Assembly (NCBI GenBank): GCA_964533285.1
Contig: CAZHLT010000277.1
Span: 1-54,243, forward strand
Length of the DNA stretch: 54,243 nt
Direction: 5' to 3'
Source: an uncultured Conexibacteraceae bacterium
GTDB lineage: Bacteria; Actinomycetota; Thermoleophilia; Solirubrobacterales; 70-9
Shown here: positions 1 through 54,243 of the stretch, one piece after another
How positions within the stretch are numbered: the first letter of the stretch is position 1
Layout of the letters: each line of letters starts with the position of its first letter
Made by a program: the position numbers and the translations under genes
Notes under the pieces: model-generated
Told to the model about the DNA's origin: nothing
The model's input: only the letters and a program-made list of their open reading frames with translations
Databases searched by the model: none

Positions 1-670
1 TCAGCTCGGCGCTGCCGCCGATCCGGGCGGTGACGGTGCCGTCGGCGGCGAGGTCGAGCGCGGTGACCGGGACGGGTCCGCGGGCGAGCGCGGCGAGGGC
101 GGCGAGGCCCGCCGGCAGGCCCCTCGTCGGGAAGCGCACGGTCGCGGTGGCGGCGGGGCGCGGGAAGACCTTCAACGAGAGCTCGACGACCACCCCGAGC
201 CGGCCGAGGCTGCCGACCATCAGCTTCGGCAGGTCGAAGCCGGCGGCGTTCTTCACCACCCGGCCGCCGCCCGCCGCGAGCCGTCCGCTCCCGTCGAGGA
301 GGCGGTCGCCGACGACGAAGTCGCGGACCCCGGCGGCGAAACCGCCCGGGCCGGTGACGCCGGCGGCGACGGCGCCGCCGATGGTCCCGGCCTCGCCGAG
401 CCGCGGCGGGTCGAAGGGCAGATGCTGGCCGTGCGACGCCAACATGGCGTCGATCTCGGCCAGCCTCGTGCCGGGCCGGGCGGTGAAGGTCAGCTCGGCC
501 GGGTCGTAGTCGACGACGCCGGCGAGGCCGCCGACGTCGAGGGCCCGCGCCGGTCCGCCCGGCCCCGGCAGGGTCGCCGTGTGCGTGCCCCCCGCTACCG
601 GCACCAGCGGCTCGCCTTCGCGCACCGCCTCCTGCACGGCGGCGACATCGGTCGCGATCAGGGCGCTCAC
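1..670 (-). CDS. glcE: Glycolate oxidase FAD-binding subunit GlcE-like; C-terminal part runs off the window edge
   Basis: Not in the ORF track because it is open at the edge. My translation from GTG 670 reads [36 protein letters not shown]...[37 protein letters not shown] (FAD-binding PCMH-type). GTGA start/stop overlap with glcD. Confidence 0.7.
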
Positions 671-2061
671 GCGGTCGCCGCCGGGGCCAAGCTGAGCATC
701 TTGCCGCGGTTGGCGAGGCGCCCCGGGTCGACCGCGGCGCGCAGGTCCTCCATCAGCGCCAGGTCGTCGGCGGAGAACATCAGCTTCATGTAGTCGCGCT
801 TCTCGACCCCGACGCCGTGCTCGCCCGTGATCGAGCCGCCCAGCTCGACGCAGAGGGCGAGGATGTCGGCGGCCAGCTCCTCGGCGCGGTCGACGGCGCC
901 GTCCACGCGGCCGTCGTAGAGGATCAGCGGGTGGAGGTTGCCGTCGCCGGCGTGGAAGACGTTGGCGACCCGGATCCCGCGCTCGGCGCTGAGGCGGTCG
1001 ATTTCCCGCAGCGCCTCGCCGAGACGGGTGCGCGGCACGACGCCGTCCTGGACGATGTAGTCGGGCGAGAGCCAGCCGACCGCCGAGAAGGCGCTCTTGC
1101 GGCCCTTCCAGATCAGCGCTCGCTCCTCGGGGTCGGCGGTGGTCCGCAGCTCGCCGCAGCCGCAGTCGCGCAGGAGGCCGGCGACCGCGGCGAGCTCCTG
1201 CTCGACCACTTCCTCCTCGCCCTCCAGCTCGACGATCAGGAGCGCCTCGCCCGCCGGGTATTCGGGCTTGACCGACGCCTCCGCGGCCTCGATCGCGAGC
1301 GCGTCCATGATCTCCATCGCGACCGGGACGAGGCCGGCGCCGACGATCGCCGCGACCGCGTCGCCGGCGCGCTCGAGCGAGTCGAAGACGGCGAGCGCGG
1401 TGCGCACCGACTCGGGGACCGGCACCAGCCGCAGCGTCGCCTCGACGGCGATGCCGAAGAGGCCCTCGCAGCCGCAGAACATCCCGGTCCAGTCGGGGCC
1501 GGCGTGCTCGGTCGACTCGCCGCCGAGGTCCACCACCTCGCCGTCGGGGAGGACGACCCGCAGGCCGAGGACGTGGTTGGCGGTCATCCCATGCTTGAGG
1601 CAGTGGGCGCCGCCGGAGTTGAAGGCGAGGTTGCCGCCGATCGTGCAGACCGACTGCGAGGAGGGATCGGGCGCGTAGGCGAGGCCGTAGGGCGCGGCGG
1701 CGGCGCTGACCGCGAGGTTGATCGCCCCCGGCTCGACCACGGCGATCCGGGCATCGGGGTCGACCGAGAGCACGCGGTTGAGGCGGTTGAGGGCGATCAC
1801 GATGCCGCCGTCTACCGGCAGCGAGCCGCCGGACAGCGAGGTGCCGCTGCCGCGGGCGACGAACGGCATCCCAGTCTCGTGACAGAGGCCGACGACAGCC
1901 TCGACCTCGGCGGCGCTCTCGACCACGACGGCGGCGAGCGGGCGCTGGTGGAATGCGGTCAGGGCGTCCGAGCCGAAGGCAGCGAGCTGGGCGTCGGTGG
2001 TGAGGACGCGTGCACCGAGCCCGAGGCTCTGCAAGGCGGCGATGAGACGGTCGGCCTCCAC
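667..2061 (-). CDS. glcD: FAD-linked oxidase, glycolate oxidase subunit GlcD family
   Basis: 464-aa ORF with [47 protein letters not shown] and [18 protein letters not shown], typical of GlcD/D-lactate dehydrogenase FAD oxidases. Confidence 0.85.
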
Positions 2062-2065
2062 TGTT

Positions 2066-2104
2066 GCATCTATATCGCATCTTTCTTAGCGCAGCAATAG
2101 ATGC
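2066..2104. promoter_or_regulatory. Inverted repeat GCATCTAT-N23-ATAGATGC in the AT-richer divergent region upstream of glcD
   Basis: gcatctat at 2066-2073 and its exact reverse complement atagatgc at 2097-2104, directly upstream of the glcD start (2061). Confidence 0.35.
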
Positions 2105-2316
2105 GGTATGCATGCGCCGCAGCGAGCTCGCCCGCCGCACTGGGCCACCGCGGCGTGAAGGCGTCGACCGGGCACGCCCGGATGACGCACCCGGTGCGCC
2201 CCGGATGCTCACGTCAAAGCAGTGGGCTTGTCGAGTCGCTGGCGCCGCCCAGGCATCTACTGTGTCGCGCGATCAGCGCCACACCGTCAGCCAAACAGCA
2301 CCCGCGGAGGATCACG

Positions 2317-2943
2317 ATGCTCAGCAGCGCTCTGCCCCGTCTCGCCGGCACACTCGCGATCGCGCTGTCCGTGGCGCTGCTCGGAACCGCCTCGCCGCAG
2401 ATCGAGCCGGCCATGGGGCAGGGGGCCGCCGCCCGCGGGCCGGTCGCGCCCTACAGCAAGTGGAAGTGGTTCGAGGACACCTACTGGATCGTCCCCCAGA
2501 GAGGGATCTACTCGATCCTGCACCTCGAAGAAGGCAACCGGTTCGTCGTCGTCCGCGGACAGACCGTCTTCCACATCACCGACTACTTCAACGGCTACTG
2601 GACCGGAGCCGTCGTCGTCAAACTCTCCCGCGCCCTGGTCCCCAGCTGCCAGTACGTGCTCGGCCAGGTCACCCCGGAGAGTCGCGTCGCGATGACCATG
2701 TACGACGCCAGCGACGGCAGCGTCGTCAACTACCCGACCGGCACGATGGTGAAGAAGAGGGGCAAGTGGACCATGGTCAACGAGATGACCAACGTCGTCC
2801 AAGGCGGCACCCTGAGCCACTGGGCCTACATGGTCCAGTCCAAGCGCGGCGACCGCACGTGGGACAACCTGCCGTTTGCGCACCAGTCCATCCCGGAATT
2901 CATGTCCGCCTGCCCCGACGGGCCGCAGATCCACGAAGCCTGA
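2317..2943 (+). CDS. Secreted hypothetical protein (N-terminal signal peptide)
   Basis: Internal ATG of ORF 2101..2943 gives MLSSALPRLAGTLAIALSVALLGTASPQ, a hydrophobic signal-like N-terminus. The rest is W/Y-rich with no motif I can name. Confidence 0.55.
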   Translation: MLSSALPRLAGTLAIALSVALLGTASPQIEPAMGQGAAARGPVAPYSKWKWFEDTYWIVPQRGIYSILHLEEGNRFVVVRGQTVFHITDYFNGYWTGAVVVKLSRALVPSCQYVLGQVTPESRVAMTMYDASDGSVVNYPTGTMVKKRGKWTMVNEMTNVVQGGTLSHWAYMVQSKRGDRTWDNLPFAHQSIPEFMSACPDGPQIHEA

Positions 2944-3062
2944 CGGCGCCCGCCGGCTCGGCTGGAAGGCCGGCTTCGGCTCGGCGACCCCACCCCGCAT
3001 GGCGAACCTGCTCGCGGAGTCCGAGGACGGCCTCCGCAGCGGAGACGTGATCATCACCGGTT

Positions 3063-3203
3063 ATGGCCGAGTCCCAGTCCTGGCTGCTCTTCATCTACAA
3101 GATCCCGAGCGAGCCGAGCCGGCTGCGGGCGACGGTGTGGCGCCGCCTCAAAGGCCTCGGGGCGATCTACCTGCAGAACTCATGGCACTCGACGGGTGCC
3201 TGA
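3063..3203 (+). pseudogene. ChrB N-terminal domain fragment (46 codons)
   Basis: My translation MAESQSWLLFIYKIPSEPSRLRATVWRRLKGLGAIYLQNS.. matches the conserved start of chromate-resistance ChrB proteins, then breaks off. Too short for the ORF track. Confidence 0.45.
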
Positions 3204-3366
3204 GGCCTCGCCCACCGCAAACCTCGCAGCAACGATCCGCGTCCTCGTAGACCTGCCGGCGGATCCGATCCCAGTCCTTGGGGGGAACCTGATCTCGCAC
3301 ATTGGAGAACCAGCACGTCTGGGGGACGAGCTCAATGGTCAGCCTCGGCTCACTCCCTGCCTCCAT
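3148..3366 (-). pseudogene. Small HNH-type endonuclease fragment, frameshifted and truncated
   Basis: LTIELVPQTCWFSNVRDQVPPKDWDRIRRQVYEDADRCCEVCGG. The expected continuation PVECHEF appears only in the +1 frame after a CCC run (plus-strand GGG 3194-3196) and stops at once. It overlaps the ChrB fragment convergently. Confidence 0.45.
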
Positions 3367-3662
3367 GCTCTTGATGAGGCCACTCGATCGCTCCGGCGGC
3401 TAACGAGGATCTCCTTTGCAGGCGACGCCACGATGGCGGATCGTGGCCACCCGAACGGTCTTCTCCCGTCGGTCAGTTGATAGAGGATCCGATACGCCCC
3501 TACTCGCAAGGAATACAGCCCGCGCAGCTTTCCTCGGAGCGGATGCCCGGCTCGCGGTTCGCGCTCCGGCAGCCCGAGGGCATCCTCGATTGCATCGATC
3601 AGCGGCCAGCCCAGCTCCAGCAACTCGCCACGTGCGCGGCGAGCGAGAACGAGTCGCGCCAC
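3339..3662 (-). CDS. relE: RelE/ParE-family toxin with an apparent -1 frameshift near the 3' end
   Basis: GTG start. GHPLRGKLRGLYSLRVGAYRILYQL is a RelE/ParE core. The canonical end EKTVRVATIRHRGVA..* is read only after adding one G at plus-strand 3464-3466 (stop would be 3400-3402; 3400..3662 is 263 nt, 3n-1). Confidence 0.7.
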   Translation of the reverse strand: MARLVLARRARGELLELGWPLIDAIEDALGLPEREPRAGHPLRGKLRGLYSLRVGAYRILYQLTDGRRPFGWPRSAIVASPAKEILVSRRSDRVASSRAWRQGVSRG

Positions 3663-3665
3663 CGA

Positions 3666-3953
3666 TCAGCCAGTGGCCGGCCGGCGCTCGGCCAGTTCGC
3701 TTCGAAGCTCGGCGAGGGTAAGCGTCTCGCCCCGCTCGATCTCGGCAAGACCCGCCTCCAGCGCGGAGAGGGCGTCGGAGTCGGACAGGATCTCGGCCGT
3801 CTCCTCCAGCGCCTCGTACTCGTCGATCGGGATCAGAGCGGCAGCCGGCGCGCCATTTCGGGTCACGAGCACGTGATCTCGCCGATTGCTCACGTCATCG
3901 AGCAGGCTGCTCAGATTGCTGCGGAGCTCGCGGACCGGGACAGTCTTAGCCAT
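3666..3953 (-). CDS. Phd/YefM-family antitoxin
   Basis: Internal ATG 3953 gives MAKTVPVRELRSNLSSLLDDVSNRRDHVLVTRNGAPAAALIPIDEYEALEETAEIL. It ends 3 nt before the toxin start. Confidence 0.8.
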   Translation of the reverse strand: MAKTVPVRELRSNLSSLLDDVSNRRDHVLVTRNGAPAAALIPIDEYEALEETAEILSDSDALSALEAGLAEIERGETLTLAELRSELAERRPATG

Positions 3954-4146
3954 GAGAGCCCCGTGTGCACCGTTGCGTACACGCCGACAGACCGGCTCAC
4001 AAAGGAGCGCTGCCGAGTATCCGGTTCCGTCAGGTGAGTTGGTCGACCTCGTCCGACAGGGCGTCGCGCAGCGCGTCGGCCGGGCGGCCGAGAAGCGCTC
4101 GCGACGTTGACGACGCCTGAGCGTGGTCAATATCGCGAGCGCCGAT

Positions 4147-4196
4147 CGCGCATCCGACCTTCACCCCAGTCAGGTGTGGTCAGTGTCGGATGCGCG
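4147..4196. repeat. 12-bp perfect inverted repeat (cgcgcatccgac / gtcggatgcgcg) with a 26-nt spacer
   Basis: 4147-4158 and 4185-4196 are exact reverse complements. They lie in the lower-GC intergenic region between the phd-relE promoter side and the 4268 gene. Confidence 0.5.
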
Positions 4197-4267
4197 TTTC
4201 GCTGTCGAATCTGGGCCTGAGCGAACCGGATACTCATGAGAAGCGCTATTTGTTCTGCCCCTTATAA

Positions 4268-4609
4268 ATGCCGGAGCTAGAGATTCTCAGCCGCTCCCGG
4301 GCCAATTCTGCCGTAGGCGATCATTGGCTGCCGATCCTCAGCATTCTTTTGGAAGAAGGCGGCTCGGCTGCCGCAAGCGACGTAGTCCAGGCACTCGACG
4401 AGCGGATAGGCGACCTCCTTAACGATCGGGATCGAGAGGTTCTTCGGGATGGCGAGGTTCGCTGGCGCAATCGGGCTCGGTTCGCGCGACTACGAATGAA
4501 GGAGCGTGGGCTTCTTAGCGACACCTCCCATCGAGGGATATGGGAGATCACTGACTCTGGCCGTGAGTACTTCGCACAGCATGGCAAGCCTGGACGCCAG
4601 GGCGATTGA
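4268..4609 (+). CDS. Stand-alone winged-helix protein resembling the N-terminal domain of Mrr restriction proteins (Mrr_N)
   Basis: 113 aa. WLPILSILLEEGGSAAASDVVQALDERIGDLL...EVRWRNRARFARLRMKERGLLSDTSHRGIWEITDSGREY follows the Mrr_N pattern. No nuclease domain follows. Confidence 0.55.
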   Translation: MPELEILSRSRANSAVGDHWLPILSILLEEGGSAAASDVVQALDERIGDLLNDRDREVLRDGEVRWRNRARFARLRMKERGLLSDTSHRGIWEITDSGREYFAQHGKPGRQGD

Positions 4610-4649
4610 GAGGCGAAGTCTCGAGTCGCATCTCAACGAAGGCATCCTG

Positions 4650-4937
4650 AACAAGGCCCGAGCAGGGGCTGCCGAAGAAGACGACCGATCGCCACGAGGG
4701 CGCCGACATTGAAGGCTACGTCTCGACGATGAAGAGGGCGGGGCGCTCGCCAAGACGATCAGCAACCACCTGAACTTCCTCCACGGTCTCTTCGCCTTCG
4801 TGGTGAAGCGCGGCTGGGCGCCGGGCAACGCTGTCGCCGAAGCCGAGCGGCCGCGGGCCGACGGCGTCGACCCCGACATCCGCTTTATCGACCTAGAGGA
4901 GCTCGATGCGCCTCCCGTCGCTCAGATGGACGGATAG
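4650..4937 (+). pseudogene. Tyrosine recombinase fragment (N-terminal SAM-like domain only)
   Basis: My translation ..EGYVSTMKRAGRSPKTISNHLNFLHGLFAFVVKRGWAPGNAVAEAERPRADGVDPDIRFIDLEELDA.. aligns with residues of the intact integrase at 47089..48300 (NQLVFLHGFFAFALKRGWVALNPVPAVERPRARTADPDIRYLELAEVEA). No catalytic domain follows. Confidence 0.65.
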
Positions 4938-4988
4938 CGGGAGTCAGTGGTGGATATCTACGGGATATCGACCAGCTACAATGCCAGC

Positions 4989-5252
4989 ATGGCAAAGGCG
5001 ACGAAGGTGCTTGTGACGATTCCCGACGACCTGCTGGAGCGGATCGACCGCGAAACCGAGATTCTCGGCCAGACCCGCAGCGACTTCCTCCAAGAGGCAG
5101 CGCGGCGCCGGCTCGGTTGGCCCGACCCCCTCGCGGTCGACGCGGCGCTACTGCGCGGCCGCGCCGCCCTGGCCGGGCTGGGCAGCTTCGAGTCGGCCGA
5201 GGTGATCCGCTCCCAGCGGGAGGAGCGCGATGCCCGCGATCAGCGTCGTTAG
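4989..5252 (+). CDS. vapB: Ribbon-helix-helix (CopG/VapB-type) antitoxin
   Basis: MAKATKVLVTIPDDLLERIDRETEILGQTRSDFLQEAARRRL. It overlaps the PIN gene start. Confidence 0.7.
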   Translation: MAKATKVLVTIPDDLLERIDRETEILGQTRSDFLQEAARRRLGWPDPLAVDAALLRGRAALAGLGSFESAEVIRSQREERDARDQRR

Positions 5253-5682
5253 CGACGCCAACATCGTCCTCAAGTGGTTTCACTCCGAGGGCGAGGAGGA
5301 AGTCGAGCCCGCCCGCGCTCTGCTCGACGCCCACAAGGAACGGACCGTGGCGCTCTCGGTTCTCGACCTGACCGCCTATGAGGTCGGCAACGCCCTGATG
5401 CGGGGCCGGGCCGGCGCCAGCGCCGAGCAGGCGGCGACGGTGATCGAAGCCCTGGCCGAGGTCTGCCCGGCGCTGCGCCCGAGCCCCGAGGAGATGCGGG
5501 AGGCGAGCGAGCTGGCCGGGCGCCACGACCTCACTCTCTACGACGCCGCCTACGCGGCGGTTGCCCAAAGTCGCTCCGCCGAGCTGGTGACCCTGGACAG
5601 TGCCCTGCTGGGCGCCAAGCTCGGCCGCCGGCCGAGCGAGCTGGCCGACGCCATCGCCAAGGCCGAGGAGGAGCAGCGATGA
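5230..5682 (+). CDS. vapC: PIN-domain toxin VapC
   Basis: 150 aa. SDANIVLKWF...LDLTAYEVGNAL...LYDAAYAAVAQSRSAELVTLD carries the PIN acidic-residue pattern. Confidence 0.8.
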   Translation: MPAISVVSDANIVLKWFHSEGEEEVEPARALLDAHKERTVALSVLDLTAYEVGNALMRGRAGASAEQAATVIEALAEVCPALRPSPEEMREASELAGRHDLTLYDAAYAAVAQSRSAELVTLDSALLGAKLGRRPSELADAIAKAEEEQR

Positions 5683-5759
5683 GAGTTGCCTTCTACGGGC
5701 GCGTCTCCGACGACGACGCCCAAGACCCCTCCCTCTCGATCCCCCGCCAGCTCGGCTAA
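5679..5759 (+). pseudogene. Serine recombinase N-terminal stub (26 codons)
   Basis: ATGA overlap with the vapC stop. MRVAFYGRVSDDDAQDPSLSIPRQLG* resembles the catalytic-Ser N-terminus of resolvase/large serine recombinases (..YxRVS..), then stops. Confidence 0.4.
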
Positions 5760-5764
5760 TGTGA

Positions 5765-6367
5765 TCAGGGGGCAAGGAGCGCGGCCAGCTCGGGACCGAG
5801 GGCGGGAAGGCGCTCGGACTCGCCGGCGCGCAGGTGGACGGAGGCGAGCGCGAGCGCGCCCTCCAGGCCGAAGCGCTGCCGGACCGCACTCCCCCGCCCG
5901 GCCCCGCCGGCGGGACGCGGCGGCCGGGTGCGGGCGAGGAGGGAAGCGAGGCGGTCGAGCAGCGCCGCGCGGGCGTGGGCGACGGCGGGCACGGCGGCGA
6001 GCTCGGGACCGAGCAGGCAGGAGAAGCTCGGCTCGGCGGCGAGGAAGCGCAGGGCGGCGTCGAGGGGAGCGGCGATCGAAGCGGAGCCGGAGCGGTGAAG
6101 CGGCGGCCGGCAGGCGCCGGCGAGGACGTCGAGGAGCGAGTCGGCGAAGGTCTGGAAGGCGGCGAGCAGGCAGGCGTCGAGGTCGGCGAAGTGGCGGTAG
6201 AAGGTCGTCGAGGAGACACCGGCGCGGCGGGCGATCAGGTAGGCGGTGGTGTCCGCGTAGCCGCGCTCGGCGAGCGTCGCGGCGGCGGCGGTCAGCAGGC
6301 GCCAGCGCTGGCTCTCGGCGAGGATCGCGGCGGCTGGGCGGCGGTCCTGCGCGCGGCGGGCGCCCAC
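5765..6367 (-). CDS. TetR/AcrR-family transcriptional regulator
   Basis: HTH segment LLTAAAATLAERGYADTTAYLIARRAGVSSTTFYRHFADLDACLLAAF. Confidence 0.8.
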   Translation of the reverse strand: MGARRAQDRRPAAAILAESQRWRLLTAAAATLAERGYADTTAYLIARRAGVSSTTFYRHFADLDACLLAAFQTFADSLLDVLAGACRPPLHRSGSASIAAPLDAALRFLAAEPSFSCLLGPELAAVPAVAHARAALLDRLASLLARTRPPRPAGGAGRGSAVRQRFGLEGALALASVHLRAGESERLPALGPELAALLAP

Positions 6368-6369
6368 GC

Positions 6370-6768
6370 TCAGCCCCAGGGCGCGGCGATCAGGATCGCC
6401 CAGCGGCCTGCCTCGTTGGCGAGGACGAGGGTGGCGGTGCTGGAGCGCTCGAAGCGCTCGCCGGCGGCGGAGCCGGTGCGCCGCCAGTACTGGGTGGCGA
6501 GGGCGAGCTGGCCGGCGAGGACGGTGCGGCCGAGGCGGATCGCGAGCCGGACCTCGGAGCTGGTGAGCTGGTCGAGGACGGCGCGGATCGCGGCGGCGCC
6601 AGCGACCTCGGTGCCGTCGGCGGTCAGCAGGCGGGCGTGGGCGCCGAAGCAGGCGGCGGCCACGGCGGCGTCGCCGCGCATCAGCGCAGCGGCGAAGAGC
6701 GCCGCCAGCTCGGCGGCCCCGGCATCGCCAGCGGGCGCGCGGGTGGGATGCGGGTTGGCGTCAGGCAC
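6370..6768 (-). CDS. SnoaL-like / NTF2-fold (DUF4440-type) protein
   Basis: ..LFAAALMRGDAAVAAACFGAHARLLTADGTEVAGAAAIRAVLDQL...ATLVLANEAGRWAILIAAPWG. Start placed at GTG 6768 (GTGCCTGA overlap with the upstream TetR stop). The ORF is open to 6822. Confidence 0.55.
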   Translation of the reverse strand: MPDANPHPTRAPAGDAGAAELAALFAAALMRGDAAVAAACFGAHARLLTADGTEVAGAAAIRAVLDQLTSSEVRLAIRLGRTVLAGQLALATQYWRRTGSAAGERFERSSTATLVLANEAGRWAILIAAPWG

Positions 6769-7447
6769 GGCGCGCGGACGCCGCGAGGGGGTCGAGGCGG
6801 GCGGCGTCGAGCTCGGCCTCACCGCGGTAAGGGGCGAGAACGAACTCGGCGAGCGGCTCGATCAGCGAATGGAGCTCGGAGCGGCGCCCGGCGGCAAGGC
6901 GGCGGGCGAGCACCGAGAGGACCCCGCTGACGAGCAGGTCCTCGGTGGAGCCCGAGCGCTCGCGCCCCGGCGGGGCGGCCGCGCGCAGGCGGGCGGCGAG
7001 GAGGTCGGAGAAGGCGAGCTGAGGCGCAACTCCGTCGGGACCAGCAGCGAAGGCGTCGATCAGGCAGACGTGAGCCAGCGCCGGGTTGGCGGCAAGCCAG
7101 CCGACGAGGGCGAGGAGAGCGGCGCGGACGCGCCGGGGGAAGCTCGGCCCGGCGGCGATGCAGGCCTCTTCGATCTCGGCCTCGGCCGCTTCGAAGCCGC
7201 CGCGCAGCAGGGCGCGGAAGGCGTCGTCCTTGTTCTCGAAGTACTCGTAGAAGCCGCTGCGGGACGTGCGGGCGGCCTTGACGACGTGGTCGATTGTGAT
7301 CTTGCGGTAGCCGTGCTGTGCTGTCGCCTCGGCGAAGGCGGCGAGGAAGCGCTCGCGGCGGAAGCTGTCGAGCACCTCGCGGCTGAGCAGCGGGCGCCGG
7401 GATGGCTGCGGCGGAACCGAAGCGCGCCCTGACGGCTCGGATCTCAC
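6761..7447 (-). CDS. TetR-family transcriptional regulator
   Basis: FLAAFAEATAQHGYRKITIDHVVKAARTSRSGFYEYFENKDDAF. Start placed at GTG 7447. The ORF-track start 7696 adds a low-complexity P/R-rich extension that does not look real. Confidence 0.75.
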   Translation of the reverse strand: MRSEPSGRASVPPQPSRRPLLSREVLDSFRRERFLAAFAEATAQHGYRKITIDHVVKAARTSRSGFYEYFENKDDAFRALLRGGFEAAEAEIEEACIAAGPSFPRRVRAALLALVGWLAANPALAHVCLIDAFAAGPDGVAPQLAFSDLLAARLRAAAPPGRERSGSTEDLLVSGVLSVLARRLAAGRRSELHSLIEPLAEFVLAPYRGEAELDAARLDPLAASARRA

Positions 7448-7862
7448 CGATGCGCTTGGGCTGCGCGCCGCGCCTGCGGCGCGGGGGCAGCCGCGCCGCG
7501 GGCGAGACGCTGGGGTGGCCGGGCGAAGATCGCCCAACTGCGCTGTCCCGCGAGGAGGGGTGCCGGGCGGCGGGTGCCGCGGACGGGGATCATCATCAGC
7601 CCGACACCCGCACGCCCAGCAGGCAAGCGGCCCTGGAAATCGGCACGCGAGGGGCTCGCGCTCTGGCGCCGCTTGGGGTTTTGGGAACACGGCCACTCCG
7701 GCAGGGAGGACGAAACGGCCGCCCGGCCTCGCCCGCCAGAGAGCGAGGGCCGTCGACGCTCACCGCCGATGCGGCGAGCGGGAAGAGCGAAGGGAACGGA
7801 GCAAGGCGACGTCGGCGCATGGGAGCGCCCCACGCCCGTTGTCACCTGCGAGCCCATCTCGA

Positions 7863-10760
7863 TCAGCGATGGGAGGCGCCGCTGCGGCCGGAGGGCCTGG
7901 CCGTGCGCTTGGCCTTCTTCCCGCAGCCGTTGGCGATCGTCGGTTCGGTGTCGTAGGTCTTGTTGTTGTGGGCGGTGAGGCGCAGGACGGCACGCTGGGG
8001 CGAGCGGCAGAGATTCTGCGAGTTTTCCAGCAGGCCTTCCTTGCCGCCTTTCAGTTCGAGCACGAATCTCGAAACCGGCGCGTCGGGCACCTGGAAGAAA
8101 GTCGTGCGGATGCGCGCGTTGCGCTTCGGCGTCACCGTATCGACGGCGCCGACCAGCTCGATATGGATCTGGCCACGCAGGTCGGCGACGATGTCGGGCA
8201 GTTCTCGTTCGCCGCCATTGGCACGGAAGTAGACCTTCCCTTCCAGCGGCTCGTCCAACAGGGGCGTCCACGCTTTCGCCCGGCCCAGCACCGAGATCTT
8301 CGGGCACTTTTCTTCGGCGAACTGCGGCCGCGTGCAGGGGTTGCCGACGTGGAACTGGTCGATGATCTCGGAGTGCGGCAGGATGACCGCGGCCCTGGTG
8401 ATGTTCGAGAAGTCGCCCTTGCTCGGGTAGGTGAGAACCGACTTCAGCGCCGGGTGCTTGGAGCGGGTGGTGCCACCCTTGAACGACAGCTTGAGGCTGG
8501 GCCTGAAGTCGAGCGCCTTGCAGGCGCCGACCTGGAAGGGCGAAGCCACTGGCGCCAGCGCCGTGGGCGAGAGCAGCAAGCCCGAGATGCTCATCGGCTC
8601 GCAGTTGGTCGGGTTCAAGGTGAACTCGGGCCGGTCGGTGTCGATCGAGATCGAGCGCACCTTCAGCGGGATGCCCCGCAGGATCGTCGGCAGGGGGTCG
8701 GAGCTGACGTGGATCTGGGCCGTGTGGGGGTCGACGTCGGCCTTCGCCCGCACCACGACGGTGCCGAGGTCGAAGGGGCCGGCGACCGCCGGGGTGATCA
8801 CCGCGATGCTTATCGGAGCGCCCTTGTAGGGACCGGCGAGGTAGGCCGTACCCTGGACGTGGTAGGGGGTCGGGCCGGCGCCGGCGCCGACGTCAACGGT
8901 GCCGAGCTTCGAGGCGGCCGGACAGCTGGACGATGCCTGCTCGGCGGCCCCGTCCTTGCCCGACGCCGCGGCCAAGGCAGCGTCGGGGCAATAGGCGATG
9001 CCGGCGAGCTTGCCGGTCAGGCCCGGGGGAAGGTCGAGCTCCAGCCCCGAGAGCACGCCGCTGGCGTCGGGGCGGGAGGCGTTGACGACGAGCGGGCTGT
9101 AGGAGCCGGCGATCGGCGCGACCGTGCCGGCTTCGAAGGAGGAGTCGAACTCATTTGGGGACGGGCAGGGGGAGCCGCCGGGTCCCGAGGTGATTTGGAA
9201 TGACGATGTCTTGGTGACGATCTCCTCTGGTGCCGGGTTGTCGGGATCGGCAGCCGACCAGGATGAGAGCTTCGAGACGATCCCATAGGTGCCACAGGCA
9301 CGCGGGGTGATCAGCGGCGCCCGCGGGCCCGCCTTGAAGCGGAGCCGCAGGGAGCTGAACGGGATCTGAGGGTTGTTGTCGAAGGTCGCCGTGAGCCGGC
9401 CGGTCCGCGGATCGGCATCGATCCGGCCGGGCAGCTTCAGCACCGTGCCCGTGACCGGATCGTCGACCGCGATGTACAGCGAGAGCAGGGTGCCGAACGG
9501 GTTGTCACCCTGCGCGCCAAGGTAGACCGAGCCGAGGAGCGAGTCCTTCAGCAACGGCGTCCTCACCTCGACCGTGCCGATCCTGGCCCGCTCGGGGCAC
9601 CGGTCGGGCTCGGGCGTGAACCTGGGGTCGGCTCCGCCTTCGATCAGGCCGATCTGCTGCCCGCTGCAGGCCCCCAACCCGTCCGCCGAGCTCGGGTTGA
9701 CCGACATGCCCTCGGGCAGGGTGACCGTAACGCGCTTCAGATGGGCTTCGGCGGCGGCATCGGGATCGGTGAGGCCGAGCGTCGGCATCGTCAGGTCTAC
9801 GTCGAGGCCGGCCGGGCTGTCAGCCTGCCGCGTGGTCGGCGTCAGCGACATGCTCGGATCGAAGGAGGCCCCCTCACAACCGTCGACGGCGGTCGGGTTG
9901 CCGTTCGTGTCGATGCTGAAGGCGGCCGTCTTGACCTCGTCGGGGTTCTCCCAGGAGCGGGCCCGCAGGCGCGTCTCGAGCACGCCGGCGGCGCAGTCGG
10001 CCGGATTGGAGAGGAAGGCTTTGGGCTCTTCCCCCGGGCCGAGGCCGGGGTTGGTGCAGAGGGGGTCCGCGGTGGAGGCGCAGTTGACGTTGTCGCCCAT
10101 GCCAGCGTCGCTCGAGGTGCCGCGATCGGCGTCGTGAGATGGATCGCCGGGGACGCCCCAGATCGTCACCCTGGCGCCGGTGGTGAAGAGGCCCTGGGAG
10201 ACGTCGGTAGCGGAGATGGTGATCCCGTAGTCCGACCCTGCCCGCAACGAGGCGAGCAACAGAACCGGCTGCGAGTTGATGTTGAAGCCGAGCGCCGCCG
10301 GGTAGCCGGGCGGCGGCTCCAGGTTGTACACGGCGGCGATGTTCGCGCTGAAGAGGTTGACGCCGGGCGCGGCCGGCTGCATCAGGCGCGCCGTCCCGAC
10401 CTGCGAGCTGGCAGGGCATTTCGCTACGACCGTGCTCCCGTAGAGATCGCGCATCGGGCACTGGCGCGCGATCGCACCGGGATTGCCGATGAACCCGGGC
10501 GGCAGCTCGACGTCGACTTTCTTCATCGAGCCATCCGGGAGAAGGAGGTCGGCGGCGGTGAGTTCGAAGGTCGTCGTCGCCGAGTCCGGGTGGCCGCCGG
10601 CCCGGGTGAAGGAGGCCCCGGCCTGATCGAAGACGCCGCCGGTGAAGCTGACGACGCCGAATTCCGCCCGCGCCGGCCCCGCCGCCAGCACCAGCAGGCA
10701 GCCGGTCACCATCGTCAGCGCGGCCAGAACGCGCCACGCCCCTGCCAGGGTGTTGCTCAT
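7863..10760 (-). CDS. Large secreted protein (965 aa) built from a repeated Cys-containing module; function unknown
   Basis: ATG 10760 preceded by GAGGAG. Signal peptide MSNTLAGAWRVLAALTMVTGCLLVLAAGPARA. Recurrent module LPPGxxGNP...CPxxSxxGT...TPLLxxxLxGxVY...LxxxxxG seen at least 3-4 times. Basic tail CGKKAKRTARPSGRSGASHR. Confidence 0.8.
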   Translation of the reverse strand: MSNTLAGAWRVLAALTMVTGCLLVLAAGPARAEFGVVSFTGGVFDQAGASFTRAGGHPDSATTTFELTAADLLLPDGSMKKVDVELPPGFIGNPGAIARQCPMRDLYGSTVVAKCPASSQVGTARLMQPAAPGVNLFSANIAAVYNLEPPPGYPAALGFNINSQPVLLLASLRAGSDYGITISATDVSQGLFTTGARVTIWGVPGDPSHDADRGTSSDAGMGDNVNCASTADPLCTNPGLGPGEEPKAFLSNPADCAAGVLETRLRARSWENPDEVKTAAFSIDTNGNPTAVDGCEGASFDPSMSLTPTTRQADSPAGLDVDLTMPTLGLTDPDAAAEAHLKRVTVTLPEGMSVNPSSADGLGACSGQQIGLIEGGADPRFTPEPDRCPERARIGTVEVRTPLLKDSLLGSVYLGAQGDNPFGTLLSLYIAVDDPVTGTVLKLPGRIDADPRTGRLTATFDNNPQIPFSSLRLRFKAGPRAPLITPRACGTYGIVSKLSSWSAADPDNPAPEEIVTKTSSFQITSGPGGSPCPSPNEFDSSFEAGTVAPIAGSYSPLVVNASRPDASGVLSGLELDLPPGLTGKLAGIAYCPDAALAAASGKDGAAEQASSSCPAASKLGTVDVGAGAGPTPYHVQGTAYLAGPYKGAPISIAVITPAVAGPFDLGTVVVRAKADVDPHTAQIHVSSDPLPTILRGIPLKVRSISIDTDRPEFTLNPTNCEPMSISGLLLSPTALAPVASPFQVGACKALDFRPSLKLSFKGGTTRSKHPALKSVLTYPSKGDFSNITRAAVILPHSEIIDQFHVGNPCTRPQFAEEKCPKISVLGRAKAWTPLLDEPLEGKVYFRANGGERELPDIVADLRGQIHIELVGAVDTVTPKRNARIRTTFFQVPDAPVSRFVLELKGGKEGLLENSQNLCRSPQRAVLRLTAHNNKTYDTEPTIANGCGKKAKRTARPSGRSGASHR

Positions 10761-10807
10761 CGGTCGGTTCTCCTCGGGTCGATTGGTCGGTGCTCGGTGG
10801 AGGGCGA

Positions 10808-13800
10808 TCATGCGGCCACCCCCCGCAGGCAGCGTTTCTGCGCCGCGCGGGCCGCCCGCAGCCGGTGCCGCGCCTTTCGTCGGTGCCCGGCGGCGGCCCG
10901 GCGCAGGTCCCGGGTCGCATTCCGCACCCGCCGCTGCTCGGCGGCGCAAGCGGGCGGCGTCGATTGACCCCCGTCCCTCGGGGCGAGCGAGCCGATTGCG
11001 GGCCGCCGCGACGGCTGAGTCGGGTTGCCCTGGCAGAAATCTCCGCTGCAGGGCGGCAAAGAGTATTCGGCGAATCCGCCCCCGACGCGCGCGTCGTAGA
11101 CGTCGGTCAGCTGATCGACGTCGGAGCCGACCAACTGCTGCCGGCTGAGGAAGAAGACGTCGTTTCCGCTCGGGGTGGCGTCGAGGAAGTCGGCGTCGGT
11201 GGTGCCCGTACCGGAGGAGATCAGCGAGACATCGCCGTGCGACCAGCGGTAGACGTCGGCGCGCCCGTTGACGTCGGCGCCGACCAGGGCCTGGGGAGTG
11301 CTGAAGTAGGCGGCCGAGCCGTCGGGGGCGAGGTTCCCCGGCAGAGCGCCCACGCTCTCGCCGGAGGTGCGGCTGAAGCCAGGGGCGAGCAGCGAGTCGC
11401 CGGCCGCGAGCTCGCCGTGCTCCGGACAGGAGAGGCAGGTGAGCTCGTCGGCTTCGGCGTCGTAGAGGTAGGTCTCGGCGCAGCGACCTTCCTGGTTGGC
11501 GTGCTCGAGGCCTCCTGCGTTTTCAAACGGCGGACAGGCGGCCGGGTTGGTGTTGTCGTAGCTGGTCAGCGGTGCCCGTGAGGTGAAGAGGAGGTGGCCA
11601 CCGTCCGGCGCGGTCCGGGTGACCCGGCGCCGATAGCCGGGACTCGACGTCCAGTTGCGGGCGTCGGCCACCTCGTCTGAGCGACCGCTGAGGTCGGGGG
11701 CGAGGGTCGCGATGAACCTGGTAGTCCCTTCTTCCCAGAGGTAGAGGTTGGGCTCGCCGCGCGTCGCGCCGGGCGCGAGGTCGCCGCCGGCGGCGAAGTA
11801 GACCCGCGAGAGGTCGTCGCTGGCGCCGAGGACGCCGTAGACGTCGGCCCCGGCCGGGTCGGCGGTGGTGAGGTCGTCGAGAGCCCCCGAGTCGACGTCG
11901 TAGAGGTAGAGGTCGCGACCCTGTGGCGGGGTCGTGTAGAGCTCAACGAATCCGTATTCGCCGCTCGTACAGCTGAGGGGCGGCGGTACAGGGACGTAGC
12001 TGGTCGAATCGTCGGTCAGCTTCTCGCAGCTGTAGAAGAGCACCTTGGAGCCATGCTCGGTCTCGGCGGCGACGAAGGTCGCCGGCAGCGGGCCGTCGGG
12101 ATCGGGGGACGTCGCCTGGCTGGCGCTGATGCGCGTGCTGGCATCGTCGGCCGTCGAGGCCGTCCCCTGGTCGTCGCGAACGTAGAGCTGGCCGGCGTTC
12201 GAGGAGCGAGTGGTCGCCAAGCCGGGTTCGATCGCGTGGAAGAAGAGGCGCCGGCCGTCGGCCGAGATCGCGCCCTTGACCGAGCCGACGGTCGGGTTGG
12301 AGCCGGCGACCGAGCCGAGAGGCGCCGGCGCTTCGGGGAGCGGGCCTTCGCCGTCGGGGTCGACGATGCCGACGAGGCGGGTCTCGCCGTCGACCCACTG
12401 GTACGTGTTGATCAGGCCGGTGACCGGGTCGGCGGTTTGCGGGACCCCCTCTGACGTGTAGTAGAGATGGCTCCAGTCACTCGATGCACCGCCGAAGAAG
12501 TAGCTCTTCTTGACGCGAGTAGCCGGCCCCGGCGGCCCGAGCTCATTGGGGTTGATCTGCGCATAGCCGCCGTCCGAGTTGTCGCGGACGTAGAGGTGGT
12601 CGGTCAGAGGGGTTGCGCCGGGTGACAGCGCGGCGTGGCTGGTAACCACGAGCTTGTCGAGATCAGGAGAGAATCCGAGCAGACTGTAGGCACTCGTCCC
12701 CGACGGGATCGGCGGATCGATCGCCTCCGAAGACCAGCCGCTGACCGGGTCGCGATCGGCGAGCAGCGGCGTCAGCCAGCCGGCGTTCGCGCCGGGAACG
12801 GAGAACGTCGCCGCGAAGGCGACGCGGTTGCCCGACGGGTCGACCGCCTGCGCGCCCCAGGAGCCCATGTCGATGCCGTTCTTCTGGTCGGGGGAGACCT
12901 TCTCGTATCCGCGACCCGGAGGAGGCGGCGGCAGCGTCTCGCCGGTGCGGAAGGTCTCGACCCCACCGACGGTCTGGCCCGCGCCGTTCTCGGCGACGAC
13001 GCGGAAGTAGTAGCGCGTGCCCGGGCTCAGCCCGGTCACCAGTTGCGCCACGAAGGCGAGCTCGGTGCCTGAGCCAGCGTCCGCGTCCTGGCTCGCCGGG
13101 AAGCTCGCGGTGGCGGCGGGTGGCAGGGCTGGGTCGGTTGAGTACTCGATCCAGTAGGAGGTCTGGTCGTGCTGGGGGTCGACCTGGCCGCCAAGCCAAG
13201 CCGCGGTGTCGGTGCGGCTGCCGGCGGCGAGGGTGACCACGCGCGGCGGCGCCGGGAAGGTGTTGAAGACGGCGGTGGCGCTCGTCCCGATGCCGCCGTT
13301 GAACGCTTTCGAGGCGACCAGACGCAGCTCGTATTCGGTGTTCGGCTCGAGCCCGGTCGCGGTCTGGATCACCGAGTTGTTCGAGCCGATCGGCCCGGCG
13401 TCGGCGCCGGCGACCGGGACCCGGGTCCACTCGGTCGCGCCAACCGGCCGGTACTCGAACCGGTAGGAGGTGGTGAGGCCGGTGGGGTCGACGTGACCGT
13501 GGAAGCTGGCGCCGGTCGCGGTGATCGCGTCGACCGGAGTCGGGTCGAGGGTGGCGATCGGGAGGATCGGCGCGGCGGCGGTGTAGACGCGGGCGGCGCC
13601 GCTCCCAGGCGGGCTGGTGGAGTCGAGGTGGATCCGCCCCGTGGCCCCGGTCACCGCCAAGCCGAGGACGCCAAGCCGCAGCCCGGCGCAGGCGAAGTGC
13701 GCGTCGAGCAGGTTGCCCGCCGAGTCGAACTCGAGCACTCGCCGCTCTTCGACCGACGGCGCGCCGGAGGGGCAGCTGGCGGTGGCGGCGGCCGGGGTCG

Positions 13801-14893
13801 CCCGGGTGACGAGCACGTTGCCGCTGACCGGGTCGACGGCGATGTCGGTCGGGGTGGTGGCGGACGTCCCGCCGGCGAAGGTCGGCGCGGCGAAGAGTGC
13901 GGCGTCCAGGCTCGAGCCGGAGGGGGCGAACTTTTGCACGCGGAAGTTGGCCGACTGCTCGACCGTGAAGATCGCGCCCGAGGAGTTGACGGCGACACGG
14001 TTGGTTCCGGTCCCGAGCTGCCCGATCGCAGGCCCGGAGGCGGCCGCGACCTTGCAGTCGGCCGCCACAGTGCAGATCTCGAAGCCGGTGCCGCCGCCGG
14101 TGAGCACGTCGTAGCCGAAGGTCCTGACGAAGGCGCCCGAGGGTGCGAATTCCTGCACGCGGCGGTTGCCCGGGTCGGCGACGACGACGTTGCCGGCGTT
14201 GGCTGGGCCTGGCGGCACGACCGCCGGATACCCATTGAAGGTCGAGGCAAAGGAACCGCCGCTGGCCCCGGACGTGCCGACCTTGCAGCCGGGGGCAACG
14301 GTGTCCGCAGCCGTGCAGACCTCGGTCGTGGTACCGCCCGTCGGATTGAGGACGTCACGCCCCCACATCAGCTGGAAATTGCCTGCCGCGTCGAAGCGCT
14401 GGACCCGGAGGTTGGTCTGCTCGGTGACGTAGACGTCGCCGGTGGCCTGGTCCACGGCGATCCCCTGTGGCGAGTTGAACTCGCCCCCCGCGGCGCCGGT
14501 GACCCCGGCCTTGCAGTCGCTCGCGACGGTGCAGATCTCGAAGCCGGTGCCGCCGCCGGTGATCACGTCTTTGCCCCAGGCGCGGATGAAGGTGCCGTCG
14601 GCGCTGAACTGCTGGATGCGGTTGTTGGAGCCGTCGACGACGTAGATGTCGCCGGGATCCGCCGCACCCGCGCCGGTCTCGTTGACGGCTATGCCGCGCG
14701 GCGCGTTGAAAAGGCCGCCGTCGGCGGCATCGCCGCTCGGGTTCGTGCTGGTCGGATTGCCGAAGGAGGAGACGACCGACTTGGGCGCGGCGCCGGCTGG
14801 CACAGCTGCCAGCGAAAGCGCGAGGACGGCGGCAATCAGGATTGCAGCAGCTGCGCGCTGGACCAGGGCCACAAGACGTGCCTTTGCCTTCAC
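10808..14893 (-). CDS. Large secreted NHL-repeat / FN3-like / TolB-like beta-propeller protein (1361 aa)
   Basis: GTG 14893 after GAGGAG. Signal peptide ..AAVLALSLAAVPAGA. NHL blades (FNAPRGIAVN..YVVDGSNNRIQQF; FNSPQGIAVD..RVQRF). Two FN3-like units (TSYRFEYRP.., TSYWIEYS..YYFRVVAENGAG). PD40-like repeats (ISADGRRLFF, APDGGHLLFTS, LAPDGSAAYFS). 34-nt exact intragenic repeat at 14070-14103 and 14529-14562. Confidence 0.85.
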   Translation of the reverse strand: MKAKARLVALVQRAAAAILIAAVLALSLAAVPAGAAPKSVVSSFGNPTSTNPSGDAADGGLFNAPRGIAVNETGAGAADPGDIYVVDGSNNRIQQFSADGTFIRAWGKDVITGGGTGFEICTVASDCKAGVTGAAGGEFNSPQGIAVDQATGDVYVTEQTNLRVQRFDAAGNFQLMWGRDVLNPTGGTTTEVCTAADTVAPGCKVGTSGASGGSFASTFNGYPAVVPPGPANAGNVVVADPGNRRVQEFAPSGAFVRTFGYDVLTGGGTGFEICTVAADCKVAAASGPAIGQLGTGTNRVAVNSSGAIFTVEQSANFRVQKFAPSGSSLDAALFAAPTFAGGTSATTPTDIAVDPVSGNVLVTRATPAAATASCPSGAPSVEERRVLEFDSAGNLLDAHFACAGLRLGVLGLAVTGATGRIHLDSTSPPGSGAARVYTAAAPILPIATLDPTPVDAITATGASFHGHVDPTGLTTSYRFEYRPVGATEWTRVPVAGADAGPIGSNNSVIQTATGLEPNTEYELRLVASKAFNGGIGTSATAVFNTFPAPPRVVTLAAGSRTDTAAWLGGQVDPQHDQTSYWIEYSTDPALPPAATASFPASQDADAGSGTELAFVAQLVTGLSPGTRYYFRVVAENGAGQTVGGVETFRTGETLPPPPPGRGYEKVSPDQKNGIDMGSWGAQAVDPSGNRVAFAATFSVPGANAGWLTPLLADRDPVSGWSSEAIDPPIPSGTSAYSLLGFSPDLDKLVVTSHAALSPGATPLTDHLYVRDNSDGGYAQINPNELGPPGPATRVKKSYFFGGASSDWSHLYYTSEGVPQTADPVTGLINTYQWVDGETRLVGIVDPDGEGPLPEAPAPLGSVAGSNPTVGSVKGAISADGRRLFFHAIEPGLATTRSSNAGQLYVRDDQGTASTADDASTRISASQATSPDPDGPLPATFVAAETEHGSKVLFYSCEKLTDDSTSYVPVPPPLSCTSGEYGFVELYTTPPQGRDLYLYDVDSGALDDLTTADPAGADVYGVLGASDDLSRVYFAAGGDLAPGATRGEPNLYLWEEGTTRFIATLAPDLSGRSDEVADARNWTSSPGYRRRVTRTAPDGGHLLFTSRAPLTSYDNTNPAACPPFENAGGLEHANQEGRCAETYLYDAEADELTCLSCPEHGELAAGDSLLAPGFSRTSGESVGALPGNLAPDGSAAYFSTPQALVGADVNGRADVYRWSHGDVSLISSGTGTTDADFLDATPSGNDVFFLSRQQLVGSDVDQLTDVYDARVGGGFAEYSLPPCSGDFCQGNPTQPSRRPAIGSLAPRDGGQSTPPACAAEQRRVRNATRDLRRAAAGHRRKARHRLRAARAAQKRCLRGVAA

Positions 14894-15003
14894 GGAATCT
14901 CCTCTGTCCTACGCCCCAAGCCGCGAACGACTCCCTGCCGGTCCCGTGTCGGAGCGCTGTTTGCAGTAACCCATTGCTCGCCTCCCTGGCGAACGACAGC
15001 AGC

Positions 15004-15025
15004 GTAGAGGATTGCGTCTACAAAT
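15004..15025. promoter_or_regulatory. Shared operator-like motif, site A (gtagaggattgCGTCTACAAAT), upstream of the giant secreted-protein operon
   Basis: Lies in the lower-GC intergenic region 14894-15167. It contains TAGA-N8-TCTA dyad symmetry and matches sites at 18008-18029 and 19502-19523. Confidence 0.5.
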
Positions 15026-15038
15026 GCAACCAGGATCG

Positions 15039-15076
15039 TTTGCAGGGCGAGGGAAGACGCGAAAAGTCCCTGCAAA
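15039..15076 (-). terminator. Hairpin (9-bp stem tttgcaggg/ccctgcaaa, 20-nt loop) downstream of the TetR gene ending at 15168
   Basis: 15039-15047 and 15068-15076 are exact reverse complements. There is no clear U-tract, so terminator function is uncertain. Confidence 0.3.
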
Positions 15077-15167
15077 TAATCGTCAAGCAGGCAGCTCTGC
15101 AAGCGCCGGAGCCGCGAGCGAGCGGGTCGACAGCGAGGGACGGCGAGAGGGCTCGCGACGACGCGAG

Positions 15168-15851
15168 CTAGGACTCGCCGCGGGCGAGGCGCACCGCTTC
15201 CTCGCGCCCGTAGTAGGGCGCGAGGAAGAGCTCGAGCAGGCCGGGGGCGAGGGCGGCCAACTCCTCTCCCCTGCCCTCCTTGACCTCGGTGACGATCAGG
15301 GCGACGAGGCCGCCGAGGAGGCCGTCGGCGACGGCGCGGGAGGGCCCGCGCACGGCGGGCGGTGGGGGCTCGCCGGCGGTGAGGGCGGCGAAGAGGCGGC
15401 CCAGCAGCTCGCCGTAGCGGGCCGCCGGCTCGCCGCCGGCGCCCGGCGCGGCGATCAGGGCGAAGCGGGCGAGGTCGGGGTTGGCGGCGAAGGTCTGCAG
15501 GAGGGCCGTGAGCTGGGCGCGGAGCTGCTCGGGCCACTCCGCCGTACCCTGGGCGGCGTCGCGCAGCGAGCTCTCGAGGAAGGAGGCAAGCTCGTCGTAG
15601 GCGGCGGCGAAGCACTCTGGCTTGCCCGGGAAGTAGGCGTAGAAGGTGCGCCGCGAGACACCGGCGGCGGCGGAGATGTCGGTGATCGTCGCCTCGTGGT
15701 AGCCGCGCTCGGCGACGGCGGCGATCGTGCCGGCGATGAGGCGGCCCCGCTGGTTCTGCTCGACGAAGGAGCGCGGCAGGCCGTGGCGCCCGGGCGGCAG
15801 ACGAGAGAGGCCCGGCGCGGAGTCCTCCCCTGGCGGCTCGCGCTTGCTCAC
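15168..15851 (-). CDS. TetR-family transcriptional regulator
   Basis: LIAGTIAAVAERGYHEATITDISAAAGVSRRTFYAYFPGKPECF. Start placed at GTG 15851 (VSKREPPGE..). The 383-aa ORF-track version has an R/P-rich shadow extension. Confidence 0.8.
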   Translation of the reverse strand: MSKREPPGEDSAPGLSRLPPGRHGLPRSFVEQNQRGRLIAGTIAAVAERGYHEATITDISAAAGVSRRTFYAYFPGKPECFAAAYDELASFLESSLRDAAQGTAEWPEQLRAQLTALLQTFAANPDLARFALIAAPGAGGEPAARYGELLGRLFAALTAGEPPPPAVRGPSRAVADGLLGGLVALIVTEVKEGRGEELAALAPGLLELFLAPYYGREEAVRLARGES

Positions 15852-15925
15852 CGGCGCAAGATAACGGCGAGGGCGACTCCTCGGGGCTGCGATTGACCGG
15901 CGTGTACGAATTTGTCTGGGACGTC

Positions 15926-16585
15926 TCAGCGCTCCTCGGCGGGGGGTGGCGGCGGGATCCGCAGCTCGGCCATCGCCGCCTCGTGGCCGAGGTAGGGGCG
16001 CACAGCGATGCACATCAGCTCGGGGACGAAGTCGCGGGCGGAGACGGCGCCGGCGCCGGCCCGCAGCTGTTTGAAGAGGAAGTCGTAGATCGCGCCGAGA
16101 ATGCCTTCGGCCGTACTGCGCGAGAGCGAGTGGGGGTCCGCGGCCTCGGAGCGGCCCTCGTCGATCAGATCGACGATGCGCCGCACATAGCGGTCGCGGT
16201 GGGCGGCGGCGAGAGGGCCGGCGGCAAGCATCTGGACCATGTCGAAGCGGGTCTCGGTCGGGCGCTCGGCGACGTAGTCGGCGGCGGCGTAGGCGGCGGC
16301 GCGAAGCCGCGGGCGCCAAGCGCCGGGTGGTGGCAGGGCGGCGAAGACGACGTGGTCGAATTCGGCGATGTTGGCGAGGTAGATGCGGGTGCAGAGGTCC
16401 CGCGGGTCAGCGGCGGGCGGGTCGAGGGCATCGGGGTCGGCGTCGGCGCGCTCCAGCGCCGCCGCGACGGTGAGCTGCTCGAAGCCGCCCTCGAGCACCA
16501 GCTCCATCGTCGCGCGGCGCAGGCGGGCGGCCGCCGGCGAGGCGGCGGGGGCAAAGGGGCCGCGGCGATGGTCGGGCTCAGGCAC
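15926..16585 (-). CDS. TetR-like paralog with a degenerate, proline/aspartate-rich helix-turn-helix region
   Basis: Aligns over its full length with the next gene. Where the paralog has VEAIVARAGVAREDFDRRFADKRD, this one has VAAALERADADPDALDPPAADPRD. C-terminus ELMCIAVRPYLGHEAAMAELRIPPP is identical to the paralog. Confidence 0.65.
   Translation of the reverse strand: MPEPDHRRGPFAPAASPAAARLRRATMELVLEGGFEQLTVAAALERADADPDALDPPAADPRDLCTRIYLANIAEFDHVVFAALPPPGAWRPRLRAAAYAAADYVAERPTETRFDMVQMLAAGPLAAAHRDRYVRRIVDLIDEGRSEAADPHSLSRSTAEGILGAIYDFLFKQLRAGAGAVSARDFVPELMCIAVRPYLGHEAAMAELRIPPPPPAEER
15948..16027. repeat. 80-nt direct repeat, copy 1 (3' end of TetR-like gene)
   Basis: ggcggcgggatccgcagctcggccatcgccgcctcgtggccgaggtaggggcgcacAgcgatgcacatcagctcggggac. 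One mismatch to 16597-16676. Confidence 0.9.
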
Positions 16586-17240
16586 CGGCCACCTCAGGCG
16601 GCGGGATCCGCAGCTCGGCCATCGCCGCCTCGTGGCCGAGGTAGGGGCGCACGGCGATGCACATCAGCTCGGGGACCAGCTCGGTCGCGATGACGGCCTC
16701 AGCGCCCTCGGCGAGCCGTTTCATCAGCAGCCCGTAGATGGACCCGAGGGCGCCCTCGGCGACGCTGCGGGAAAGCGCGTCGGGGTGCGCCGTCTCGAAG
16801 CGGCCGGCGTCGATCAGGTCGACGATCCGCTGCAGGTAGCGGTCGCGGACCGCCTGGGCCATCTCCCCTCCCTCGCGCATCGCGATCTCGCCGTAGCGGG
16901 TCTCCGCCGGGTGGGTGGCGATATAGGCGGCAGCGGCGTAGGCGGCGGCGCGCAGCGCATCGCGCCAGGCGGGCGCGGCGAGATAGGCGCCGAGGACGGC
17001 GCGGTCGAAATCGGCGATGTTGGCCTCGTAGGCTCGGTCGCAGCAGTCCCGCTTGTCGGCGAAGCGGCGATCGAAGTCCTCGCGGGCGACGCCGGCGCGG
17101 GCGACGATCGCCTCGACGTCGACGGCGCCGTAGCCGCGCTCGAGGACGAGCTCGATCGCGGCCTGGCGCAGCCGCTCCCAGGTCTCGTCGAGGACCGGTG
17201 AGGGCAGCGGGCGCAGCCGGGGTCGGCCGGTCACCGGCAC
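16578..17240 (-). CDS. TetR-like transcriptional regulator (tandem paralog)
   Basis: LRQAAIELVLERGYGAVDVEAIVARAGVAREDFDRRFADKRDCC. 8-nt overlap with the downstream paralog. Confidence 0.7.
   Translation of the reverse strand: MPVTGRPRLRPLPSPVLDETWERLRQAAIELVLERGYGAVDVEAIVARAGVAREDFDRRFADKRDCCDRAYEANIADFDRAVLGAYLAAPAWRDALRAAAYAAAAYIATHPAETRYGEIAMREGGEMAQAVRDRYLQRIVDLIDAGRFETAHPDALSRSVAEGALGSIYGLLMKRLAEGAEAVIATELVPELMCIAVRPYLGHEAAMAELRIPPPEVAGA
16597..16676. repeat. 80-nt direct repeat, copy 2
   Basis: 79/80 identical to 15948-16027, while the rest of the two genes is much more diverged. Confidence 0.9.
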
Positions 17241-17265
17241 CCTCCCGGCAGCCGGGCGGGGGCAG

Positions 17266-17928
17266 CTAGGCGGTGGCGGCGAGCAGCTGCGCGGTCGCGC
17301 TGTGACCGAGGTAGGGCTCGAGCACGATCTCGGCGAGCTCGGGCAGCAGGCCCACCCCGTCGCCGATCTCGCCGAGGACGAGCCGCTGCTGCAGGAACCA
17401 GGCGGCGCCGCCGAGGATCGCGGTCTCCAGTGTGCCCGGCAGCTCGGCGGCGGCCGGGTTCGCCTCGCGCAGGAGCCGCAGCTCGGGCGCGAGGCGCTCC
17501 AGGGTGGCGTCGTAGCGGGCGCGCGCCTCGGTGCCGGCGGTCTGGGCCTCGACCAGGACGAGGCGGGCGCGCAGCGGCTCGGCGGCGAGGAGGGAGAGCA
17601 GGGCGCGCAAGGCGGCGCAGACCCGTTCGGGCTGCGGCGCGTCGGGCGGGACCCGGGCGGCGATCTGCTCGCCGGCGTCGGAGAGCGCGCTCTCGTAGGC
17701 GGCGAGGAAGCAGTCCTCCTTGCCGGCGAAGAGGGCGTAGAAGCTGCCGACGCCGACCTTGGCGGCGGCGACGATGTGGTCGACGGTGGTGGCGGTGTAG
17801 CCGCGCTTGGCGAAGACGCCGGTGGCGGCCTCGATGACGCGCTGGCGCTGGTGGGCGGCCATCACCTCCCGCGGCAGCGGCTCGCGGCCGACCGGCGCGC
17901 TGGCGAGGTGCTCGGGCAGGGAGGCCAT
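17266..17928 (-). CDS. TetR-family transcriptional regulator
   Basis: Start at internal ATG 17928 (MASLPEHL..). VIEAATGVFAKRGYTATTVDHIVAAAKVGVGSFYALFAGKEDCF. Confidence 0.8.
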   Translation of the reverse strand: MASLPEHLASAPVGREPLPREVMAAHQRQRVIEAATGVFAKRGYTATTVDHIVAAAKVGVGSFYALFAGKEDCFLAAYESALSDAGEQIAARVPPDAPQPERVCAALRALLSLLAAEPLRARLVLVEAQTAGTEARARYDATLERLAPELRLLREANPAAAELPGTLETAILGGAAWFLQQRLVLGEIGDGVGLLPELAEIVLEPYLGHSATAQLLAATA

Positions 17929-18007
17929 CGGCTGAGGATAGCCCCGCCGGAACCCCCAAACGGGGGATCGTTGGTTGCAGGGAGCCCGGCGGGGCGTTCG
18001 TTCCATG

Positions 18008-18029
18008 ACTGAGGATAACGTCTACATAT
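18008..18029. promoter_or_regulatory. Shared operator-like motif, site C (actgaggataaCGTCTACATAT), between divergent TetR genes
   Basis: AT-richer 124-bp divergent intergenic region. GAGGAT-N2-CGTCTACA-N-AT is shared with site A. Confidence 0.5.
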
Positions 18030-18052
18030 AAAGGTGCTACGGTCTCCAATAA

Positions 18053-18733
18053 ATGGTCGGGCGGGGCCAAAGCCGTGCGGGCCGGGCGGGAAGCGAGCGC
18101 GGCGGCCCGGAACGGGGCCGCGGGCGCAGCGGCGATGAGACGGCCGCGAGCGTGCGGGCGCGGATCATGACGGCGATGCTCGAAGCCTGCGGCGAGAAGG
18201 GATACCGGGCGGTCGCGGTGCGCGACGTGATCGAGCGCTACGGCGGCTACCGCAGCCAGTTCTACGGGCACTTCGCGAGCAAGGCCGACTGCTACGCCGC
18301 GGCCTACGAGACGGAAGCCGAGCGGCTCTACGAGGCGCTCGCCGCGCAGGCCGCCGGCGAGGGGAGCTGGCGGGAGCGGCTGGAGCGGGTGCTGGCAGGG
18401 CTGGGGCGCTTCGCCTGCGAGCGTCCGGCGCTGGCGCGCGGGCTGCTCGTCGAGGTCCAGGTCGCCCGCGGGCGGGCGCTGGAGATGCACCGGGAAGTTT
18501 TCGAGCGCCTCACCCGCGCTATGGACAGCGCGCGCCGCGAGACCAGGTCTCGCCACTCTCCACCTCCGATGACAGCGCTCTTCATGGTAAGCGCAATCGA
18601 GAGCTCTGTCACCTCGGCGCTCCTGCGCTCCGAGCCGCAGTCCTTCGCCGCCGCGGTGCCCGAGCTGGCGGAGATAGTCGCCTCGGCCTACTGCGGCGAA
18701 GAGGCGGGCGAGCGGCGATCGAGCGCGGCGTGA
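18053..18733 (+). CDS. TetR-family transcriptional regulator
   Basis: IMTAMLEACGEKGYRAVAVRDVIERYGGYRSQFYGHFASKADCY. Divergent from the 17928 gene. Confidence 0.75.
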   Translation: MVGRGQSRAGRAGSERGGPERGRGRSGDETAASVRARIMTAMLEACGEKGYRAVAVRDVIERYGGYRSQFYGHFASKADCYAAAYETEAERLYEALAAQAAGEGSWRERLERVLAGLGRFACERPALARGLLVEVQVARGRALEMHREVFERLTRAMDSARRETRSRHSPPPMTALFMVSAIESSVTSALLRSEPQSFAAAVPELAEIVASAYCGEEAGERRSSAA

Positions 18734-18773
18734 GGGTCCGGGGATGGCGCTACCAGTTTGGTACCGTTATGGG

Positions 18774-19007
18774 ATGAGCAAGCAGATCGCGGTCCGACTC
18801 CCAGATGACCTTGTCGACTTCGTCGACGAGATCGTCGAGTCCGGCGCCGCGCGCAGTCGGGCGGCTGTCGTGACCCAGGCGCTCGAGCGCGAGCGCCGGC
18901 GTGCGCTCGCAGAACGCGATGCTCGGATCCTCGCCCGCACCGGCCCGGACCCCGAGCTCGCCGGCCTCGCCGAGTACGCGGCGGGCCTGCCTCGCGACCT
19001 CGCCTGA
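18774..19007 (+). CDS. mazE: Ribbon-helix-helix antitoxin (MazE-like)
   Basis: MSKQIAVRLPDDLVDFVDEIVESGAARSRAAVVTQALERERRRAL. TGATG stop/start junction (1-nt overlap) with the toxin. Confidence 0.7.
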   Translation: MSKQIAVRLPDDLVDFVDEIVESGAARSRAAVVTQALERERRRALAERDARILARTGPDPELAGLAEYAAGLPRDLA

Positions 19008-19306
19008 TGCGGCCGATCCACGTCGCCCGGCTCGACGAGGCGAGGCCCGTGTTGATCCTTACGCGTGAGCTCGTGCGGCCGCATCTCGCCACGGTGACCG
19101 TCGCCCCGATCACCACCACCGTCCGGGGACTCTCGACCGAGGTTGCCGTCGATTCGGCGAACGGTCTCAGCGAGCCCTCGGTCGTGAGCTGCGACAACAT
19201 CACCACGATTCCCGCCAACGCCGTGGGAGAGCAGATCGGGCTCCTGCTCGACAGCCAAGAGCAAGCCCTGCGCGAAGCGATCGTGGCCGCGTTCGACCTC
19301 GACTGA
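19007..19306 (+). CDS. mazF: PemK/MazF-family toxin
   Basis: 99 aa. RPVLILTRELVRPHLATVTVAPITTTVRGLSTEVAV...SVVSCDNITTI is the typical MazF core. Confidence 0.8.
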   Translation: MRPIHVARLDEARPVLILTRELVRPHLATVTVAPITTTVRGLSTEVAVDSANGLSEPSVVSCDNITTIPANAVGEQIGLLLDSQEQALREAIVAAFDLD

Positions 19307-19501
19307 TCGCTCGCCCTTCGCGGGGACGCAGGGCACAAGGGCGGGATGTCCGGGGAGGACAGCCGCGCCGCTTGTGCCCCGATGGCGCCGCCCCAGGGAG
19401 GAGGCAGCGCCCCGGTTCTCCGCGGCGGGCTTGGGTGGCACGCCGGCTGCTGGGGAACCTGCCGCCGCGACGGGCCCTGGTCGCGGCGGGTTGAGGGCAT
19501 T

Positions 19502-19523
19502 CTAGAACTTGTCGTCTACAAAT
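19502..19523. promoter_or_regulatory. Shared operator-like motif, site B (ctagaacttgtCGTCTACAAAT), upstream of the Ig-like/PASTA protein gene
   Basis: 32 nt upstream of ATG 19555 in an AT-rich stretch. TAGA-N8-TCTA dyad as in site A. Confidence 0.5.
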
Positions 19524-19554
19524 AGAAGGATATAGGTGTATCATCCTCGCCGGG

Positions 19555-20721
19555 ATGATTCGAGCCGCAGGGACGACCGCGCTTGTCTGGCTGCTGACGC
19601 TGGGCGTCTGCGCGTCGGCGGCGAGCGCCGAGCCGCTCTCGATGACGTTCACCGAATCGCGCGCCAACGTCGGGGTGCAGCTTTCTGACGCCGCCCTGTT
19701 CGAAGCGCCCGATACAGCTGCGTTCGAAGGACAGCTCGACCCCGGGAGCGGCTTGATCGTGGAAGGCGATCTGGCGGTCCCGGATTTCTCGACCTTCATC
19801 ACCGAGCCTCTCGATGCTGACGTCACCGTCGATTTCGAGATCGGGATCATCACGGGAAGCTTCACCCAGGCGAGCGGCGCACTCCTCTTGACGGGCGAAG
19901 CGGGCGGGACGCTGAAGGCGAACGGAGAGGAATGCATCCTTTCGACGACCCCCTCCGTCCTGACCCTCTCGACGCTCGGAAGCTCCGGCGGCAGCACTCC
20001 GCGCTCCGGGGCGCCGTTCGCCCACGGGCTGACCGGGGCGGGGGCGATCGCCGGGCAATGGAACGACATGACCGCGACCCCGGTCGACCCGGGACCCGGA
20101 GGGGACACCGCCGCTTGCGAAACCGTCGACGATCGCATCGGCGGGCCGGGGGGCGTCTGGCTGCGCCAGGAAGGCGACGTCGTGCCGCCCTCGGCACCGC
20201 AGCTGAGCGGCACCGATCCGGCTTCGCCGAACCCGAGTGGGACCCCGCGAGTCCTCGGCGCAGCCGAGCCGGGATCGACGGTGCGCGTCTATGCGGGCTC
20301 GAACTGCGTTGGCGCACCGGTCGCCACCGCAAGCGCGGCCAAGCTTGGCTCTCCCGGCATCTCCGTCGAAGTCGCGGAAGGCGTCACCGCCGTCTTCTCG
20401 GCGAGCGCCACCGATGCAGCCGGCAATACCTCCGCCTGCTCGGCGCCGATCTCATACACGCGGGTGAAGTCGACGAGCGGACCGAAGCCGAGCCCGGCGT
20501 GCGTCGTCCCGAAGCTGGTCGGCAAGACGCTGAAGGCGGCGAAGAGGCGGATCAAAGCGGCGGGCTGCAAGCTTGGCGAGGTCCGCGGGCCGCGCCCGCC
20601 GGACCGCCGGGTGCCGCTCGTCGTCAAGTCGTCGAACCCCGGGGCGGGAGCGAGACCGGCCGACGGCGAGGTCGACGTCAGGCTCGGGCCAAAGCGGGGC
20701 AGAGCCCCCAGGAGCAGCTAG
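19555..20721 (+). CDS. Secreted protein with Ig-like domain and C-terminal PASTA domain
   Basis: Signal peptide MIRAAGTTALVWLLTLGVCASAASA. Ig-like segment PRVLGAAEPGSTVRVYAGSNCVGAPVATASA...ATDAAGNTSACSAPISY. PASTA-like VVPKLVGKTLKAAKRRIKAAGCKLGEV...VVKSSNPGAGARPADGEVDVRLG. Confidence 0.75.
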   Translation: MIRAAGTTALVWLLTLGVCASAASAEPLSMTFTESRANVGVQLSDAALFEAPDTAAFEGQLDPGSGLIVEGDLAVPDFSTFITEPLDADVTVDFEIGIITGSFTQASGALLLTGEAGGTLKANGEECILSTTPSVLTLSTLGSSGGSTPRSGAPFAHGLTGAGAIAGQWNDMTATPVDPGPGGDTAACETVDDRIGGPGGVWLRQEGDVVPPSAPQLSGTDPASPNPSGTPRVLGAAEPGSTVRVYAGSNCVGAPVATASAAKLGSPGISVEVAEGVTAVFSASATDAAGNTSACSAPISYTRVKSTSGPKPSPACVVPKLVGKTLKAAKRRIKAAGCKLGEVRGPRPPDRRVPLVVKSSNPGAGARPADGEVDVRLGPKRGRAPRSS

Positions 20722-21112
20722 GCGAGATCGGCCGTCACCAGCCGAAGACCGATGTCGAGCGAGTCGAGGGTTCGCAGCTCTCCGTAGCGCTCGTCCCATC
20801 TGCCGCTTTCGAGGTCGGCCCGGAGCTGCGCCAGCCCGCGGTCGACTACCGGGCTCGGCAGCAGACGCCAAATCGAAGCCGAGCGGCGCACGTCGGGGTC
20901 CAGATAAGCCTCCGGTCGACTCCAGAGTGCGACGCAGAAGCCATCTCTGCAGTCACTGGGGGCTCGACCGCGATCACCTCGCGGTCGCGTGGCTCATATG
21001 AGCCGGCTCCGGCGCCGACGTTGAGAACGGATCGAGCGTCGCCAAGCGCAGCCAGGATGGCCGTCTCGAAACGCGGATCGGCCCGGCGCACCTCACTGTA
21101 GGCGACGCCCAT
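20718..21112 (-). pseudogene. Class I SAM-dependent methyltransferase with an internal deletion and frame change
   Basis: N-terminal part ..VLNVGAGAGSYEPRDREVIAVEP is joined directly, in another frame, to the C-terminal part SDCRDGFCVALWSRPEAYLDPDVRRSASIWRLL..LRADLESGRWDERYGELRTLDSLDIGLRLVTADLA*. Roughly 100 or more central residues are missing. Confidence 0.6.
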
Positions 21113-21135
21113 CCGGTCATAGGCGGGAGCCTTTA

Positions 21136-21465
21136 CTACTCGCTCCCGCGCTCACGGATCGGCGCGACCAACAGCTCGACGACGTCGCCATGGAAGCCGT
21201 GGCGCACGGCGTCGGGGGGAGACTGCCTCCCGCGTCGTCGCAGGGCGTGTGCCGAAGCGCCGGGCCAGCTCGGGGTCGCATCCAGCATGGGCGATGAGCT
21301 CCTGTGCGGGAGGACGGAGTGCGAGTTCCTGCCGAGCCGGCAATCTCCTCGATCGAGGCGCCGGCATACCGCGGTCGGCGAAGACCCGTGTCGCGGAGAG
21401 GGGCAACTCGTCGCGGGTCTGCGCCTGAGCTCGGCCCGCGTGCGGCGCTTGCGCTTCGGTGGCAT
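21136..21465 (-). pseudogene. TetR-family regulator remnant (HTH region spread over three frames, C-terminal domain missing)
   Basis: Pieces MPPKRKRRTRAEL / TRDELPLSATRVFADRG / AGASIEEIAGSAG / NSHSVLPHR / ELIAHAGCDPELARRFG each sit in a different frame. Total length is too short for a TetR protein. Confidence 0.5.
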
Positions 21466-21528
21466 TTCAGATTGCAGCTCCCATTCGAAACCCCAACGCG
21501 CCCGGCGCGTGCTGCGTTAGTTGGCCCT

Positions 21529-22059
21529 CTAGCCGCGCCGGCGGTAGCGCAGGTACACGGTCGCGCCGAACGCGCGGGTCTCGACCAGCTCGAGGTCGAT
21601 GTGCACGTCCTGCGGGAAGTACGGCGTGCCGCCACCGATCACGATCGGGACGACGAACAGCTCGAACTCGTCGATCAGGCCGCGCCGCATGCATTCCGCC
21701 GCAAGGCCGGCGCCGCCGACCGCGATCCTCCGGTTCCCGAGCGCGGCGATTTCCCCCTCGAGCGTTCCCGTGGCCAGGCGGTTGCTGCCCTCGACGCTCG
21801 TCAGCGTGGTCGAGAACACGATCTTCTCGAGCGGGCGCCAGATCTCGGCGAACTCCGCCATCACGGGGTCGGAGAACTCCTCGGTGTCCCAGACGAGCAT
21901 CGTCTCGTAGAGGCGCCGGCCAAGCAGTTGGGCGTCGATTGCGGCGACCCGTTCATTGTGGAACCGGTGCAGCTCCTCGCTGGGCACCGCCCAGTCGAAG
22001 CTTCCGTCGGGCCCGGCGATGTAGCCGTCGGCCGACAGGCTCATGGAATAGGAGATCAC
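21529..22059 (-). CDS. Dihydrofolate-reductase-like (RibD C-terminal domain) family protein
   Basis: SMSLSADGYIAGPDGSFDWAV...RLYETMLVW...KIVFSTTL...IAVGGAGLAAECMRRGLIDEFELFVVPIVIGGGTPYF. Start placed at GTG 22059 and is uncertain. Confidence 0.7.
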   Translation of the reverse strand: MISYSMSLSADGYIAGPDGSFDWAVPSEELHRFHNERVAAIDAQLLGRRLYETMLVWDTEEFSDPVMAEFAEIWRPLEKIVFSTTLTSVEGSNRLATGTLEGEIAALGNRRIAVGGAGLAAECMRRGLIDEFELFVVPIVIGGGTPYFPQDVHIDLELVETRAFGATVYLRYRRRG

Positions 22060-22147
22060 GAGGACATAGTGAACCGCGCCGAGCCGACGGCCTTCTCGGC
22101 GACCTCGCCGCCCTGGGTCAGTGGCAAGAGCGTGGCCTGTGGCGAGT

Positions 22148-22942
22148 TCAGAGCGAAAGGCCGCCATCGAGCGGAATGTCAGCCCCGGTCAGGCCACTCG
22201 CCCCCCGTCCAAGCAGCCAGGCGACTGCGGCGGCCACCTCAGCTGGCTCGAGCAGGCGGCCGAGCGGCTGCTGGGCGGCGAACTCCTCGACCGAGCCGAG
22301 ACCGTAGAGGCGAGCGCTCTCCTCCAGCATCGCCGTCCGCGTCGACCCGGGTGAGATCGCGTTGGCGGTGACTCCGCTGCCGGCGAGGTCGGCGGCGAGG
22401 CCCCTGACCAAGCCGGTGACGCCGGCCTTGGCGGCGGAGTAGGCGGCAAGGCCCGGCATTCCCCGCGTCGCCGCCGCCGAGGCGACCGCGACGAAGCGGC
22501 CGTCGCGCGGGACGGGGCGACGCAGCAGCGCCGGCACGCCGACGCGCGCCGTCGCGATCGCCGTGCCGAGGTTCAGCTCCAGCATCGCCTCGATTTGCTC
22601 GGCCGGCAGCTCCCAGAGCGAGGCGCCGCCGGCGATAGCGCCGGCGACTGCCACCACCGCATCGAGCTCGCCGAGCCCGTCCGCGGCCTCCACCGCCCGC
22701 GTCAGGTCCGGCTCGCACGCCGCGTCCCCGCGCACCGCGAGCGCCCTGGGGCCGTTCTCGTCGCTGCCGGCCGCGGTCGCGATCGCCTCGAGATCGGCGG
22801 GCGCCGACAGCGGATAGGCCAGACGCCGGTCGTTCTCGGCGCGGTCGAAGGCGACCACCCGCCAGCCCTCGGCGACCAAGGCGGCGACCGTGGCGGCGCC
22901 GATCCCCCTCCCTGCCCCGGTGACGAGCGCGACGCGGCTCAC
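22148..22942 (-). CDS. SDR-family oxidoreductase, mycofactocin-coupled type, translationally coupled to mftD
   Basis: GTG 22942 in a GTGA overlap with the mftD stop. VALVTGAGRGIGAA, the insert AFDRAENDRRLAYPLSAPADLEAIA (YPLSxPADLE also occurs in the SDR at 30390), and YSAAKAG active-site region. Confidence 0.75.
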   Translation of the reverse strand: MSRVALVTGAGRGIGAATVAALVAEGWRVVAFDRAENDRRLAYPLSAPADLEAIATAAGSDENGPRALAVRGDAACEPDLTRAVEAADGLGELDAVVAVAGAIAGGASLWELPAEQIEAMLELNLGTAIATARVGVPALLRRPVPRDGRFVAVASAAATRGMPGLAAYSAAKAGVTGLVRGLAADLAGSGVTANAISPGSTRTAMLEESARLYGLGSVEEFAAQQPLGRLLEPAEVAAAVAWLLGRGASGLTGADIPLDGGLSL

Positions 22943-24114
22943 GACGGGAAGACCTCGAACCCGTCGGGCACGATCACGTCGTCGCGGCTGAGCTCGTGGA
23001 TCGAGGCACGGCCGAGGCCGAGCAGCGTCTCGTCGATCCCGGCGCGGAAGATCTCCAGCACGTTGCCGACCCCACCCTCCCCGCCGGCGGCCAGCCCCCA
23101 GAGGTACGCGCGCCCGACCAAGACCGCGCGGGCCCCCAGCGCCAGCGCTTTGACGACATCGGAGCCACGGCGTATGCCGCCGTCGAACAGGACCTCGACC
23201 TCGCTTCCAACCGCGGCGGCGACTGCCGGCAAGGCTCGGATCGCCGCCGGAGTGCCGTCGAGGTTGTTGCCGCCGTGATTGGAGACCGAGACTGCGTCGG
23301 CGCCGGCCGCCGCCGCCCGGCGCGCGTCCTCGGGGTGAAAGACGCCCTTGACCATGAGCGGTCCGTCCCAGGCCCCGCGCAGCCAGGCGATGTCGTCCCA
23401 GCTCGGCTGGCCCGTTTCCGCCCACTCGCGGTAGGCGCCGAAGAAGGAAGGGTCCCCGCCGGCGAGGGCGAGGTTCGGAGCGGTCAGCGGCGGGATTCCG
23501 CCGGCACGCAAGAAGCCGGCAAGCCAGCGCGGTCGGCGGAGCGCTTCCGGCGCCATCCGCGCCATGGCGCGCAGGTCGAGGCGCTCGGGGATCGTCGGGC
23601 TGCCCCAGTCGCGGCGGTGGGCGAAGACCCAGTCGAGGGTTACGATCAGGCCCTTGGCGCCGGCGCTCCGTGCCCGCTCCAGCACCGCCTCGATCCGGTC
23701 CCGGTCGCCAAGCCAGTAGACCTGGTGAAAGAGCGCGGGATTGGCGGTGGCGACCTCCTCGATCGGACGGCTGGCGAACGAGCTCAACCCGATCGCGGTG
23801 CCGGCCGCCGCAGCGGCGCGAGCGACCGGCAGCTCGCCTTCGGGATGAACCGCCTGGACGCCGGTCGGCGAGATCACCACCGGCAGCGAGATCTCCTGGC
23901 CGAGCACGGTCGTCGCCTGGTCGCGACCGAACCCGGTCCCGGTTGCGATTCGCGGCACGAAACCCAGCTCACCAAAGGCGGCGACGTTGGCGCCGAGGCT
24001 TGCGCCCTGCTCGGAGCCCGCCAGCAGCGCCTTATAAACGGACGGCGGCAGGCGCTTTCGAGCCCGCCGCTGCGCCTCGGCCACCGACTCGAACCACTCT
24101 CTCGTACTTGCCAT
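22939..24114 (-). CDS. mftD: Pre-mycofactocin synthase MftD (FMN-dependent alpha-hydroxy-acid oxidase family)
   Basis: 391 aa. ..SVYKALLAGSEQGASLGANVAAFGELGFVPR.., VSNHGGNNLDG, GGIRRGSDVVKALALGA. Sits directly after mftC. Confidence 0.85.
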   Translation of the reverse strand: MASTREWFESVAEAQRRARKRLPPSVYKALLAGSEQGASLGANVAAFGELGFVPRIATGTGFGRDQATTVLGQEISLPVVISPTGVQAVHPEGELPVARAAAAAGTAIGLSSFASRPIEEVATANPALFHQVYWLGDRDRIEAVLERARSAGAKGLIVTLDWVFAHRRDWGSPTIPERLDLRAMARMAPEALRRPRWLAGFLRAGGIPPLTAPNLALAGGDPSFFGAYREWAETGQPSWDDIAWLRGAWDGPLMVKGVFHPEDARRAAAAGADAVSVSNHGGNNLDGTPAAIRALPAVAAAVGSEVEVLFDGGIRRGSDVVKALALGARAVLVGRAYLWGLAAGGEGGVGNVLEIFRAGIDETLLGLGRASIHELSRDDVIVPDGFEVFPS

Positions 24115-24124
24115 AGCGCTTCGC

Positions 24125-25291
24125 TCAGGCCGGCTGCCGGCGCCAGAACTCGGTCAGCGGGTCCTCGTCGCAGTGGCGGTCGGGACGGCGGGGCGAGTGG
24201 TCGACCGACGGCAGCGGCAGCTCGGCGCCTGCGGGACGCGCCTCGAGCAGCGAGGCGCCGTGACCGAGCACGCACTCGGGGTCGGGGCCGTCGAGTGGCA
24301 GCCCGGTGAAGAACTTCGCCGCCATGCAGCCACCGCGGCAGGCGTCGTAGTGGCCGCACGACGCGCAGGCGCCACCCGACTGCGGTGAGCGCAGCTCCTG
24401 GAACAGCGCGGACTCGCGCCAGACGCCCTCGAAACCGCGCGGCTCGCGGACGTTGCCGGCGAGGAACGCCTCGTGGATCGCGAACGGGCAGGCGTAGACA
24501 TCGCCGACGGGATCGATCAGGCAGACAACCCGCCCCGCCCCGCAGAGATTCAGCCCGGGCAGCGACTCGCCGTAGCCAGCGAGGTGGAAGAACGAGTCGC
24601 CGGTCAACACCCGCTCGCCCCGCGCCAGGAGCCACTCGTAGAGCGAACGCTGCTGCGCCGCGGTCGGGTGCAGGTCGTCCCAGACGTCGGCGCCGCGGCC
24701 CGAGGGCCGCAGCCGCGTTATCCGCAGCTGCGCCCCGTAGCGATCGGCGATCTTCTGGAAGGCATCGAGCTGACCGACGTTGTGGCGGGTGACCACGACC
24801 GAAATCTTGAACCCCTCGAAGCCCGCGGCGGCGAGGTTCTCCATCGCCGCCAACGCCGTCGCGAAGGAGCCCGGGCCGCGGACCGCGTCGTTGACCTCGG
24901 CGCTGGCGCCGTCGATCGAGAGCTGCACGTCGACGTAGTCGCTGGCGGCCAGCCGGCGAGCCGCCTCGGGCGTGATCCGGCTGCCATTGGTCGAGAACTT
25001 GACCCCGACCCGGTGCGCGGTCGCGTACTCGACCAGCTCCCAGAAGTCGCGTCGCACCGTGGGCTCGCCGCCGCCGACGTTGACATAGAAGACCTGCATC
25101 CGCTCGAGCTCGTCGATCACCCCCTTGCACTCGGCGGTGGTGAGCTCGTGCGGGTCACGCCGGCCGCTGCTGGAGAGGCAGTGGACGCAGGCGAGGTTGC
25201 AGGCATACGTCAGCTCCCAGGTGAGGCAGATCGGCGCCGCCAAGCCTTGCTCGAAGCGGCCGACCAGCTCGCGCGTCGCGGGGGCGCTCAC
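24125..25291 (-). CDS. mftC: Mycofactocin radical SAM/SPASM maturase MftC
   Basis: LTYACNLACVHCLS (CxxxCxxC), VNVGGGEPT, and C-terminal SPASM cysteines CGAGRVVCLIDPVGDVYACPF...GGACASCGHYDACRGGCMA. Confidence 0.9.
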   Translation of the reverse strand: MSAPATRELVGRFEQGLAAPICLTWELTYACNLACVHCLSSSGRRDPHELTTAECKGVIDELERMQVFYVNVGGGEPTVRRDFWELVEYATAHRVGVKFSTNGSRITPEAARRLAASDYVDVQLSIDGASAEVNDAVRGPGSFATALAAMENLAAAGFEGFKISVVVTRHNVGQLDAFQKIADRYGAQLRITRLRPSGRGADVWDDLHPTAAQQRSLYEWLLARGERVLTGDSFFHLAGYGESLPGLNLCGAGRVVCLIDPVGDVYACPFAIHEAFLAGNVREPRGFEGVWRESALFQELRSPQSGGACASCGHYDACRGGCMAAKFFTGLPLDGPDPECVLGHGASLLEARPAGAELPLPSVDHSPRRPDRHCDEDPLTEFWRRQPA

Positions 25292-25566
25292 CTGCCGCCC
25301 CCACGGGGCACGATCATCCCCGTCTCCGCCAGTCGCGCCAGCGCCGTCCCGTAGCCGTCGAGCTGGGCCGACTCGACCCCCACGGCGCGACAGGCCGCCT
25401 CCGGGCTCTCATGCTCGCCGAGGCACTCGACGACCTCGCGCAGCCGCGGGCTCTTGAGGAATGACAGGCGGCGGGTGCCGAAATGGTAGGCGAGGGCGCC
25501 GAAGCCCTCCGTCCGCAGTGCCACCTGGGGATGCAGGGCCCAAGGGCCCTGCAGAGGAGTCGTCAT
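25288..25566 (-). CDS. mftB: Mycofactocin precursor-binding chaperone MftB (PqqD-like RRE)
   Basis: 92 aa. WALHPQVALRTEGFGALAYHFGTRRLSFLKSPRLREVV. ATGA overlap with mftC. Confidence 0.85.
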   Translation of the reverse strand: MTTPLQGPWALHPQVALRTEGFGALAYHFGTRRLSFLKSPRLREVVECLGEHESPEAACRAVGVESAQLDGYGTALARLAETGMIVPRGGGR

Positions 25567-25573
25567 CGCCGAC

Positions 25574-25693
25574 TCAGTAGACGCCGCACATGCCGTCGAT
25601 CGAGACGTCCTCGACCAGGAGGTCGACCTCGACCAACTGCTCCTCGGCGGCCTCGGTCTGCGGCGGGGACGGGTCGTGGGAAAGCTGGGGCAT
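25574..25693 (-). CDS. mftA: Mycofactocin precursor peptide MftA (39 aa)
   Basis: Not in the ORF track. My translation MPQLSHDPSPPQTEAAEEQLVEVDLLVEDVSIDGMCGVY* has the canonical IDGMCGVY C-terminus. GAGGAGG lies 5 nt upstream of the ATG. It ends 7 nt before mftB. Confidence 0.9.
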   Translation of the reverse strand: MPQLSHDPSPPQTEAAEEQLVEVDLLVEDVSIDGMCGVY

Positions 25694-25753
25694 GAGAACC
25701 TCCTCGATCGGTTACCGCTTCCGGATGGTATTTATAACACCCAGTGCAAGAAT

Positions 25754-26335
25754 ATGTCGGCCGGCCGACCCCCCAGCACCAGCCATGACGAGATCGCCGC
25801 CGCGGCGCTTGACCTCTTTCACCGCCGAGGCTTCGAAGCGACCAGCGTCGAGGACATCGCCGCTGCTGTCGGCGTCGTGCGGCGGACGATCTTCCGCTAC
25901 TTCCCCTCGAAGAACGACATCGTCTGGGGTGACTTCGACTGGGTGATCGAGCGCCTGCGCCGCCACCTCGACGAGGGCTCTTCGATGGAGCCGATGGAGG
26001 CACTGCGGCGGGCCGCTGTGCTCTCCAATCGCTACCCTGCCGAGGAGCTGCCGGCGCTGCGAGTGCGGATGACCTTGATCACCACCGCACCCGCCCTCCA
26101 GGCCCACTCGATGCTGCGGTACGCGGCTTGGCGCAACGCCGTCGCCGAGTGGGCGGCGCTCCGACTCGGGGCCGCGAGGGATGACCTGGTCCCCGAAGTT
26201 GTCGGTCACGTCGCCCTCGGCGCGTCGATGACGGCCTTCAGTCGCTGGGTGCGAAACCCGGGCGAAGATCTCGAGGAATGCATCGACCGCTCCTACCGCG
26301 CCCTCATCGACCCCTTCTCCGAAGGCGACAGGTGA
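25754..26335 (+). CDS. mftR: Mycofactocin system TetR-family regulator MftR
   Basis: Internal ATG 25754 (MSAGRPPSTSHDEI..). IAAAALDLFHRRGFEATSVEDIAAAVGVVRRTIFRYFPSKNDIVWGDFD. Divergent from mftA with a 60-bp AT-rich spacer. Confidence 0.85.
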   Translation: MSAGRPPSTSHDEIAAAALDLFHRRGFEATSVEDIAAAVGVVRRTIFRYFPSKNDIVWGDFDWVIERLRRHLDEGSSMEPMEALRRAAVLSNRYPAEELPALRVRMTLITTAPALQAHSMLRYAAWRNAVAEWAALRLGAARDDLVPEVVGHVALGASMTAFSRWVRNPGEDLEECIDRSYRALIDPFSEGDR

Positions 26336-26337
26336 GG

Positions 26338-27726
26338 ATGTTCCGACGTTACGTCCTCGACCGCGACGTCGTCCGCTGCGCCGACGGATGCCTGCTCGCC
26401 GGCGGCTTTCCGCCGCGTCTCGTCCGTCTCAGCCCGGCAGGCGCCGCGGCGCTCGATCGCCTCCTCGGCGCCACGCAGGAACCGGGCGACGAGCCGCTGC
26501 GCGACCGTCTCATCGACCACGGCGTTCTCCATCCCGTCGCTGCCGAGCCGGGACCCGGGCTCAGCTTCGTCGTCCCCGTCCGCGACGGAGGCGAGCGGCT
26601 GCCGCGTCTGGTGACGGAGCTGCGGCCGTGGGGCCCGGTCCTCGTCGTCGACGACGGCTCGACCGACGGCAGCGCCCGCCGCGCCCGTGACGCCGGCGCT
26701 GCGACGCTCGCCAACGACCGCGCCCCGGGCCCCGCCGGAGCCCGCAACGCCGGCCTTGCCGCCACCACCACCGCGCTCGTAGCCTTCGTCGACGCCGACT
26801 GCCGCTGCCCACGCGAGTGGGCCGGGCCGCTGGCAGGCCTGCTGGCCGAGGACCCGTCTCTGGCGCTGGCAGCACCGCGGGTGCGCAGCGCCCGCGGCGG
26901 AGGCGAGATTGCCGCGTACGAGCGCTCGCGTTCGCCCCTCGACATGGGACCCGATCCCGGGCTGGCCGGGCCGGGACGTCGCATCGGCTTCGTTCCATCG
27001 GCGGCATTGGTCGCTCGCCGCAAGGTGCTCATCGGCCTCGGCGGTTTCGACGAGGGGCTCCGCTTTGGCGAGGACGTCGACCTCGTCTGGCGTGCGAATG
27101 CTGCCGGCTGGACGGTGCGTTACGCGCCTGAGATCGAAGTCGAACACCAGCCGCGACGATCTGCCGGCGCGCTCGCCCGCCAGCGCTTTCAGTACGGCTC
27201 TTCCTCCGCCGGACTGGACCGCCGTCACCCGGGAGCCGTCGCCCCACTCGTTCTCGATCGCGGCTCGACCGCGATCGTGACGGCGTCGGCGATCGGCGGC
27301 GTGCCCGCGGGGGTCAGCGCCGCGCTCCTGCGCATGGTGCTGTCGGCGAGGCGGAGAGGAGGTCGCGACTCGGCGCTGGCGATCGCCTCGCTCTCGGTCC
27401 GCGCCCACCTGAACTTCGGCCGGCGGCTGGCTCGAGCTCTGGTGCGCGAGTGGCTTCCGGCAACCGTCGTCGTGTGCCTGCTATCACGCCGAAGCCGCCG
27501 GGCCGCTCTGCTGGCGCTTGCGGTCGACGCCGGCTCCGGGTCTCGGAGCGAAGCGCGCTTGCTGGCTCCCCGGGCCATCATGCTGCGCCTGACCGAGAAC
27601 GCCGCCTACGCGGCCGGACTCTGGTACGGGGCTTTGCAGGCGCGTGCGCTCGGAGCCGTGTTGCCGCGGTTGACATGGGGAAGGCCATCGTCGCGAACGC
27701 CTTCGAACAACAGGCAGGACGACTGA
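26338..27726 (+). CDS. mftF: Mycofactocin biosynthesis glycosyltransferase MftF (GT2 family)
   Basis: ATG 26338, 2 nt after the mftR stop. FVVPVRDGGERL, VVDDGSTDGS, GPAGARNAGL, FVDADC, GGFDEGLRFGEDVDLVWR, then a C-terminal membrane-associated region. Confidence 0.85.
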   Translation: MFRRYVLDRDVVRCADGCLLAGGFPPRLVRLSPAGAAALDRLLGATQEPGDEPLRDRLIDHGVLHPVAAEPGPGLSFVVPVRDGGERLPRLVTELRPWGPVLVVDDGSTDGSARRARDAGAATLANDRAPGPAGARNAGLAATTTALVAFVDADCRCPREWAGPLAGLLAEDPSLALAAPRVRSARGGGEIAAYERSRSPLDMGPDPGLAGPGRRIGFVPSAALVARRKVLIGLGGFDEGLRFGEDVDLVWRANAAGWTVRYAPEIEVEHQPRRSAGALARQRFQYGSSSAGLDRRHPGAVAPLVLDRGSTAIVTASAIGGVPAGVSAALLRMVLSARRRGGRDSALAIASLSVRAHLNFGRRLARALVREWLPATVVVCLLSRRSRRAALLALAVDAGSGSRSEARLLAPRAIMLRLTENAAYAAGLWYGALQARALGAVLPRLTWGRPSSRTPSNNRQDD

Positions 27727-28087
27727 TGGCCGCGCAAGACCGCGCGCTGGTCGCTCGCTCGCTGCGGTCGGTACGCCAGGCAGCGCCGGCGGGCCGTGCC
27801 GGGATGCAGAGGCCTCGGGCGGCTGGCGGCCGGAGAGTGGGACCACCCAGCCGCCCGCAGTGCCTCTACGGTCCCGGGAAGGAGCTCAGCGGTGAACGAC
27901 GCTGAGCGGATGGGAATAAAAAGATACCGCAGATCCAACTTTCTGGTTTTACATTGAACCGAAAATCCATTAATTGGACACTAGATCTTGCCAGTTTGAC
28001 CGAATAGAAGGGAACATTTCCTTTCCGATTCTGGTTGAATGCCAACGGTCAGGCCGACTCGCGGCCGACCGACCGGAAAGGGAAGCC

Positions 28088-29512
28088 ATGCCGTCTCAGG
28101 ATTCTGTCGCGCTCGAGCGGTTCGACGCCGGGGACGGAGCGCTGCCGCTCGAGGCGGCGGCCGTGCTGGAGCAGATTCGCTCCGGCGAGATCAAGGCGGT
28201 GGTCGTCGGCGGCGCCGACACCAGCGGCATCTTCCGCGCCAAACGGATCTCGGCCCGGCGGTTCGCGCGCACCGACGCCCCCGTCGTGCAGTTCAGCGAG
28301 CACATGTTCGCGGTCGATATCTCCGACCGGCTGCAGCCGCGGCCGGACGGCTATGAGGGTCACTGGCCCGCCCACGCGACCGGCCTCAGCGACCTCGACG
28401 CCGTCGCCGATCTCGCCACCCTGCGGCGGGTCCCCTGGCTGTCGCGCACGGCGCTCGTCCTCTGCGACTACAGGCACCCGAACGGCGACCCGTACGAGTT
28501 CGCCCCTCGCTCGGTCCTGCGCCGAGTGCTCGAGCGCTACCGGCGCATCGGCCTCGAGCCGCATCTCGCCCCCGAGCTGGAGTTCCTCGTCTTCCGCGAG
28601 AGCGACGGCTCGGCCCGGCGCAAGGGGTTCCGCGACCTGGAGCCGCTGTTCGCGAAGGCGATGGCGTTCGGGGCGACTCAGGCCACGGTCGACGACCACA
28701 TCCTCGGCAAGGTGGTCGACGGGCTGACGGCGATGCGGGTGCCGATCGAGTCCTGGGCGCCGGAGGGAACCGCCGGACAGTACGAGCTCAACGTCGAGCA
28801 CGCGCCGGCGCTGGAGGCGGCCGACCGCGGCTTCCTCTTCAAGCACGGCGTGAAGGAGATCTGCTCCCTGGAGGGAATGACGGCGACCTTCATGTCGAAG
28901 CTCGACGCCGCTCGTCCCGGCAGCTCGATGCACGTGCACCAGTCGCTCTGGCGTGACGGCGAGCCCGCCTTCTTCGACCCCGGCGCGAACGACGGCCTCT
29001 CCCCCCTTCTGCGGCACTTCGTCGCCGGGCAGCTCAGCACCCTGATCCCGTTCGCCCCGATCTGGATGCCGAACCCCGCCGCCTTCAAACGGTCGGTCTC
29101 ATATATGGGGGTCGGGACCTCGGAATCGTGGGGGGCCGACAACCGGACCCTGTCGCTGCGCGTGCTGGCCCCGGACGCGGTCGGCTGCCGGGTCGAGCAC
29201 CGGGTCCCGGGCGCCGACACCAACGTATACCTCGCCCTGGCGGCGATGCTGGCCGGAGGCCTCTACGGGATCGAGCACGAGCTCGAGCCGCCGCCTCCGA
29301 CCGTCGGCGACGCCTTCAAGCAGACCGAGCTGCGAACCCAGCCGAAGACCCTGGACACCGCTCTGGGGGCCTTCGAAGAGAGCCCGGTCGCGAACGAGTA
29401 CCTGGGTGAGGAGTTCGTCCGGCGCTACGCGGCGACCAGGCGCTGGGAGGCCGAACAGGCCTGCGTGCAGGTCACCGACTGGGAGCTGGAGCGCTACTTC
29501 TCGCGCTCTTGA
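28088..29512 (+). CDS. Glutamine synthetase family protein (gamma-glutamyl-amine ligase-like)
   Basis: ATG 28088 after GGAAAGGGAAG. PELEFLVF, EGTAGQYELNVEHA, KEICSLEGMTATFMSKL, GSSMHVHQSLW, NRTLSLRV, EHRVPGADTNVYLALAAMLAGG. Confidence 0.8.
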   Translation: MPSQDSVALERFDAGDGALPLEAAAVLEQIRSGEIKAVVVGGADTSGIFRAKRISARRFARTDAPVVQFSEHMFAVDISDRLQPRPDGYEGHWPAHATGLSDLDAVADLATLRRVPWLSRTALVLCDYRHPNGDPYEFAPRSVLRRVLERYRRIGLEPHLAPELEFLVFRESDGSARRKGFRDLEPLFAKAMAFGATQATVDDHILGKVVDGLTAMRVPIESWAPEGTAGQYELNVEHAPALEAADRGFLFKHGVKEICSLEGMTATFMSKLDAARPGSSMHVHQSLWRDGEPAFFDPGANDGLSPLLRHFVAGQLSTLIPFAPIWMPNPAAFKRSVSYMGVGTSESWGADNRTLSLRVLAPDAVGCRVEHRVPGADTNVYLALAAMLAGGLYGIEHELEPPPPTVGDAFKQTELRTQPKTLDTALGAFEESPVANEYLGEEFVRRYAATRRWEAEQACVQVTDWELERYFSRS

Positions 29513-30299
29513 GGCCCGGGGGCCGACTGGCCGAGTCGCGGTCGATCAGCGGCCGCAGGAAGTCCGGCACCCCCGGCACAAGCGATTTCCCAGTCGCCCG
29601 CTCCCACAGTTCCTCGGTGCGGGCGAGGTGCTCGTCCATGACCGTGTCGATCGCTTTCATGTTGCCGCTGCGCAGTGCCTCGAGCGTCCGTTCGTGGATG
29701 TCGACCCCCCACTCCGGGCTGACCGCGAGGTCGACCACCGTGGTCGCCATATAGAGGTCCTGGAACAGCTCCCCCATCAGCTTGATCACGGTCGGGTTGC
29801 GCGTCGCCCGCGCCAGCAGGTTGTGGAACTGGAGGTCGATTTGGTAGGCCCGTTCCCGCTCCGACTCTCGGTAGTCGCCGGCGAGCTTGCGCTGCAGCTC
29901 GATCGACTCGGCCATCGCCGCGAAGTCCTCCTCGCGCCCGCGCACCGCGGCCAGCTGGGCGACGCGCGGCTCCAGCATCCGCCGCGCTTCGAGCACGCTG
30001 CCGATCTCGCTGATTGCCATCTCGCCCCCGTTGGACTCGAGCGAGAGCGGCACGTAATCGGTGAGGACGACGACACCGCCGCCGGCGCCGGCACGGACTT
30101 TCACGACCCCGGCGTCCGCCAGCAGCCTGATCGCCTCTCGGATCGTCGGCCGACTCACCCCCATCTGCTCGGACATGACCCGCTCGCCGGGCAGCCGATC
30201 GCCGGCTCGCAGTTCACCTGAGCGGATGCGCTCGGCGACTTGCGAGATCACTTCCTCGAAGGCGCGCCGGGTGTGGACCTCTGAGAACTCGACTTCCAT
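29472..30299 (-). CDS. GntR/FadR-family transcriptional regulator
   Basis: GDRLPGERVMSEQMGVSRPTIREAIRLLADAGVVKVRAGAGGG (wHTH) plus an FCD-type C-terminal domain (EARRMLEP...DLQFHNLLARAT). 3' end overlaps the convergent GS-like gene by 41 nt. Confidence 0.8.
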   Translation of the reverse strand: MEVEFSEVHTRRAFEEVISQVAERIRSGELRAGDRLPGERVMSEQMGVSRPTIREAIRLLADAGVVKVRAGAGGGVVVLTDYVPLSLESNGGEMAISEIGSVLEARRMLEPRVAQLAAVRGREEDFAAMAESIELQRKLAGDYRESERERAYQIDLQFHNLLARATRNPTVIKLMGELFQDLYMATTVVDLAVSPEWGVDIHERTLEALRSGNMKAIDTVMDEHLARTEELWERATGKSLVPGVPDFLRPLIDRDSASRPPGLKSARSSAPAPSR

Positions 30300-30314
30300 C
30301 CCCCTCACCTTACC

Positions 30315-30363
30315 GTGAACCCCTGTCTATGCTCATCTTTGTGAACCTGAATCGGATGCTCAT
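30315..30363. promoter_or_regulatory. Tandem bipartite direct repeat [GTGAACC-N7/8-ATGCTCAT] x2 upstream of the GntR gene
   Basis: gtgaacc at 30315-30321 and 30341-30347. atgctcat at 30329-30336 and 30356-30363. Lies in the 80-nt gap between the SDR stop and the GntR start. Confidence 0.4.
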
Positions 30364-30389
30364 GGTCACCTTGCCGGTTCCCCGCTGGG

Positions 30390-31208
30390 CTAGTGAGCGA
30401 GGAACCCGGCGTCGACCGGCAGCATGCTGCCGGTCACGTACCTGGCGGCATCGGAGAGCAGGAAGGCGACCAGCTCGCTGACGTCCTCCGGCTCGATCAT
30501 CTCCACCGGCAGCAGGTTCTGCCAGTTGGCGACCATGTCGGCGCTGCGCTCGAGGAAGTCGTCCATCACCGGATTGGTGACCATCGGCGTCCTCACCCCG
30601 GTCGGGTGGACGGTGTTGACGCGGATCGAGTGCGGGGCGAGCTCCACGGCGAACGACTTCATCAGCCCCGCCACCGCGTGCTTGCTGGCGCTGTAGTCGC
30701 CGAGTCGGGCCATGCCCCTGATCCCCGCGGTCGAGGAGGTGATCACGATCGAGCCCCCGGCACCGCGCTCGATCATCGCGGGGACGGCGGCGCTGATCGT
30801 GTTCCAGACGCCGCGGACGTTGATTTCCATCAGGTCGTCCCAGCGCTGACGGTCGACCTCCCAAAGCATCGTCTCCGGGTCCATCGGGCTGATGCCGGCG
30901 TTGGCGACGACCGCGTCGACCTGACCGAGCTCCGCCAGGCAATTGGCCACGACATCTTTGACGGCCTCGTAGTCGCGCACGTCGGCCTGGCTGGCGAGGA
31001 TCCGACCGCCCGCCTCCTCCACCTGGCGCACCGTCTCCTCGAGGTCCGCCGGGGTCGAGAGCGGGTAGGGGATCGAGGCGATCTCGCCGCAGAGGTCGAA
31101 GCAGGAGATCGCGGCCCCCTCCCGCGCCAGCTTCACCGCGTGGGCACGCCCCTGTCCGCGGGCGGCGCCGGAGATCAGCACCACCTTCCCATCGAGCGAA
31201 CCAGCCAT
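30390..31208 (-). CDS. Mycofactocin-coupled SDR-family oxidoreductase (carveol-dehydrogenase-like)
   Basis: GKVVLISGAARGQGRAHAVKLAREGAAISCFDLCGEIASIPYPLSTPADLEETV..ADVRD is the hallmark N-terminal pattern of this subfamily. YSASKHAV active site. Confidence 0.8.
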   Translation of the reverse strand: MAGSLDGKVVLISGAARGQGRAHAVKLAREGAAISCFDLCGEIASIPYPLSTPADLEETVRQVEEAGGRILASQADVRDYEAVKDVVANCLAELGQVDAVVANAGISPMDPETMLWEVDRQRWDDLMEINVRGVWNTISAAVPAMIERGAGGSIVITSSTAGIRGMARLGDYSASKHAVAGLMKSFAVELAPHSIRVNTVHPTGVRTPMVTNPVMDDFLERSADMVANWQNLLPVEMIEPEDVSELVAFLLSDAARYVTGSMLPVDAGFLAH

Positions 31209-31222
31209 CTTCGAGCTCCTTT

Positions 31223-32137
31223 CTATTCGGGGCCGACGGCGCCAACCGGCGGCCGACCCATGAACGCCTCCATCGCCGCATTCAGCGAGGGATGCTCTTC
31301 GTAGTTGTGACGGGCGGTGATCGCCGCCAGCCGATCACCGATCTCGCTCGGCTCCGGAACGGTGCCGAGCGCGGCGGTCCAGCCCTCGGTGAGGCCGACG
31401 AAGGCCTCGGCGTAGCGTCCCGCCGAAGCCCAGAAGACGCGCCGGTTGACCCCGCAGGACTCGCCCGCGAGGTAGAGGACCATCGGCGTCACCAGCTCCG
31501 GGTCGGCGAGCTCGAGGAAGGCGCGGTCGGCGGGATCGGGCGGGACCAGGCCTGCCAGGCGTGAGCGGGCCATCGGCAGCACCGAGTTGGCCTTGATCCC
31601 GTCCGGCTCGCCCTCGATCCCGACCACGGTCGCCATCCCGATCACCGCCATCTTCGCGATGGCATAGCCGACGATCCCCGGACGGCCGAACACCGCCGCC
31701 GGCGAAGAGGTGAAGACGAGCCGCCCGTATCCCTGCTCCCGCATCACCGGGTAGGCGAGGCGGCTGAGCTCGAAGGCGCCGCGGACGTGGACGTCGAGCT
31801 GGCGATCGACGTCCGCCAGGCGCGCGTCGGCGAACGAGTCGGCGACGACCAGGCCGGCGTTGTTGACGACGACGTCGAGCCGGCCGAAGGCGCTGAGCGC
31901 CGCGTCCACCAGGCGCTCCGCGGCCGCCGGGTCGCCAAGATCGGCGTGGACGGCGAGCGCCGTTCCCCCGGCGGCGCCGATCTCATCGACCAGGGCGTCC
32001 AGCTTCGAGGGGCCCTCGACGGGGCGGCGCGAGCAGACGACGACCTCGGCGCCGCGACGCGCGAGCTCGAGGGCGTACTCGCGGCCGAGGCCCATGCTCG
32101 CCCCGGTGACGAGGACGACGCGGCCTTGGTATTCCAT
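31223..32137 (-). CDS. SDR-family oxidoreductase (hydroxyacyl-CoA dehydrogenase-like, with C-terminal extension)
   Basis: Internal ATG 32137 (MEYQGRVVLVTGASMGLGREYALELARRGAEVVV). NNAG, YAIAKMAV. Confidence 0.75.
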   Translation of the reverse strand: MEYQGRVVLVTGASMGLGREYALELARRGAEVVVCSRRPVEGPSKLDALVDEIGAAGGTALAVHADLGDPAAAERLVDAALSAFGRLDVVVNNAGLVVADSFADARLADVDRQLDVHVRGAFELSRLAYPVMREQGYGRLVFTSSPAAVFGRPGIVGYAIAKMAVIGMATVVGIEGEPDGIKANSVLPMARSRLAGLVPPDPADRAFLELADPELVTPMVLYLAGESCGVNRRVFWASAGRYAEAFVGLTEGWTAALGTVPEPSEIGDRLAAITARHNYEEHPSLNAAMEAFMGRPPVGAVGPE

Positions 32138-32205
32138 CCTTGCTTCGCTCCTTTCCGCTCGCGAGCGTTGCCAGGACGCCGCTCGCGCGGCGCCCCGGCC
32201 CCCGC

Positions 32206-33468
32206 TCAGCAACGCGTCCGGTTCACTTCCTTCGGGGTGATGTCCTCGACGAATTCGGAGTGGTCGCCGTTTGCCTTCAGCACCGCGAGCGTGCGGCCGA
32301 GGGCGATGTGGCATTTCGGCGTGTACGTCGTCTTGCCGACCAGGAGCGGCACTTCCTGGAACGACTGGAGCGCTTCCTTGACCGCTTCGGCTTCGGTGGA
32401 GCCCGCGTCTTCGATTGCCTTCGCGAGCGCTTCGATCCCGGCGTACCCGATCAACATGTGCGCGGTCGACGGCAGTTCGCCGTATTTCTTGACGTAGCGC
32501 TGGACGACTTCGTCTTTGCGCTGGTCCGGGTCGTCGCCGTTGAGCGAGGCGACCTCGCCGGCGCTGTAGTAGTCGCCGAGGTCCGGGACCTGCGTGTACC
32601 AGGTGCTGCCACCGAGCGCGGCGGAGCCGACGATCGGCGCTTCGACGCCGGCGGCGCGCAGCTGCTTGATCATGTTCGGACCCCCCGGCACGTAGCTGCA
32701 GAGGACGACCGCTTCCGCTTCGCCGCCGTTCTGGCGGAAGCGGTCGACCTGGGCCGCGAACGAGGCGTCGGAGTTGTTCATCGTGTCGTCGCCGACGATC
32801 GTCCCGCCCTGTTTCTGGAAGTAGCCCTCGGCTTCTTCGCAGGCTTCCTTGGTCGAGGCGCTCGAGGTGTCGGTGATGAAGTACGCCTTGGGGAATTTCT
32901 CGGCCGTGAACTGGGCCAGCACGGCCGCCTCGGTCGGGTTGCCGTGGCCGGTGTTGAAGACGAGCGGCCCGAGGCCTTCCAGGCCGTAGTTCACCGAGCC
33001 TGCGCAGCCCATCGCCAGCACGCCCTGTTCGTCCGCGGCCCGCGCCTGCGGCCCGCCGATGTCGTAGTCGCAGGAGGTGAAGAGGAAGTCCGGGTTCTTG
33101 CTGAGCGCTTCCAGCGCGGCTTCGCGAACGTAGTTGATGTCCGTTTTGTTGTCCGGGCCGATCACGAGCTCGAGGTCGCGACCGCCGAGGACGCCGCCCT
33201 TCTTGTTGACGTCTTCGATCGCCAGTTCCATCCCGTGGCCGATCGGTTCGTCGTAGAAGGCCATGTAGCCGGTCTGGGCGTCCGGGTAGGCGATCTTGAT
33301 CGGTTCCTTCGATTCCGCACTGGTGGTTTCGCCGCCACCACCGCTGCTGCTGGCGGTCGTGTCGTCGCTGCTGGAGCTGCCGCAGGCGGCGAGCACCAGG
33401 GAAAGGACTGCGGCTGCCGCGATCGCGAGCAGGAGGCCCTGACGGGCCCTCAGGCGTTCAAGAGACAT
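32206..33468 (-). CDS. ABC transporter substrate-binding lipoprotein (Leu/Ile/Val/amide-binding family)
   Basis: Lipobox LVLAACGSSSS. IKIAYPDAQTGYMAFYDEPIGHGMELAIEDVNKKGGVLGGRDLELV is the periplasmic-binding-protein type I pattern. Confidence 0.8.
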   Translation of the reverse strand: MSLERLRARQGLLLAIAAAAVLSLVLAACGSSSSDDTTASSSGGGGETTSAESKEPIKIAYPDAQTGYMAFYDEPIGHGMELAIEDVNKKGGVLGGRDLELVIGPDNKTDINYVREAALEALSKNPDFLFTSCDYDIGGPQARAADEQGVLAMGCAGSVNYGLEGLGPLVFNTGHGNPTEAAVLAQFTAEKFPKAYFITDTSSASTKEACEEAEGYFQKQGGTIVGDDTMNNSDASFAAQVDRFRQNGGEAEAVVLCSYVPGGPNMIKQLRAAGVEAPIVGSAALGGSTWYTQVPDLGDYYSAGEVASLNGDDPDQRKDEVVQRYVKKYGELPSTAHMLIGYAGIEALAKAIEDAGSTEAEAVKEALQSFQEVPLLVGKTTYTPKCHIALGRTLAVLKANGDHSEFVEDITPKEVNRTRC

Positions 33469-34543
33469 ACTCCTCCTCCTGTTGGGTGCTTCGTTTTCTC
33501 TTCGGGCGAAGAAAGCCGGGGGCGCGGAAGATCCGGTCGAGCTCCCGTCCCCCGGTCAGCCCGCTCGGGCGCACCGCGAGGACGGCGAGGATGATCGCCG
33601 CGAGCATCAGGTTCTGGACGCCGGGGCGGGCCGGGATCGAGGCGATCCCGAGGTCCCATCCCTGCTCGAATCGGCGCAGGAGCTCGTTGAGGACGGAGAC
33701 GACGACGACGCCGACCACCGCCCCGGTGAGGCTGTTTTTGCCGCCGACGATCAGCATCACGATCGTCAGGAAGGTGGTGTCGAGGTAGAAGGACTGGGGC
33801 GCGAAGGAGCCGAGAAAGAGCGCCATCAGGCCGCCGCCGACGCCGATCACGAAGGCGGAGAGGACGAGGGCGACGCCGCGCAGGACCTCGATCGAGACCC
33901 CGGAGGCGCGGGCGGCGACCTCGTCTTCGCGCGAGCTGCGCAGGCGCAAGCCCCAGCGGCTGCGCTGGAAGGCGAAGACGAGGACGATCGAGCAGATCGC
34001 CCAGATCAGCGCCGAGGTCTGCGTGGTCGAGACCGGGACCCCGCTCAGCCCCTGGGTGCCGTTGGTGATGTCCTCGAGGTTGCTGGCGACGACGAAGACG
34101 ATGTTGAGCACGGCGAACATCGCCAGCCCAGCGGCGATCCCGCTGAGGCGCGTGACCGGAATCGCGACGAGTGCCGCGAACGCGGCGGCGACGAGGCCGC
34201 CGGCGAGAACGGCGAGGGTCGGGTCGAGGTGTGCCTGCTGGAGCCAGTGCGGCGCGGAGGCGAGGAGGAATTCCTTGCCGCTGGCCGGCATCGCCAGCAG
34301 CGCCGCGACGTAGGCGCCGACCATCATGAACACCATGTGGCCGAAGGAGAAGACGCCCGAGGTGCCGACGAACGAGTAGAAGCCGACGACCACGACCAGG
34401 TAGATCGTCGCCGTCAGCGTCACCCGGTCGAGCAGCAGGTCGCCCTGGGTGCCGAGCCAGACGGCGACGCAGACGAAGGCGATCAGCGCCGGCAGCATCC
34501 AGGCGCGACGGCAGGCGGCGGCGAGGGTGGCGAGCGGACCCAT
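33458..34543 (-). CDS. Branched-chain-amino-acid-type ABC permease (LivM-like)
   Basis: ATG 34543 in an ATGA overlap with the upstream permease stop. Multi-pass hydrophobic sequence with GxxGLSGVP. The 702-aa ORF-track entry is an artefactual extension. Confidence 0.8.
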   Translation of the reverse strand: MGPLATLAAACRRAWMLPALIAFVCVAVWLGTQGDLLLDRVTLTATIYLVVVVGFYSFVGTSGVFSFGHMVFMMVGAYVAALLAMPASGKEFLLASAPHWLQQAHLDPTLAVLAGGLVAAAFAALVAIPVTRLSGIAAGLAMFAVLNIVFVVASNLEDITNGTQGLSGVPVSTTQTSALIWAICSIVLVFAFQRSRWGLRLRSSREDEVAARASGVSIEVLRGVALVLSAFVIGVGGGLMALFLGSFAPQSFYLDTTFLTIVMLIVGGKNSLTGAVVGVVVVSVLNELLRRFEQGWDLGIASIPARPGVQNLMLAAIILAVLAVRPSGLTGGRELDRIFRAPGFLRPKRKRSTQQEEEYVS

Positions 34544-35472
34544 CAGACCCTCCCGCGGTGGGCGCGGGAAGCGACGATCCCCTGCGGCCGAAAGATCAGG
34601 ACGAGGAAGACGATCGCGTAGAGGAAGGCGTCCCGGAAGGGAGCGAGGCTCTGCGGAAGGGTGACGTTGAGGACGATCGTCAGCGCTCCCAGGACCATGC
34701 CCCCGGTAACCGCTCCGACCAGCGACCCCATGCCGCCGATCACGGTGGCGACGAAGGCGATCAGGACGATGCTGAAGCCGAGCTGCGGTTCGATCGACCC
34801 CTGCTGGGCGACGACGAGGAGCGAAGCGACGCCGGCCAACGCCCCCGAGAGCGCGAAGGCGACAGCGATCACCCGGTTGGCGGCGACGCCGAGGATCCGC
34901 GCCGTGCGGAAGTCCTCGGCGGCGGCGCGCATCTGCAGGCCGATCGTCGTCCGCTCGAGGAAGAGCGTGAGGGCGATCAACAGGACCGCGGTGACCGCGA
35001 TCACGGCCAGGCTCAACTTCGAGAGGAAGATGCCGCCGATCGCGACCGTGCTGTTCAGCCCGGGGAGCAGCGAGACCGACCTGGCGGTCGGGCCGAAGAT
35101 CACTTCGGCCAGGCTCTGGAGGAAGAAGCTGACCGCGAAGGAGGTGACCAGCATCGTCTCCGGGTCGGCCCCCCGCACCGGCCTGAACGCGACCCGCTCG
35201 ATCACCAGCGCGGTGACGACGCAGGCCAGGATCACGACCGCGGCGAGCGGGACGAAAGCGAGCGCCCCGCAGACCACGGTGGCGTAGGCGCCGACCATCA
35301 GCAGCTCGCCGTGGGCGAAGTTGATCAGCCGCATGACGCTGAAGATCAGGGCGACGCCGAGGGCGAAGAGCGCGTAGAGCGAGCCCAGCGAGAGGGCGTC
35401 GATCGTGTACTGGACGATCCGCTCCGGCAGCGACTGGGCGGCGACCACGACGAGCGCCAGCGGGTCGGCCAT
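34543..35472 (-). CDS. Branched-chain-amino-acid-type ABC permease (LivH-like)
   Basis: 309 aa. ..SLGSLYALFALGVALIFSVMRLINFAHGELLMVGAY.. is the typical LivH N-terminus. Confidence 0.85.
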   Translation of the reverse strand: MADPLALVVVAAQSLPERIVQYTIDALSLGSLYALFALGVALIFSVMRLINFAHGELLMVGAYATVVCGALAFVPLAAVVILACVVTALVIERVAFRPVRGADPETMLVTSFAVSFFLQSLAEVIFGPTARSVSLLPGLNSTVAIGGIFLSKLSLAVIAVTAVLLIALTLFLERTTIGLQMRAAAEDFRTARILGVAANRVIAVAFALSGALAGVASLLVVAQQGSIEPQLGFSIVLIAFVATVIGGMGSLVGAVTGGMVLGALTIVLNVTLPQSLAPFRDAFLYAIVFLVLIFRPQGIVASRAHRGRV

Positions 35473-36179
35473 CAGCCCGCCTCCCCCAGGTAGGCGCTCT
35501 CGAAGTCGGCGCTCGCCATCGCCTCGCGGTCACCCCGCGCCGCCACGACCCCGTTGCTGAGCACATAGGTGCGGTCCGCCAGCGCCGCCGCCCGGGCCGC
35601 GTTCTGCTCGACCAGGAGGATCGTCACCCCGTCCTCGCGCAGCGCGGCGACGGTCTCGAAGACGAGGTCGACGACCTGCGGAGCGAGCCCCAGCGACGGC
35701 TCGTCGAGCAGCAGCAGGCGCGGCGAGGCGAGCAGCGCCCGGGCGATCGCGAGCTGCTGCTGCTCGCCGCCGGAGAGCTTGTCGGCCGGCGTCGCGTAGA
35801 GCTCGCGGAGGACGGGGAACCGGTCCAGCGCCCGCTCGAGAGCCGCCCCCAGGGTCGAGCGGTCGGTGCGGGCGGTGGCCCCGAGCGCCAGGTTCTCGGC
35901 CACCGAGAGGGTGCCGAAGATGTGTCTGCCCTCGGGCACGAGGGCGAGGCCGCGACGCGCGATCCGCTCTGGCGTCACCCCCAGCAGCGACTCGCCCTCG
36001 AACCGGATCGAGCCCTCGCGCACCGGCTGCAGGCCGAAGACAGCGGCCAGCATCGTCGACTTGCCGGCCCCGTTGGGACCGATCACCGCGACGACCTCGC
36101 CGGCCGCGACCTCGAGCGAGACGTCGCGAACGGCGACCGTCTGCCCGTAGGCGACGCTGAGGCGCTCAATCTCGAGCAT
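35472..36179 (-). CDS. ABC transporter ATP-binding protein (LivF-like)
   Basis: Internal ATG 36179. GPNGAGKST (Walker A), LSGGEQQQLAIARAL (signature), LLLLDEPS (Walker B). Confidence 0.85.
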   Translation of the reverse strand: MLEIERLSVAYGQTVAVRDVSLEVAAGEVVAVIGPNGAGKSTMLAAVFGLQPVREGSIRFEGESLLGVTPERIARRGLALVPEGRHIFGTLSVAENLALGATARTDRSTLGAALERALDRFPVLRELYATPADKLSGGEQQQLAIARALLASPRLLLLDEPSLGLAPQVVDLVFETVAALREDGVTILLVEQNAARAAALADRTYVLSNGVVAARGDREAMASADFESAYLGEAG

Positions 36180-36924
36180 CGGCCTCGGCTCCCAGGTAGG
36201 CCTCGACGACCCTCGGGTCGCGCCGGATCTCGGCCGGCGTCCCAAACGCGATCGCGACGCCGTGGTCGAGGACCTGGATTCGATCGCAGAGCGGCATGAT
36301 CACGCGCATGTCGTGCTCGATCACGAGCAGGCCGACGCCGAGGTCCTCGCGCACGCCTTGCAGCGTCGTGACCAGGCGCGCCGACTCCTGATCGTTCATT
36401 CCGGCGGCCGGCTCGTCGAGCAGCAGCAGGCACGGCTCCAGCGCCAGCGCCCGGGCGATCCCCAGCGCCCGCAGGTCGCCCGCCGGCAGGGCCGCGGCAA
36501 GCTGGTCGGCGCGGCGGTCGAGCCCGAACCGCTCCAGCATCGCCTCGGCGTGAGACCGGGCACTGCGCGGCGAGCCGTGGGCGGCGACGGCGCTGACCTC
36601 GACGTTCTCGAAGACCGAGAGGTGGCGGAAGGGCCGTACCGCCTGGAAGGTCCGGGCCAGGCCGGCCTTGGCGATCCGCTCCGGCCGGCTGCCGGTGATC
36701 TCGCGATCGTCGAGGGTGACCCGCCCCCGGTCGACCTTCTGGTACCCGGTCAGCGAGTTAACCAGGGTCGTCTTGCCGGCCCCGTTAGGGCCGATCAGGC
36801 CGCAGATCTCGCCCTGGCTGAGGCTGAGGTCGACGCCGGCGAGGGCGCTCACCCCTTCGAAGTGAACGGTCAGGTCGGTGGCCTCCAGGCGCGCGCCGGG
36901 CCGGTGGGAACGGTCGGGATGCAT
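36166..36924 (-). CDS. ABC transporter ATP-binding protein (LivG-like)
   Basis: GPNGAGKTTL, LLLLDEPAAGMN, VIEHDMRVIM. Confidence 0.85.
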   Translation of the reverse strand: MHPDRSHRPGARLEATDLTVHFEGVSALAGVDLSLSQGEICGLIGPNGAGKTTLVNSLTGYQKVDRGRVTLDDREITGSRPERIAKAGLARTFQAVRPFRHLSVFENVEVSAVAAHGSPRSARSHAEAMLERFGLDRRADQLAAALPAGDLRALGIARALALEPCLLLLDEPAAGMNDQESARLVTTLQGVREDLGVGLLVIEHDMRVIMPLCDRIQVLDHGVAIAFGTPAEIRRDPRVVEAYLGAEADARD

Positions 36925-36958
36925 CGCTGTCAGGCTCCTCGGGCGCCGGTCCGGTCGC

Positions 36959-38704
36959 CTAGGTGACGGGCTCTGACGCCTGCGGGTAGAGAGCGGCGGC
37001 CCTCGCGTCGGAGAGCAGCCCGCGCGCGACGTCCCTGCGAACCGCCTCGGGCTCCCGTTGCCCCGGGTCGCCGAACCCCCCGCCCCCTGCCGTCTCGATC
37101 AGCACCCGGCTGCCAGCCGGCAACGGCACTCGCGTCTCCTTCCCGGGCAGCACCCGGAGGCTGCCGTCGGGGTATTCGATCGCGATCCGGTTCGGCCGCC
37201 CCTGCCGCCCCCCGTACAGACCCCAGGGGGCGTTGCGGGTGCGCTCGAGGACCGAGGTGATGAACGAGTCGAGCACCATCTCGTACTCGACGTCGACCCC
37301 GGGTCCGCCGGCGAACTCGCCGGCACCGGCGGAGTCGGTCGCCAACTCGAAGCGCCGCACGATCATCGGGGCCCGCTGTTCGATCACCTCCGCCGGCGTG
37401 TTGCGGATGCCGGAGATAGCCATGTGCATCAGCGGCGTGCCGCCGTCGGCGCTCTGCATCGCCCCCTGTCCGATGACGTGGTCGAAGCCCTGTGCCCAGA
37501 ACTCGCCGTCGCGCCAACTCCCCCACCACACGGCGCTGCAGGCGTCGCTGCCCGAACCGGCCCGGACCAGGTCCGGCACCACCTGCGAGAGCGCCTCGTG
37601 GATCACGTCGAGGGCCTGCATGCACGGCCAGCCGTAGAGGTAGATCGGCGCCGGCGAGATCGGGTGGAACATCGTATTCGGCCGCGTCCGGACCTCGATC
37701 GGCCGCAGGTAACCCTCGTGGGCGGTGTCCTTGCCACCGGCGAGGCAGACGATCGCGAGACGGGCGAGGGAGACGGTGCCCGGCAGCGGGCAGTTGGTCG
37801 GTCCGGCCTGGGTGGCCGGCGCCCGCGTGAAGTCGACGACACACTCTCCGCCCCGCACCTCGACGCTGATCTCGAACGGGATCGGGTCGTCGTCGACCCC
37901 GTTGGAATCCATCGTCCCGGTCGACGTGTAGCGGCCGTCGGGGATCCGCTCGAGGAAGGCGCGCATCAGCGCCTCGCCGTGGTCGAACATCCGCTCGACC
38001 GCGCTCGAGAAGGCCTCGAGGCCGTACTTCTCGACCAGCCGCAGGAACCCGCGGGCGCCGGTATGGCAGCAGGCCACCTGGGCCGCGAGGTCGCCGACCA
38101 GCGCCACCGGCATCCGCGAGTTGGCGACGATCGTCCGGTGGAGGGCCTCGTTGCGAGTGCCGGCGTCGAACAGCTTCACGCCGGGGACGATCAGGCCCTC
38201 CTGGAGGTTGTCGACGGCGTCGGTGAGGTAGGGGTCCTTGGCACCGATGTCCATCTGGTGGGCCTTGACCGCCGCGTAGCCGACGAGCTCCCGGTCGTCG
38301 AAGACCGGCATCACGACCGCCATGTCCTGAGGGTGAGAGCCGGTGTGATAGCCGAAGGTGGTGAGCAGGACGTCGCCCGGCGCCAGCGCCTCCTCGCCGC
38401 CCACCGCGGCGACGCACTCCTCGATGCAGCTGTTGAGCGTGCCCATGAACAGCGGCAGCGCCTCGGCCTGGGCGAGCAGCCGGACGCGACGGTCGTAGAT
38501 CGCCGCGGCGAAATCGACCATCTCGTAGATGATCGGCGAGAAGGCGGCGCGGCGCAGCGAGATCTTCATCTGTGCCGCGACCGAATCGAGCGCGTGGCGG
38601 ACGACCTCGGTCAGGATCGGGTCGGCGTCGCGGCCCTCGCCGCCGCCGCCCGCGGCGGCGCGGGAGACGACGACCTCACCCGGGACCACGTCAAGCGTCG
38701 CCAT
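36959..38704 (-). CDS. hyuB: Hydantoinase B/oxoprolinase family protein (HyuB-like)
   Basis: ATG 38704 (MATLDVVPG..), 14-nt overlap with hyuA. DPILTEVVRHALDSVAAQMKISLRRAAFSPIIYEMVDFAAAIYD. Confidence 0.85.
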   Translation of the reverse strand: MATLDVVPGEVVVSRAAAGGGGEGRDADPILTEVVRHALDSVAAQMKISLRRAAFSPIIYEMVDFAAAIYDRRVRLLAQAEALPLFMGTLNSCIEECVAAVGGEEALAPGDVLLTTFGYHTGSHPQDMAVVMPVFDDRELVGYAAVKAHQMDIGAKDPYLTDAVDNLQEGLIVPGVKLFDAGTRNEALHRTIVANSRMPVALVGDLAAQVACCHTGARGFLRLVEKYGLEAFSSAVERMFDHGEALMRAFLERIPDGRYTSTGTMDSNGVDDDPIPFEISVEVRGGECVVDFTRAPATQAGPTNCPLPGTVSLARLAIVCLAGGKDTAHEGYLRPIEVRTRPNTMFHPISPAPIYLYGWPCMQALDVIHEALSQVVPDLVRAGSGSDACSAVWWGSWRDGEFWAQGFDHVIGQGAMQSADGGTPLMHMAISGIRNTPAEVIEQRAPMIVRRFELATDSAGAGEFAGGPGVDVEYEMVLDSFITSVLERTRNAPWGLYGGRQGRPNRIAIEYPDGSLRVLPGKETRVPLPAGSRVLIETAGGGGFGDPGQREPEAVRRDVARGLLSDARAAALYPQASEPVT

Positions 38705-40760
38705 CGGTCCCACTCGCGTCGCGGAGCACCATCGCCCCGCCTTCCTCGACGCGGATCTCGAAGCCCGCGTCGACGTAGGTCGTGGTCGTCGGCTCGAGCA
38801 CGATCGCCGGGCCCTCTGTGCGCGAGCCGGGCGCCAGCGAGGCGCGCTCGAGCACCCGAAACGGCAGCCGCTCGCCGGCGACGAAGGAGTGCGCCTGGAC
38901 CGTGGACGGCGGCGACGGCGAGGCATCGGGCGCGGGCGCGGCCGGCGCGACCTCCGGCAGCGGGGTGCGCAAGGTGCCGCGCGCGGCGACGATCTCCAGC
39001 GGCGTTTGGAGCGTGTGGCCGTAGACGCGGCCGTAGCTCTCGGCGAAGTCGCGCGCGACCTCCTCGACCGCGCTCTCGATGCCCACGGCCCCGAGCCGCA
39101 CCGGTACGTTCAGCGTGTACTCCTGCCCCTGATAGCGAAGGTCCAGCGCCGCTTCGCGTACGGCCTCGCGCCCGTCGTCTCGGCCGGGCTCGTCGAGCTC
39201 CGCGAAGATCGCGGCCAGCGCCTCGCCGGCGCCCTCGAGGCCGTCCTCGTCGAGCGCGGCGACGACGGTGCGGGCACGGGAGCGGCTGATGTCCTGGGCG
39301 AGCAGCCCCCAGGCCGAGAAGTTGCCCGCGTGGACGGGGACTACGACCTCGCCGATCTCGAGCTCGAGCGCCAGCAGGATGGCGAACAGGGGCCCGGCGC
39401 CGCCGTAGGCGATCAGCGCCGCGTCGCGCGGGTCGCGACCCTGCTCGAGCGTGATCTCGCGGATCGCGTTCGCCATATTGGCGGTCGCGATCCGCATGAT
39501 CCCCTGCGCCGTCTCGTCAGCGCCGAGCCCGAGCCGCGCGGCGAGCGGCGCGATCGCCCGGCCCGCCGCCTCGACGTCGAGGGCGAGGCCGTCGGCCAGC
39601 TCCCCGCGCGCCAGCATGCCAAGCAGGGCGGCAGCGTCGGTGACGGTCGGCGTCATGCCGCCGCGGCCGTAGCAGGCCGGACCCGGATCGGCGCCCGCGC
39701 TCTGGGGACCGACCCGCAGCAGCTCGCCCTCGTCGATGTAGGCGAGCGATCCTCCGCCGGCCCCGATCGAGCGCACGTCAACCCACCGCGTCTGCAGCGG
39801 CATGTCGTCGATCGCACCCTCGTATTTGAACTCGGGGCGGCCGTCGAGGATCAGGCAGGTGTCGAAGCTGGTGCCGCCAACGTCGGCGCAAACTCCCATC
39901 TCGATGCCGAGCGCGCGGCAGAGGCTGCCGGCGCCGACGGCGCCGCCAACCGGGCCCGACATGATCGTCTCGAACGGCCTCGCGGTCGCCTCGCCGAAGC
40001 TGACGGCACCGCCGCCGCAGCTGGTCATCAGGCACTCGCCCCGGAAGCCGCGTTCGGCCAGCCCCGAGCTCAGGCGGGAGAGATAGCCGCCGACGCGGGG
40101 CTTGACATAGGCGTCGATCGCGGTCGTCGACGTCCGCTCGTACTCGCGCATCTCACCCGAGACGCTGCTCGAGAGCGAGACCTCGCCTTCGAAGCCGGAC
40201 TCGCGCAGGATCGCCTCTGCCATCAGCTCGTGGTCGGGGCTGACGTAGGAGTTGATGAAGGCGATTGCGATCGCGCCGACCTCGGCCTCGATCAGTGCCG
40301 CGGCGACGGCCTCGACTTCATCGCGCGAGAGCTCGACGTCGACGGTGCCGTCGGCGAGCACCCGCTCCCGCACCTCGAACCGCAGTTCGCGTGGGACGAG
40401 CGGCTCCGCCGGGCTCCAGAGCACGGAGTCGTGCACGACCCGATCGCCCCGCCGCAGCTCGAGCACGTCGCGGAAGCCGGCGGTGGTGATCATCCCGACC
40501 GTGGCGCCGCGCCGCTCGAGCAGCGCATTGAGGGCGACGGTTGCCCCGTGGACGAAGAGGGAGACATCGGCCAACCGCTGGTCCGGCAGCGCCCGCGCTA
40601 CGACCGCCAGCACCCCCTGCTCGGGCACGGCGGGGGTACTGGAGCCCTTGGCGACCGTCACCTCGCCGGTGCTCTGGTCGTATGCGATCAGGTCCGAGAA
40701 CGTGCCGCCGATGTCGATCGCGAGCTGGGCGACAGCCGGTTGGTCAAGGCTTTGGGACAA
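38691..40760 (-). CDS. hyuA: Hydantoinase A/oxoprolinase family protein (HyuA-like)
   Basis: 689 aa. LAIDIGGTFSDLIAYD, ITTAGFRDVLELRR, DVGGTSFD, IAYGGAGPL. Confidence 0.85.
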   Translation of the reverse strand: MSQSLDQPAVAQLAIDIGGTFSDLIAYDQSTGEVTVAKGSSTPAVPEQGVLAVVARALPDQRLADVSLFVHGATVALNALLERRGATVGMITTAGFRDVLELRRGDRVVHDSVLWSPAEPLVPRELRFEVRERVLADGTVDVELSRDEVEAVAAALIEAEVGAIAIAFINSYVSPDHELMAEAILRESGFEGEVSLSSSVSGEMREYERTSTTAIDAYVKPRVGGYLSRLSSGLAERGFRGECLMTSCGGGAVSFGEATARPFETIMSGPVGGAVGAGSLCRALGIEMGVCADVGGTSFDTCLILDGRPEFKYEGAIDDMPLQTRWVDVRSIGAGGGSLAYIDEGELLRVGPQSAGADPGPACYGRGGMTPTVTDAAALLGMLARGELADGLALDVEAAGRAIAPLAARLGLGADETAQGIMRIATANMANAIREITLEQGRDPRDAALIAYGGAGPLFAILLALELEIGEVVVPVHAGNFSAWGLLAQDISRSRARTVVAALDEDGLEGAGEALAAIFAELDEPGRDDGREAVREAALDLRYQGQEYTLNVPVRLGAVGIESAVEEVARDFAESYGRVYGHTLQTPLEIVAARGTLRTPLPEVAPAAPAPDASPSPPSTVQAHSFVAGERLPFRVLERASLAPGSRTEGPAIVLEPTTTTYVDAGFEIRVEEGGAMVLRDASGTDGDA

Positions 40761-41008
40761 TTAACTCACCATATAAGTGCAATAAGGGTCAAGTGAGATC
40801 ACCGTATATTCGCAGCAATGGGTTGTCAACCTAAAGATTCAGGATAGTTATGGTCATCATTCAACGCATGCGTTACTAATCACGCTAGGACCAAGCCAAG
40901 CTTGGTCCATAATCATCCCAATCCCCGCTTGAAATCGCCAGTCGGCCGCTCAGAACCGAGCGACACAACCGGCGAGCCCCTCGCCAGGGCCAAGCCCATG
41001 GTCAGCAC

Positions 41009-42593
41009 ACAGAAAAGGCCCCTTTTCGAGGCTGTCGCGCAAAGGGCGCGGCAGCCCGGCGGTCAGCTGATCGGAGTCGAGCGGTCGGCTTCCAGAAGTG
41101 CCCAAGCGGCGACGGAAGGCCGGCGGCCTCCCCTCAGGCGGGCGCCGGATGGGCCAACCCCGCCCGCCAGAGCTTCAGGAGGTTGTGGGTGGCGGCGAGG
41201 AGCTTCCACTCAGCCCGGCAGGCGGCTAAGCCGCGGCGCTGGAAGCGGGTGGCGCCGCGGATGAACTTCGTGTTGGCGAAAACCGGCTCGACGATCTGGG
41301 CTCTTCGCCGGTAGAGCGCCTTGCCCTCGGGCGTGGCGAGGATCTTCTCTATTCGCTGGGCCTCGGGTCCCTGCTTGGTGGCGAGCTTGCGTGGCTTCGT
41401 TCTGCGGGCGTTGCGGGTCGGAACGATCACCTCGGTGCCCTGCTCGCGGATCGCGGTGATCTGCAGTGCGCTCCAGTAGCCGCCGTCGGCCAGGAGGGTG
41501 CCGATCGGCTCCTCGACGCCGGCAGCCCGGAGCTCCTCGCCGGCCTTGTCGACCATTGAGGTGAGCTCGGTCGAGTCGACCGGGGATTGGGTCAGGTCGG
41601 CGGCGAGGATCACCTGGCCCGAGGCGGCCACCACCTGAGCGTTATAGCCCTGGATCAGGCTGGTGCCGGTGCGCATCAGAGGCCGGGAGTCGGGATCGGT
41701 GGTGTTGATCTTTGCCTTCTGCAGGGCGTCTTCGGAGGGTGGGGCCGGCTTGCGTCCGGTCAGCTTGCGCCCGTGCTCTGCCTCCCAGGCCGCACGGCGC
41801 TCCAGGTGCTCCTCGTGGGAGCGCATTTCGGCGGCGTGGCCTGCCTCGAGCTCTTCGCGGCAGCGACGCAGGCGCTCGCGGCGAGAGCGGCGATCCGAAA
41901 GCTCCGCCGGCAGCTCATCGCCCCGCGCCTCGCCCAGCCCAGCGTCCTCGCGCTCGTCGGTCGCAGCTGCCTCCTCCAGCATCCGCTCGACCTCGGCGCG
42001 GATCTGCGGGTAGGCCCGGGTCGCCGCCGCAGAGGCGTTGGCGGAGATCAGGCTGCCGTCGAGGGCGACCACCCCGACCGAGACCAGGCCCGCCTTCGCG
42101 CAGAGCGCCAGGACCTGCGTGAAGGTGTCGGCGAGGGCCTGCTCGTGACGGGCGCGGAAGCGGGCGATCGTCGCGTGGTCTGGGATCTGGTTGGCGGCGA
42201 GGACCCTGAAGGCGACGTCCTCCCGGCAGCGGCGCTCGATGCCGCGCGAGGAGCGCTCGCCGACCGCGTAGGCGTAGAGCAAGAGCGCCACCATCATCTG
42301 CGGCTCGAAGGCCGCCCGCCCCCAGCCGTCCTCTCGATAGGCGGCGTAGAAGGCGGCGAGGTCCATCTCCCGCACGGCGTCGGCGACGAACCAGGCGAGG
42401 TGATCGTCGGGCAGCCACTCGCGCATGCTCGGCGGCAAGAGCAGCTCCTGGTCGCGGTCGCACTCGATGAAGTTCCGGGGCATCGCCCACCTCCGCGCTC
42501 GGGGTCAGGTCAATGCTCAAGGGCGCCCCGGACGTGAATGCGACTCACGTCCGGGGGTTTGTGCGACAGCCTCTTTCCGGGGCCTTTTCCTGT
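41009..42593 (-). mobile_element. IS1182-family insertion sequence (about 1.59 kb) with imperfect terminal inverted repeats of about 35 bp
   Basis: Left end acagaaaaggccccttttcgaggctgtcgcgcaaa (41009-41043). The reverse complement of the right end is acaggaaaaggccccggaaagaggctgtcgcacaaa (42558-42593). A single transposase ORF lies between them. Confidence 0.7.
41134..42483 (-). CDS. IS1182-family (IS5-like, DUF772 N-terminal + DDE) transposase
   Basis: 449 aa. MPRNFIECDRDQELLLPPSMREWLPDDHLAWFVADAV...GRAAFEPQMMVALLLYAYAVGERSSRGIERRCREDVAFR...LLADGGYWS...VEPVFANTKF. Confidence 0.85.
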   Translation of the reverse strand: MPRNFIECDRDQELLLPPSMREWLPDDHLAWFVADAVREMDLAAFYAAYREDGWGRAAFEPQMMVALLLYAYAVGERSSRGIERRCREDVAFRVLAANQIPDHATIARFRARHEQALADTFTQVLALCAKAGLVSVGVVALDGSLISANASAAATRAYPQIRAEVERMLEEAAATDEREDAGLGEARGDELPAELSDRRSRRERLRRCREELEAGHAAEMRSHEEHLERRAAWEAEHGRKLTGRKPAPPSEDALQKAKINTTDPDSRPLMRTGTSLIQGYNAQVVAASGQVILAADLTQSPVDSTELTSMVDKAGEELRAAGVEEPIGTLLADGGYWSALQITAIREQGTEVIVPTRNARRTKPRKLATKQGPEAQRIEKILATPEGKALYRRRAQIVEPVFANTKFIRGATRFQRRGLAACRAEWKLLAATHNLLKLWRAGLAHPAPA

Positions 42594-42609
42594 AGCGGGG
42601 GCGGGATTC
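42594..42609. repeat. 16-nt copy of the tRNA-Met 3' end (agcgggggcgggattc) abutting the IS right end
   Basis: Identical to 44276-44291. The preceding 36 nt also resemble the sequence preceding 44276. Confidence 0.6.
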
Positions 42610-42624
42610 TTACGGACCGTGAGC

Positions 42625-43803
42625 TCAGAGCAGCGGGTCGAGCTCGGCGAGGTAGCGAGCCAGCAGCGGATCGGTGATTTGCCAATCGCCCCGGCCCTCG
42701 CTGCGGGCGATCCCGATCCCCCGCAGCTCTTCGAGCGCGCGCCGCACCGAGTTGCGGGGCAGGTCGCGGTACGGGGGCTCGTTGCGGGCTATACGACGGG
42801 CCACCTCCAGGCCGTAGCGGTGGACGCCGCGCAACCGCTCGACGCTCTGCTCGTGGTTGACGCGCTCGCCTTCCAGGGCGGCGCGGTAGCCCTGCTCGAC
42901 CGCCGCCAGGTCGATCGTGCGGGTCTCCAGCAGCACCGAGGTCATGTGGGTCTTCTGAGCGATAAGCATCGTCCCGCGGGGGTGCCCGGCCCCGAGCTCG
43001 ACCAGCCGGCGCAGGGCGAGCTCGTCGACCTCGCAGCCGTCCAGGGCGAAGCGGGCGGCGAGGCCCCCGGCCCAGTCCTCCGCCGCGATCGGCCGCAGCC
43101 CGTGAAAGCTGCCGAATTGGCTGAGGGCGCGCTGGCGCGGCGTGAAGAGGTCGCGCATCAGGTGCTCGATCGAGCCGGCGAAGAGCACGCTCAGCCGGGG
43201 GCTGCGCTGGAAGATTGCCCGCATCCGTTTGGTCAGCGCGTCGGGGTCACCGTAGGGTGCGCGGACGCCGGCGATCTCCTGGAACTCGTCGAAGAAGAGC
43301 ACGACGCGCTTGCCGTCGGCCTCGGCGATGCGACCAGGGAGGGCGAGGGCGTAGTCGAGATAGCGCTCGGGGTCGCGACGGGCGAGGTGCGGCGTGAAGG
43401 CGATCTCCATCTCCTCCCCCAGCTCGGTCTTCGATTTGACCACCGCCGAGACGCCGGCGGCGTCGGCGACCAGGCGCCCAGCCTCGCGGGCCTGGTGGAC
43501 GATCCTCCGCAGCGCCGAGCGGTTGGCGATCGTCTGGGCTACCAGCGCTTCGGCCAGCTCGGCGGCCGAAGCGATCCGGAAGAGGTCGACCTCGACGACG
43601 TAGAGGCCGTCGCCTTCGAGGCGCCGCAGTGCCGCGTCGCAGACGCTCGTCTTGCCGGTTCGCCGGGGGCCGGAGATCACCAGGTGCCCGCCGCCGGCGA
43701 GCGTCGCGGCGATCTCCCGCACGTCCTCCCCGCGGCCAATCAGGAGCTCTGCGGGGAGCGGCCGGTCGGTCGGGAAGAGGATGGCGCTTGGCTCGCGGGG
43801 CAC
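42625..43803 (-). CDS. AAA-type ATPase (archaeal-ATPase/DUF234-like) with C-terminal winged-helix region
   Basis: Walker A GPRRTGKTS, Walker B VVLFFDEFQEI, C-terminal ..VRRALEELRGIGIARSEGRGDWQITDPLLARYL. Start placed at GTG 43803 because 43804-43860 is AT-rich and repeat-bearing. The ORF is open to 43917. Confidence 0.7.
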   Translation of the reverse strand: MPREPSAILFPTDRPLPAELLIGRGEDVREIAATLAGGGHLVISGPRRTGKTSVCDAALRRLEGDGLYVVEVDLFRIASAAELAEALVAQTIANRSALRRIVHQAREAGRLVADAAGVSAVVKSKTELGEEMEIAFTPHLARRDPERYLDYALALPGRIAEADGKRVVLFFDEFQEIAGVRAPYGDPDALTKRMRAIFQRSPRLSVLFAGSIEHLMRDLFTPRQRALSQFGSFHGLRPIAAEDWAGGLAARFALDGCEVDELALRRLVELGAGHPRGTMLIAQKTHMTSVLLETRTIDLAAVEQGYRAALEGERVNHEQSVERLRGVHRYGLEVARRIARNEPPYRDLPRNSVRRALEELRGIGIARSEGRGDWQITDPLLARYLAELDPLL

Positions 43804-44207
43804 ACGCCAGACCTTATCAGGATGCGTCCTAATTGACGCATGATGCGTCCGGCTTAGATTGTCGCCGAGTTGGCCCGCAGCAACCGCGAATTGGATCACG
43901 CTCAGATCGAGATGCACGAGGGCAATCCCAACGCGAAGCTGTCGATTCTCGTCAACATCGAGGGCGACGACGCCAAGTGCCTGGAGCGCATCGCCAACGA
44001 GCGCGGGTAGCCAGCCGGCGAGATCCTCACCGGCTTCTGCAGCGCCTACTGGAGATCACGACCAAGCGTGGCTTCTCCACGGCGCTCGCCACCCAGCTTG
44101 GTCGCTCCGCGCAGCTCGACGATGCCCTCACCGCCCAGCTTCTCCGGGACTGGTCCAGGCGCTTCGGGTCGACGACGACTTCAGCTGTTGTCTGTCAGAC
44201 AGACAAA

Positions 44208-44270
44208 CGAAAGCCCCGCAAATGAGGCTGCCGCGCCCTTTGCGCGACAGCCTCAAATGCGGGGCTTTCG
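44208..44270. repeat. 63-bp palindromic element related to the IS1182 ends (miniature IR-IR structure or complex hairpin)
   Basis: Arms cgaaagccccgcaaatgaggctg (44208-44230) and cagcctcaaatgcggggctttcg (44248-44270) pair at 21/23 positions. 44226-44254 is the exact reverse complement of 41028-41056 inside the IS left end. Confidence 0.7.
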
Positions 44271-44274
44271 TGAA

Positions 44275-44319
<45 letters not shown>

Positions 44320-44444
44320 GCATCAGGCGCGGCGGGCTCACCCCTATTTGGCTTGCTAGAGCGATGTCAGGTGCCCTCAGTTCTGCCAGTTTCTCTCAGA
44401 ATGGAACCTTGAATAGAACCTTGGGAGTGCCCCTCGGAAGCGCG

Positions 44445-45197
44445 TCATCCGAAGGCAGCTTCCACGGGAGCCGGATCCGGCCAGCCCAAGGTGGCGCCGG
44501 AAATGAACAGGGTAAAGCCGAGCAGAACCGAGCCGAGGCCAAAAGGTCCGTGCATCTCGGGGTCGCGCTGTTCGAGCTGGACGCGGCGACGGCCTGAGGG
44601 CAGCTCGACCGTGACGGTGTTCAGGCCCATCAGGCTGGCGTGCGCGATGGCGCTGTGGCGTCGGTAGGCGACGGCGTAGAGCCCGCGATAGGAGCGCGTG
44701 CTACTGGAATCCTCGAGCGCGGGTATGCGGCCGACCCAATGGCGATCGGCGGCCTCGGCCCTCTGGAGGAGGTCGGGCATCTCCTTCGGCAGCTCGGCCG
44801 CCTGCCGCTCGAAGCCCGCCCGCTGATGCTCGTCGAGGAGTTGCACGCCGACCCTGCGGGCATCGTCGTCCATCGACAGCCGCGAGACCGCGTCGGACTT
44901 CAAGAACCGCCGATGGCGGTCCTCGCCCGGGTCCGCGGCGAGCCAGGCGAAAGTCACGGCGTGCTCGTAAAGAGTGCGCAGCAACACCAGCGGGTCGGCT
45001 TCGCCACCAAGCGGACGCAGGGAGAGCAGCGCGGTAAGGCTGCCGACCTGCCGGGAGACTAGAGCCGGTCCGGTGAGCTGCCAGGCATCCGCGGGCCCGG
45101 TCGGCAGCACCTCCAGCGGAAGATGGGGCTCGACCAGGCCGATCAGGGAGCGACCGCGGCGCTCTGCGAGATCGTCGCGGTCGCGATAGTCGGTCAT
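44445..45197 (-). CDS. Hypothetical 250-aa protein, partner of the TIR gene
   Basis: Good high-GC coding ORF starting 38 nt after the TIR gene stop. LRTLYEHAVTFAWLAADPGEDRHRRFLKSD...YRGLYAVAYRRHSAIAHAS. I recognise no family. Confidence 0.6.
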   Translation of the reverse strand: MTDYRDRDDLAERRGRSLIGLVEPHLPLEVLPTGPADAWQLTGPALVSRQVGSLTALLSLRPLGGEADPLVLLRTLYEHAVTFAWLAADPGEDRHRRFLKSDAVSRLSMDDDARRVGVQLLDEHQRAGFERQAAELPKEMPDLLQRAEAADRHWVGRIPALEDSSSTRSYRGLYAVAYRRHSAIAHASLMGLNTVTVELPSGRRRVQLEQRDPEMHGPFGLGSVLLGFTLFISGATLGWPDPAPVEAAFG

Positions 45198-45235
45198 GGC
45201 GGAGACGGTAGAGCGCGTCGGGGCGCTAAGAAAAC

Positions 45236-46192
45236 TCAGCGGCGGGTGCCCTGTGGCTCACCGAGCTTCTCGGCCAGGAGGTCGACGAGAGTGGCGGGCG
45301 CGAACTCGGCGAGGTCGATGTATCCGATCGTCGGCCCCAAGCCCGGTAGCTCGGTGTCATCGAAGCGCGCCGGGAGGACGTACTCGTCCTCCTCCAGCGC
45401 GCGAGAGAGGGCGCTGCGGCGCTCGTGCTTCGTCCAGGGTTTCTCTGCGTACTCCTTGGAGATGAACATGACGCAGGCGCGCGAGGCAACGCGATAGACG
45501 TGTTCGAAATGCTCGGCGAGGTTCTTGCCCCATAGGTCTGCCTGCTCATCGGCGTCGTAGAAGACCGCGTAGTGACGCTCCTTGAGGCCACGAGCGACCA
45601 GCTCGACGTAGGAGCGCTGCTCGCCGGCAAAGGAAAGGCAGACGTCGAAAACCGGCCCTTCGGGCCGATCGTCGGGAGCCACCGAACTTCCGCGAGGTGA
45701 GATCGGCTGGCCGGAGAGAGTTAGTGGTGCCCCGCGGAAGGGCACAACATGATGGGGCTCGAAACCTGGAGTGGTCTGGGTCTGGCGACGGCGACGCTCG
45801 ATCTCCGCCAAGTCCCGCTTTTCGCGATCGAGCGCCTGCTTGCGCTTCGCCTCGTCGCGACGGTCCTCGGTGGCCTGCGCGCGCTGTTGCGAGGCGCGCG
45901 CCCGTTGCAGCTGGTCACCCTTTTTCGCTGCCTGGTCGTCAAAGCCCGCTGCCTTCACGTCGTGCTTGGCCGCACGCTCTTCGTGGCGGGCGGCGTCCTT
46001 TTCCTTGCCGAGTCGCTGGCTATCGCTCGTGTGGCGACTGATTCCGCTCAGCTTGCTGGTCGCGGCCTGCCGTTCTTTCGCAGCCCGTGATCGCTCTTCG
46101 CCGGCTTTCTTCTGCAAGCTGGCGATCTCCTTCTCAAGCCGGGCAACGCTGTTCGCGTACATGGATACCGACATCGTTCCCAAGCTATCCAT
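45236..46192 (-). CDS. Coiled-coil protein with C-terminal TIR domain
   Basis: ATG 46192 (alternative 46174). N-terminal ~190 aa is rich in K/E/R/A/Q (LEKEIASLQKKAGEERSRAAKERQAA..). TIR region VFDVCLSFAGEQRSYVELVARGLKERHYAVFYDADEQADLWGKNL...VMFISKEYAEKPWTKHERRSAL. Confidence 0.8.
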   Translation of the reverse strand: MDSLGTMSVSMYANSVARLEKEIASLQKKAGEERSRAAKERQAATSKLSGISRHTSDSQRLGKEKDAARHEERAAKHDVKAAGFDDQAAKKGDQLQRARASQQRAQATEDRRDEAKRKQALDREKRDLAEIERRRRQTQTTPGFEPHHVVPFRGAPLTLSGQPISPRGSSVAPDDRPEGPVFDVCLSFAGEQRSYVELVARGLKERHYAVFYDADEQADLWGKNLAEHFEHVYRVASRACVMFISKEYAEKPWTKHERRSALSRALEEDEYVLPARFDDTELPGLGPTIGYIDLAEFAPATLVDLLAEKLGEPQGTRR

Positions 46193-46289
46193 AGGAGCGG
46201 CGGATAGCCGGGAGCCGCCTTGAGCCAACCTCAGTTGGCACACCCAGCTTTTCTCAAAAAGGAGACGACGGAGGGAGCGGCTGCGATCT

Positions 46290-46673
46290 TCAGCTCGAAG
46301 AGGCGACGAGGACCGAAACCTCGTCGTGAGCGATGGCTCCGTGTTTCTGCGCACGGGCAGTGACCAGCAAGGGCTTGCGACTGACCGGGGCGACGTCGAG
46401 CACGAACTCGATCCCGAGTCGCCGCGCGGCGTTGATGATCGTGTCGATCTCCGGGTTGTGCTCCCCGGACTCGAGCTTCACGACGCGCGGCTGAGATACC
46501 CCCAGCTGCTTGGCCAGCTCCCGCTGGTTCAGCTTGTGCTCGGCTCGGTAGCGCAGAAGGGTTGCGGCGAACTCGCGGGCCGGGGCCAGCCGCTGCCACT
46601 CGGCGCGGAAGCTGGGGTCGGCGATCTGCTCCTCTGCGACGAGCTCGCCGAAAGTCTTGGTCTGATCTGCCAT
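46290..46673 (-). CDS. XRE-family HTH protein (HigA-like antitoxin/regulator)
   Basis: ATG 46673 after GAGAGGAGGAC. LNQRELAKQLGVSQPRVVKLESGEHNPEIDTIINAARRLG. Confidence 0.8.
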   Translation of the reverse strand: MADQTKTFGELVAEEQIADPSFRAEWQRLAPAREFAATLLRYRAEHKLNQRELAKQLGVSQPRVVKLESGEHNPEIDTIINAARRLGIEFVLDVAPVSRKPLLVTARAQKHGAIAHDEVSVLVASSS

Positions 46674-46723
46674 CGAAGTCCTCCTCTCGCTCGCCAGCAT
46701 GATAACAAACCTATTATCAGAGG

Positions 46724-47056
46724 TCAACGACGCCGGTCGAGCCGCAAACGCGCTTCGGCGACGGCGCGATCGAAGCCTCTCTTGCTCGGCGCGATGGCCA
46801 GGATGACGAAGCGGCTACCAGCGCGCGCGTAGATCGGGCGCACGGCGCTGGCGCCCTGTTTGGGGCGCAGCTCGAAGAGATCCGTCTCCCCCTTCAGCGA
46901 CTTCATATGCGGGGTCGGCAGATCCGGCCCCAGCTCCTTCAGCTTGTGGACTACGTTGAAGACCGCCTTGCGCTCGCTCTTGGATTTGACCTCCTCGAAA
47001 TCGAGCACGGCGTCGGCGTCGAAGTCGATCAGCCAGGATTTCGGCGTCGGCGCCAT
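46724..47056 (-). CDS. RelE/HigB-like toxin (phage Gp49-like)
   Basis: ATG 47056. FEEVKSKSERKAVFNVVHKLKELGPDLPTPHMKSLKGETDLFELRPKQGASAVRPIYARAGSRFVILAI. Toxin-first order as in HigBA. Confidence 0.7.
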   Translation of the reverse strand: MAPTPKSWLIDFDADAVLDFEEVKSKSERKAVFNVVHKLKELGPDLPTPHMKSLKGETDLFELRPKQGASAVRPIYARAGSRFVILAIAPSKRGFDRAVAEARLRLDRRR

Positions 47057-47088
47057 CGACCCGACTCTAATCTCACTTGCAAACCAAG

Positions 47089-48300
47089 CTAGGGAGCGGA
47101 TGAATCGTCGGGCTCCGTATCGGCACCTTGGTCGAAGGCGGTTGCATCGCCCGTCTCCTCCTCGTCCTCGGGCGGGGCGAAGGCGCGCTCGACCATTTCC
47201 TTCTCCTGCGAGCTGGGTGCATAGTCGGCGTAGATTTCGATCGTCGAGAGCTGAGCGTGGCCCATCCACTCCTGCAGGGTGCGCATCGGCACGCCGGCGG
47301 CCGCGCAGTGGGTGCCGAAGGTGTGGCGCAGGTCGTGGAAGCGGACCTCGCGCAAGGCGGCTGCCTTCAGCGCCTCCTTGTAGCGATCGCGCAGCGAGTT
47401 CGGCTCGAGCGGGGCGCCGGTATGGGGATGGGGGAAGACGAGATCCTCGTCGGCCGAGTAGGCCAAGCCGTCAAGGTGCTCGCGGAGGGCAGTCGCGACC
47501 CGATCGGCCATCGGAACTGACCGCGAGCCGCGCTTGGACTTCGGCGTGCCGAAGGCCTGGCGGGTGAAGTTCCGCCTCACCCTGATCCGCGCGGCGCCGA
47601 AGTCGACGTCGGAGCGGCGCAGAGCGATCAGCTCGCCCTGGCGCAGTCCGGTCATTGCGGCGACCAGGTAGATGGTGCGGTCGGTCGAGACGAAATCGCC
47701 GGCGGGGACGGCACCGAGCAGGGCCTCGACCTCGGCCAGCTCCAGGTAGCGGATGTCGGGGTCTGCCGTCCGGGCGCGGGGTCGCTCGACGGCGGGCACC
47801 GGGTTGAGCGCCACCCAGCCGCGCTTCAGCGCGAAGGCGAAGAAGCCGTGGAGGAAGACGAGCTGGTTGCTGGTCGTCTTGATCGCCAGCCCGTCGCACT
47901 TCTTGGCGGCGACGAAGGCGGCGATGCGGTCGGTGTCGACCTTCTCGATCGGGCGGTCGCCGAAGAACCTCTTGATGTGGGCGCGGAGCATCGAGCGGTA
48001 GTCGGCGATCGTCGACGGCTTGCGTTCGATCACCGTCTCGAGGTGGGTGACGTAGCGATCACCGACCTCGCCGACGCTCATCCCCGACCGGACGACGGCG
48101 CTCTCGGACTCGATCCGCCGCTGCATCTCGCGCTCTGCCTGGGCCGCGGTGAGGCCCTCGCGGCTGCCGGCCTTGCGCTTGGGACCGATCTTGCGGTTGA
48201 CCCGGCGCCCGCCGACATACCAGCTGCCGTACCAGGCCTCGACGCCGGCCGCGTCGACACGGACGTAGAGGCGTCCCGATCCATAGGAGCGCCGCGCCAT
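47089..48300 (-). CDS. int: Tyrosine-type site-specific integrase
   Basis: 403 aa. ..AMTGLRQGELIALRRSDVDF...SKRGSRSVPM...RFHDLRHTFGTHCAAAGVPMRTLQEWMGHAQLSTIEIYADY carries the R..HxxR..Y catalytic pattern. Confidence 0.9.
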   Translation of the reverse strand: MARRSYGSGRLYVRVDAAGVEAWYGSWYVGGRRVNRKIGPKRKAGSREGLTAAQAEREMQRRIESESAVVRSGMSVGEVGDRYVTHLETVIERKPSTIADYRSMLRAHIKRFFGDRPIEKVDTDRIAAFVAAKKCDGLAIKTTSNQLVFLHGFFAFALKRGWVALNPVPAVERPRARTADPDIRYLELAEVEALLGAVPAGDFVSTDRTIYLVAAMTGLRQGELIALRRSDVDFGAARIRVRRNFTRQAFGTPKSKRGSRSVPMADRVATALREHLDGLAYSADEDLVFPHPHTGAPLEPNSLRDRYKEALKAAALREVRFHDLRHTFGTHCAAAGVPMRTLQEWMGHAQLSTIEIYADYAPSSQEKEMVERAFAPPEDEEETGDATAFDQGADTEPDDSSAP

Positions 48301-48538
48301 CAGAGCCGGACCTCCTCGGCTTCGAGCTGCTCGACCCAGGCCTCGATCGCCTCGACGCGGTAGCGCCGGTAGCGCCCGAGGGTGCGGTGGGGATGCGGCC
48401 GGCCCGCGACTGCTTGTAGACCCAGCTCTTGGGGACGCCGAGCATCTGCGCGACCTGCTCGGCCGTGAGGAGAGAGCCGGACCGGCGGGGACGCGCCGGG
48501 TTCTCTCCTCCCTGCTCTGCTGCGGCGATCATGCTCAT
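48300..48538 (-). CDS. xis: Excisionase-type helix-turn-helix protein (Xis-like), apparent -1 frameshift
   Basis: ATG 48538 after AAGGAGGAG. ..LLTAEQVAQMLGVPKSWVYKQSRAGRIPTAP, then the expected LGRYRRYRVEAIEAWVEQLEAEEVRL* (its TGA overlaps the int ATG) is in the next frame. The span is 239 nt (3n-1). The shift sits at the plus-strand GGG run 48380-48382. Confidence 0.65.
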
Positions 48539-48727
48539 CGTCTCCTCCTTACGGCTGGCTTCGATGCCGACCGATAGGCGCCGGACGGCGCGAGCGGAAC
48601 CCGAGCCGGAGGCGAGGGCCGGCGCCAGCCGGAGCCCCGGCGAAGCCGGGGCGTGCAGCGAGCGACGCCGGTGCCACGATTGGACGGCTCGGAGCCAGCA
48701 CGGTGAGCGCACGAGGGGAAGACATGG

Positions 48728-48952
48728 CTAGCCCTCCCCCACGCCGATGCGCGGCGGCGTGACAGCGACGATCTCTGCCGCCTGCCGGGCGGTGGGGCGG
48801 ATCACGACCGCCTGGCCGGTGCGGAGGCGCTTGAACTGATCGGGCTGGATGATGAAGTCGCGCTGGCGGGCCTTGCCGCTGGTGACGAGATGAGTCGAGA
48901 AGCGCTCGCGGTCGAGGTGGAACTCCTGGGGGCAGAGAAGGACGAGTGACAT
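48728..48952 (-). CDS. Hypothetical small protein (74 aa)
   Basis: ORF with reasonable codon bias (MSLVLLCPQEFHLDRERFSTHLVTSGKARQRDFIIQPDQFKRL..). It may be a fragment of a larger gene. No motif recognised. Confidence 0.35.
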   Translation of the reverse strand: MSLVLLCPQEFHLDRERFSTHLVTSGKARQRDFIIQPDQFKRLRTGQAVVIRPTARQAAEIVAVTPPRIGVGEG

Positions 48953-49120
48953 GGAGACCTCCGGGTTCGGGGCCGGGCCGGATGCCGGGCCGAGCGGCGC
49001 CCGAGCGCACGGCGAAGCCGTGCCAGGATCGGCGCCGGGCGGCGCGGCGGAGGCCGGCCGGAGTGATGCTCGCTCAGGTTGGGACAGCGGGGCTCGGCCG
49101 GCTGGGCGCCCTGGGGCCGA

Positions 49121-49561
49121 TCAGGCTCCTGGCAGCCTGACTGCCTGGAAGGCCAGCACCTCGGCGAGCTTGTCGAAGTGCGCGTCGTGATGAAGGGCAG
49201 CTATGCCGCCGTGCTCGGCGGCGGCAGCGGCGATCAGGGCGTCGGTGATCGGCACGCGGTGGTAGCCGTCGCTGCGTTCGGCAAGCTCGCCCAGGGCCCT
49301 CATCGCGGCGTCGGCGACGGCGCGATCGTTGCGAAGGATGCGCAGCGCGTCGAGCTCGTGCTCGAGGGCGACGTACTCGGCGGAGCTTCGAGCCGAGTAG
49401 AGAACCTCCATGCGCACGATCGGGGTGATCCAGAAGCGATCGGCGAGGATCGCGTCGTCGAGCAGCTTGCCGAGCTGGTCGGGGAGGGCGGCGATCCGCC
49501 ACCACGCCGAGGTATCGGCGACGAACGGGGCATCGCCGCTCAGCAGCTCGGCGGCGTTCAT
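49121..49561 (-). CDS. vapC: PIN-domain toxin VapC
   Basis: 146 aa. FVADTSAWWRI...RMEVLYSARS...ITDALIAAAAAEHGGIAALHHDAHFDKL. Confidence 0.8.
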   Translation of the reverse strand: MNAAELLSGDAPFVADTSAWWRIAALPDQLGKLLDDAILADRFWITPIVRMEVLYSARSSAEYVALEHELDALRILRNDRAVADAAMRALGELAERSDGYHRVPITDALIAAAAAEHGGIAALHHDAHFDKLAEVLAFQAVRLPGA

Positions 49562-49566
49562 CGGGC

Positions 49567-49737
49567 CTACTGGCGCTCGTCGCCGGTGAGCTTCTCGATC
49601 TTCTCGAGCGTGTCGCGGTCCAGGCCGTCGGGGCTGTGGAGTCGCGCCGCGAGCGAGCGCAGCCGCTCGGCGCGCTGCGCCTCGCTCAGCGCCGGCTTCT
49701 CCGCGGTCGGGGTGGTGCTCAGAAGGGAATGGCTCAC
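49567..49737 (-). CDS. Putative short antitoxin upstream of vapC (56 aa)
   Basis: Not in the ORF track. My translation from GTG 49737 is VSHSLLSTTPTAEKPALSEAQRAERLRSLAARLHSPDGLDRDTLEKIEKLTGDERQ*. It ends 5 nt before vapC. The start is uncertain because the frame stays open upstream. Confidence 0.4.
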   Translation of the reverse strand: MSHSLLSTTPTAEKPALSEAQRAERLRSLAARLHSPDGLDRDTLEKIEKLTGDERQ

Positions 49738-49796
49738 GCCGCTGAGGATAGCGCGCGCTCGGGCAGGCGAAGCGGGGGTGAGCTCATCTGCCGCGT

Positions 49797-50078
49797 CTAC
49801 TTCCAGGTGGCTCCCGAGCCGTAGCCGCCCACGTCGTCCGCGCGGACGGCGGCTGCGTCGCCGCGCCCCTCGGCCATGTCGCGCTGGACGGCACGGCGCT
49901 CGCGCCGACGATCGGCGGCCGGGGTGCGTTTCGCCTTCTTGAGGCGCTCGATCTCCCGGCTCGCCTCGGCCGAGGTCTGCGGGTAGGCGAAGGACTGCCC
50001 GCGGCTGACCGCGAGGTCGCGCAGGTAGCGGAGCTGCTTGGGCGTGGGCGGCTTGGAATGTGGCTGTGGATCGCTCAT
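49797..50078 (-). CDS. Small conserved hypothetical protein (DUF3072-like KQLRYLRxLA motif)
   Basis: Internal ATG 50078. MSDPQPHSKPPTPKQLRYLRDLAVSRGQSFAYPQTSAEASREIERLKK. Confidence 0.5.
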   Translation of the reverse strand: MSDPQPHSKPPTPKQLRYLRDLAVSRGQSFAYPQTSAEASREIERLKKAKRTPAADRRRERRAVQRDMAEGRGDAAAVRADDVGGYGSGATWK

Positions 50079-50209
50079 GGCCCGGGCGCCAGCGGGCCGG
50101 GGGAGCCCGCGCAGCGGGCGGAGGAGGTCTGCTACCCGTGCCAGGGCCGGGAGCGATCCACCGCCCGCGGCGGAGGGGACCCGCAGGAGGCAGGCCCCCT
50201 CCCCCACGC

Positions 50210-51718
50210 CTACTTCCCGGCCTGGCGCCGGCGCGGCTTCACCGCCTTCAGCTCGGAGGCGAGGAGCTTCCTCACCTGCGCCTCGGCGCCGGTCCCCCAG
50301 CCGATCCGCTTGGAGCGGGGCAGCTCGGACTGGTCGGCGAGCAGGCCGGCGATCACCGCGTCGATCAGGATCTCGACGCCCTCACCGACGTCGCGGGCCC
50401 GGTCGATGCTGTTGGTGAGGTATTCGAGGCACTGCTCGCGGTCGGCGTAGCTGACCTTCGAGCGCTTGGCGCCCGACTTCAGCTGCTTTACCTCGACCTC
50501 CTGCAGCTGGGAGAAGACGAGCCGCAGCCCGCGGGCGGGCAGCTCGGGGTTGTCGGCGAGCAGGATCGCCGCGAGCGCCTTGAGGCGGGCGAGGCCGTGC
50601 TCGCGGCGGGCCTGCTTGCCGCGGCGGGCGAGCAGGTTGCGGCCGAGGTCTTCGTTGAATTTCCTCGCCGCCGCCGCGCCCTTCTTGGCCTGCTCGCGCT
50701 CGGCCTTGCGGGCGTCTTTTGCCTCCTCGGGGCTGAGCTTCGCCTGGCCCGAGCGTTCGCGCCAGGCCGCCTCTTCCTCGGCTCGCTTCTTGGCTTCGGC
50801 CTCGATCCGCTCGACCGCGCGGCGGGCGACGTCGGCGGCCATCTCGGCGTCGGTGACGCAGGCGGCGACCGAGTAGAAGCCGCCCTGGTCGGTGCGGTGC
50901 TCGATCAGGCAGCCGGCCGCGCGCAGGGCGTCGGTCTCGGCTTCGCCGAACCGCACCCGAGGATCATCGGAGCGCATATAGCGGTCGGCGGCGTTGAGGC
51001 GGGCGGCCAGCTCGGCGCGCTCGCCCTCGTCGGCGATCAGCTCGCTGAGGCACGGCGAGCCGGCTTTGATCATCGTCGGCTTGTCCTCAAAGCGCCCCTC
51101 GGCGGTCAGCGCGAGCAGCTCGTCGAAGTGGCGGACGAAGTCGCCGGGGCGGGCCTTGTGGCGCTTGGCGGCGAGGCAGACGCACTCGGCGATCCGCGGT
51201 GAGACGGCGGCGACCTTGCGCAGCAGCGGCTCGGCGTCGACGGGGACCTCGCCGGCGGCGATCTGGCGCTGGCAGCCCTCGGGCAGGCTCAAGAGCCGCA
51301 GGTGGCGGCTGACCCAGGGGACCGACATGCTCGCCTCGGCGGCGATCTCCTTGTGGGTGGCGAGGCCGAGCTCCTCGGCCAGGGCCTTCAGGCCGCGGGC
51401 GCGGTCGATCGGGTCGAGCTCCTCCTGGTGGAAGTTCTCGACCAGGTTGATGAGGCGGGCCTTGGCGGCGTCGCCGAGCACCGCCGGCACCTTCTCGACG
51501 CCGGCGATCTGGGCCGCTTTCAGGCGCCGGTGACCGGCGATCAGCTCGTAGCGGCCGTCCTCGGTCGGCTTGACGACGAGCGGCTGGACGACGCCGACCT
51601 TGGCGTAGTTGGCGGCGAGGCGCTCGAGGGCGTCGGCGTCCATGTGGGTGCGGACGTTGAATCCCTCGGCGACGTCGATCTTCGCTACCTCGACTTCGGG
51701 AGTGGCTAGCTGCGTCAT
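50210..51718 (-). CDS. ParB/Spo0J-like N-terminal domain protein with long C-terminal extension (502 aa)
   Basis: VVQPLVVKPTEDGRYELIAGHRRLKAAQIAG and ENFHQEELDPIDRARGL form the ParB N-terminal box. HTH-like THKEIAAEASMSVPWVSRHLRLLSLP. Confidence 0.8.
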   Translation of the reverse strand: MTQLATPEVEVAKIDVAEGFNVRTHMDADALERLAANYAKVGVVQPLVVKPTEDGRYELIAGHRRLKAAQIAGVEKVPAVLGDAAKARLINLVENFHQEELDPIDRARGLKALAEELGLATHKEIAAEASMSVPWVSRHLRLLSLPEGCQRQIAAGEVPVDAEPLLRKVAAVSPRIAECVCLAAKRHKARPGDFVRHFDELLALTAEGRFEDKPTMIKAGSPCLSELIADEGERAELAARLNAADRYMRSDDPRVRFGEAETDALRAAGCLIEHRTDQGGFYSVAACVTDAEMAADVARRAVERIEAEAKKRAEEEAAWRERSGQAKLSPEEAKDARKAEREQAKKGAAAARKFNEDLGRNLLARRGKQARREHGLARLKALAAILLADNPELPARGLRLVFSQLQEVEVKQLKSGAKRSKVSYADREQCLEYLTNSIDRARDVGEGVEILIDAVIAGLLADQSELPRSKRIGWGTGAEAQVRKLLASELKAVKPRRRQAGK

Positions 51719-51812
51719 GGCAGAGCCTCCTTTACGGAGCAGGGCTCCCGCCCGATGCGGGAGCCGGTGCCCCCGCCCCGCACGCGACGCGTGCGACCCT
51801 GCGGGGGTCCGG

Positions 51813-52100
51813 CTACCCGAGGGCGGGCTGCGCCAGGGCGCGGGTGATCGCCTCGCGGCTCATCGGGCAGGCGCCGAGCTTCGCCGCCTGGCGACGGTAG
51901 TCGGCGACCAGCACCGCCAGCTCGGCCTTGCACTCGAAGCCGCGCTCGACGAAGTAGGGGCGGCCGGGGCCGCGCGGGTAGTCGTAGACGAAGACCTCGC
52001 CCTCGATCCGGCGGCCGACGAGGACGCGCTCGCCGTCCTCGGTGCGGTAGCGGCCGAGCTCGACGCTCCGGCCGGTCGGCGCTGCGGTCGTCGTGGACAT
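51813..52100 (-). CDS. Hypothetical small protein (95 aa)
   Basis: Clean ORF (..VELGRYRTEDGERVLVGRRIEGEVFVYDYPRGPGRPYFVERGFECKAELAVLVADYRRQAAKLG). Confidence 0.5.
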   Translation of the reverse strand: MSTTTAAPTGRSVELGRYRTEDGERVLVGRRIEGEVFVYDYPRGPGRPYFVERGFECKAELAVLVADYRRQAAKLGACPMSREAITRALAQPALG

Positions 52101-52242
52101 CGCTGCCTCCTTTGGCTCGCTGGCGGAACTCGCCGAGCCGTCAGGGCGAGCGGGCGGCGGCCCGGAACCCGAGCGCCAGCGAGGGCGCGTCAGCGAGGCC
52201 CGCGCAGCGGCGCCTTGCAGGGCCGCCGGGCGCTCGCCAGGC

Positions 52243-52497
52243 TCAAGGCGGGTTTCGACGGCGAGCGGAGAAAGAGGGCAGGGTGGTAGGCGGTGTCCGT
52301 GTGGCGACGGAGGATGCGGGGGTGTCCAATTGCTGGACGAGCGTGTGCGCGACAGCGTGCTGGGCGTAGTTCAGCAGGGCGCCGAACTGCACACCTTCGC
52401 GTGGGAGGCCGGCCTGTTCAAGCCAGGGAACGAGGGGCTGCTCGGTGGACGGGCGACTCGGGCACCATGCGGCAGCGCCGCGAAAGCGTTGCCGCAT
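52243..52497 (-). CDS. Possible small hypothetical protein (84 aa)
   Basis: The only ORF with acceptable third-position GC in the 410-nt gap 52101-52509 (..PWLEQAGLPREGVQFGALLNYAQHAVAHTLVQQL..). Weak support. Confidence 0.25.
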   Translation of the reverse strand: MRQRFRGAAAWCPSRPSTEQPLVPWLEQAGLPREGVQFGALLNYAQHAVAHTLVQQLDTPASSVATRTPPTTLPSFSARRRNPP

Positions 52498-52509
52498 GGG
52501 CGCCGCCGC

Positions 52510-53358
52510 CTATCCAGCGCCCTTGGCGCCGAAACCGAAGCCCCAGCCGGCATACGGGACCTGACTGAAGTCCCAGCCGCCCTCCGGCGCCCTGACCGGA
52601 GCCGGGCCGTCCCCCGCCGGGACCGGCTCGCACGGGCCGACCTCGCCTTCGGCGACCCGCACCTGCCCGACGGTGTCGATGTGCGCGTGCTCGGAGGGAA
52701 CCGGACGCTGTTCGTCGGCGGCTGCGGGCGCGCCGGAGAAGACCACCGTCTGATCCGGCCGCAGCCCGGTGGGGTCGATCACGAAGCTCGGCCAATCGGC
52801 GGCGGAGTAGTCGCCCTGTTGGACGGCCTCGCGTATGTCTTCGTCCATCGCCTTGCGCTGGGGGTAGTCGCCGATCGCGATGGTCAGCGGGCCGTCGATG
52901 CTTTCGTAGTCGAAGCCGGCCCAGGGCTGGGGTTGGGGCTGGCCCGCCTGCAGCGTCCGCAGCAGCGCCATCGACGGCTGGTAATGCGGTTCGCGGCACG
53001 TCGTCCCCGCCGGGAGATAGGTCACCTGGGAGCGGACGCCGGCTTCCTCCAGAGCCTGTTCGACGCCTTCGGGATCGCCGAGGCTGTAGATCTTGACCAG
53101 GGTCCCGCCGCCCTGCTGGGGTTCGACCGCGAAGGCCGCGGGGGGGTTGTCGCCGCCGGCGATGACGATCAGCGCCGCGGCGACGGCGGGGACGGCGAGC
53201 GCGGCGCCAAGCGCTAGGCGCCGGCCGCGCCGGCGCCAGGATGGCGCGGTGACCGGTGCCGCTGCTGCCTGCGCCCGGGCGGCGGCGTCGAGGTCGGCGA
53301 CCGCTGCCTCGTGGAGGGCGTCGCCAAGGCGATCGAGCTGGTTGTCGATGTTGGTCAT
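52510..53358 (-). CDS. Single-pass membrane protein co-translated with the ECF sigma factor (putative anti-sigma factor)
   Basis: ATG 53358 in an ATGA overlap with the sigma stop. Cytoplasmic N-terminus, TM segment LALGAALAVPAVAAALIVIAG, ~200-aa extracytoplasmic domain. No HxxxCxxC zinc motif. Confidence 0.5.
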   Translation of the reverse strand: MTNIDNQLDRLGDALHEAAVADLDAAARAQAAAAPVTAPSWRRRGRRLALGAALAVPAVAAALIVIAGGDNPPAAFAVEPQQGGGTLVKIYSLGDPEGVEQALEEAGVRSQVTYLPAGTTCREPHYQPSMALLRTLQAGQPQPQPWAGFDYESIDGPLTIAIGDYPQRKAMDEDIREAVQQGDYSAADWPSFVIDPTGLRPDQTVVFSGAPAAADEQRPVPSEHAHIDTVGQVRVAEGEVGPCEPVPAGDGPAPVRAPEGGWDFSQVPYAGWGFGFGAKGAG

Positions 53359-54005
53359 CAGTGGTTCTCCTTTGAGTTGGAAAGACGTCGGCGCAGGGCA
53401 GCGAGACCACGGTGGACGCGAACGCGCGCCGCCGATCGACTGGTCCCCAGGGCCTCGGCTACCTCGTCGTAGTCGAGCTCGTCGATGATCCGCAGCCGCA
53501 ACGCGTCGCGCTGGGAGAGCGGCAGGGTGTCGAGCAGTTCGTCGGCTCCCTCCGCCCAGCCGGGCTCGGGAGTGGCGCCGGGCGCTTCGATGTCGAGGCG
53601 CTCGAGCACGCCGAGCCGGGCCGCGGTGCGGCGCTCGACCTCGCCGCGACGAACCGACATCAGCAGCACGTTGCGGGCGATGCCGAAGAGCCACGGCGCG
53701 AGCGAGCCGTCGCGCTGGTCCTCGAAGCGCTCCCTCATCACCCAGACCCGGGAGAACGTCTCGGCGGTCAGTTCGAGCGCCGAGTCCCCGCTGCCGGTGC
53801 GGCGGGCGAAGTAGCGGCAGAGACGCTCGCTGTAGCGGTCGTAGAGCTCGCGGAAGGCATCCGGGTCGCTGCCCGATGCCCGCAGGAGCTCGGCGTCGGC
53901 CGGAACCCCAGCGGACCCGGCGCGGCCCGGCTCACGTTCCCGAGGGCCGGACCACTCGGGCGCGGCTACCGCGTGGAGAGGTATGGGTTGGTTGGCCATG
54001 CCCAC
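53358..54005 (-). CDS. ECF-type RNA polymerase sigma-70 family factor
   Basis: Region 2 AFRELYDRYSERLCRYFARRTGSGDSALELTAETFSRVW. Region 4 LPLSQRDALRLRIIDELDYDEVAEALGTSRSAARVRVHRGLAALRRRL. Confidence 0.85.
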   Translation of the reverse strand: MGMANQPIPLHAVAAPEWSGPREREPGRAGSAGVPADAELLRASGSDPDAFRELYDRYSERLCRYFARRTGSGDSALELTAETFSRVWVMRERFEDQRDGSLAPWLFGIARNVLLMSVRRGEVERRTAARLGVLERLDIEAPGATPEPGWAEGADELLDTLPLSQRDALRLRIIDELDYDEVAEALGTSRSAARVRVHRGLAALRRRLSNSKENH

Positions 54006-54171
54006 TAATTGCAGCGGAGCCCGCCTGCGTTACACCACTTCTAGCGACGTGACCCGGGCGCGGAGTGCTCGACTCGGAGGAGGGACGATCGCGGCAACGT
54101 CAACCTCCCCGAAGAAATGGAACGCTATTGGAACGACGGGTCAGGGCTGAATCAACCTGGGACATAGAAAA

Positions 54172-54192
54172 AGGGCCTGCTTTGCAGGCCCT
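54172..54192 (-). terminator. Rho-independent-type terminator downstream of the tRNA gene
   Basis: 9-bp stem agggcctgc/gcaggccct with a 3-nt loop. On the minus strand it is followed by TTTTTCT, 8 nt after the tRNA 3' end. Confidence 0.6.
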
Positions 54193-54199
54193 TTCTGTA

Positions 54200-54243
54200 T
54201 AGCGGGGGCAGGATTCGAACCTGCGACCTTCGGGTTATGAGAT
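54200..54243 (-). tRNA. tRNA-Met (CAT), initiator-like; 5' half lies beyond the window edge
   Basis: The reverse complement reads ..CTCATAACCCGAAGGTCGCAGGTTCGAATCCTGCCCCCGCTA. It has anticodon loop CUCAUAA with a CCC-containing anticodon stem as in initiator tRNAs, an intact T-arm (GCAGG/CCTGC), discriminator A, and no encoded CCA. Confidence 0.7.

Follow-up and report, generated by a model that had tools for sequence, protein, structure and literature searches.

Cationic protein regions, such as the Lys-rich C-terminus of mycobacterial HBHA and the cationic regions of Lactobacillus S-layer proteins, provide non-covalent surface retention on anionic polymers. Fibrillar adhesins are recognized by Ig-like stalk repeats, an adhesive domain, and a known surface anchor (Monzon et al., PMC8286594; criteria adopted here), and CLIPPER/CnaA-like domains are their stalk domains (bioRxiv 10.1101/2025.04.25.650565). 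The csc clusters of Lactobacillus plantarum and its relatives encode CscA–D, with WxL domains (PMC1534035). In this study, we analyzed a 54,243-nt stretch of DNA (the window) from an uncultured Conexibacteraceae bacterium, in which the ORF list places a pair of large genes, A and B, on the minus strand. Both ORFs, noticed earlier in a sequence-only reading of the window, were borne out at 1361 and 965 aa, and the exact sequences of both proteins are on public record without a name (source NCBI). That reading had taken the pair for a dedicated two-gene cell-surface or extracellular system, a view supported here by near-constant linkage, a nameless module, and family-wide basic tails, with export predicted from sequence. 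The features of the locus are listed in Table 1.

Table 1. Positions of the A and B genes, their protein segments, and neighboring elements in the window
Feature	Position	Strand	Description
TetR paralogue t1	5765..6367	-	PF00440; subfamily alignment
TetR paralogue t2	6761..7375	-	first gene downstream of B
Gene B	7863..10760	-	965 aa, ATG start; signal peptide, four homologous modules, polybasic tail
B polybasic tail	7866..7922	-	aa 947-965; GKKAKRTARPSGRSGASHR; K/R-rich across family
B module 4	7923..8525	-	aa 746-946; Cys809-819, Cys918-946
B module 3	8526..9155	-	aa 536-745; Cys591-613, Cys720-747
B module 2	9156..9863	-	aa 300-535; Cys365-388, Cys489-532
B module 1	9864..10667	-	aa 32-299; Cys101-115, Cys256-295
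B signal peptide	10668..10760	-	aa 1-31; ...GPARA↓EFG
Gene B ribosome-binding site	10770..10775	-	GAGGAG; inside 47-nt gap, 9 nt ahead of ATG
Gene A	10808..14893	-	1361 aa, GTG start; GC3 0.90; ORF, public record, Pfam NHL/fn3
A polybasic tail	10811..10960	-	aa 1312-1361; Cys1316...Cys1355
A conserved core	11024..12931	-	aa 655-1290, ~650 aa; divergent PD40/TolB-type propeller region
A two FN3-like units	12938..13540	-	aa ~452-652; Pfam fn3, two stretches
A NHL-type beta-propeller	13559..14731	-	aa ~55-445, about 5-6 blades; PF01436
A Cys-loop insert 3	14051..14098	-	aa 266-281; GGGTGFEICTVAADCK
A Cys-loop insert 2	14282..14338	-	aa 186-204; divergent; GGTTTEVCTAADTVAPGCK
A Cys-loop insert 1	14510..14557	-	aa 113-128; GGGTGFEICTVASDCK
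A signal peptide	14789..14893	-	aa 1-35; MKAKARL...AVPAGA↓AP; basic n-region, AGA motif
Gene A ribosome-binding site	14899..14904	-	GAGGAG; 5 nt ahead of GTG
Inverted repeat	15034..15081		14 nt, 86% complementary, 20-nt spacer; in 274-nt gap upstream of A; candidate operator
TetR paralogue t3	15168..15851	-	first gene upstream of A
TetR-like paralogue t4	15926..16507	-	no Pfam TetR_N match; 59% identical to t5
TetR paralogue t5	16578..17240	-	Pfam; subfamily alignment
TetR paralogue t6	17266..17928	-	Pfam; subfamily alignment
TetR paralogue t7	18152..18733	+	subfamily alignment

The spacing between A and B had been put at 48 nt; the genes are indeed close, and the exact gap is 47 nt. A scan of this gap found no terminator-like site, and the GAGGAG ribosome-binding site claimed for each gene was located ahead of the GTG of A and the ATG of B. 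In three relatives with inspected neighborhoods, the A and B genes overlap by 4 nt. No further A or B copies were found within the window.

In protein A, the signal peptide is followed by an NHL propeller that carries three Cys-loop inserts, then by two FN3 units, and lastly by the PD40-type core and the polybasic tail. No hydrophobic segment other than the signal peptide occurs in this protein (KD windows of ≥1.6 begin at aa 5–20). The NHL and FN3-like parts noted earlier both exceed the Pfam cut-offs: NHL (PF01436) reaches 57.3 bits (cut-off 20, E=1e-15) in two significant stretches, and fn3 (PF00041) reaches 36.3 bits (cut-off 25), with the best stretch at aa 549–640. Pfam also gave a Pur_ac_phosph_N match at aa 575–650. 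NHL blade motifs lie at aa 83–96, 154–167, and 236–249. The repeated (S/A)DCK inserts described in the NHL part are present three times; those at aa 113–128 and 266–281 share the pattern GGGTGFEICTVA[S/A]DCK, whereas insert 2 is divergent. Insert 3 is missing from three aligned A homologs.

The A core, with 303 homologs, is also conserved in A2/A4 and ends in YDARVGGGF..PCSGDxCQG. For the TolB/PD40-like propeller assigned to it, 25 of 42 aligned homologs match PF07676 PD40 in Pfam (best 4.3e-11), whereas the window protein itself (aa 655–1361) has no PF07676 match at E≤0.01. Searches of PDB sequences with phmmer and profile hmmsearch returned nothing meaningful for the core. A homologs share this C-terminal core, and their N-terminal head is NHL, FN3, or absent.

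Protein B contains four homologous all-beta modules of ~200–270 aa each, in agreement with the minimum of three to four copies of a nameless module reported before. Profile–profile self-comparison gave probabilities of 94–99% for five of the six module pairs, and the M3–M4 pair was weak (10.7%). Each module regularly holds two Cys pairs, a pairing inferred from the sequence pattern, and these cysteines are invariant or nearly so. Module 1 is the most variable (conservation 0.45) and retains the motifs AGxHP and WGVPxDxSHDxxRG. Module 4 reaches 0.65, and module 3, with the motifs YLAGPYKGAP and PAVAGPFDLG, has the highest conservation (0.70). The AF2 model of full-length B is all-beta (pLDDT 89.3, pTM 0.81), and module 2 modeled alone gave pLDDT 89.7 and pTM 0.87.

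The module kept its lack of a name in HMM searches of curated libraries: no family in Pfam, NCBIfam, PHROGs, or PADLOC matched B, and PF01345 (DUF11/CLIPPER) had no match at E≤0.1 in Pfam. Similarly, phmmer and profile hmmsearch against PDB sequences found nothing meaningful, and Pfam and NCBIfam revealed no recognized domain of adhesive or catalytic type in B. In Foldseek, a B module partially matched Ig-like sandwiches, including several CnaA-like domains of adhesin stalks; the targets included BslA, Cna, CNM N2, BspA/AgI-II C-domains, and CLIPPER 9ifr at probabilities of 0.95–1.0. These fold matches are weak (E≥7.5e-4, query TM ≤0.37; target TM 0.5–0.59 for small domains), among them those of module 2 to 9ifr (probability 0.95, target TM 0.51, E=0.04) and to Cna 1amx (probability 0.95, target TM 0.38). 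A known adhesin fold, which the earlier reading had listed as an outcome that would count against it, is reached only as a generic Ig-like/CnaA-like sandwich with weak scores; this model-based likeness supports a surface-stalk reading and assigns no function. Full-length B matched only long multi-Ig proteins in PDB and BFVD (TM 0.05–0.25), and its matches to integrin alpha, mastigoneme, alpha-2-macroglobulin, and a DUF11 protein are generic and were not used for function. A thioester/complement-like reading was rejected, as the C-x-[ED]-Q motif is absent.

In 55 B homologs, the cleavage context of AxA followed by [ADE]FG is conserved, and the hydrophobic windows of B are N-terminal only, plus one buried strand. 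Both proteins had been said to lack an LPXTG, a lipobox, and an obvious C-terminal sorting signal; no sortase or lipoprotein signal was found in either, although B carries a lipobox-like VTGC at aa 18–21. We rejected a lipoprotein reading of B because VTGC is not conserved among homologs while the AxA site is. Neither A nor B contains LPxTG or a second, C-terminal hydrophobic segment, and no LPxTG occurs near the C-termini of 11 giant relatives checked. Moreover, Pfam and NCBIfam found no SLH or other lattice/surface-anchor domain in A or B. Among the elements of a sortase-substrate C-terminus (LPxTG, hydrophobic helix, and basic tail), A and B show the basic one only.

The basic tails proposed for both proteins are real, with a composition conserved in both families. 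The last 50 aa of A hold 16 K+R against 2 D+E, and the A family has a median net charge of +16 in its last 40 aa and a slightly acidic body. In the B family, the last 25 aa have a median of +6 to +7, whereas the body has about −0.5 for every 25 aa. A tail charge of at least +4 is found in 86–98% of A and B family members; it is kept, and tail sequence and length vary freely. The tails begin at a fixed structural point, which in B follows the last Cys and in A follows the CxGDxCQ motif. Many A-family tails contain a basic C-x(8-12)-C loop, and the window copy has a longer version, C-x38-C. For B, in contrast to the Cys-containing tail described earlier, the cysteine is structural: Cys946 is nearly invariant and is the counterpart of the invariant Cys918, in the same two-Cys-pair pattern as in the other three modules, and the tail starts after it. 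The B tail is predicted to be disordered (pLDDT <50 at aa 958–965 in the AF2 model). Conexibacter arvalis, a cultured relative, has genes for both DsbA and VKOR.

To survey related genomes, we used the 80 best-match loci; because some of these overlap, the resulting counts are not entirely independent. Of the 100 B genes with enough upstream DNA, 90 are immediately preceded by an A-core gene in the same orientation, and the exceptions are mostly A-B-B arrangements. This co-occurrence, together with two fusions, upholds the pairing and rejects the opposite expectation that the genes are usually unlinked. In 39 intact cassettes, the identity matrices of A and B correlate (r=0.55, Mantel p=0.001), and A and B have the same nearest neighbor in 18 of them. 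Such a correlation would also arise if A and B had simply duplicated together, with no physical contact between them.

The fusions are two cluster representatives, each known from one contig only, that join an A core, a polybasic linker, FN3, and a B core. A read-through artifact was examined for the fusion P0363 and rejected; we treat this protein as genuine because none of the frames at its junction conceals a signal peptide or an additional start. In both fusions, the polybasic stretch is internal, a position that would suit a linker or a processing site no less than an anchor. The polybasic C-terminus might be a processing or sorting element instead of an anchor, either a propeptide or linker cut by a basic-residue-specific protease or a signal for an export or assembly factor. 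Cleavage between the A and B parts of the fusions would regenerate two proteins, and retention of tail charge despite free variation in sequence and length would suit such a role. However, the tails have no conserved cleavage motif, though their start point is fixed, and no conserved protease or dedicated secretion gene lies beside the cassette in the neighborhoods inspected; in our judgment, a processing role is quite unlikely.

The B family comprises 7,564 representatives of 50%-identity clusters, with proteins of up to 7,161 aa. Its members carry N-terminal NHL/FN3/Ig additions, and some carry PF01345 or TIGR01451 repeats. They come overwhelmingly from soil metagenomes, and the cassette family has so far been found almost only in soil Solirubrobacterales. 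One genome contains many deeply divergent cassettes, with at least six B genes on a single 2.77-Mb chromosome; tandem neighbors share only ~31% (A) and ~48% (B) identity. A phage or mobile-element origin was rejected: PHROGs and PADLOC models gave no families for A and B, the cassettes are chromosomal in many complete MAG chromosomes, and their outer neighborhoods differ.

Alternatively, A and B might serve as structural parts of the envelope, for example in an S-layer-like lattice or a sheath or as subunits of a polymerizing fiber, and not as ligand binders. The all-beta multi-Ig architecture is rich in Cys pairs consistent with disulfides. Furthermore, B has a generic match to a donor-strand-complemented Saf pilus structure, and its mature N-terminal strand is conserved among homologs. 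The basic regions of some Lactobacillus S-layer proteins mediate binding to wall polymers, which may offer a precedent for such attachment. Against a structural role stand the many deeply divergent cassettes of one genome, the variable heads, the adjacent repressor genes, and the lack of an SLH or other lattice-anchor domain, and we regard it as very improbable.

The swarm of paralogous regulators described around the pair consists of seven paralogous TetR-like genes that flank it. In 46 of the 80 related loci, this TetR subfamily reaches a score of 80 bits or more, and a locus can have as many as 8 matches (E≤1e-5). The link is not obligatory, because 29 of the 80 loci are without a TetR of this subfamily. 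Substrate-responsive functions are typically under TetR control, and A and B have no covalent or lipid anchor. They might be released soluble extracellular proteins, that is, scavenging or binding proteins or enzymes built on NHL/SGL-type and PD40 propellers, with tails that bind soil polyanions (clay, humic matter, extracellular DNA, or polysaccharide matrix) and not their own envelope. The soil origin of the family fits this possibility, and some A relatives bear propellers of the SGL/gluconolactonase (PF08450) or NHL type, for which catalytic activity is possible. However, no catalytic family exceeds the threshold in A or B, the conserved residues of the A core show no evident catalytic set, and the inspected neighborhoods hold no consistent transporter or catabolic genes. 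A conserved base with a variable head suits a tethered display protein more naturally, and we consider release unlikely.

Our preferred reading, held tentatively and at a little under even confidence, is that A and B form one co-transcribed cassette of two Sec-exported proteins, most likely a heteromeric cell-surface binding complex of adhesin-like or receptor-like type. Both proteins would be cleaved by signal peptidase I and folded oxidatively, with the paired cysteines as disulfides. The PD40-type core of A and modules M3 and M4 of B would form the base of the complex in mutual contact. The disordered Lys/Arg-rich tails might hold this base non-covalently on anionic envelope polymers or lipids, in place of a sortase or lipid anchor. 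The cassette proteins show a conservation gradient, with variable N-terminal and conserved C-terminal parts, and candidates for a head are limited to B module 1 and the NHL/FN3 part of its partner A. The variable N-terminal heads would face outward, with the NHL propeller and FN3 on the A side and module 1 or extra N-terminal domains on the B side, and could bind ligands that differ between paralogous cassettes. The adjacent TetR paralogues may switch individual cassettes on upon small molecules. A bolder and doubtful extension is that the cassette is an undescribed lineage-specific surface-display system, with tens of paralogous propeller/Ig-stalk heterodimers per genome, a new polybasic sorting-independent anchor, and individual TetR switching. 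If true, it would constitute a programmable set of environmental receptors or adhesins, based on a domain family that comprises more than 7,500 clusters and is represented in no curated library.

The Solirubrobacterales, an abundant group of soil Actinomycetota, have very few members in culture, and their cell surface is, to our knowledge, almost undescribed. Literature searches on Solirubrobacterales and Conexibacter yielded nothing relevant on propeller, PD40, or NHL proteins. As a protein family without a curated model, the B module ranks among the larger ones, and its near-strict pairing with a PD40-core partner offers a concrete way into its function. Should the polybasic tails anchor A and B, they would represent a simple sortase-independent way for monoderm bacteria to retain large proteins; if the TetR paralogues gate single cassettes, the locus would be a model for surface variation in soil bacteria. 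These predictions are testable because the cultured type strain of Conexibacter arvalis carries a cassette. At minimum, the data justify two new family models, for the B module and the A core.

Compared with TolB/PD40 proteins, the A core matches PF07676 in 25 of 42 homologs, and some databases name A relatives "TolB family protein". The window protein, however, falls below Pfam significance, and those relatives that have names come from lineages of Actinomycetota. The A core of ~650 aa has conserved CxSC and CxGDxCQ motifs of its own, together with a basic tail. Whereas TolB is a single-copy housekeeping protein, A is multi-copy per genome; the window and five inspected neighborhoods showed no tol/pal genes. 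The integrin alpha ectodomain (1jv2_A and relatives), the top Foldseek match of full-length B, places a propeller head on Ig-like thigh and calf legs, the same propeller-then-Ig order as in the A-B fusions; because the TM is only 0.1–0.17, this likeness is an architectural analogy and not homology. By analogy with HBHA and the S-layer cationic regions, A and B carry a Lys/Arg-rich terminal region on an exported protein, but their tails are short, of low complexity, and placed behind large propeller or Ig bodies.

The likeness to the csc clusters is conceptual only. Like the csc clusters (PMC1534035), the A-B cassettes occur as several paralogous operons in one genome, code exclusively for Sec-exported proteins from new families that are proposed as non-covalently attached surface complexes, and are restricted in both lineage and niche. 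In contrast, A and B belong to unrelated families without a WxL domain or CscA–D match in Pfam, are encoded by two genes instead of four, have a polybasic tail as the anchor candidate, and are accompanied by TetR paralogues instead of catabolite control. Fibrillar adhesins (Cna, CNM, AgI/II-BspA C-domains, and CLIPPER/DUF11 PF01345) share with B a signal peptide, tandem Ig-like beta-sandwich modules that superpose in part, and a variable N-terminal and conserved C-terminal end; for the stalk repeats (PMC8286594), B offers four all-beta modules with Ig-like/CnaA-like partial matches. B differs in having no Pfam stalk-family match, no recognized adhesive tip domain, and no LPxTG/sortase, conserved lipobox, SLH, or LysM anchor. 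Its module is about twice as large as a CnaA-like domain and has two conserved Cys pairs. Finally, fibrillar adhesins have no PD40-propeller partner gene, whereas B almost always has one (90/100).

Genes A and B, encoding a propeller protein and a modular protein, respectively, both have a third-position GC content of 0.90 in a window of 70% GC and therefore look like real genes. Moreover, both exact protein sequences are present, unnamed, in a public collection (source NCBI). The A-B gap measures 47 nt and contains no terminator-like site. The sequence-only reading had the coordinates and lengths of the two genes right, whereas their strand (minus) and some details are corrected here. Overall, its observation of the pair is confirmed, and its cautious interpretation, a dedicated two-gene surface or extracellular system of unknown role, is supported.

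Positions of the features discussed in the window
Feature	Position	Strand	Remarks
101-aa ORF	4947-5252	+	overlaps PIN-domain ORF
PIN-domain ORF	5230-5682	+	follows 101-aa ORF
DUF4440/SnoaL-like gene	6370-6681		small
Gene B	7863-10760	minus	ATG start, 965 aa, long ORF
GAGGAG of B	10770-10775	minus	9 nt ahead of ATG
Gene A	10808-14893	minus	GTG start, 1361 aa, long ORF
GAGGAG of A	14899-14904	minus	5 nt ahead of GTG
Inverted repeat, 14 nt	15034-15081		GATCGTTTGCAGGG / CCCTGCAAATAATC; 86% complementary, 20-nt spacer
TetR-like t4	15926-16507		59% identical to neighbour t5; no Pfam TetR_N match
Big_6/PASTA-like ORF	19555-20721		weak matches: Big_6 (bacterial Ig, E=6e-6), PASTA (3e-5)
Short-chain dehydrogenase	22148-22942	-	mycofactocin-type cluster
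FMN-dependent dehydrogenase	22939-24084	-	mycofactocin-type cluster
Radical-SAM/SPASM enzyme	24125-25291	-	mycofactocin-type cluster
78-aa ORF	25288-25524	-	overlaps start of radical-SAM/SPASM gene
MftR-type TetR	25754-26335	+	TetR_C_14 'MftR C-terminal domain', E=1.7e-34
Transporter/hydantoinase genes	32206-40760		branched-chain-type ABC transporter (binding protein, two permeases) adjoining hydantoinase/oxoprolinase subunits A and B
DDE transposase	41134-42483		mobile-element-like region
AAA ATPase	42625-43803		mobile-element-like region
Tyrosine integrase	47089-48300		mobile-element-like region
ParB-like protein	50210-51718		mobile-element-like region

The strongest result of the analysis is the pairing of A with B. 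Of the B genes in 80 related loci (the best-scoring ones, some overlapping), 100 are preceded by 3.5 kb of DNA or more. The immediate upstream neighbour of 90 of these is an A-core homologue in the same orientation, and most of the other ten are the second B of an A-B-B series. The loci also commonly contain A-B-A-B arrays. In three neighbourhoods with called genes, the end of the A-like gene overlaps the start of the B-like gene by 4 nt, and the outer genes differ. Additionally, two cluster representatives, P0363 (1744 aa) and P0284 (2035 aa), are single-polypeptide A-B fusions in the order A-core, polybasic stretch, FN3, B-core; at the P0363 junction, neither a signal peptide nor a disrupted gene is concealed in any frame. 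Across 39 intact cassettes (adjacent A and B genes), pairwise identities among the A proteins are correlated with those among the B proteins (r=0.55, Mantel p=0.001), and the same cassette is the nearest relative for both proteins in 18 of the 39, a co-divergence also expected from co-duplication alone. Between cassettes of the same locus (n=4 pairs), the median identity is only ~31% for A and ~48% for B. Collectively, the correlated divergence and the low within-locus identity indicate that the cassette is an old unit, duplicating and diverging as a whole.

B has no match in Pfam, NCBIfam, PHROGs or PADLOC and no meaningful match among PDB sequences, either alone or in the form of a 56-sequence profile. 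When the family alignment was split in four and compared profile to profile, four homologous modules emerged, M1 to M4 (aa 32-299, 300-535, 536-745 and 746-946); five of the six module pairs match at 94-99% probability, and M3-M4 alone is weak (10.7%). Every module shows an LPxG...NP motif, a pair of the form Cys...CPxxSxxGT and one further Cys pair. Cysteines that are invariant or nearly so thereby make eight regular pairs (101-115, 256-295, 365-388, 489-532, 591-613, 720-747, 809-819 and 918-946), a pattern that suggests Cys-Cys pairing. Because Cys946 belongs to the last of these, the cysteine previously placed in the B tail exists but is the last structural cysteine, and the tail itself is the 19 residues beyond it. 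The AlphaFold2 model of B, built with the family alignment, is confident and all-beta (pLDDT 89.3, pTM 0.81) with a disordered tail; module 2 modeled alone gives pLDDT 89.7 and pTM 0.87. A fold search with full-length B retrieved long multi-Ig proteins only (TM 0.05-0.25). For a single module, there was no strong match (best E 7.5e-4), and the partial matches (BslA, Cna, CNM N2, the C-domains of BspA and AgI/II, YcnI and CLIPPER 9ifr; probabilities 0.95-1.0, target TM 0.5-0.59 for small domains) are consistently small Ig-like sandwiches, several of them CnaA-like as in Gram-positive adhesin stalks. A recent study describes CLIPPER, the former DUF11, as a fibrillar-adhesin stalk domain (bioRxiv 10.1101/2025.04.25.650565). 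Furthermore, some B relatives carry PF01345 or bear a TIGR01451-repeat label. Collectively, the CnaA-like partial matches and these labels indicate that the modeled fold class points to a surface stalk. In contrast to the CnaA-like and CLIPPER stalk domains, the B module is about twice as large and belongs by sequence to none of those families.

When 1.84 billion cluster representatives were scanned exhaustively with HMMER, 7,564 B relatives passed E<=1e-3 and 2,741 passed E<=1e-30; among them are proteins of 2,000-7,161 aa in which as many as 15 stretches match. The few names given by the source are Solirubrobacterales, Thermoleophilia, or unclassified Actinobacteria/Actinomycetota MAGs; for one giant relative, from an 'Actinobacteria bacterium' MAG, the only annotation is 'hypothetical protein'. 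A second scan, of one genome per GTDB species, gave at least 584 confirmed stretches, the best 80 of which all lie in Solirubrobacterales, Conexibacter(aceae) or unclassified Actinomycetes/Actinomycetota MAGs. Among those best 80 loci, at least six B genes are on a single 2.77-Mb chromosome (OY969094.1). The cultured type strain of Conexibacter arvalis also carries the cassette; its B homologue, with a full-length identity of 39%, ends in a basic tail. DsbA-like and VKOR genes sit some 5 kb upstream of this cassette (GCA_014199525.1, locus L084, 589-1861), beside CopC and SCO1/SenC; they are relevant to the predicted disulfides, but their closeness may be coincidental.

In A, Pfam recovers NHL repeats (57.3 bits against a cut-off of 20) and fn3 (36.3 bits against 25), and further FN3-like matches occupy aa 549-650. 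Blade motifs are seen in the N-terminal propeller together with three Cys-loop inserts, two of the form GGGTGFEICTVA[S/A]DCK (aa 113-128 and 266-281) and a divergent third (aa 186-204). An alignment with the three closest syntenic homologues shows that these lack the inserts, which may thus be specific to the window copy. The family-defining part of A is its C-terminal 700 aa. Many of the 303 relatives of this core are ~700-770 aa long and consist of a signal peptide and the core alone, and others, of ~1,200 aa, have NHL, SGL-type or FN3 heads. The window core has no Pfam match, and a core profile found nothing among PDB sequences. PD40 (PF07676) is matched by 25 of 42 aligned homologues (best E 4.3e-11), and thus the proposed 'TolB/PD40-like propeller' is supported at the family level. 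The core terminates in a conserved YDARVGGGF...PCxGDxCQ motif, followed by the polybasic tail.

Beyond the last conserved Cys, the tails of B homologues are 14 residues long and have a net charge of +6.5 (medians). The last 25 aa carry a net charge of at least +4 in 86-89% of 266 B-family sequences, and the remainder of these proteins averages ~-0.5 per 25 aa. In the A family (120 sequences), the median charge of the last 40 aa is +16, with at least +4 in 98%. A basic C-x(8-12)-C loop is frequent in A tails; the window A has a longer C-x38-C version. Some A tails and giant B relatives have a short basic beta-like terminal segment instead; P0242, P0388 and other giants (3,400-7,167 aa) end in this way and not in a simple K/R tail. 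These statistics make the basic tails first noticed in the two proteins a conserved trait of both families, selected for charge rather than sequence. LPxTG occurs in neither A nor B, and it is likewise missing from the C-terminal 60 residues of the 11 giant relatives examined; A and B also lack a C-terminal hydrophobic helix. The polybasic tails might keep an A-B complex on the anionic wall or membrane. Alternatively, A and B could be released and bind soil polyanions, which seems unlikely, or the polybasic stretch could be a processing or sorting element, which would agree with its internal position in the A-B fusions and which we consider distinctly unlikely. Mean conservation in the B alignment is 0.45 for M1, 0.60 for M2, 0.70 for M3 and 0.65 for M4, and the parts gained, lost or swapped in both families are N-terminal (NHL, FN3, Ig, or none). 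In a tail-held complex, these variable heads would point away from the cell and serve as ligand-binding tips.

Around the pair are seven TetR-like genes that resemble one another (25-59% full-length identity), two downstream and five upstream; the N-terminal HTH region of one, t4, looks truncated or degenerate. A small DUF4440/SnoaL-like gene lies between the two TetR paralogues downstream of B, and the same order recurs in a Logan contig bearing an identical B protein. Searching the 80 related loci with an HMM of this TetR subfamily gave 112 matches scoring 80 bits or more, spread over 46 loci; at E<=1e-5, there are up to 8 matches per locus and none in 29 loci. Judged by these matches, the link with the cassette is frequent, not obligatory. 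The inverted repeat sits in a less GC-rich 274-nt gap upstream of A and is a possible operator for the adjoining TetR proteins. In the proposed mechanism, individual cassettes would be gated by TetR paralogues. A and B might otherwise be subunits of a lattice or fibre, a reading that we regard as very unlikely given how many divergent, regulated paralogues there are.

For the surface complex, we propose that A and B would be co-expressed and exported by Sec, as suggested by the single N-terminal hydrophobic segment of each protein and the conserved AxA|[ADE]FG site. They would fold with disulfides, consistent with the Cys pattern and with DsbA and VKOR in a relative, and assemble via their conserved C-terminal parts. 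The sequence data show the anatomy, linkage, tails and polarity, whereas export, disulfides, A-B contact, anchoring, ligand binding and regulation are inferred. Taken as a whole, this mechanism of a co-expressed, exported, tail-held A-B complex with variable heads and TetR gating has, in our judgement, slightly less than an even chance of being correct.

Elsewhere, the window contains a mycofactocin-type cluster (22148-26335) and mobile-element-like genes (41134-51718), with the GC content dipping to 0.66-0.68 near 44-48 kb. The PIN-domain ORF and the ORF before it have a VapBC-type toxin-antitoxin layout. The Big_6/PASTA-like ORF also has a weak coding signal (GC3 0.84). The transporter and hydantoinase genes appear unrelated to the A-B cassette.

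The cassette probably belongs among multi-domain surface proteins. No long-standing question depends on it so far; the family size, the clean genetic linkage and the cultured host make it testable. Its nearest kind is the fibrillar adhesin: B has the tandem Ig-like stalk, whereas the cassette lacks a recognizable adhesive domain and a known anchor. The integrin alpha subunit is similar in architecture only, and the A core appears to be a divergent PD40 propeller and is not TolB. The nearest organisational analogue is the csc/WxL surface clusters of Lactobacillus plantarum. In these, paralogous operons encode exported proteins for which non-covalent complexes at the surface have been proposed (PMC1534035); however, their protein families are unrelated to A and B. 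New in the cassette are a large uncurated domain family, the propeller protein that is its obligate partner, and the conservation of a polybasic C-terminus.

Follow-up and report, generated by a model that had tools for sequence, protein, structure and literature searches.

A 22-bp operator-like motif conserved with a TetR gene cluster, a secreted NHL/FN3 operon and a structured RNA candidate in Solirubrobacterales

What do three closely similar 22-bp sites do in the intergenic DNA in and around an array of TetR-family genes? The sites, A, B, and C (Table 1), lie in a 54,243-bp stretch of DNA (the window) from an uncultured soil member of the Solirubrobacterales (Actinomycetota), an order of abundant soil actinobacteria. 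A sequence-only reading of the window had proposed that they are members of a single motif family, which marks regulatory regions and is tied to the neighboring TetR paralogs. We found that the sites and the cluster are conserved together in ten lineages, in agreement with that proposal, and that one of the sites has a different partner from the one first assigned to it.

The recurrence of the motif in the window was unlikely to be due to chance, as had been supposed. All three 22-bp sequences were confirmed at their positions. The 11-nt core thought to be identical in all three is identical in A and B, but C differs from it at one base (10/11). The core, CGTCTACA[A/T]AT, was present in three copies, all on the plus strand and all intergenic, versus 0.11 expected. 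Counted as matches to CGTCTACAAAT with at most one mismatch, the three copies in the 54,243-bp window compare with an average of 0.11 in dinucleotide-preserving shuffles, and 0 of 100 shuffles reached three. A matrix made from the three sites scored them at 37-39 bits, and the next best match in the window at 14 bits. A proposed weak fourth site at 15908-15921 was not supported: the sequence is present, but it is a two-mismatch match that falls below threshold in every matrix, and the relatives have no conserved site at this position. Two-mismatch matches to the core were not clearly enriched (8 found vs 2.4 expected).

Table 1. Positions of the sites and neighboring features in the window.
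Feature	Position	Strand	Description
NHL/FN3 repeat secreted protein, 1361 aa	10808-14893	-	first operon gene downstream of site A
Site A (A class, operator-like)	15004-15025	+	gTAGAggattgCGTCTACAAAT
Tandem TetR array	15168-17928	-	T3, T2, U, T1
T1	15168-15851	-	TetR array member
U, degenerate T2 duplicate	15926-16585	-	no Pfam match, no Pfam HTH
T2	16578-17240	-	TetR array member
T3	17266-17928	-	leaderless-type promoter TATCCT-N6-ATG (17935-17940)
Site C (C class), between divergent T3 and T4	18008-18029	+	actGAGGATaaCGTCTACATAT
T4, divergent TetR-family regulator	18053-18733	+	Pfam TetR_N and TetR_C_15
Variable cargo, T4 stop to RNA 3' end	18744-19306	+	87-aa antitoxin-like gene and PemK/MazF-type toxin (gene calls, Pfam)
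Structured RNA candidate, ~165-175 nt, four helices	19326-19498	-	previously unannotated
Site B (B class)	19502-19523	+	cTAGAacttgtCGTCTACAAAT
Secreted Ig-like/PASTA protein	19555-20721	+	own -10 TATCAT, 10 nt before ATG

The sites were conserved together with the TetR cluster and, in the DNA scanned, were found only beside it. We compared ten cluster-bearing lineages, with L181-L190 among the loci (L186 is the second contig of the L185 lineage), with ~434 kb of DNA from other Solirubrobacterales loci that lack the cluster (L122-L177). A search with T4 gave 294 homologs at E<=1e-20; the best-scoring outside the window, among the best 120, were 53-80% identical to T4 in amino acid sequence, and those in the fetched cluster loci were 60-80% identical. 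The ten lineages share the secreted NHL/FN3 operon, a tandem array of three or four TetR paralogs, and the divergent T4, with site classes and site orientation unchanged. The sites of classes A, B, and C in L181-L190 numbered 28, all in one orientation, and L188 and L189 had two additional sites (class X), on the far side of the RNA, that were oriented like the others. The consensus across lineages was TWGAGGATnRCGTCTMYAWWTA, and most sites had a second CGTYT 22 nt downstream of the core. Thirteen sites were recovered in scans with matrices built without them (L185 A; L186 B and C; L187 A and C; L188 A, C, and X; L182 C; all four in L189; both in L190). In contrast, no match above 15.1 bits was found in the ~434 kb without the cluster, and across the ~630 kb scanned in total, high-scoring sites occurred only beside the four-TetR cluster. 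Although orthologs in these lineages share only 40-80% identity, each class was conserved among them, and site classes and TetR orthogroups were inherited together. Genome-by-genome co-variation of the sites was rejected, because the core variants at +5/+6 (AC or CT) were mixed inside several genomes (L185, L187, L189). An apparent link between core variants and T4 helix variants was confounded by phylogeny.

Site A lay upstream of the secreted operon in every lineage whose DNA reaches that operon. It is 111 nt upstream of the start of the NHL/FN3 gene and 143 nt downstream of the T1 stop codon. The NHL/FN3 gene has a GTG start at 14893 behind a GGAGA Shine-Dalgarno sequence and encodes a signal-peptide-like N-terminus. 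Orthologous A sites were found in L182, L183, L184, L185, L187, L188, L189, and L190, and giant NHL/FN3 orthologs were at the same position in L183, L185, L187, L189, and L190.

The conserved partner of site B was a candidate structured RNA on the opposite strand and not the Ig-like/PASTA gene to which the site had originally been assigned. If site B were an operator or promoter element of that gene, the regulon would comprise secreted proteins and TetR genes, and the GC-rich stretch to the left of the site would be a spacer. The layout in the window fits this, in that a good -10 (TATCAT, 19539-19544) follows the core of site B at a distance of 15 nt and both the site and the -10 are conserved in L181. 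However, the gene neighbors a B site only in the window and in L181, its closest relative. The 56 orthologous Ig/PASTA loci had no such site: the motif was present in 0 of 53 orthologous upstream regions, and GTCTACAWAT was absent from the 434 kb of these loci. The B sites of L182 and L187 have no plus-strand gene within several hundred nucleotides, that of L188 is directly before the 3' end of a minus-strand gene, and that of L185/L186 precedes an unrelated DUF3892 gene. The supposed spacer was 97% identical between the window and L181, above the flanking genes (79-87%), and showed covariation. Based on these results, we think it rather improbable that site B serves the Ig/PASTA gene in place of the RNA. 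One operator serving two divergent promoters is a common arrangement, and Ig/PASTA co-regulation is possible in this lineage.

The stretch to the left of site B appears to encode a conserved structured RNA, a candidate that we found only because site B pointed to it. The element was present once per cluster in 8 lineages, and a covariance model of it found only these cluster copies. B-class sites were found in 7 lineages, each abutting the element, on its 5' side in the window. Compensatory changes supported a conserved secondary structure: 10 of 39 pairs were changed on both sides, versus 4.3 in shuffles (0 of 500 shuffles reached 10), and 96.7% of cells were paired versus 36-56% with the partners slid. 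This support is good but not deep because the alignment has only 8 sequences, from 7 distinct lineages. We infer transcription from the minus strand because of an asymmetry in G·U pairs (45 G·U vs 5 A·C cells; 11 vs 4 with a structure predicted without G·U). A TANNNT hexamer was on the 5' side of the element in 7 of the 8 lineages, and no U-tract terminator was found at the element. No Rfam 15 family, with 6C, 6S, SRP, RNase P, and riboswitches among those covered, matched anywhere in the window at gathering thresholds. At E<=5 over 14850-19600, the sole match was P35 at 17941-18009, off the RNA element, with 23.9 bits versus a gathering score of 70. The element is a candidate for a new structured RNA family, absent from Rfam. 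The RNA was also present in the L190-L193 lineage, where a B site was not recognizable; in L183 and L184, which have A and C sites, the fetched DNA contained no copy of the RNA.

Each site overlaps a predicted promoter. T3, T4, and the Ig/PASTA gene lack a Shine-Dalgarno sequence and have TANNNT or TGnTANNNT 6-10 nt upstream of the start codon, as in the leaderless-mRNA promoters of Actinobacteria (TANNNT -10, weak -35), and there is nothing unusual in these hexamers. The sites can be placed relative to transcription starts because this promoter grammar is the background norm. All 16 A and B sites had a minus-strand TANNNT, 11 at the same offset and 5 at 9-10 nt further on; in the window, TACGCT (15001-15006) overlaps the left arm of site A and TAGAAT (19499-19504) overlaps that of site B. 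All 10 C-class sites had a plus-strand TANNNT at +19 to +24 from the start of the core, preceded by TGn in 9 of 10. For T4 of the window this is an extended -10, TGcTACGGT (hexamer at 18038-18043), and the T4 mRNA is probably leaderless. The core started 34 nt before the T4 ATG in the window, L181, L183, and L184. Two strain variants near site C, at 18009 and 18034, flanked an untouched core. The -35 regions near the sites had no consensus.

We considered whether the motif could itself be a promoter for an alternative (ECF-type) sigma factor, with CGTCT, or ATCCTC on the minus strand, as the -10. Many ECF -10 elements have a CGTC core, leaderless genes of this order commonly have TATCCT as their -10, and Sigma70_r2 genes are near the cluster in L181 and L188. 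However, the window has no sigma gene near the cluster, and alignment of the upstream flanks of the 28 sites revealed no GGAAC-like -35 conserved 16-17 nt upstream of CGTC in any class. A plus-strand promoter at site A would be directed at the T1 3' end. Several sites have lost the A at position 2 of the minus-strand hexamer (AGTCCT, TGCCCT, TTTCCT, TGTCCT), and a conventional promoter-type TANNNT hexamer was beside every site. We therefore give this explanation very little credence.

Dyad symmetry is present in the A and B sites and absent from the C sites. The TAGA/TCTA dyad that had been described for A and B was real at the consensus level. TAGAG-N8-CTCTA was complementary at 5 of 5 positions in five A/B sites, and A and B sites overall were complementary at 4-5 of 5 with an 8-nt spacer. 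The B site of L188 is a perfect 8+8 repeat, GTTTAGAG-N8-CTCTAAAC. Sites with a CTAC core were also complementary at 4-5 of 5, with the register shifted by 1. Such symmetry is typical of dimeric HTH proteins. The C sites were not palindromic (1-4 of 5 complementary), which is unusual for a TetR operator.

Our best guess for the protein that binds the sites is T4. Pfam confirmed four TetR-like genes, and the fifth, U, had no match. T1, T3, and T4 have TetR_N domains with intact HTH motifs. Among these three, only T4 has a recognition helix (GGYRxQFY) that varies at a position which contacts bases in TetR and QacR. Site C on the T4 promoter at a fixed distance is the arrangement expected for autoregulation. 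Alternatively, the sites could be operators of a global or non-TetR regulator encoded elsewhere, with the TetR cluster a target and not the source. The missing dyad symmetry of the C sites would fit such a regulator, as would the second CGTYT, which suggests tandem binding on the same face, a pattern commoner in some non-TetR regulators. However, the restriction of the sites to the neighborhood of the cluster in the ~630 kb scanned, the classic autoregulatory layout of site C, and the co-inheritance of site classes with TetR orthogroups all speak for a local regulator, and we regard one encoded elsewhere as unlikely.

The similarity of the sites is poorly explained by duplication or recombination without a current function. 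The TetR genes are tandem paralogs and all sites are direct repeats, as might be expected of promoter-duplication remnants, and the cargo between T4 and site B differs by lineage, as might be expected between recombination sites. However, the paralog groups are old (~30-38% identity between groups) and the site classes are nevertheless conserved. The cargo was swapped for other genes in L181, L182, and L184 and is often a toxin-antitoxin pair, as it is in the window, where the sequence-only reading had not mentioned it; the B site is beyond this variable slot in the conserved cluster layout, and the cargo is not part of the regulon. The homology breakpoints relative to L181 (18734 and 19327) were 700 nt and 175 nt away from the closest sites, the gene calls of ten loci, which extend 6-10 kb to each side of T4, included no recombinase, and site A borders no variable segment. 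Among the joints examined in metagenomic reads, none was at a motif core; those examined fell inside TetR paralogs. We find this explanation barely credible.

Because they are conserved on the promoters of the secreted operon, a TetR gene, and the RNA, the sites look like operators of a small local regulon. With moderate confidence, we favor the interpretation that the 22-bp motif is the operator of a regulator from a conserved Solirubrobacterales module, most likely a cluster TetR, and that it overlaps three promoters. The module would consist of the secreted NHL/FN3 operon, T1-T2-T3, the divergent T4, and, in most lineages, a stand-alone RNA of ~170 nt. Site A would act on the minus-strand promoter of the secreted operon, where the -10 overlaps the left arm, and site B in the same way on the minus-strand promoter of the RNA gene. 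Site C would cover -40 to -22 of the plus-strand leaderless T4 promoter, giving autoregulation. In the lineage of the window alone, site B also lies a short distance upstream of the divergent Ig/PASTA promoter. A bound repressor would keep RNA polymerase from each of the three promoters, and a TetR ligand would release all three units jointly. We infer from the sequence that a protein binds the sites, which protein it is, that it represses and does not activate, where transcription starts, and that the RNA is expressed.

The proposed logic is similar to that of TetR-tetO and QacR-IR1. As in those systems, a regulator gene has a putative operator on its own promoter with more on nearby target promoters, and the site is ~18-22 bp, overlaps the -10 or the -35/spacer region, and in classes A and B is an imperfect inverted repeat. 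Ligand-released repression, the logic of those systems, would be expected here too. In contrast to them, four TetR paralogs are kept together instead of one, and there are three putative operator classes, of which class C, on the promoter of the regulator itself, has no dyad symmetry. Here, arms of 5-8 bp are separated by an 8-bp spacer, and another CGTYT follows one 22-bp period away. Instead of an efflux pump or a catabolic enzyme, the predicted targets are a giant secreted NHL/FN3 operon and an RNA gene. The candidate RNA resembles 6C RNA (Rfam RF01066) and similar actinobacterial small RNAs with C-rich hairpin loops in being a stand-alone RNA with stable GC-rich hairpins, two of whose loops repeat a C-rich motif (UYCCCWGG) with the potential to pair with G-rich ribosome-binding sites. 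However, the element here is about twice as long (~170 nt, four helices), had no 6C match at E<=5, and is in a fixed context beside the TetR cluster with an operator-like site on its putative promoter.

A broader interpretation, which we hold only tentatively, is that this is a self-contained, undescribed module present order-wide, in which several co-inherited TetR paralogs and a dedicated new sRNA family share one operator type and control a giant secreted NHL/FN3 (and collagen-like) operon both transcriptionally and post-transcriptionally. Under that interpretation, the RNA with its twin C-rich loops has an operator-controlled promoter of its own.

The type of system, TetR operators and an sRNA gene, is conventional, and the value is in this specific conserved instance. 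It offers a testable regulon with three promoters, a single 22-bp consensus for the operator, and four proteins as candidate repressors. To our knowledge, experimental genetics is almost absent and genetic tools are missing in the Solirubrobacterales. Should one of the cluster TetRs bind the sites, the module would couple the sensing of small molecules to the production of very large secreted NHL/FN3 repeat proteins and to an sRNA, and would provide promoter and operator parts for this clade.

Sites A, C and B, three related operator-like motifs of 22 bp, lie where the sequence-only reading had placed them, and all three are intergenic and on the + strand (3/3). The identical core that had been proposed for all of them is shared by A and B; that of C is one base off. 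Allowing up to one mismatch, the 11-mer core occurs three times in the 54,243 bp, compared to a mean of 0.11 in dinucleotide-preserving shuffles (0/100 reached three). A matrix built from the three sites scored A, B and C at 37-39 bits, and no other window position exceeded 14 bits. A weak fourth site at 15908-15921 had also been put forward. It has the sequence that was reported, but it is only a two-mismatch match that no matrix picked, and such matches are barely enriched in the window (8 found versus 2.4 expected). Among the matches listed for the pattern GANNNTNNCGTCTACAWATNNA in species-representative genomes, there were only single chance matches in unrelated phyla. Coordinates are collected in the table.

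Features of the TetR cluster region in the window and in related metagenomic loci (L numbers)
Feature	Locus	Positions	Strand	Remarks
NHL/FN3 protein, 1361 aa	window	10808-14893	-	Pfam; GTG start at 14893 after GGAGA Shine-Dalgarno; hydrophobic N-terminus
Hexamer TACGCT at site A	window	15001-15006	-	
Site A	window	15004-15025	+	gTAGAggattgCGTCTACAAAT
T1	window	15168-15851	-	Pfam TetR_N
U, 219 aa	window	15926-16585	-	no Pfam match; degenerate T2 duplicate
T2	window	16578-17240	-	Pfam TetR_N
T3	window	17266-17928	-	Pfam TetR_N
Site C	window	18008-18029	+	actGAGGATaaCGTCTACATAT
T4	window	18053-18733	+	Pfam TetR_N
Cargo slot (T4 stop to RNA 3' end)	window	18734-19327		variable
87-aa gene and PemK toxin	window	18744-19306	+	public gene calls, identical Logan contig
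RNA candidate, ~170 nt	window	19326-19498	-	four helices
Hexamer TAGAAT at site B	window	19499-19504	-	
Site B	window	19502-19523	+	cTAGAacttgtCGTCTACAAAT
Ig-like/PASTA protein	window	19555-20721	+	Pfam
T2-T1 fusion	L185	5690-7105		
T2-T1 fusion	L187	5023-6435		
T2-T1 fusion	L188	5678-7099		
T2-T1 fusion	L189	4018-5433		
Cargo slot	L181	1032-2668		
Cargo slot	L182	6712-9820		
Cargo slot	L184	3324-3922		
Cargo slot	L187	8715-9528		
RNA candidate	L181	2668-2847		
RNA candidate	L182	9819-10015		
RNA candidate	L185	8958-9129		
RNA candidate	L187	9528-9705		
RNA candidate	L188	9465-9647		
RNA candidate	L189	8611-8788		
RNA candidate	L190	7743-7935		

The motif was conserved at three syntenic positions next to the TetR cluster. 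T4, the divergent TetR gene, had 294 homologs at E<=1e-20, and through it we compared ten lineages: L181 (80% amino acid identity), L182, L183, L184, L185/L186, L187, L188, L189, and L190-L193. In all ten, T4 and a tandem TetR array diverge, and the paralogs of the array sort into the same orthogroups T3, T2 and T1, with T2 and T1 fused into one TetR-TetR protein of ~470 aa in three to four lineages. On contigs long enough to show it, small collagen-like or unannotated genes and a giant NHL/FN3 protein come after the array, on its strand. Class A sites occupy the gap that separates the T1 stop from the secreted-protein operon (9 lineages), class C sites between T3 and T4 (10 lineages), and class B sites past whatever comes after T4 (7 lineages), all in constant orientation relative to the cluster; L188 and L189 have one extra site each (class X). 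Matrices that had not been trained on them recovered 13 of the 28 sites and two copies in L186, a second contig of the L185 lineage. All hits above 19 bits in the ~630 kb scanned were cluster sites, and the best score in 434 kb of non-cluster loci was only 15.1 bits. The consensus of the 28 sites is T-W-G-A-G-G-A-T-n-R-C-G-T-C-T-M-Y-A-W-W-T-A, with G at -8, A at -7 and G at +1 invariant. More distant TetR arrays in L135 and L141 showed only vague similarity and were left out of the comparison.

The window DNA is known only from soil metagenomes; the names that its protein homologs carry put the organism in Solirubrobacterales, and a check of RNA-seq runs found none that lists it. The only variants near site C are two, C>T at 18009 and a second one, G>A, at 18034, in contigs from two soil-metagenome runs of another study, with the site C core intact between them, which is consistent with constraint on the core, two variants being too few to weigh. 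Many apparent joints in the variation data from soil runs stem from cross-mapping among the TetR paralogs.

Across the Ig/PASTA family, site B is not conserved. We considered that it might serve only the adjacent Ig/PASTA gene, whose -10 element, TATCAT (19539-19544), starts 15 nt beyond the end of the motif. Because of this position, co-regulation of the gene is possible, although not as a conserved role. Phylogenetic footprinting in 56 JGI metagenomic loci with orthologs at 56-72% identity found the motif upstream of none of them (0 of 56), and GTCTACAWAT did not occur in the 434 kb of these loci. The Ig/PASTA gene adjoins site B only in the window-L181 lineage, and synteny with the window was not found at the closest Ig/PASTA homologs, P0002 and P0004. 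Many Ig/PASTA orthologs have a different palindrome, GATACGCTGTATC or GCTACAGTGTAGC, 30-80 nt upstream and just downstream of a TATCCT -10-like hexamer (L122, L123, L124, L142, L143, L155, L157, L158, L170 and L175). The window lacks this palindrome, which may act as an operator of that gene family or form a hairpin in its 5' UTR.

What adjoins site B across lineages is a candidate structured RNA. The ~175 nt from 19327 to site B are 97% identical between the window and L181, more than any neighboring gene. The element, marked by GCACAAGGGCC...CGCTTGTGC, directly borders the B site on its left side in L182, L185, L187, L188 and L189, comes straight after T4 in L190, and is present once per locus in constant orientation. 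Folding of the single sequence gave z-scores of -4.2 for the minus strand and -3.5 for the plus strand, with four helices. The 39 consensus pairs of an 8-sequence alignment were 96.7% paired, compared to 91.6% in shuffles (0/500 reached the observed value) and 36-56% when partners were slid, and 10 pairs had changes on both sides versus 4.3 in shuffles (0/500). One-sided changes read on the minus strand comprised 45 G.U and 5 A.C cells, and a structure predicted without G.U pairs gave 11 G.U versus 4 A.C. Because G.U outnumber A.C on the minus strand, we take that strand to be the functional one, with the 5' end beside site B. The element is 172-205 nt long, has no reading frame open across all lineages, and carries UYCCCWGG in two hairpin loops. 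Its covariance model matched only these copies in the 617 kb searched, and nothing in Rfam 15 matched it, whether at gathering thresholds or at E<=5. Based on these comparisons of sequence, we conclude that site B putatively serves an unannotated small-RNA gene as its operator and promoter region.

All three site classes are placed at putative promoters. Promoters of the leaderless type are the norm here: TANNNT is found 6-10 nt 5' of the start codon and a Shine-Dalgarno sequence is absent, as in TATCCT-N6-ATG for T3 (window and orthologs) and TATCCT-N6-9-ATG at several Ig/PASTA orthologs. In all ten C sites, a + strand TANNNT (TACGGT, TACCGT, TATCGT or TAGCGT) is at +19 to +24 from the core start, preceded by TGn in nine, and four lineages have the T4 ATG at +34, so the motif spans about -43 to -22 in the promoter of T4. 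The A and B sites all have a minus-strand TANNNT (16/16), 11 of them at + positions -14 to -9, overlapping the left arm, and five 9-10 nt further on, and we therefore assign these sites to minus-strand promoters. The embedded -10 elements fix the orientation, which accounts for the single orientation of all sites. Predicted transcription starts in the window are near 14994 (-), 18050 (+), 19492 (-) and 19551 (+), and the predicted minus-strand RNA is ~165 nt long. The motif might instead be a promoter for an alternative (ECF) sigma factor, a possibility we reject since there is no conserved -35 partner and conventional -10 hexamers are beside every site. Two other readings were dropped. One took GAGGAT for a -10 hexamer on the other strand (ATCCTC); several sites lack the essential A, so it does not hold in general. 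Minus-strand leaderless ORFs from ATG 19500 (B) or 18006 (C), 12 nt off the core, were discounted given that the L181 ORF on the B side is ATG TCC TAA and that the extension from ATG 18006 has ~70% GC at third codon positions.

The sites have partial dyad symmetry. The TAGA/TCTA dyad that had been described is real in A and B but does not extend to the family at large, as C sites have no palindrome. At the consensus level the dyad is TAGAG-N8-CTCTA, matched at 5/5 positions by A/B sites with a CTCTA core, and in the L188 B site the repeat is perfect over 8+8 positions, GTTTAGAG-gattgagt-CTCTAAAC. In sites with a TCTAC core, among them window A (GTAGA-N8-TCTAC, 5/5) and window B (4/5), the symmetry holds once the register is moved by one base. 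Most of the 28 sites have a second CGTYT at +22 from the core start, about two helical turns off, as CGTCTAC in the B sites of L182, L187 and L188, as GTCTTTTTA in four A sites, and as the CGT of the T4 -10 in C sites, which suggests a tandem second binding unit.

Two further inverted repeats flank the array. A 9-bp repeat, TTTGCAGGG-N20-CCCTGCAAA, at 15039-15076 between the T1 stop and site A is likely a terminator of the T3-T2-U-T1 transcript that has no U-tract and does not appear in the terminator list of the scan. Between site C and the start of T3, at 17941-17995, a perfect 10-bp repeat, GCCCCGCCGG...CCGGCGGGGC, surrounds a CCCCC-aaac-GGGGG hairpin; L181 retains the repeat, and L183 and L184 do not. 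It gave the one weak Rfam match, to P35 (E=1.9), which is probably due to chance.

T4 is our best guess for the protein that binds the sites. The recognition helices of T1 (VSRRTFY) and T3 (VGVGSFY) are invariant. Those of T2 and U are acidic and divergent, and acidic helices recur in the T2 group of every lineage, so, judged by sequence, these paralogs may have lost DNA binding. U is 41-49% identical to T2-group proteins and its helix-turn-helix region has decayed (ADPDALDPPA versus VxRADFDRHF in relatives). The T4 helix is GGYRxQFY, with x being S, S, L, L, Q, H, A and V in eight lineages, a position that we take to correspond to a base-contacting one in the TetR and QacR complexes. We favor T4 because of this variable position and because a site recurs at a fixed distance in its own promoter. 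A regulator encoded elsewhere in the genome was also considered. An apparent match between T4 variants and the AC and CT variants of the core is confounded by phylogeny, and we give it little weight. Genome-by-genome co-variation of the core variants seemed strong with four genomes and was gone with ten; both variants are mixed inside L185, L187 and L189.

The genes between T4 and the RNA are variable cargo, and the sites are not at its edges. The window and L181 are 87% identical over T3'-T4 and 79% over the Ig/PASTA region; the cargo between differs (an antitoxin and PemK in the window, a 197-aa gene and a DUF2188 gene in L181), and homology resumes at 19327. The slot often holds toxin-antitoxin genes, including PemK (window), RES + HTH, Fic and RHH (L182), and PIN/VapB (L184), and elsewhere unrelated genes such as DUF2188. 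The sites could have been duplication remnants or recombination (Xer/dif) sites. However, the site classes are kept across old orthologs, the cargo breakpoints are 175 and 700 nt away from the sites, no recombinase is among the gene calls, and neither a recombinase nor a repeat was seen at the breakpoints. We reject the Xer/dif possibility.

Our literature search found nothing relevant. The three sites themselves are confirmed, and the regulon that the sequence-only reading had predicted is partly supported: the motif appears to mark a conserved regulon, local and linked to the TetR cluster, but of its three targets one would be the new structured RNA and not the Ig/PASTA gene. The kind of system is conventional, TetR-type operators together with a small-RNA gene; neither the particular module nor the RNA family appears to have been described.

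Follow-up and report, generated by a model that had tools for sequence, protein, structure and literature searches.

Four genes follow one another behind the integrase of a genomic island, all of them on the minus strand of the window (by which we mean the whole stretch of 54,243 nucleotides analyzed); their positions, together with those of the integrase and the island ends, are given in Table 1. The island is about 9.9 kb long and is delimited by the two direct copies of a 43-nt repeat (D7; 95% identical) that corresponds to the 3′ part of a tRNA-Met(CAT) gene, the anticodon-loop sequence CTCATAA being readable in the distal copy. The same att sequence adjoins intact tRNA-Met genes in two related loci, L048 and L052, where it borders cargo. 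Neither ARAGORN (which reported no complete tRNA) nor Rfam found a tRNA in the window, because the contig end cuts the intact gene. With direct repeats of a tRNA 3′ end on either side of a segment carrying a tyrosine integrase, this is a tRNA-integrated genomic island. The original prediction had placed four co-directional genes after the integrase of a tRNA-borne island, next to toxin-antitoxin genes, and in this it was right: the island, the integrase and all four genes are real, and the genes occupy the cargo slot of the tRNA-Met site.

Table 1. Island ends, integrase and cargo genes, with positions in the window
Feature	Position	Strand	Identification and remarks
Distal att repeat	44275..44317	(-)	tRNA-Met(CAT) 3′ part, anticodon loop to acceptor end; island end
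DUF5677 protein, 250 aa	44445..45197	(-)	Pfam PF18928
Coiled-coil TIR protein, 318 aa (312 aa from 46174 start)	45236..46192	(-)	TIR_2, PDC-S66
XRE-family HTH protein, 127 aa	46290..46673	(-)	HTH_3, 4e-12; HigA-like, the antitoxin of the Gp49 pair or its regulator
Gp49/HigB (RelE-superfamily)-like toxin, 110 aa	46724..47056	(-)	PF05973, 8.6e-9
Tyrosine integrase	47089..48300	(-)	Phage_integrase, 2.5e-29, plus SAM-like N-terminal domains; reads towards the distal att site
HTH_17 (excisionase-like) ORF	48059..48538	(-)	PF12728, 1.3e-6; upstream of and overlapping the integrase; boundaries uncertain
Proximal att repeat	54199..54241	(-)	D7 copy within tRNA-Met gene truncated by the contig end

The two genes nearest the integrase would be an ordinary HigBA-like toxin-antitoxin pair travelling with the cargo. 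They resemble type II pairs of the HigB/HigA type in their order (toxin first, antitoxin second), their sizes (about 110 and 127 aa) and their combination of Gp49 and HTH_3 domains, but differ in that both proteins fall short of the curated cut-offs of NCBIfam (the XRE protein matches the Y4mF-family antitoxin model at 1.9e-12, under that model's cut-off), and their activity here is a predicted one.

The C-terminal TIR domain that had been claimed for the third gene is borne out by Pfam: TIR_2 (PF13676) matches residues 238–350 of the 372-aa open reading frame at 4.5e-16, with 59.9 bits against a cut-off of 28. The ATG at 46174 is the more likely start of the protein, since its relatives begin with MSVSM and are 311 aa long. 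In the AF2 model, an N-terminal helical hairpin of about 130 aa (helices 9–49 and 57–139; pLDDT >90 over most of its length, dropping towards the linker) is followed by a disordered linker (141–176) and by the TIR domain, which is modeled with moderate confidence (pLDDT 48–54 over approximately residues 251–290). What the original prediction counted as a “~190-aa coiled coil” is this hairpin plus the disordered linker. Hairpin and TIR domain are flexibly linked in the whole-protein model, and a Foldseek search with that model gave weak matches (E of at least 0.08), among them ESCRT-III-like hairpins, SARM1, TcpB and the SPARTA TIR.

The best PDB sequence matches of the TIR domain are AbTir and BtTir (6e-9 to 3e-8), and its best solved TIR relatives overall are AbTir, BtTir and TcpB (7UWG, 7UXU, 8G83, 7UXR and 4LZP; 6e-9 to 5e-7). 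In the profile search against PDB sequences, residues G222, L225, K251, W253, T254 and E257 align with G174, L177, K202, W204, T205 and E208 of AbTir, so that the catalytic glutamate, the cyclization tryptophan, the diphosphate-binding lysine and the BB-loop glycine of AbTir, BtTir and TcpB all have aligned counterparts. W253 and E257, which align with the catalytic W204 and E208, frame the W-x3-E motif (W253-T-K-H-E257), and this motif is invariant in 38 family members; the glutamate used by NAD-cleaving TIRs, expected here from inspection of the motif, is therefore present. E208 is catalytic in AbTir, and the E208A mutant is inactive. Two further AbTir residues, R178 and Y207, are needed for AbTir activity but are not conserved in the window TIR, where the alignment puts A226 and H256 in their place. 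The AbTir TIR core comprises residues 134–269. Full-length proteins of the AbTir/BtTir/TcpB type also have an N-terminal coiled-coil region; however, no sequence similarity was detected between those regions and the hairpin of the window protein. AbTir differs in setting as well, being discussed as a pathogen virulence factor, while the window TIR belongs to the cargo of an island and its host is an actinobacterium from soil.

The combination of coiled coil and TIR had been put forward as undescribed. Judged by profile matches, however, it is already catalogued, in PADLOC as PDC-S66 and in PHROG family phrog_15646: PDC-S66 (model PDLC05062) matches the whole protein at 2.1e-30 and each half separately (N-terminal half 1.8e-12, profile 1–133; TIR domain 2.2e-12, profile 145–239), full-length relatives match it at 1e-43, and phrog_15646, a family that occurs in phage genomes, matches over the full length. 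The likeness to PDC-S66 thus extends to the same two-part architecture and to its status as a single-gene candidate. The settings differ, in that PDC systems were predicted from genes lying inside BREX, DISARM and RM loci, whereas the window gene lies outside such loci, in the cargo slot between the integrase and the att site of an island from an actinobacterium. PADLOC's PDC systems are explicitly candidate defense predictions, and in the accessible portions of the literature PDC-S66 figures as a prediction only. Consistent with a single-gene system, no neighbor is conserved across 13 full-length coiled-coil TIR loci or across the larger set of 82 loci: one TIR relative stands alone among housekeeping genes, and others adjoin an integrase, Fic, DUF4917 or helicases.

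The usual partners of TIR proteins in Thoeris, CBASS and retron systems had been reported missing, and this held up, as no PADLOC model for ThsA, cyclase, STING, reverse transcriptase or NTPase found a match among the neighbors scanned. Membership in Thoeris was considered and rejected. The window protein shares with Thoeris a TIR domain with the catalytic glutamate and weak matches to ThsB models (0.0067 for the window TIR, down to 1e-7 in relatives), but PADLOC detected no ThsA (SIR2/SLOG or Macro/TM) among the DUF5677, XRE, Gp49 and AAA_16 neighbors, there is no conserved second gene, and ThsB proteins are without the helical hairpin. The window protein would instead belong, as a self-contained protein, to the coiled-coil TIR class represented by PDC-S66, with a TIR domain of the AbTir kind.

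The 250-aa protein, which at first could be assigned to no family, belongs to Pfam DUF5677 (PF18928; 6.9e-10, 39.7 bits against a gathering cut-off of 27.1), and the model is above its cut-off in all 33 aligned relatives as well (best 1.4e-19). The Pfam model spans residues 63–194, whereas the subfamily of the window is conserved across all 250 residues. At 50% identity the family has 909 representatives; nearly all are stand-alone proteins of about 250 aa, and the longer members have no informative extra domain that might give a clue to function. The AF2 model is all-alpha and confident (pLDDT 93, pTM 0.90), and it has no PDB match by fold (Foldseek) or by sequence profile. Several invariant polar residues suggest an active or binding site. 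Among them is an R179-x6-H186 pair, and a HEPN nuclease was accordingly considered, but Pfam showed no HEPN at E-values up to 1, the PDB sequence-profile search gave no support, and the Foldseek matches to Csx1 and AbiV had E of about 5 and probabilities <0.1. PADLOC found no match for the protein. One preprint reports the DUF5677 domain as enriched beside serine recombinases in Bacillota, where the one DUF5677 ORF assayed gave no phage defense. The gene would be a separate, stand-alone accessory, probably also related to conflict or to mobile elements.

The association of the TIR and DUF5677 genes was surveyed in 129 loci, a subset of all homologues: 47 with relatives of the DUF5677 protein (27–81% identical; upstream sequence of 1 kb or more in 29 of them) and 82 with relatives of the TIR protein (downstream sequence of 800 nt or more in 80 of them). 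No TIR match occurred in any of the 47 loci, and no DUF5677 gene in any of the 82; out of at least 587 TIR loci the best 80 were retained, most of which have only the TIR domain in common. As the two genes do not co-occur in the loci surveyed in either direction, the closest relatives included, the two-gene module of the original prediction is not supported; a lack of co-occurrence outside this genome was among the outcomes that the prediction itself had named as refuting it. The six closest TIR genes (85–88% identical) lie at the same tRNA-Met site in the order TIR-Gp49-XRE, with Gp49 homologues that are 69–75% identical and XRE homologues that are 80–86% identical to those of the window, and none has a DUF5677 gene. 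A TIR gene at 75% identity is followed by one for a 257-aa protein, which was rejected as a divergent DUF5677 (hhalign probability 0.03; no Pfam match). From the other side, two of the closest DUF5677 genes (78–81%) come after HicB-HicA; one such HicB-HicA-DUF5677 set (L134) is preceded by an integrase 62% identical in amino acids to that of the window, in an island that has the identical tRNA-Met fragment. Another of the closest DUF5677 relatives is flanked by two unknown proteins. The neighbors of DUF5677 genes form singleton clusters almost throughout, so that a conserved alternative partner was also rejected, HicBA being linked among the closest relatives only.

The cassette boundaries are visible in the DNA itself, as blastn homology blocks end at gene borders: one covers the TIR gene (45236 to about 46208; 82–84% nucleotide identity), one the DUF5677 gene (44450–45215; about 75%; shared with L049 and L134) and one the Gp49-XRE pair (46296–47065; 72–74%).

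A two-gene defense system, with the TIR protein making a nucleotide signal or sensing infection and the DUF5677 protein acting as effector or regulator, has its appeal in the arrangement of the genes: they share a strand, are 38 nt apart, have no predicted terminator between them and lie near no known TIR partner, and the invariant polar residues of DUF5677 suggest a site for activity or binding. These same features of strand, spacing and missing terminator count against independence; they are compatible with co-transcription, and the two products may interact functionally at this locus. The absence of co-occurrence in both directions has nevertheless largely refuted such a system already, the breaks in DNA homology fall between the two genes, no fusion of TIR with DUF5677 turned up and DUF5677 is without a PADLOC match, so that we regard it as very improbable. 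We give just as slim a chance to a juxtaposition that is recent but functional, in which this lineage would have enlisted DUF5677 to serve the TIR product as its effector, its receptor or an immunity factor, or in which Gp49, XRE, TIR and DUF5677 would make up one regulated unit; if true, this would be a newly assembled TIR signaling system whose partner has a predicted fold without a PDB counterpart.

TIR, Gp49 and XRE together make a better, if still unlikely, candidate for a functional unit, with the HigA-like XRE protein repressing or gating the TIR gene or the HigBA-like pair tuning its toxicity. The three genes occur together in the window and in the six relatives, although the order is Gp49-XRE-TIR here and TIR-Gp49-XRE there; in L048 and L052 they lie between the intact tRNA-Met and a tRNA 3′ fragment, in different flanking contexts and with no integrase matching that of the window. 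In the window the XRE gene is directly upstream of the TIR gene, with a small hairpin (46224–46239) between them, and modulation of defense by a toxin-antitoxin system has been reported for Hachiman (PMC13064477). The linkage is shallow, however: it is confined to TIR identities of at least 85%, to Solirubrobacterales and to one tRNA-Met hotspot, and TIR relatives at 75% identity or less are without Gp49 and XRE. The unequal identities of the blocks (82–84% against 72–74%) suggest separate histories, and Gp49-XRE homologues adjoin DUF5677 without TIR in L011 and L046. More doubtful still is a role for the coiled-coil TIR protein outside phage defense, either as a Tcp-like NADase directed at other cells or at NAD metabolism or as a ThsB-like signal generator with a distant effector. 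Descriptions of AbTir, BtTir and TcpB class them as TIRs that are associated with virulence or non-immune, the ThsB models do match weakly, and the same subtype is found at syntenic positions in many Lentzea species, which looks more like core genome than variable cargo. Against this, the gene comes from a Solirubrobacterales MAG of soil origin for which no eukaryotic host is obvious, it occupies mobile-element cargo slots among defense-like genes, its family came to light through guilt-by-embedding, inside BREX, DISARM and RM systems, and is present in phage genomes, and there is no ThsA-like gene nearby.

We therefore consider it likely, on balance, that the TIR and DUF5677 genes are independent single-gene cargo, made neighbors when cassettes were shuffled between the integrase and the att site, and that the TIR protein is a self-contained NADase; shuffling at the tRNA-Met integration hotspot would have brought an unrelated DUF5677 gene next to the TIR gene. 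The TIR gene probably acts against phage by itself, through cleavage of NAD. What the analysis shows are the identities of the domains, the alignment of the catalytic residues, the absence of co-occurrence, the borders of the cassettes and the limits of the island; the NADase activity, its trigger and the anti-phage role are inferred. That the TIR gene adjoins Gp49-XRE in seven genomes despite the changed gene order counts against a strictly solo gene, and with these neighbors retained it could be less than strictly solo. As a self-contained NADase, the protein would be held inactive by its N-terminal helical hairpin, or the hairpin would serve as a sensor; infection or another trigger would then lead to TIR-TIR assembly and a composite active site, in which E257, with W253 and K251, would cleave NAD+. 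The outcome would be either direct depletion of NAD+ (abortive infection) or production of a cyclic ADPR isomer.

A new TIR system with a novel effector would have been notable, and the evidence removes that reading. What the locus offers instead is a clean actinobacterial example of a PDC-S66 coiled-coil TIR in which the AbTir-type catalytic residues compared here (Gly, Leu, Lys, Trp, Thr and Glu) are conserved, making it a reasonable candidate for asking whether PDC-S66 proteins defend alone. It is also a clear instance of cassettes being shuffled one gene at a time within the integrase-att slot of tRNA-Met islands and, with that, a caution for guilt-by-adjacency: adjacent, co-directional and tightly spaced genes in that slot are not a system. 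DUF5677, for its part, is a widespread family carried by mobile elements, and its confident all-alpha model may merit structural and functional work.

The contig, 54,243 bp from a Solirubrobacterales metagenome-assembled genome, carries a run of minus-strand genes transcribed in the order integrase, Gp49/HigB-like protein, XRE protein, TIR protein and a 250-aa ORF (see table), and ORF calls, Pfam matches and att repeats confirmed both these genes and the island placement that had been proposed for them. No tRNA was reported by ARAGORN or Rfam anywhere in the window, since the intact tRNA-Met gene is severed by the contig end; the island, bounded by this truncated gene and by a displaced 3′ fragment of it, is therefore about 9.9 kb long. 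From the integrase to the distal att site, the cargo slot is occupied by the Gp49, XRE, TIR and DUF5677 genes, and G+C there is 0.63-0.67, versus about 0.72 across the remaining island.

Features of the island and its att repeats
Feature	Position	Strand	Match or remark
3′ part of tRNA-Met(CAT)	44275-44317
250-aa ORF, 38 nt past TIR gene	44445-45197	-	DUF5677
TIR protein	45236-46192	-	TIR_2, 4.5e-16, 59.9 bits vs cut-off 28
XRE HTH protein	46290-46673	-	HTH_3, 4e-12
Gp49/HigB-like protein	46724-47056	-	PF05973, 8.6e-9
Tyrosine integrase	47089-48300	-	Phage_integrase, 2.5e-29
HTH_17 excisionase-like ORF	48059-48538	-
Direct repeat of 44275-44317	54199-54241		43 nt, 95% identical; 2 bases short of contig end

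About 240 nt of the HTH_17 ORF coincide, in a different frame, with the beginning of the integrase gene; either the overlap is unusual or an end has been wrongly placed. In the remaining island (49121-54005) are a PIN (VapC-like) gene, a DUF3072-like ORF, and genes for a 502-aa ParB-like protein and for an ECF sigma factor, the latter possibly paired with an anti-sigma protein; nothing recognisable as a replication or transfer gene was seen there. Immediately past the island's distal att site are found an AAA_16/ATPase_2 protein (42625-43917), with a weak PADLOC mad8 match (8.8e-6), and, at 41134-42483, an IS element encoding a DDE transposase; this may be left over from another insertion.

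The original prediction had joined the TIR protein and the 250-aa protein in an undescribed two-gene module, and for this we found no support. Co-occurrence outside this genome, a check set beforehand, was looked for in both directions and not found: none of 47 DUF5677 loci (46 metagenome loci with relatives 27-72% identical, plus the locus L049; 29 with at least 1 kb upstream) had a TIR match, and DUF5677 was absent from all 82 TIR loci (the best 80 of at least 587 kept; 80 of the 82 come from genomes of different species, and 80 have 800 nt or more of downstream sequence). The six closest TIRs listed (85-88% identical; L047, L048 and L050-L053, all Solirubrobacterales) are followed by Gp49 (69-75%) and then XRE (80-86%), a circular permutation of the window order with the same neighbours, and have no DUF5677 beside them. 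In L048 (5188-8090) and L052 (2629-8294) this trio is flanked on one side by an intact tRNA-Met and on the other by its 3′ fragment, with no match to the window integrase in either locus; a 751-aa SMC_N/AAA_23 ATPase accompanies the trio in L052. A TIR relative 75% identical is followed by an unrelated 257-aa protein; other distant TIRs are found after an integrase, in the company of Fic, DUF4917 and helicase genes, or by themselves amid housekeeping genes.

Of the closest DUF5677 genes (78-81%), two, in L134 (1610-5416) and L135 (210-1436), are preceded by HicB-HicA. L134 represents the same island family with other cargo, since its integrase is 62% identical to that of the window and its island ends at an identical tRNA-Met fragment. 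In L049 (200-3459) a third such DUF5677 gene lies between two proteins of no assigned family, with a HicB gene and that same tRNA-Met fragment close by, and overall the neighbours of DUF5677 cluster almost wholly as singletons. Blocks of DNA homology end at gene borders and differ in identity: 82-84% for TIR (45236-46208), 72-74% for Gp49-XRE (46296-47065) and about 75% for DUF5677 (44450-45215). The TIR and DUF5677 genes thus do not belong together; the locus is a mosaic of integrase-HicBA-DUF5677 and TIR-Gp49-XRE cargo sets at the same tRNA-Met hotspot.

The TIR protein matches PADLOC PDC-S66, a single-gene phage defence candidate (model PDLC05062), at 2.1e-30; its two halves each match the corresponding part of the profile (1.8e-12 and 2.2e-12), and full-length relatives reach about 1e-43. 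By these profile matches, the gene is a further member of a catalogued candidate class. PDC systems are 145 predicted candidates found as genes embedded within BREX, DISARM and RM loci; PDC-S66 appears in two genome surveys, one of which gives it only as a prediction. The profile phrog_15646 also matches over the full length. The same TIR subtype (55-62% identical) occurs in other phyla with different N- or C-terminal domains (among others L071, L098 and L129; also L103, L117 and L121), one fused N-terminal domain being common to the PADLOC candidate PDC-M01A and others being unrelated C-terminal domains; such mixed partners are typical of a modular effector domain. The subtype is syntenic across many Lentzea species (about 40 loci, L062-L127).

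An AlphaFold model, with 38 relatives as input, resolves the protein into a helical hairpin (helices 9-49 and 57-139; pLDDT >90 over most, dropping near the linker), a disordered linker (141-176) and a TIR domain (182-310, moderate model confidence). What had been described as a coiled coil of about 190 aa is thus a hairpin, some 130 aa long, followed by a linker. The expected W-x3-E catalytic glutamate is present: the solved TIR NADases AbTir and BtTir top the PDB sequence profile search (6e-9 to 3e-8), which aligns W253-T-K-H-E257 with AbTir W204-T-N-Y-E208, K251 with K202, and G222/L225 with the BB-loop G174/L177, and W253 and E257 are invariant among the relatives. In AbTir, E208A abolishes activity, and W204 and K202 touch the NAD mimic; AbTir R178 and Y207, however, have no conserved counterparts here. 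Translation more likely starts at the ATG at 46174, since relatives begin with MSVSM and measure 311 aa. The XRE stop and the TIR start are 97 nt apart, and between them lies a perfect 6-bp hairpin (GCCAAC-tgag-GTTGGC, 46224-46239, minus strand) that could be an operator or terminator.

The 250-aa protein, previously left without a family, scores 39.7 bits against Pfam DUF5677 (cut-off 27.1), as do all 33 of its aligned relatives above threshold. Its AlphaFold model (pLDDT 93, pTM 0.90) is all-alpha with a small beta-hairpin, for which Foldseek found no PDB fold match (best E=1.1) and a profile search of PDB sequences no meaningful one. An exhaustive profile search gave 909 representatives (clustered at 50% identity), and almost all of these are stand-alone proteins roughly 250 aa long; the few longer members carry no informative additional domain. 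Invariant polar residues (D68, R74, Y77, D102, D151, Y174, R179, S182, H186) suggest a putative catalytic or binding site. R179-x6-H186 is spaced much like a HEPN motif, an assignment that profile and fold searches do not support. A conserved hydrophobic helix (219-237; Kyte-Doolittle 1.75) may either be buried in the protein core or serve as a membrane anchor. According to one preprint, DUF5677 is enriched beside serine recombinases in Bacillota, and a single tested ORF gave no defence.

Close spacing and the lack of a predicted terminator between the TIR and DUF5677 genes would permit co-transcription, but with the two absent together in either survey direction, a functional pair could survive only as a recent, lineage-specific recruitment, which we regard as extremely unlikely. 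That the TIR protein works with Gp49-XRE is unlikely to a lesser degree: their adjacency is preserved though gene order changed, a real but shallow support, whereas the linkage holds only at ≥85% identity and at a single hotspot, with unequal block identities. Synteny across Lentzea would suit a TIR lacking a defence role, whether it resembles Tcp or is a ThsB-like protein whose effector is encoded at a distance, and this we consider very improbable.

With its hairpin-linker-TIR architecture, aligned catalytic residues, single-gene distribution, and mobile-element and defence-like contexts, the TIR protein is most plausibly a putative NADase of the coiled-coil TIR class that would work by itself. 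The helical hairpin would hold or sense; a trigger would then promote TIR-TIR assembly, completing the active site in the manner of AbTir and SARM1, and E257 would cleave NAD+, leading to depletion or to a cADPR isomer. DUF5677 counts as solo cargo, independent of the TIR gene, and Gp49-XRE, judged by its domains, an ordinary HigBA-like pair. DUF5677 itself is a widespread DUF with a confident model that lacks a PDB counterpart, the TIR gene is a good candidate for testing PDC-S66, and the locus as a whole illustrates step by step how cassette shuffling can imitate an operon.
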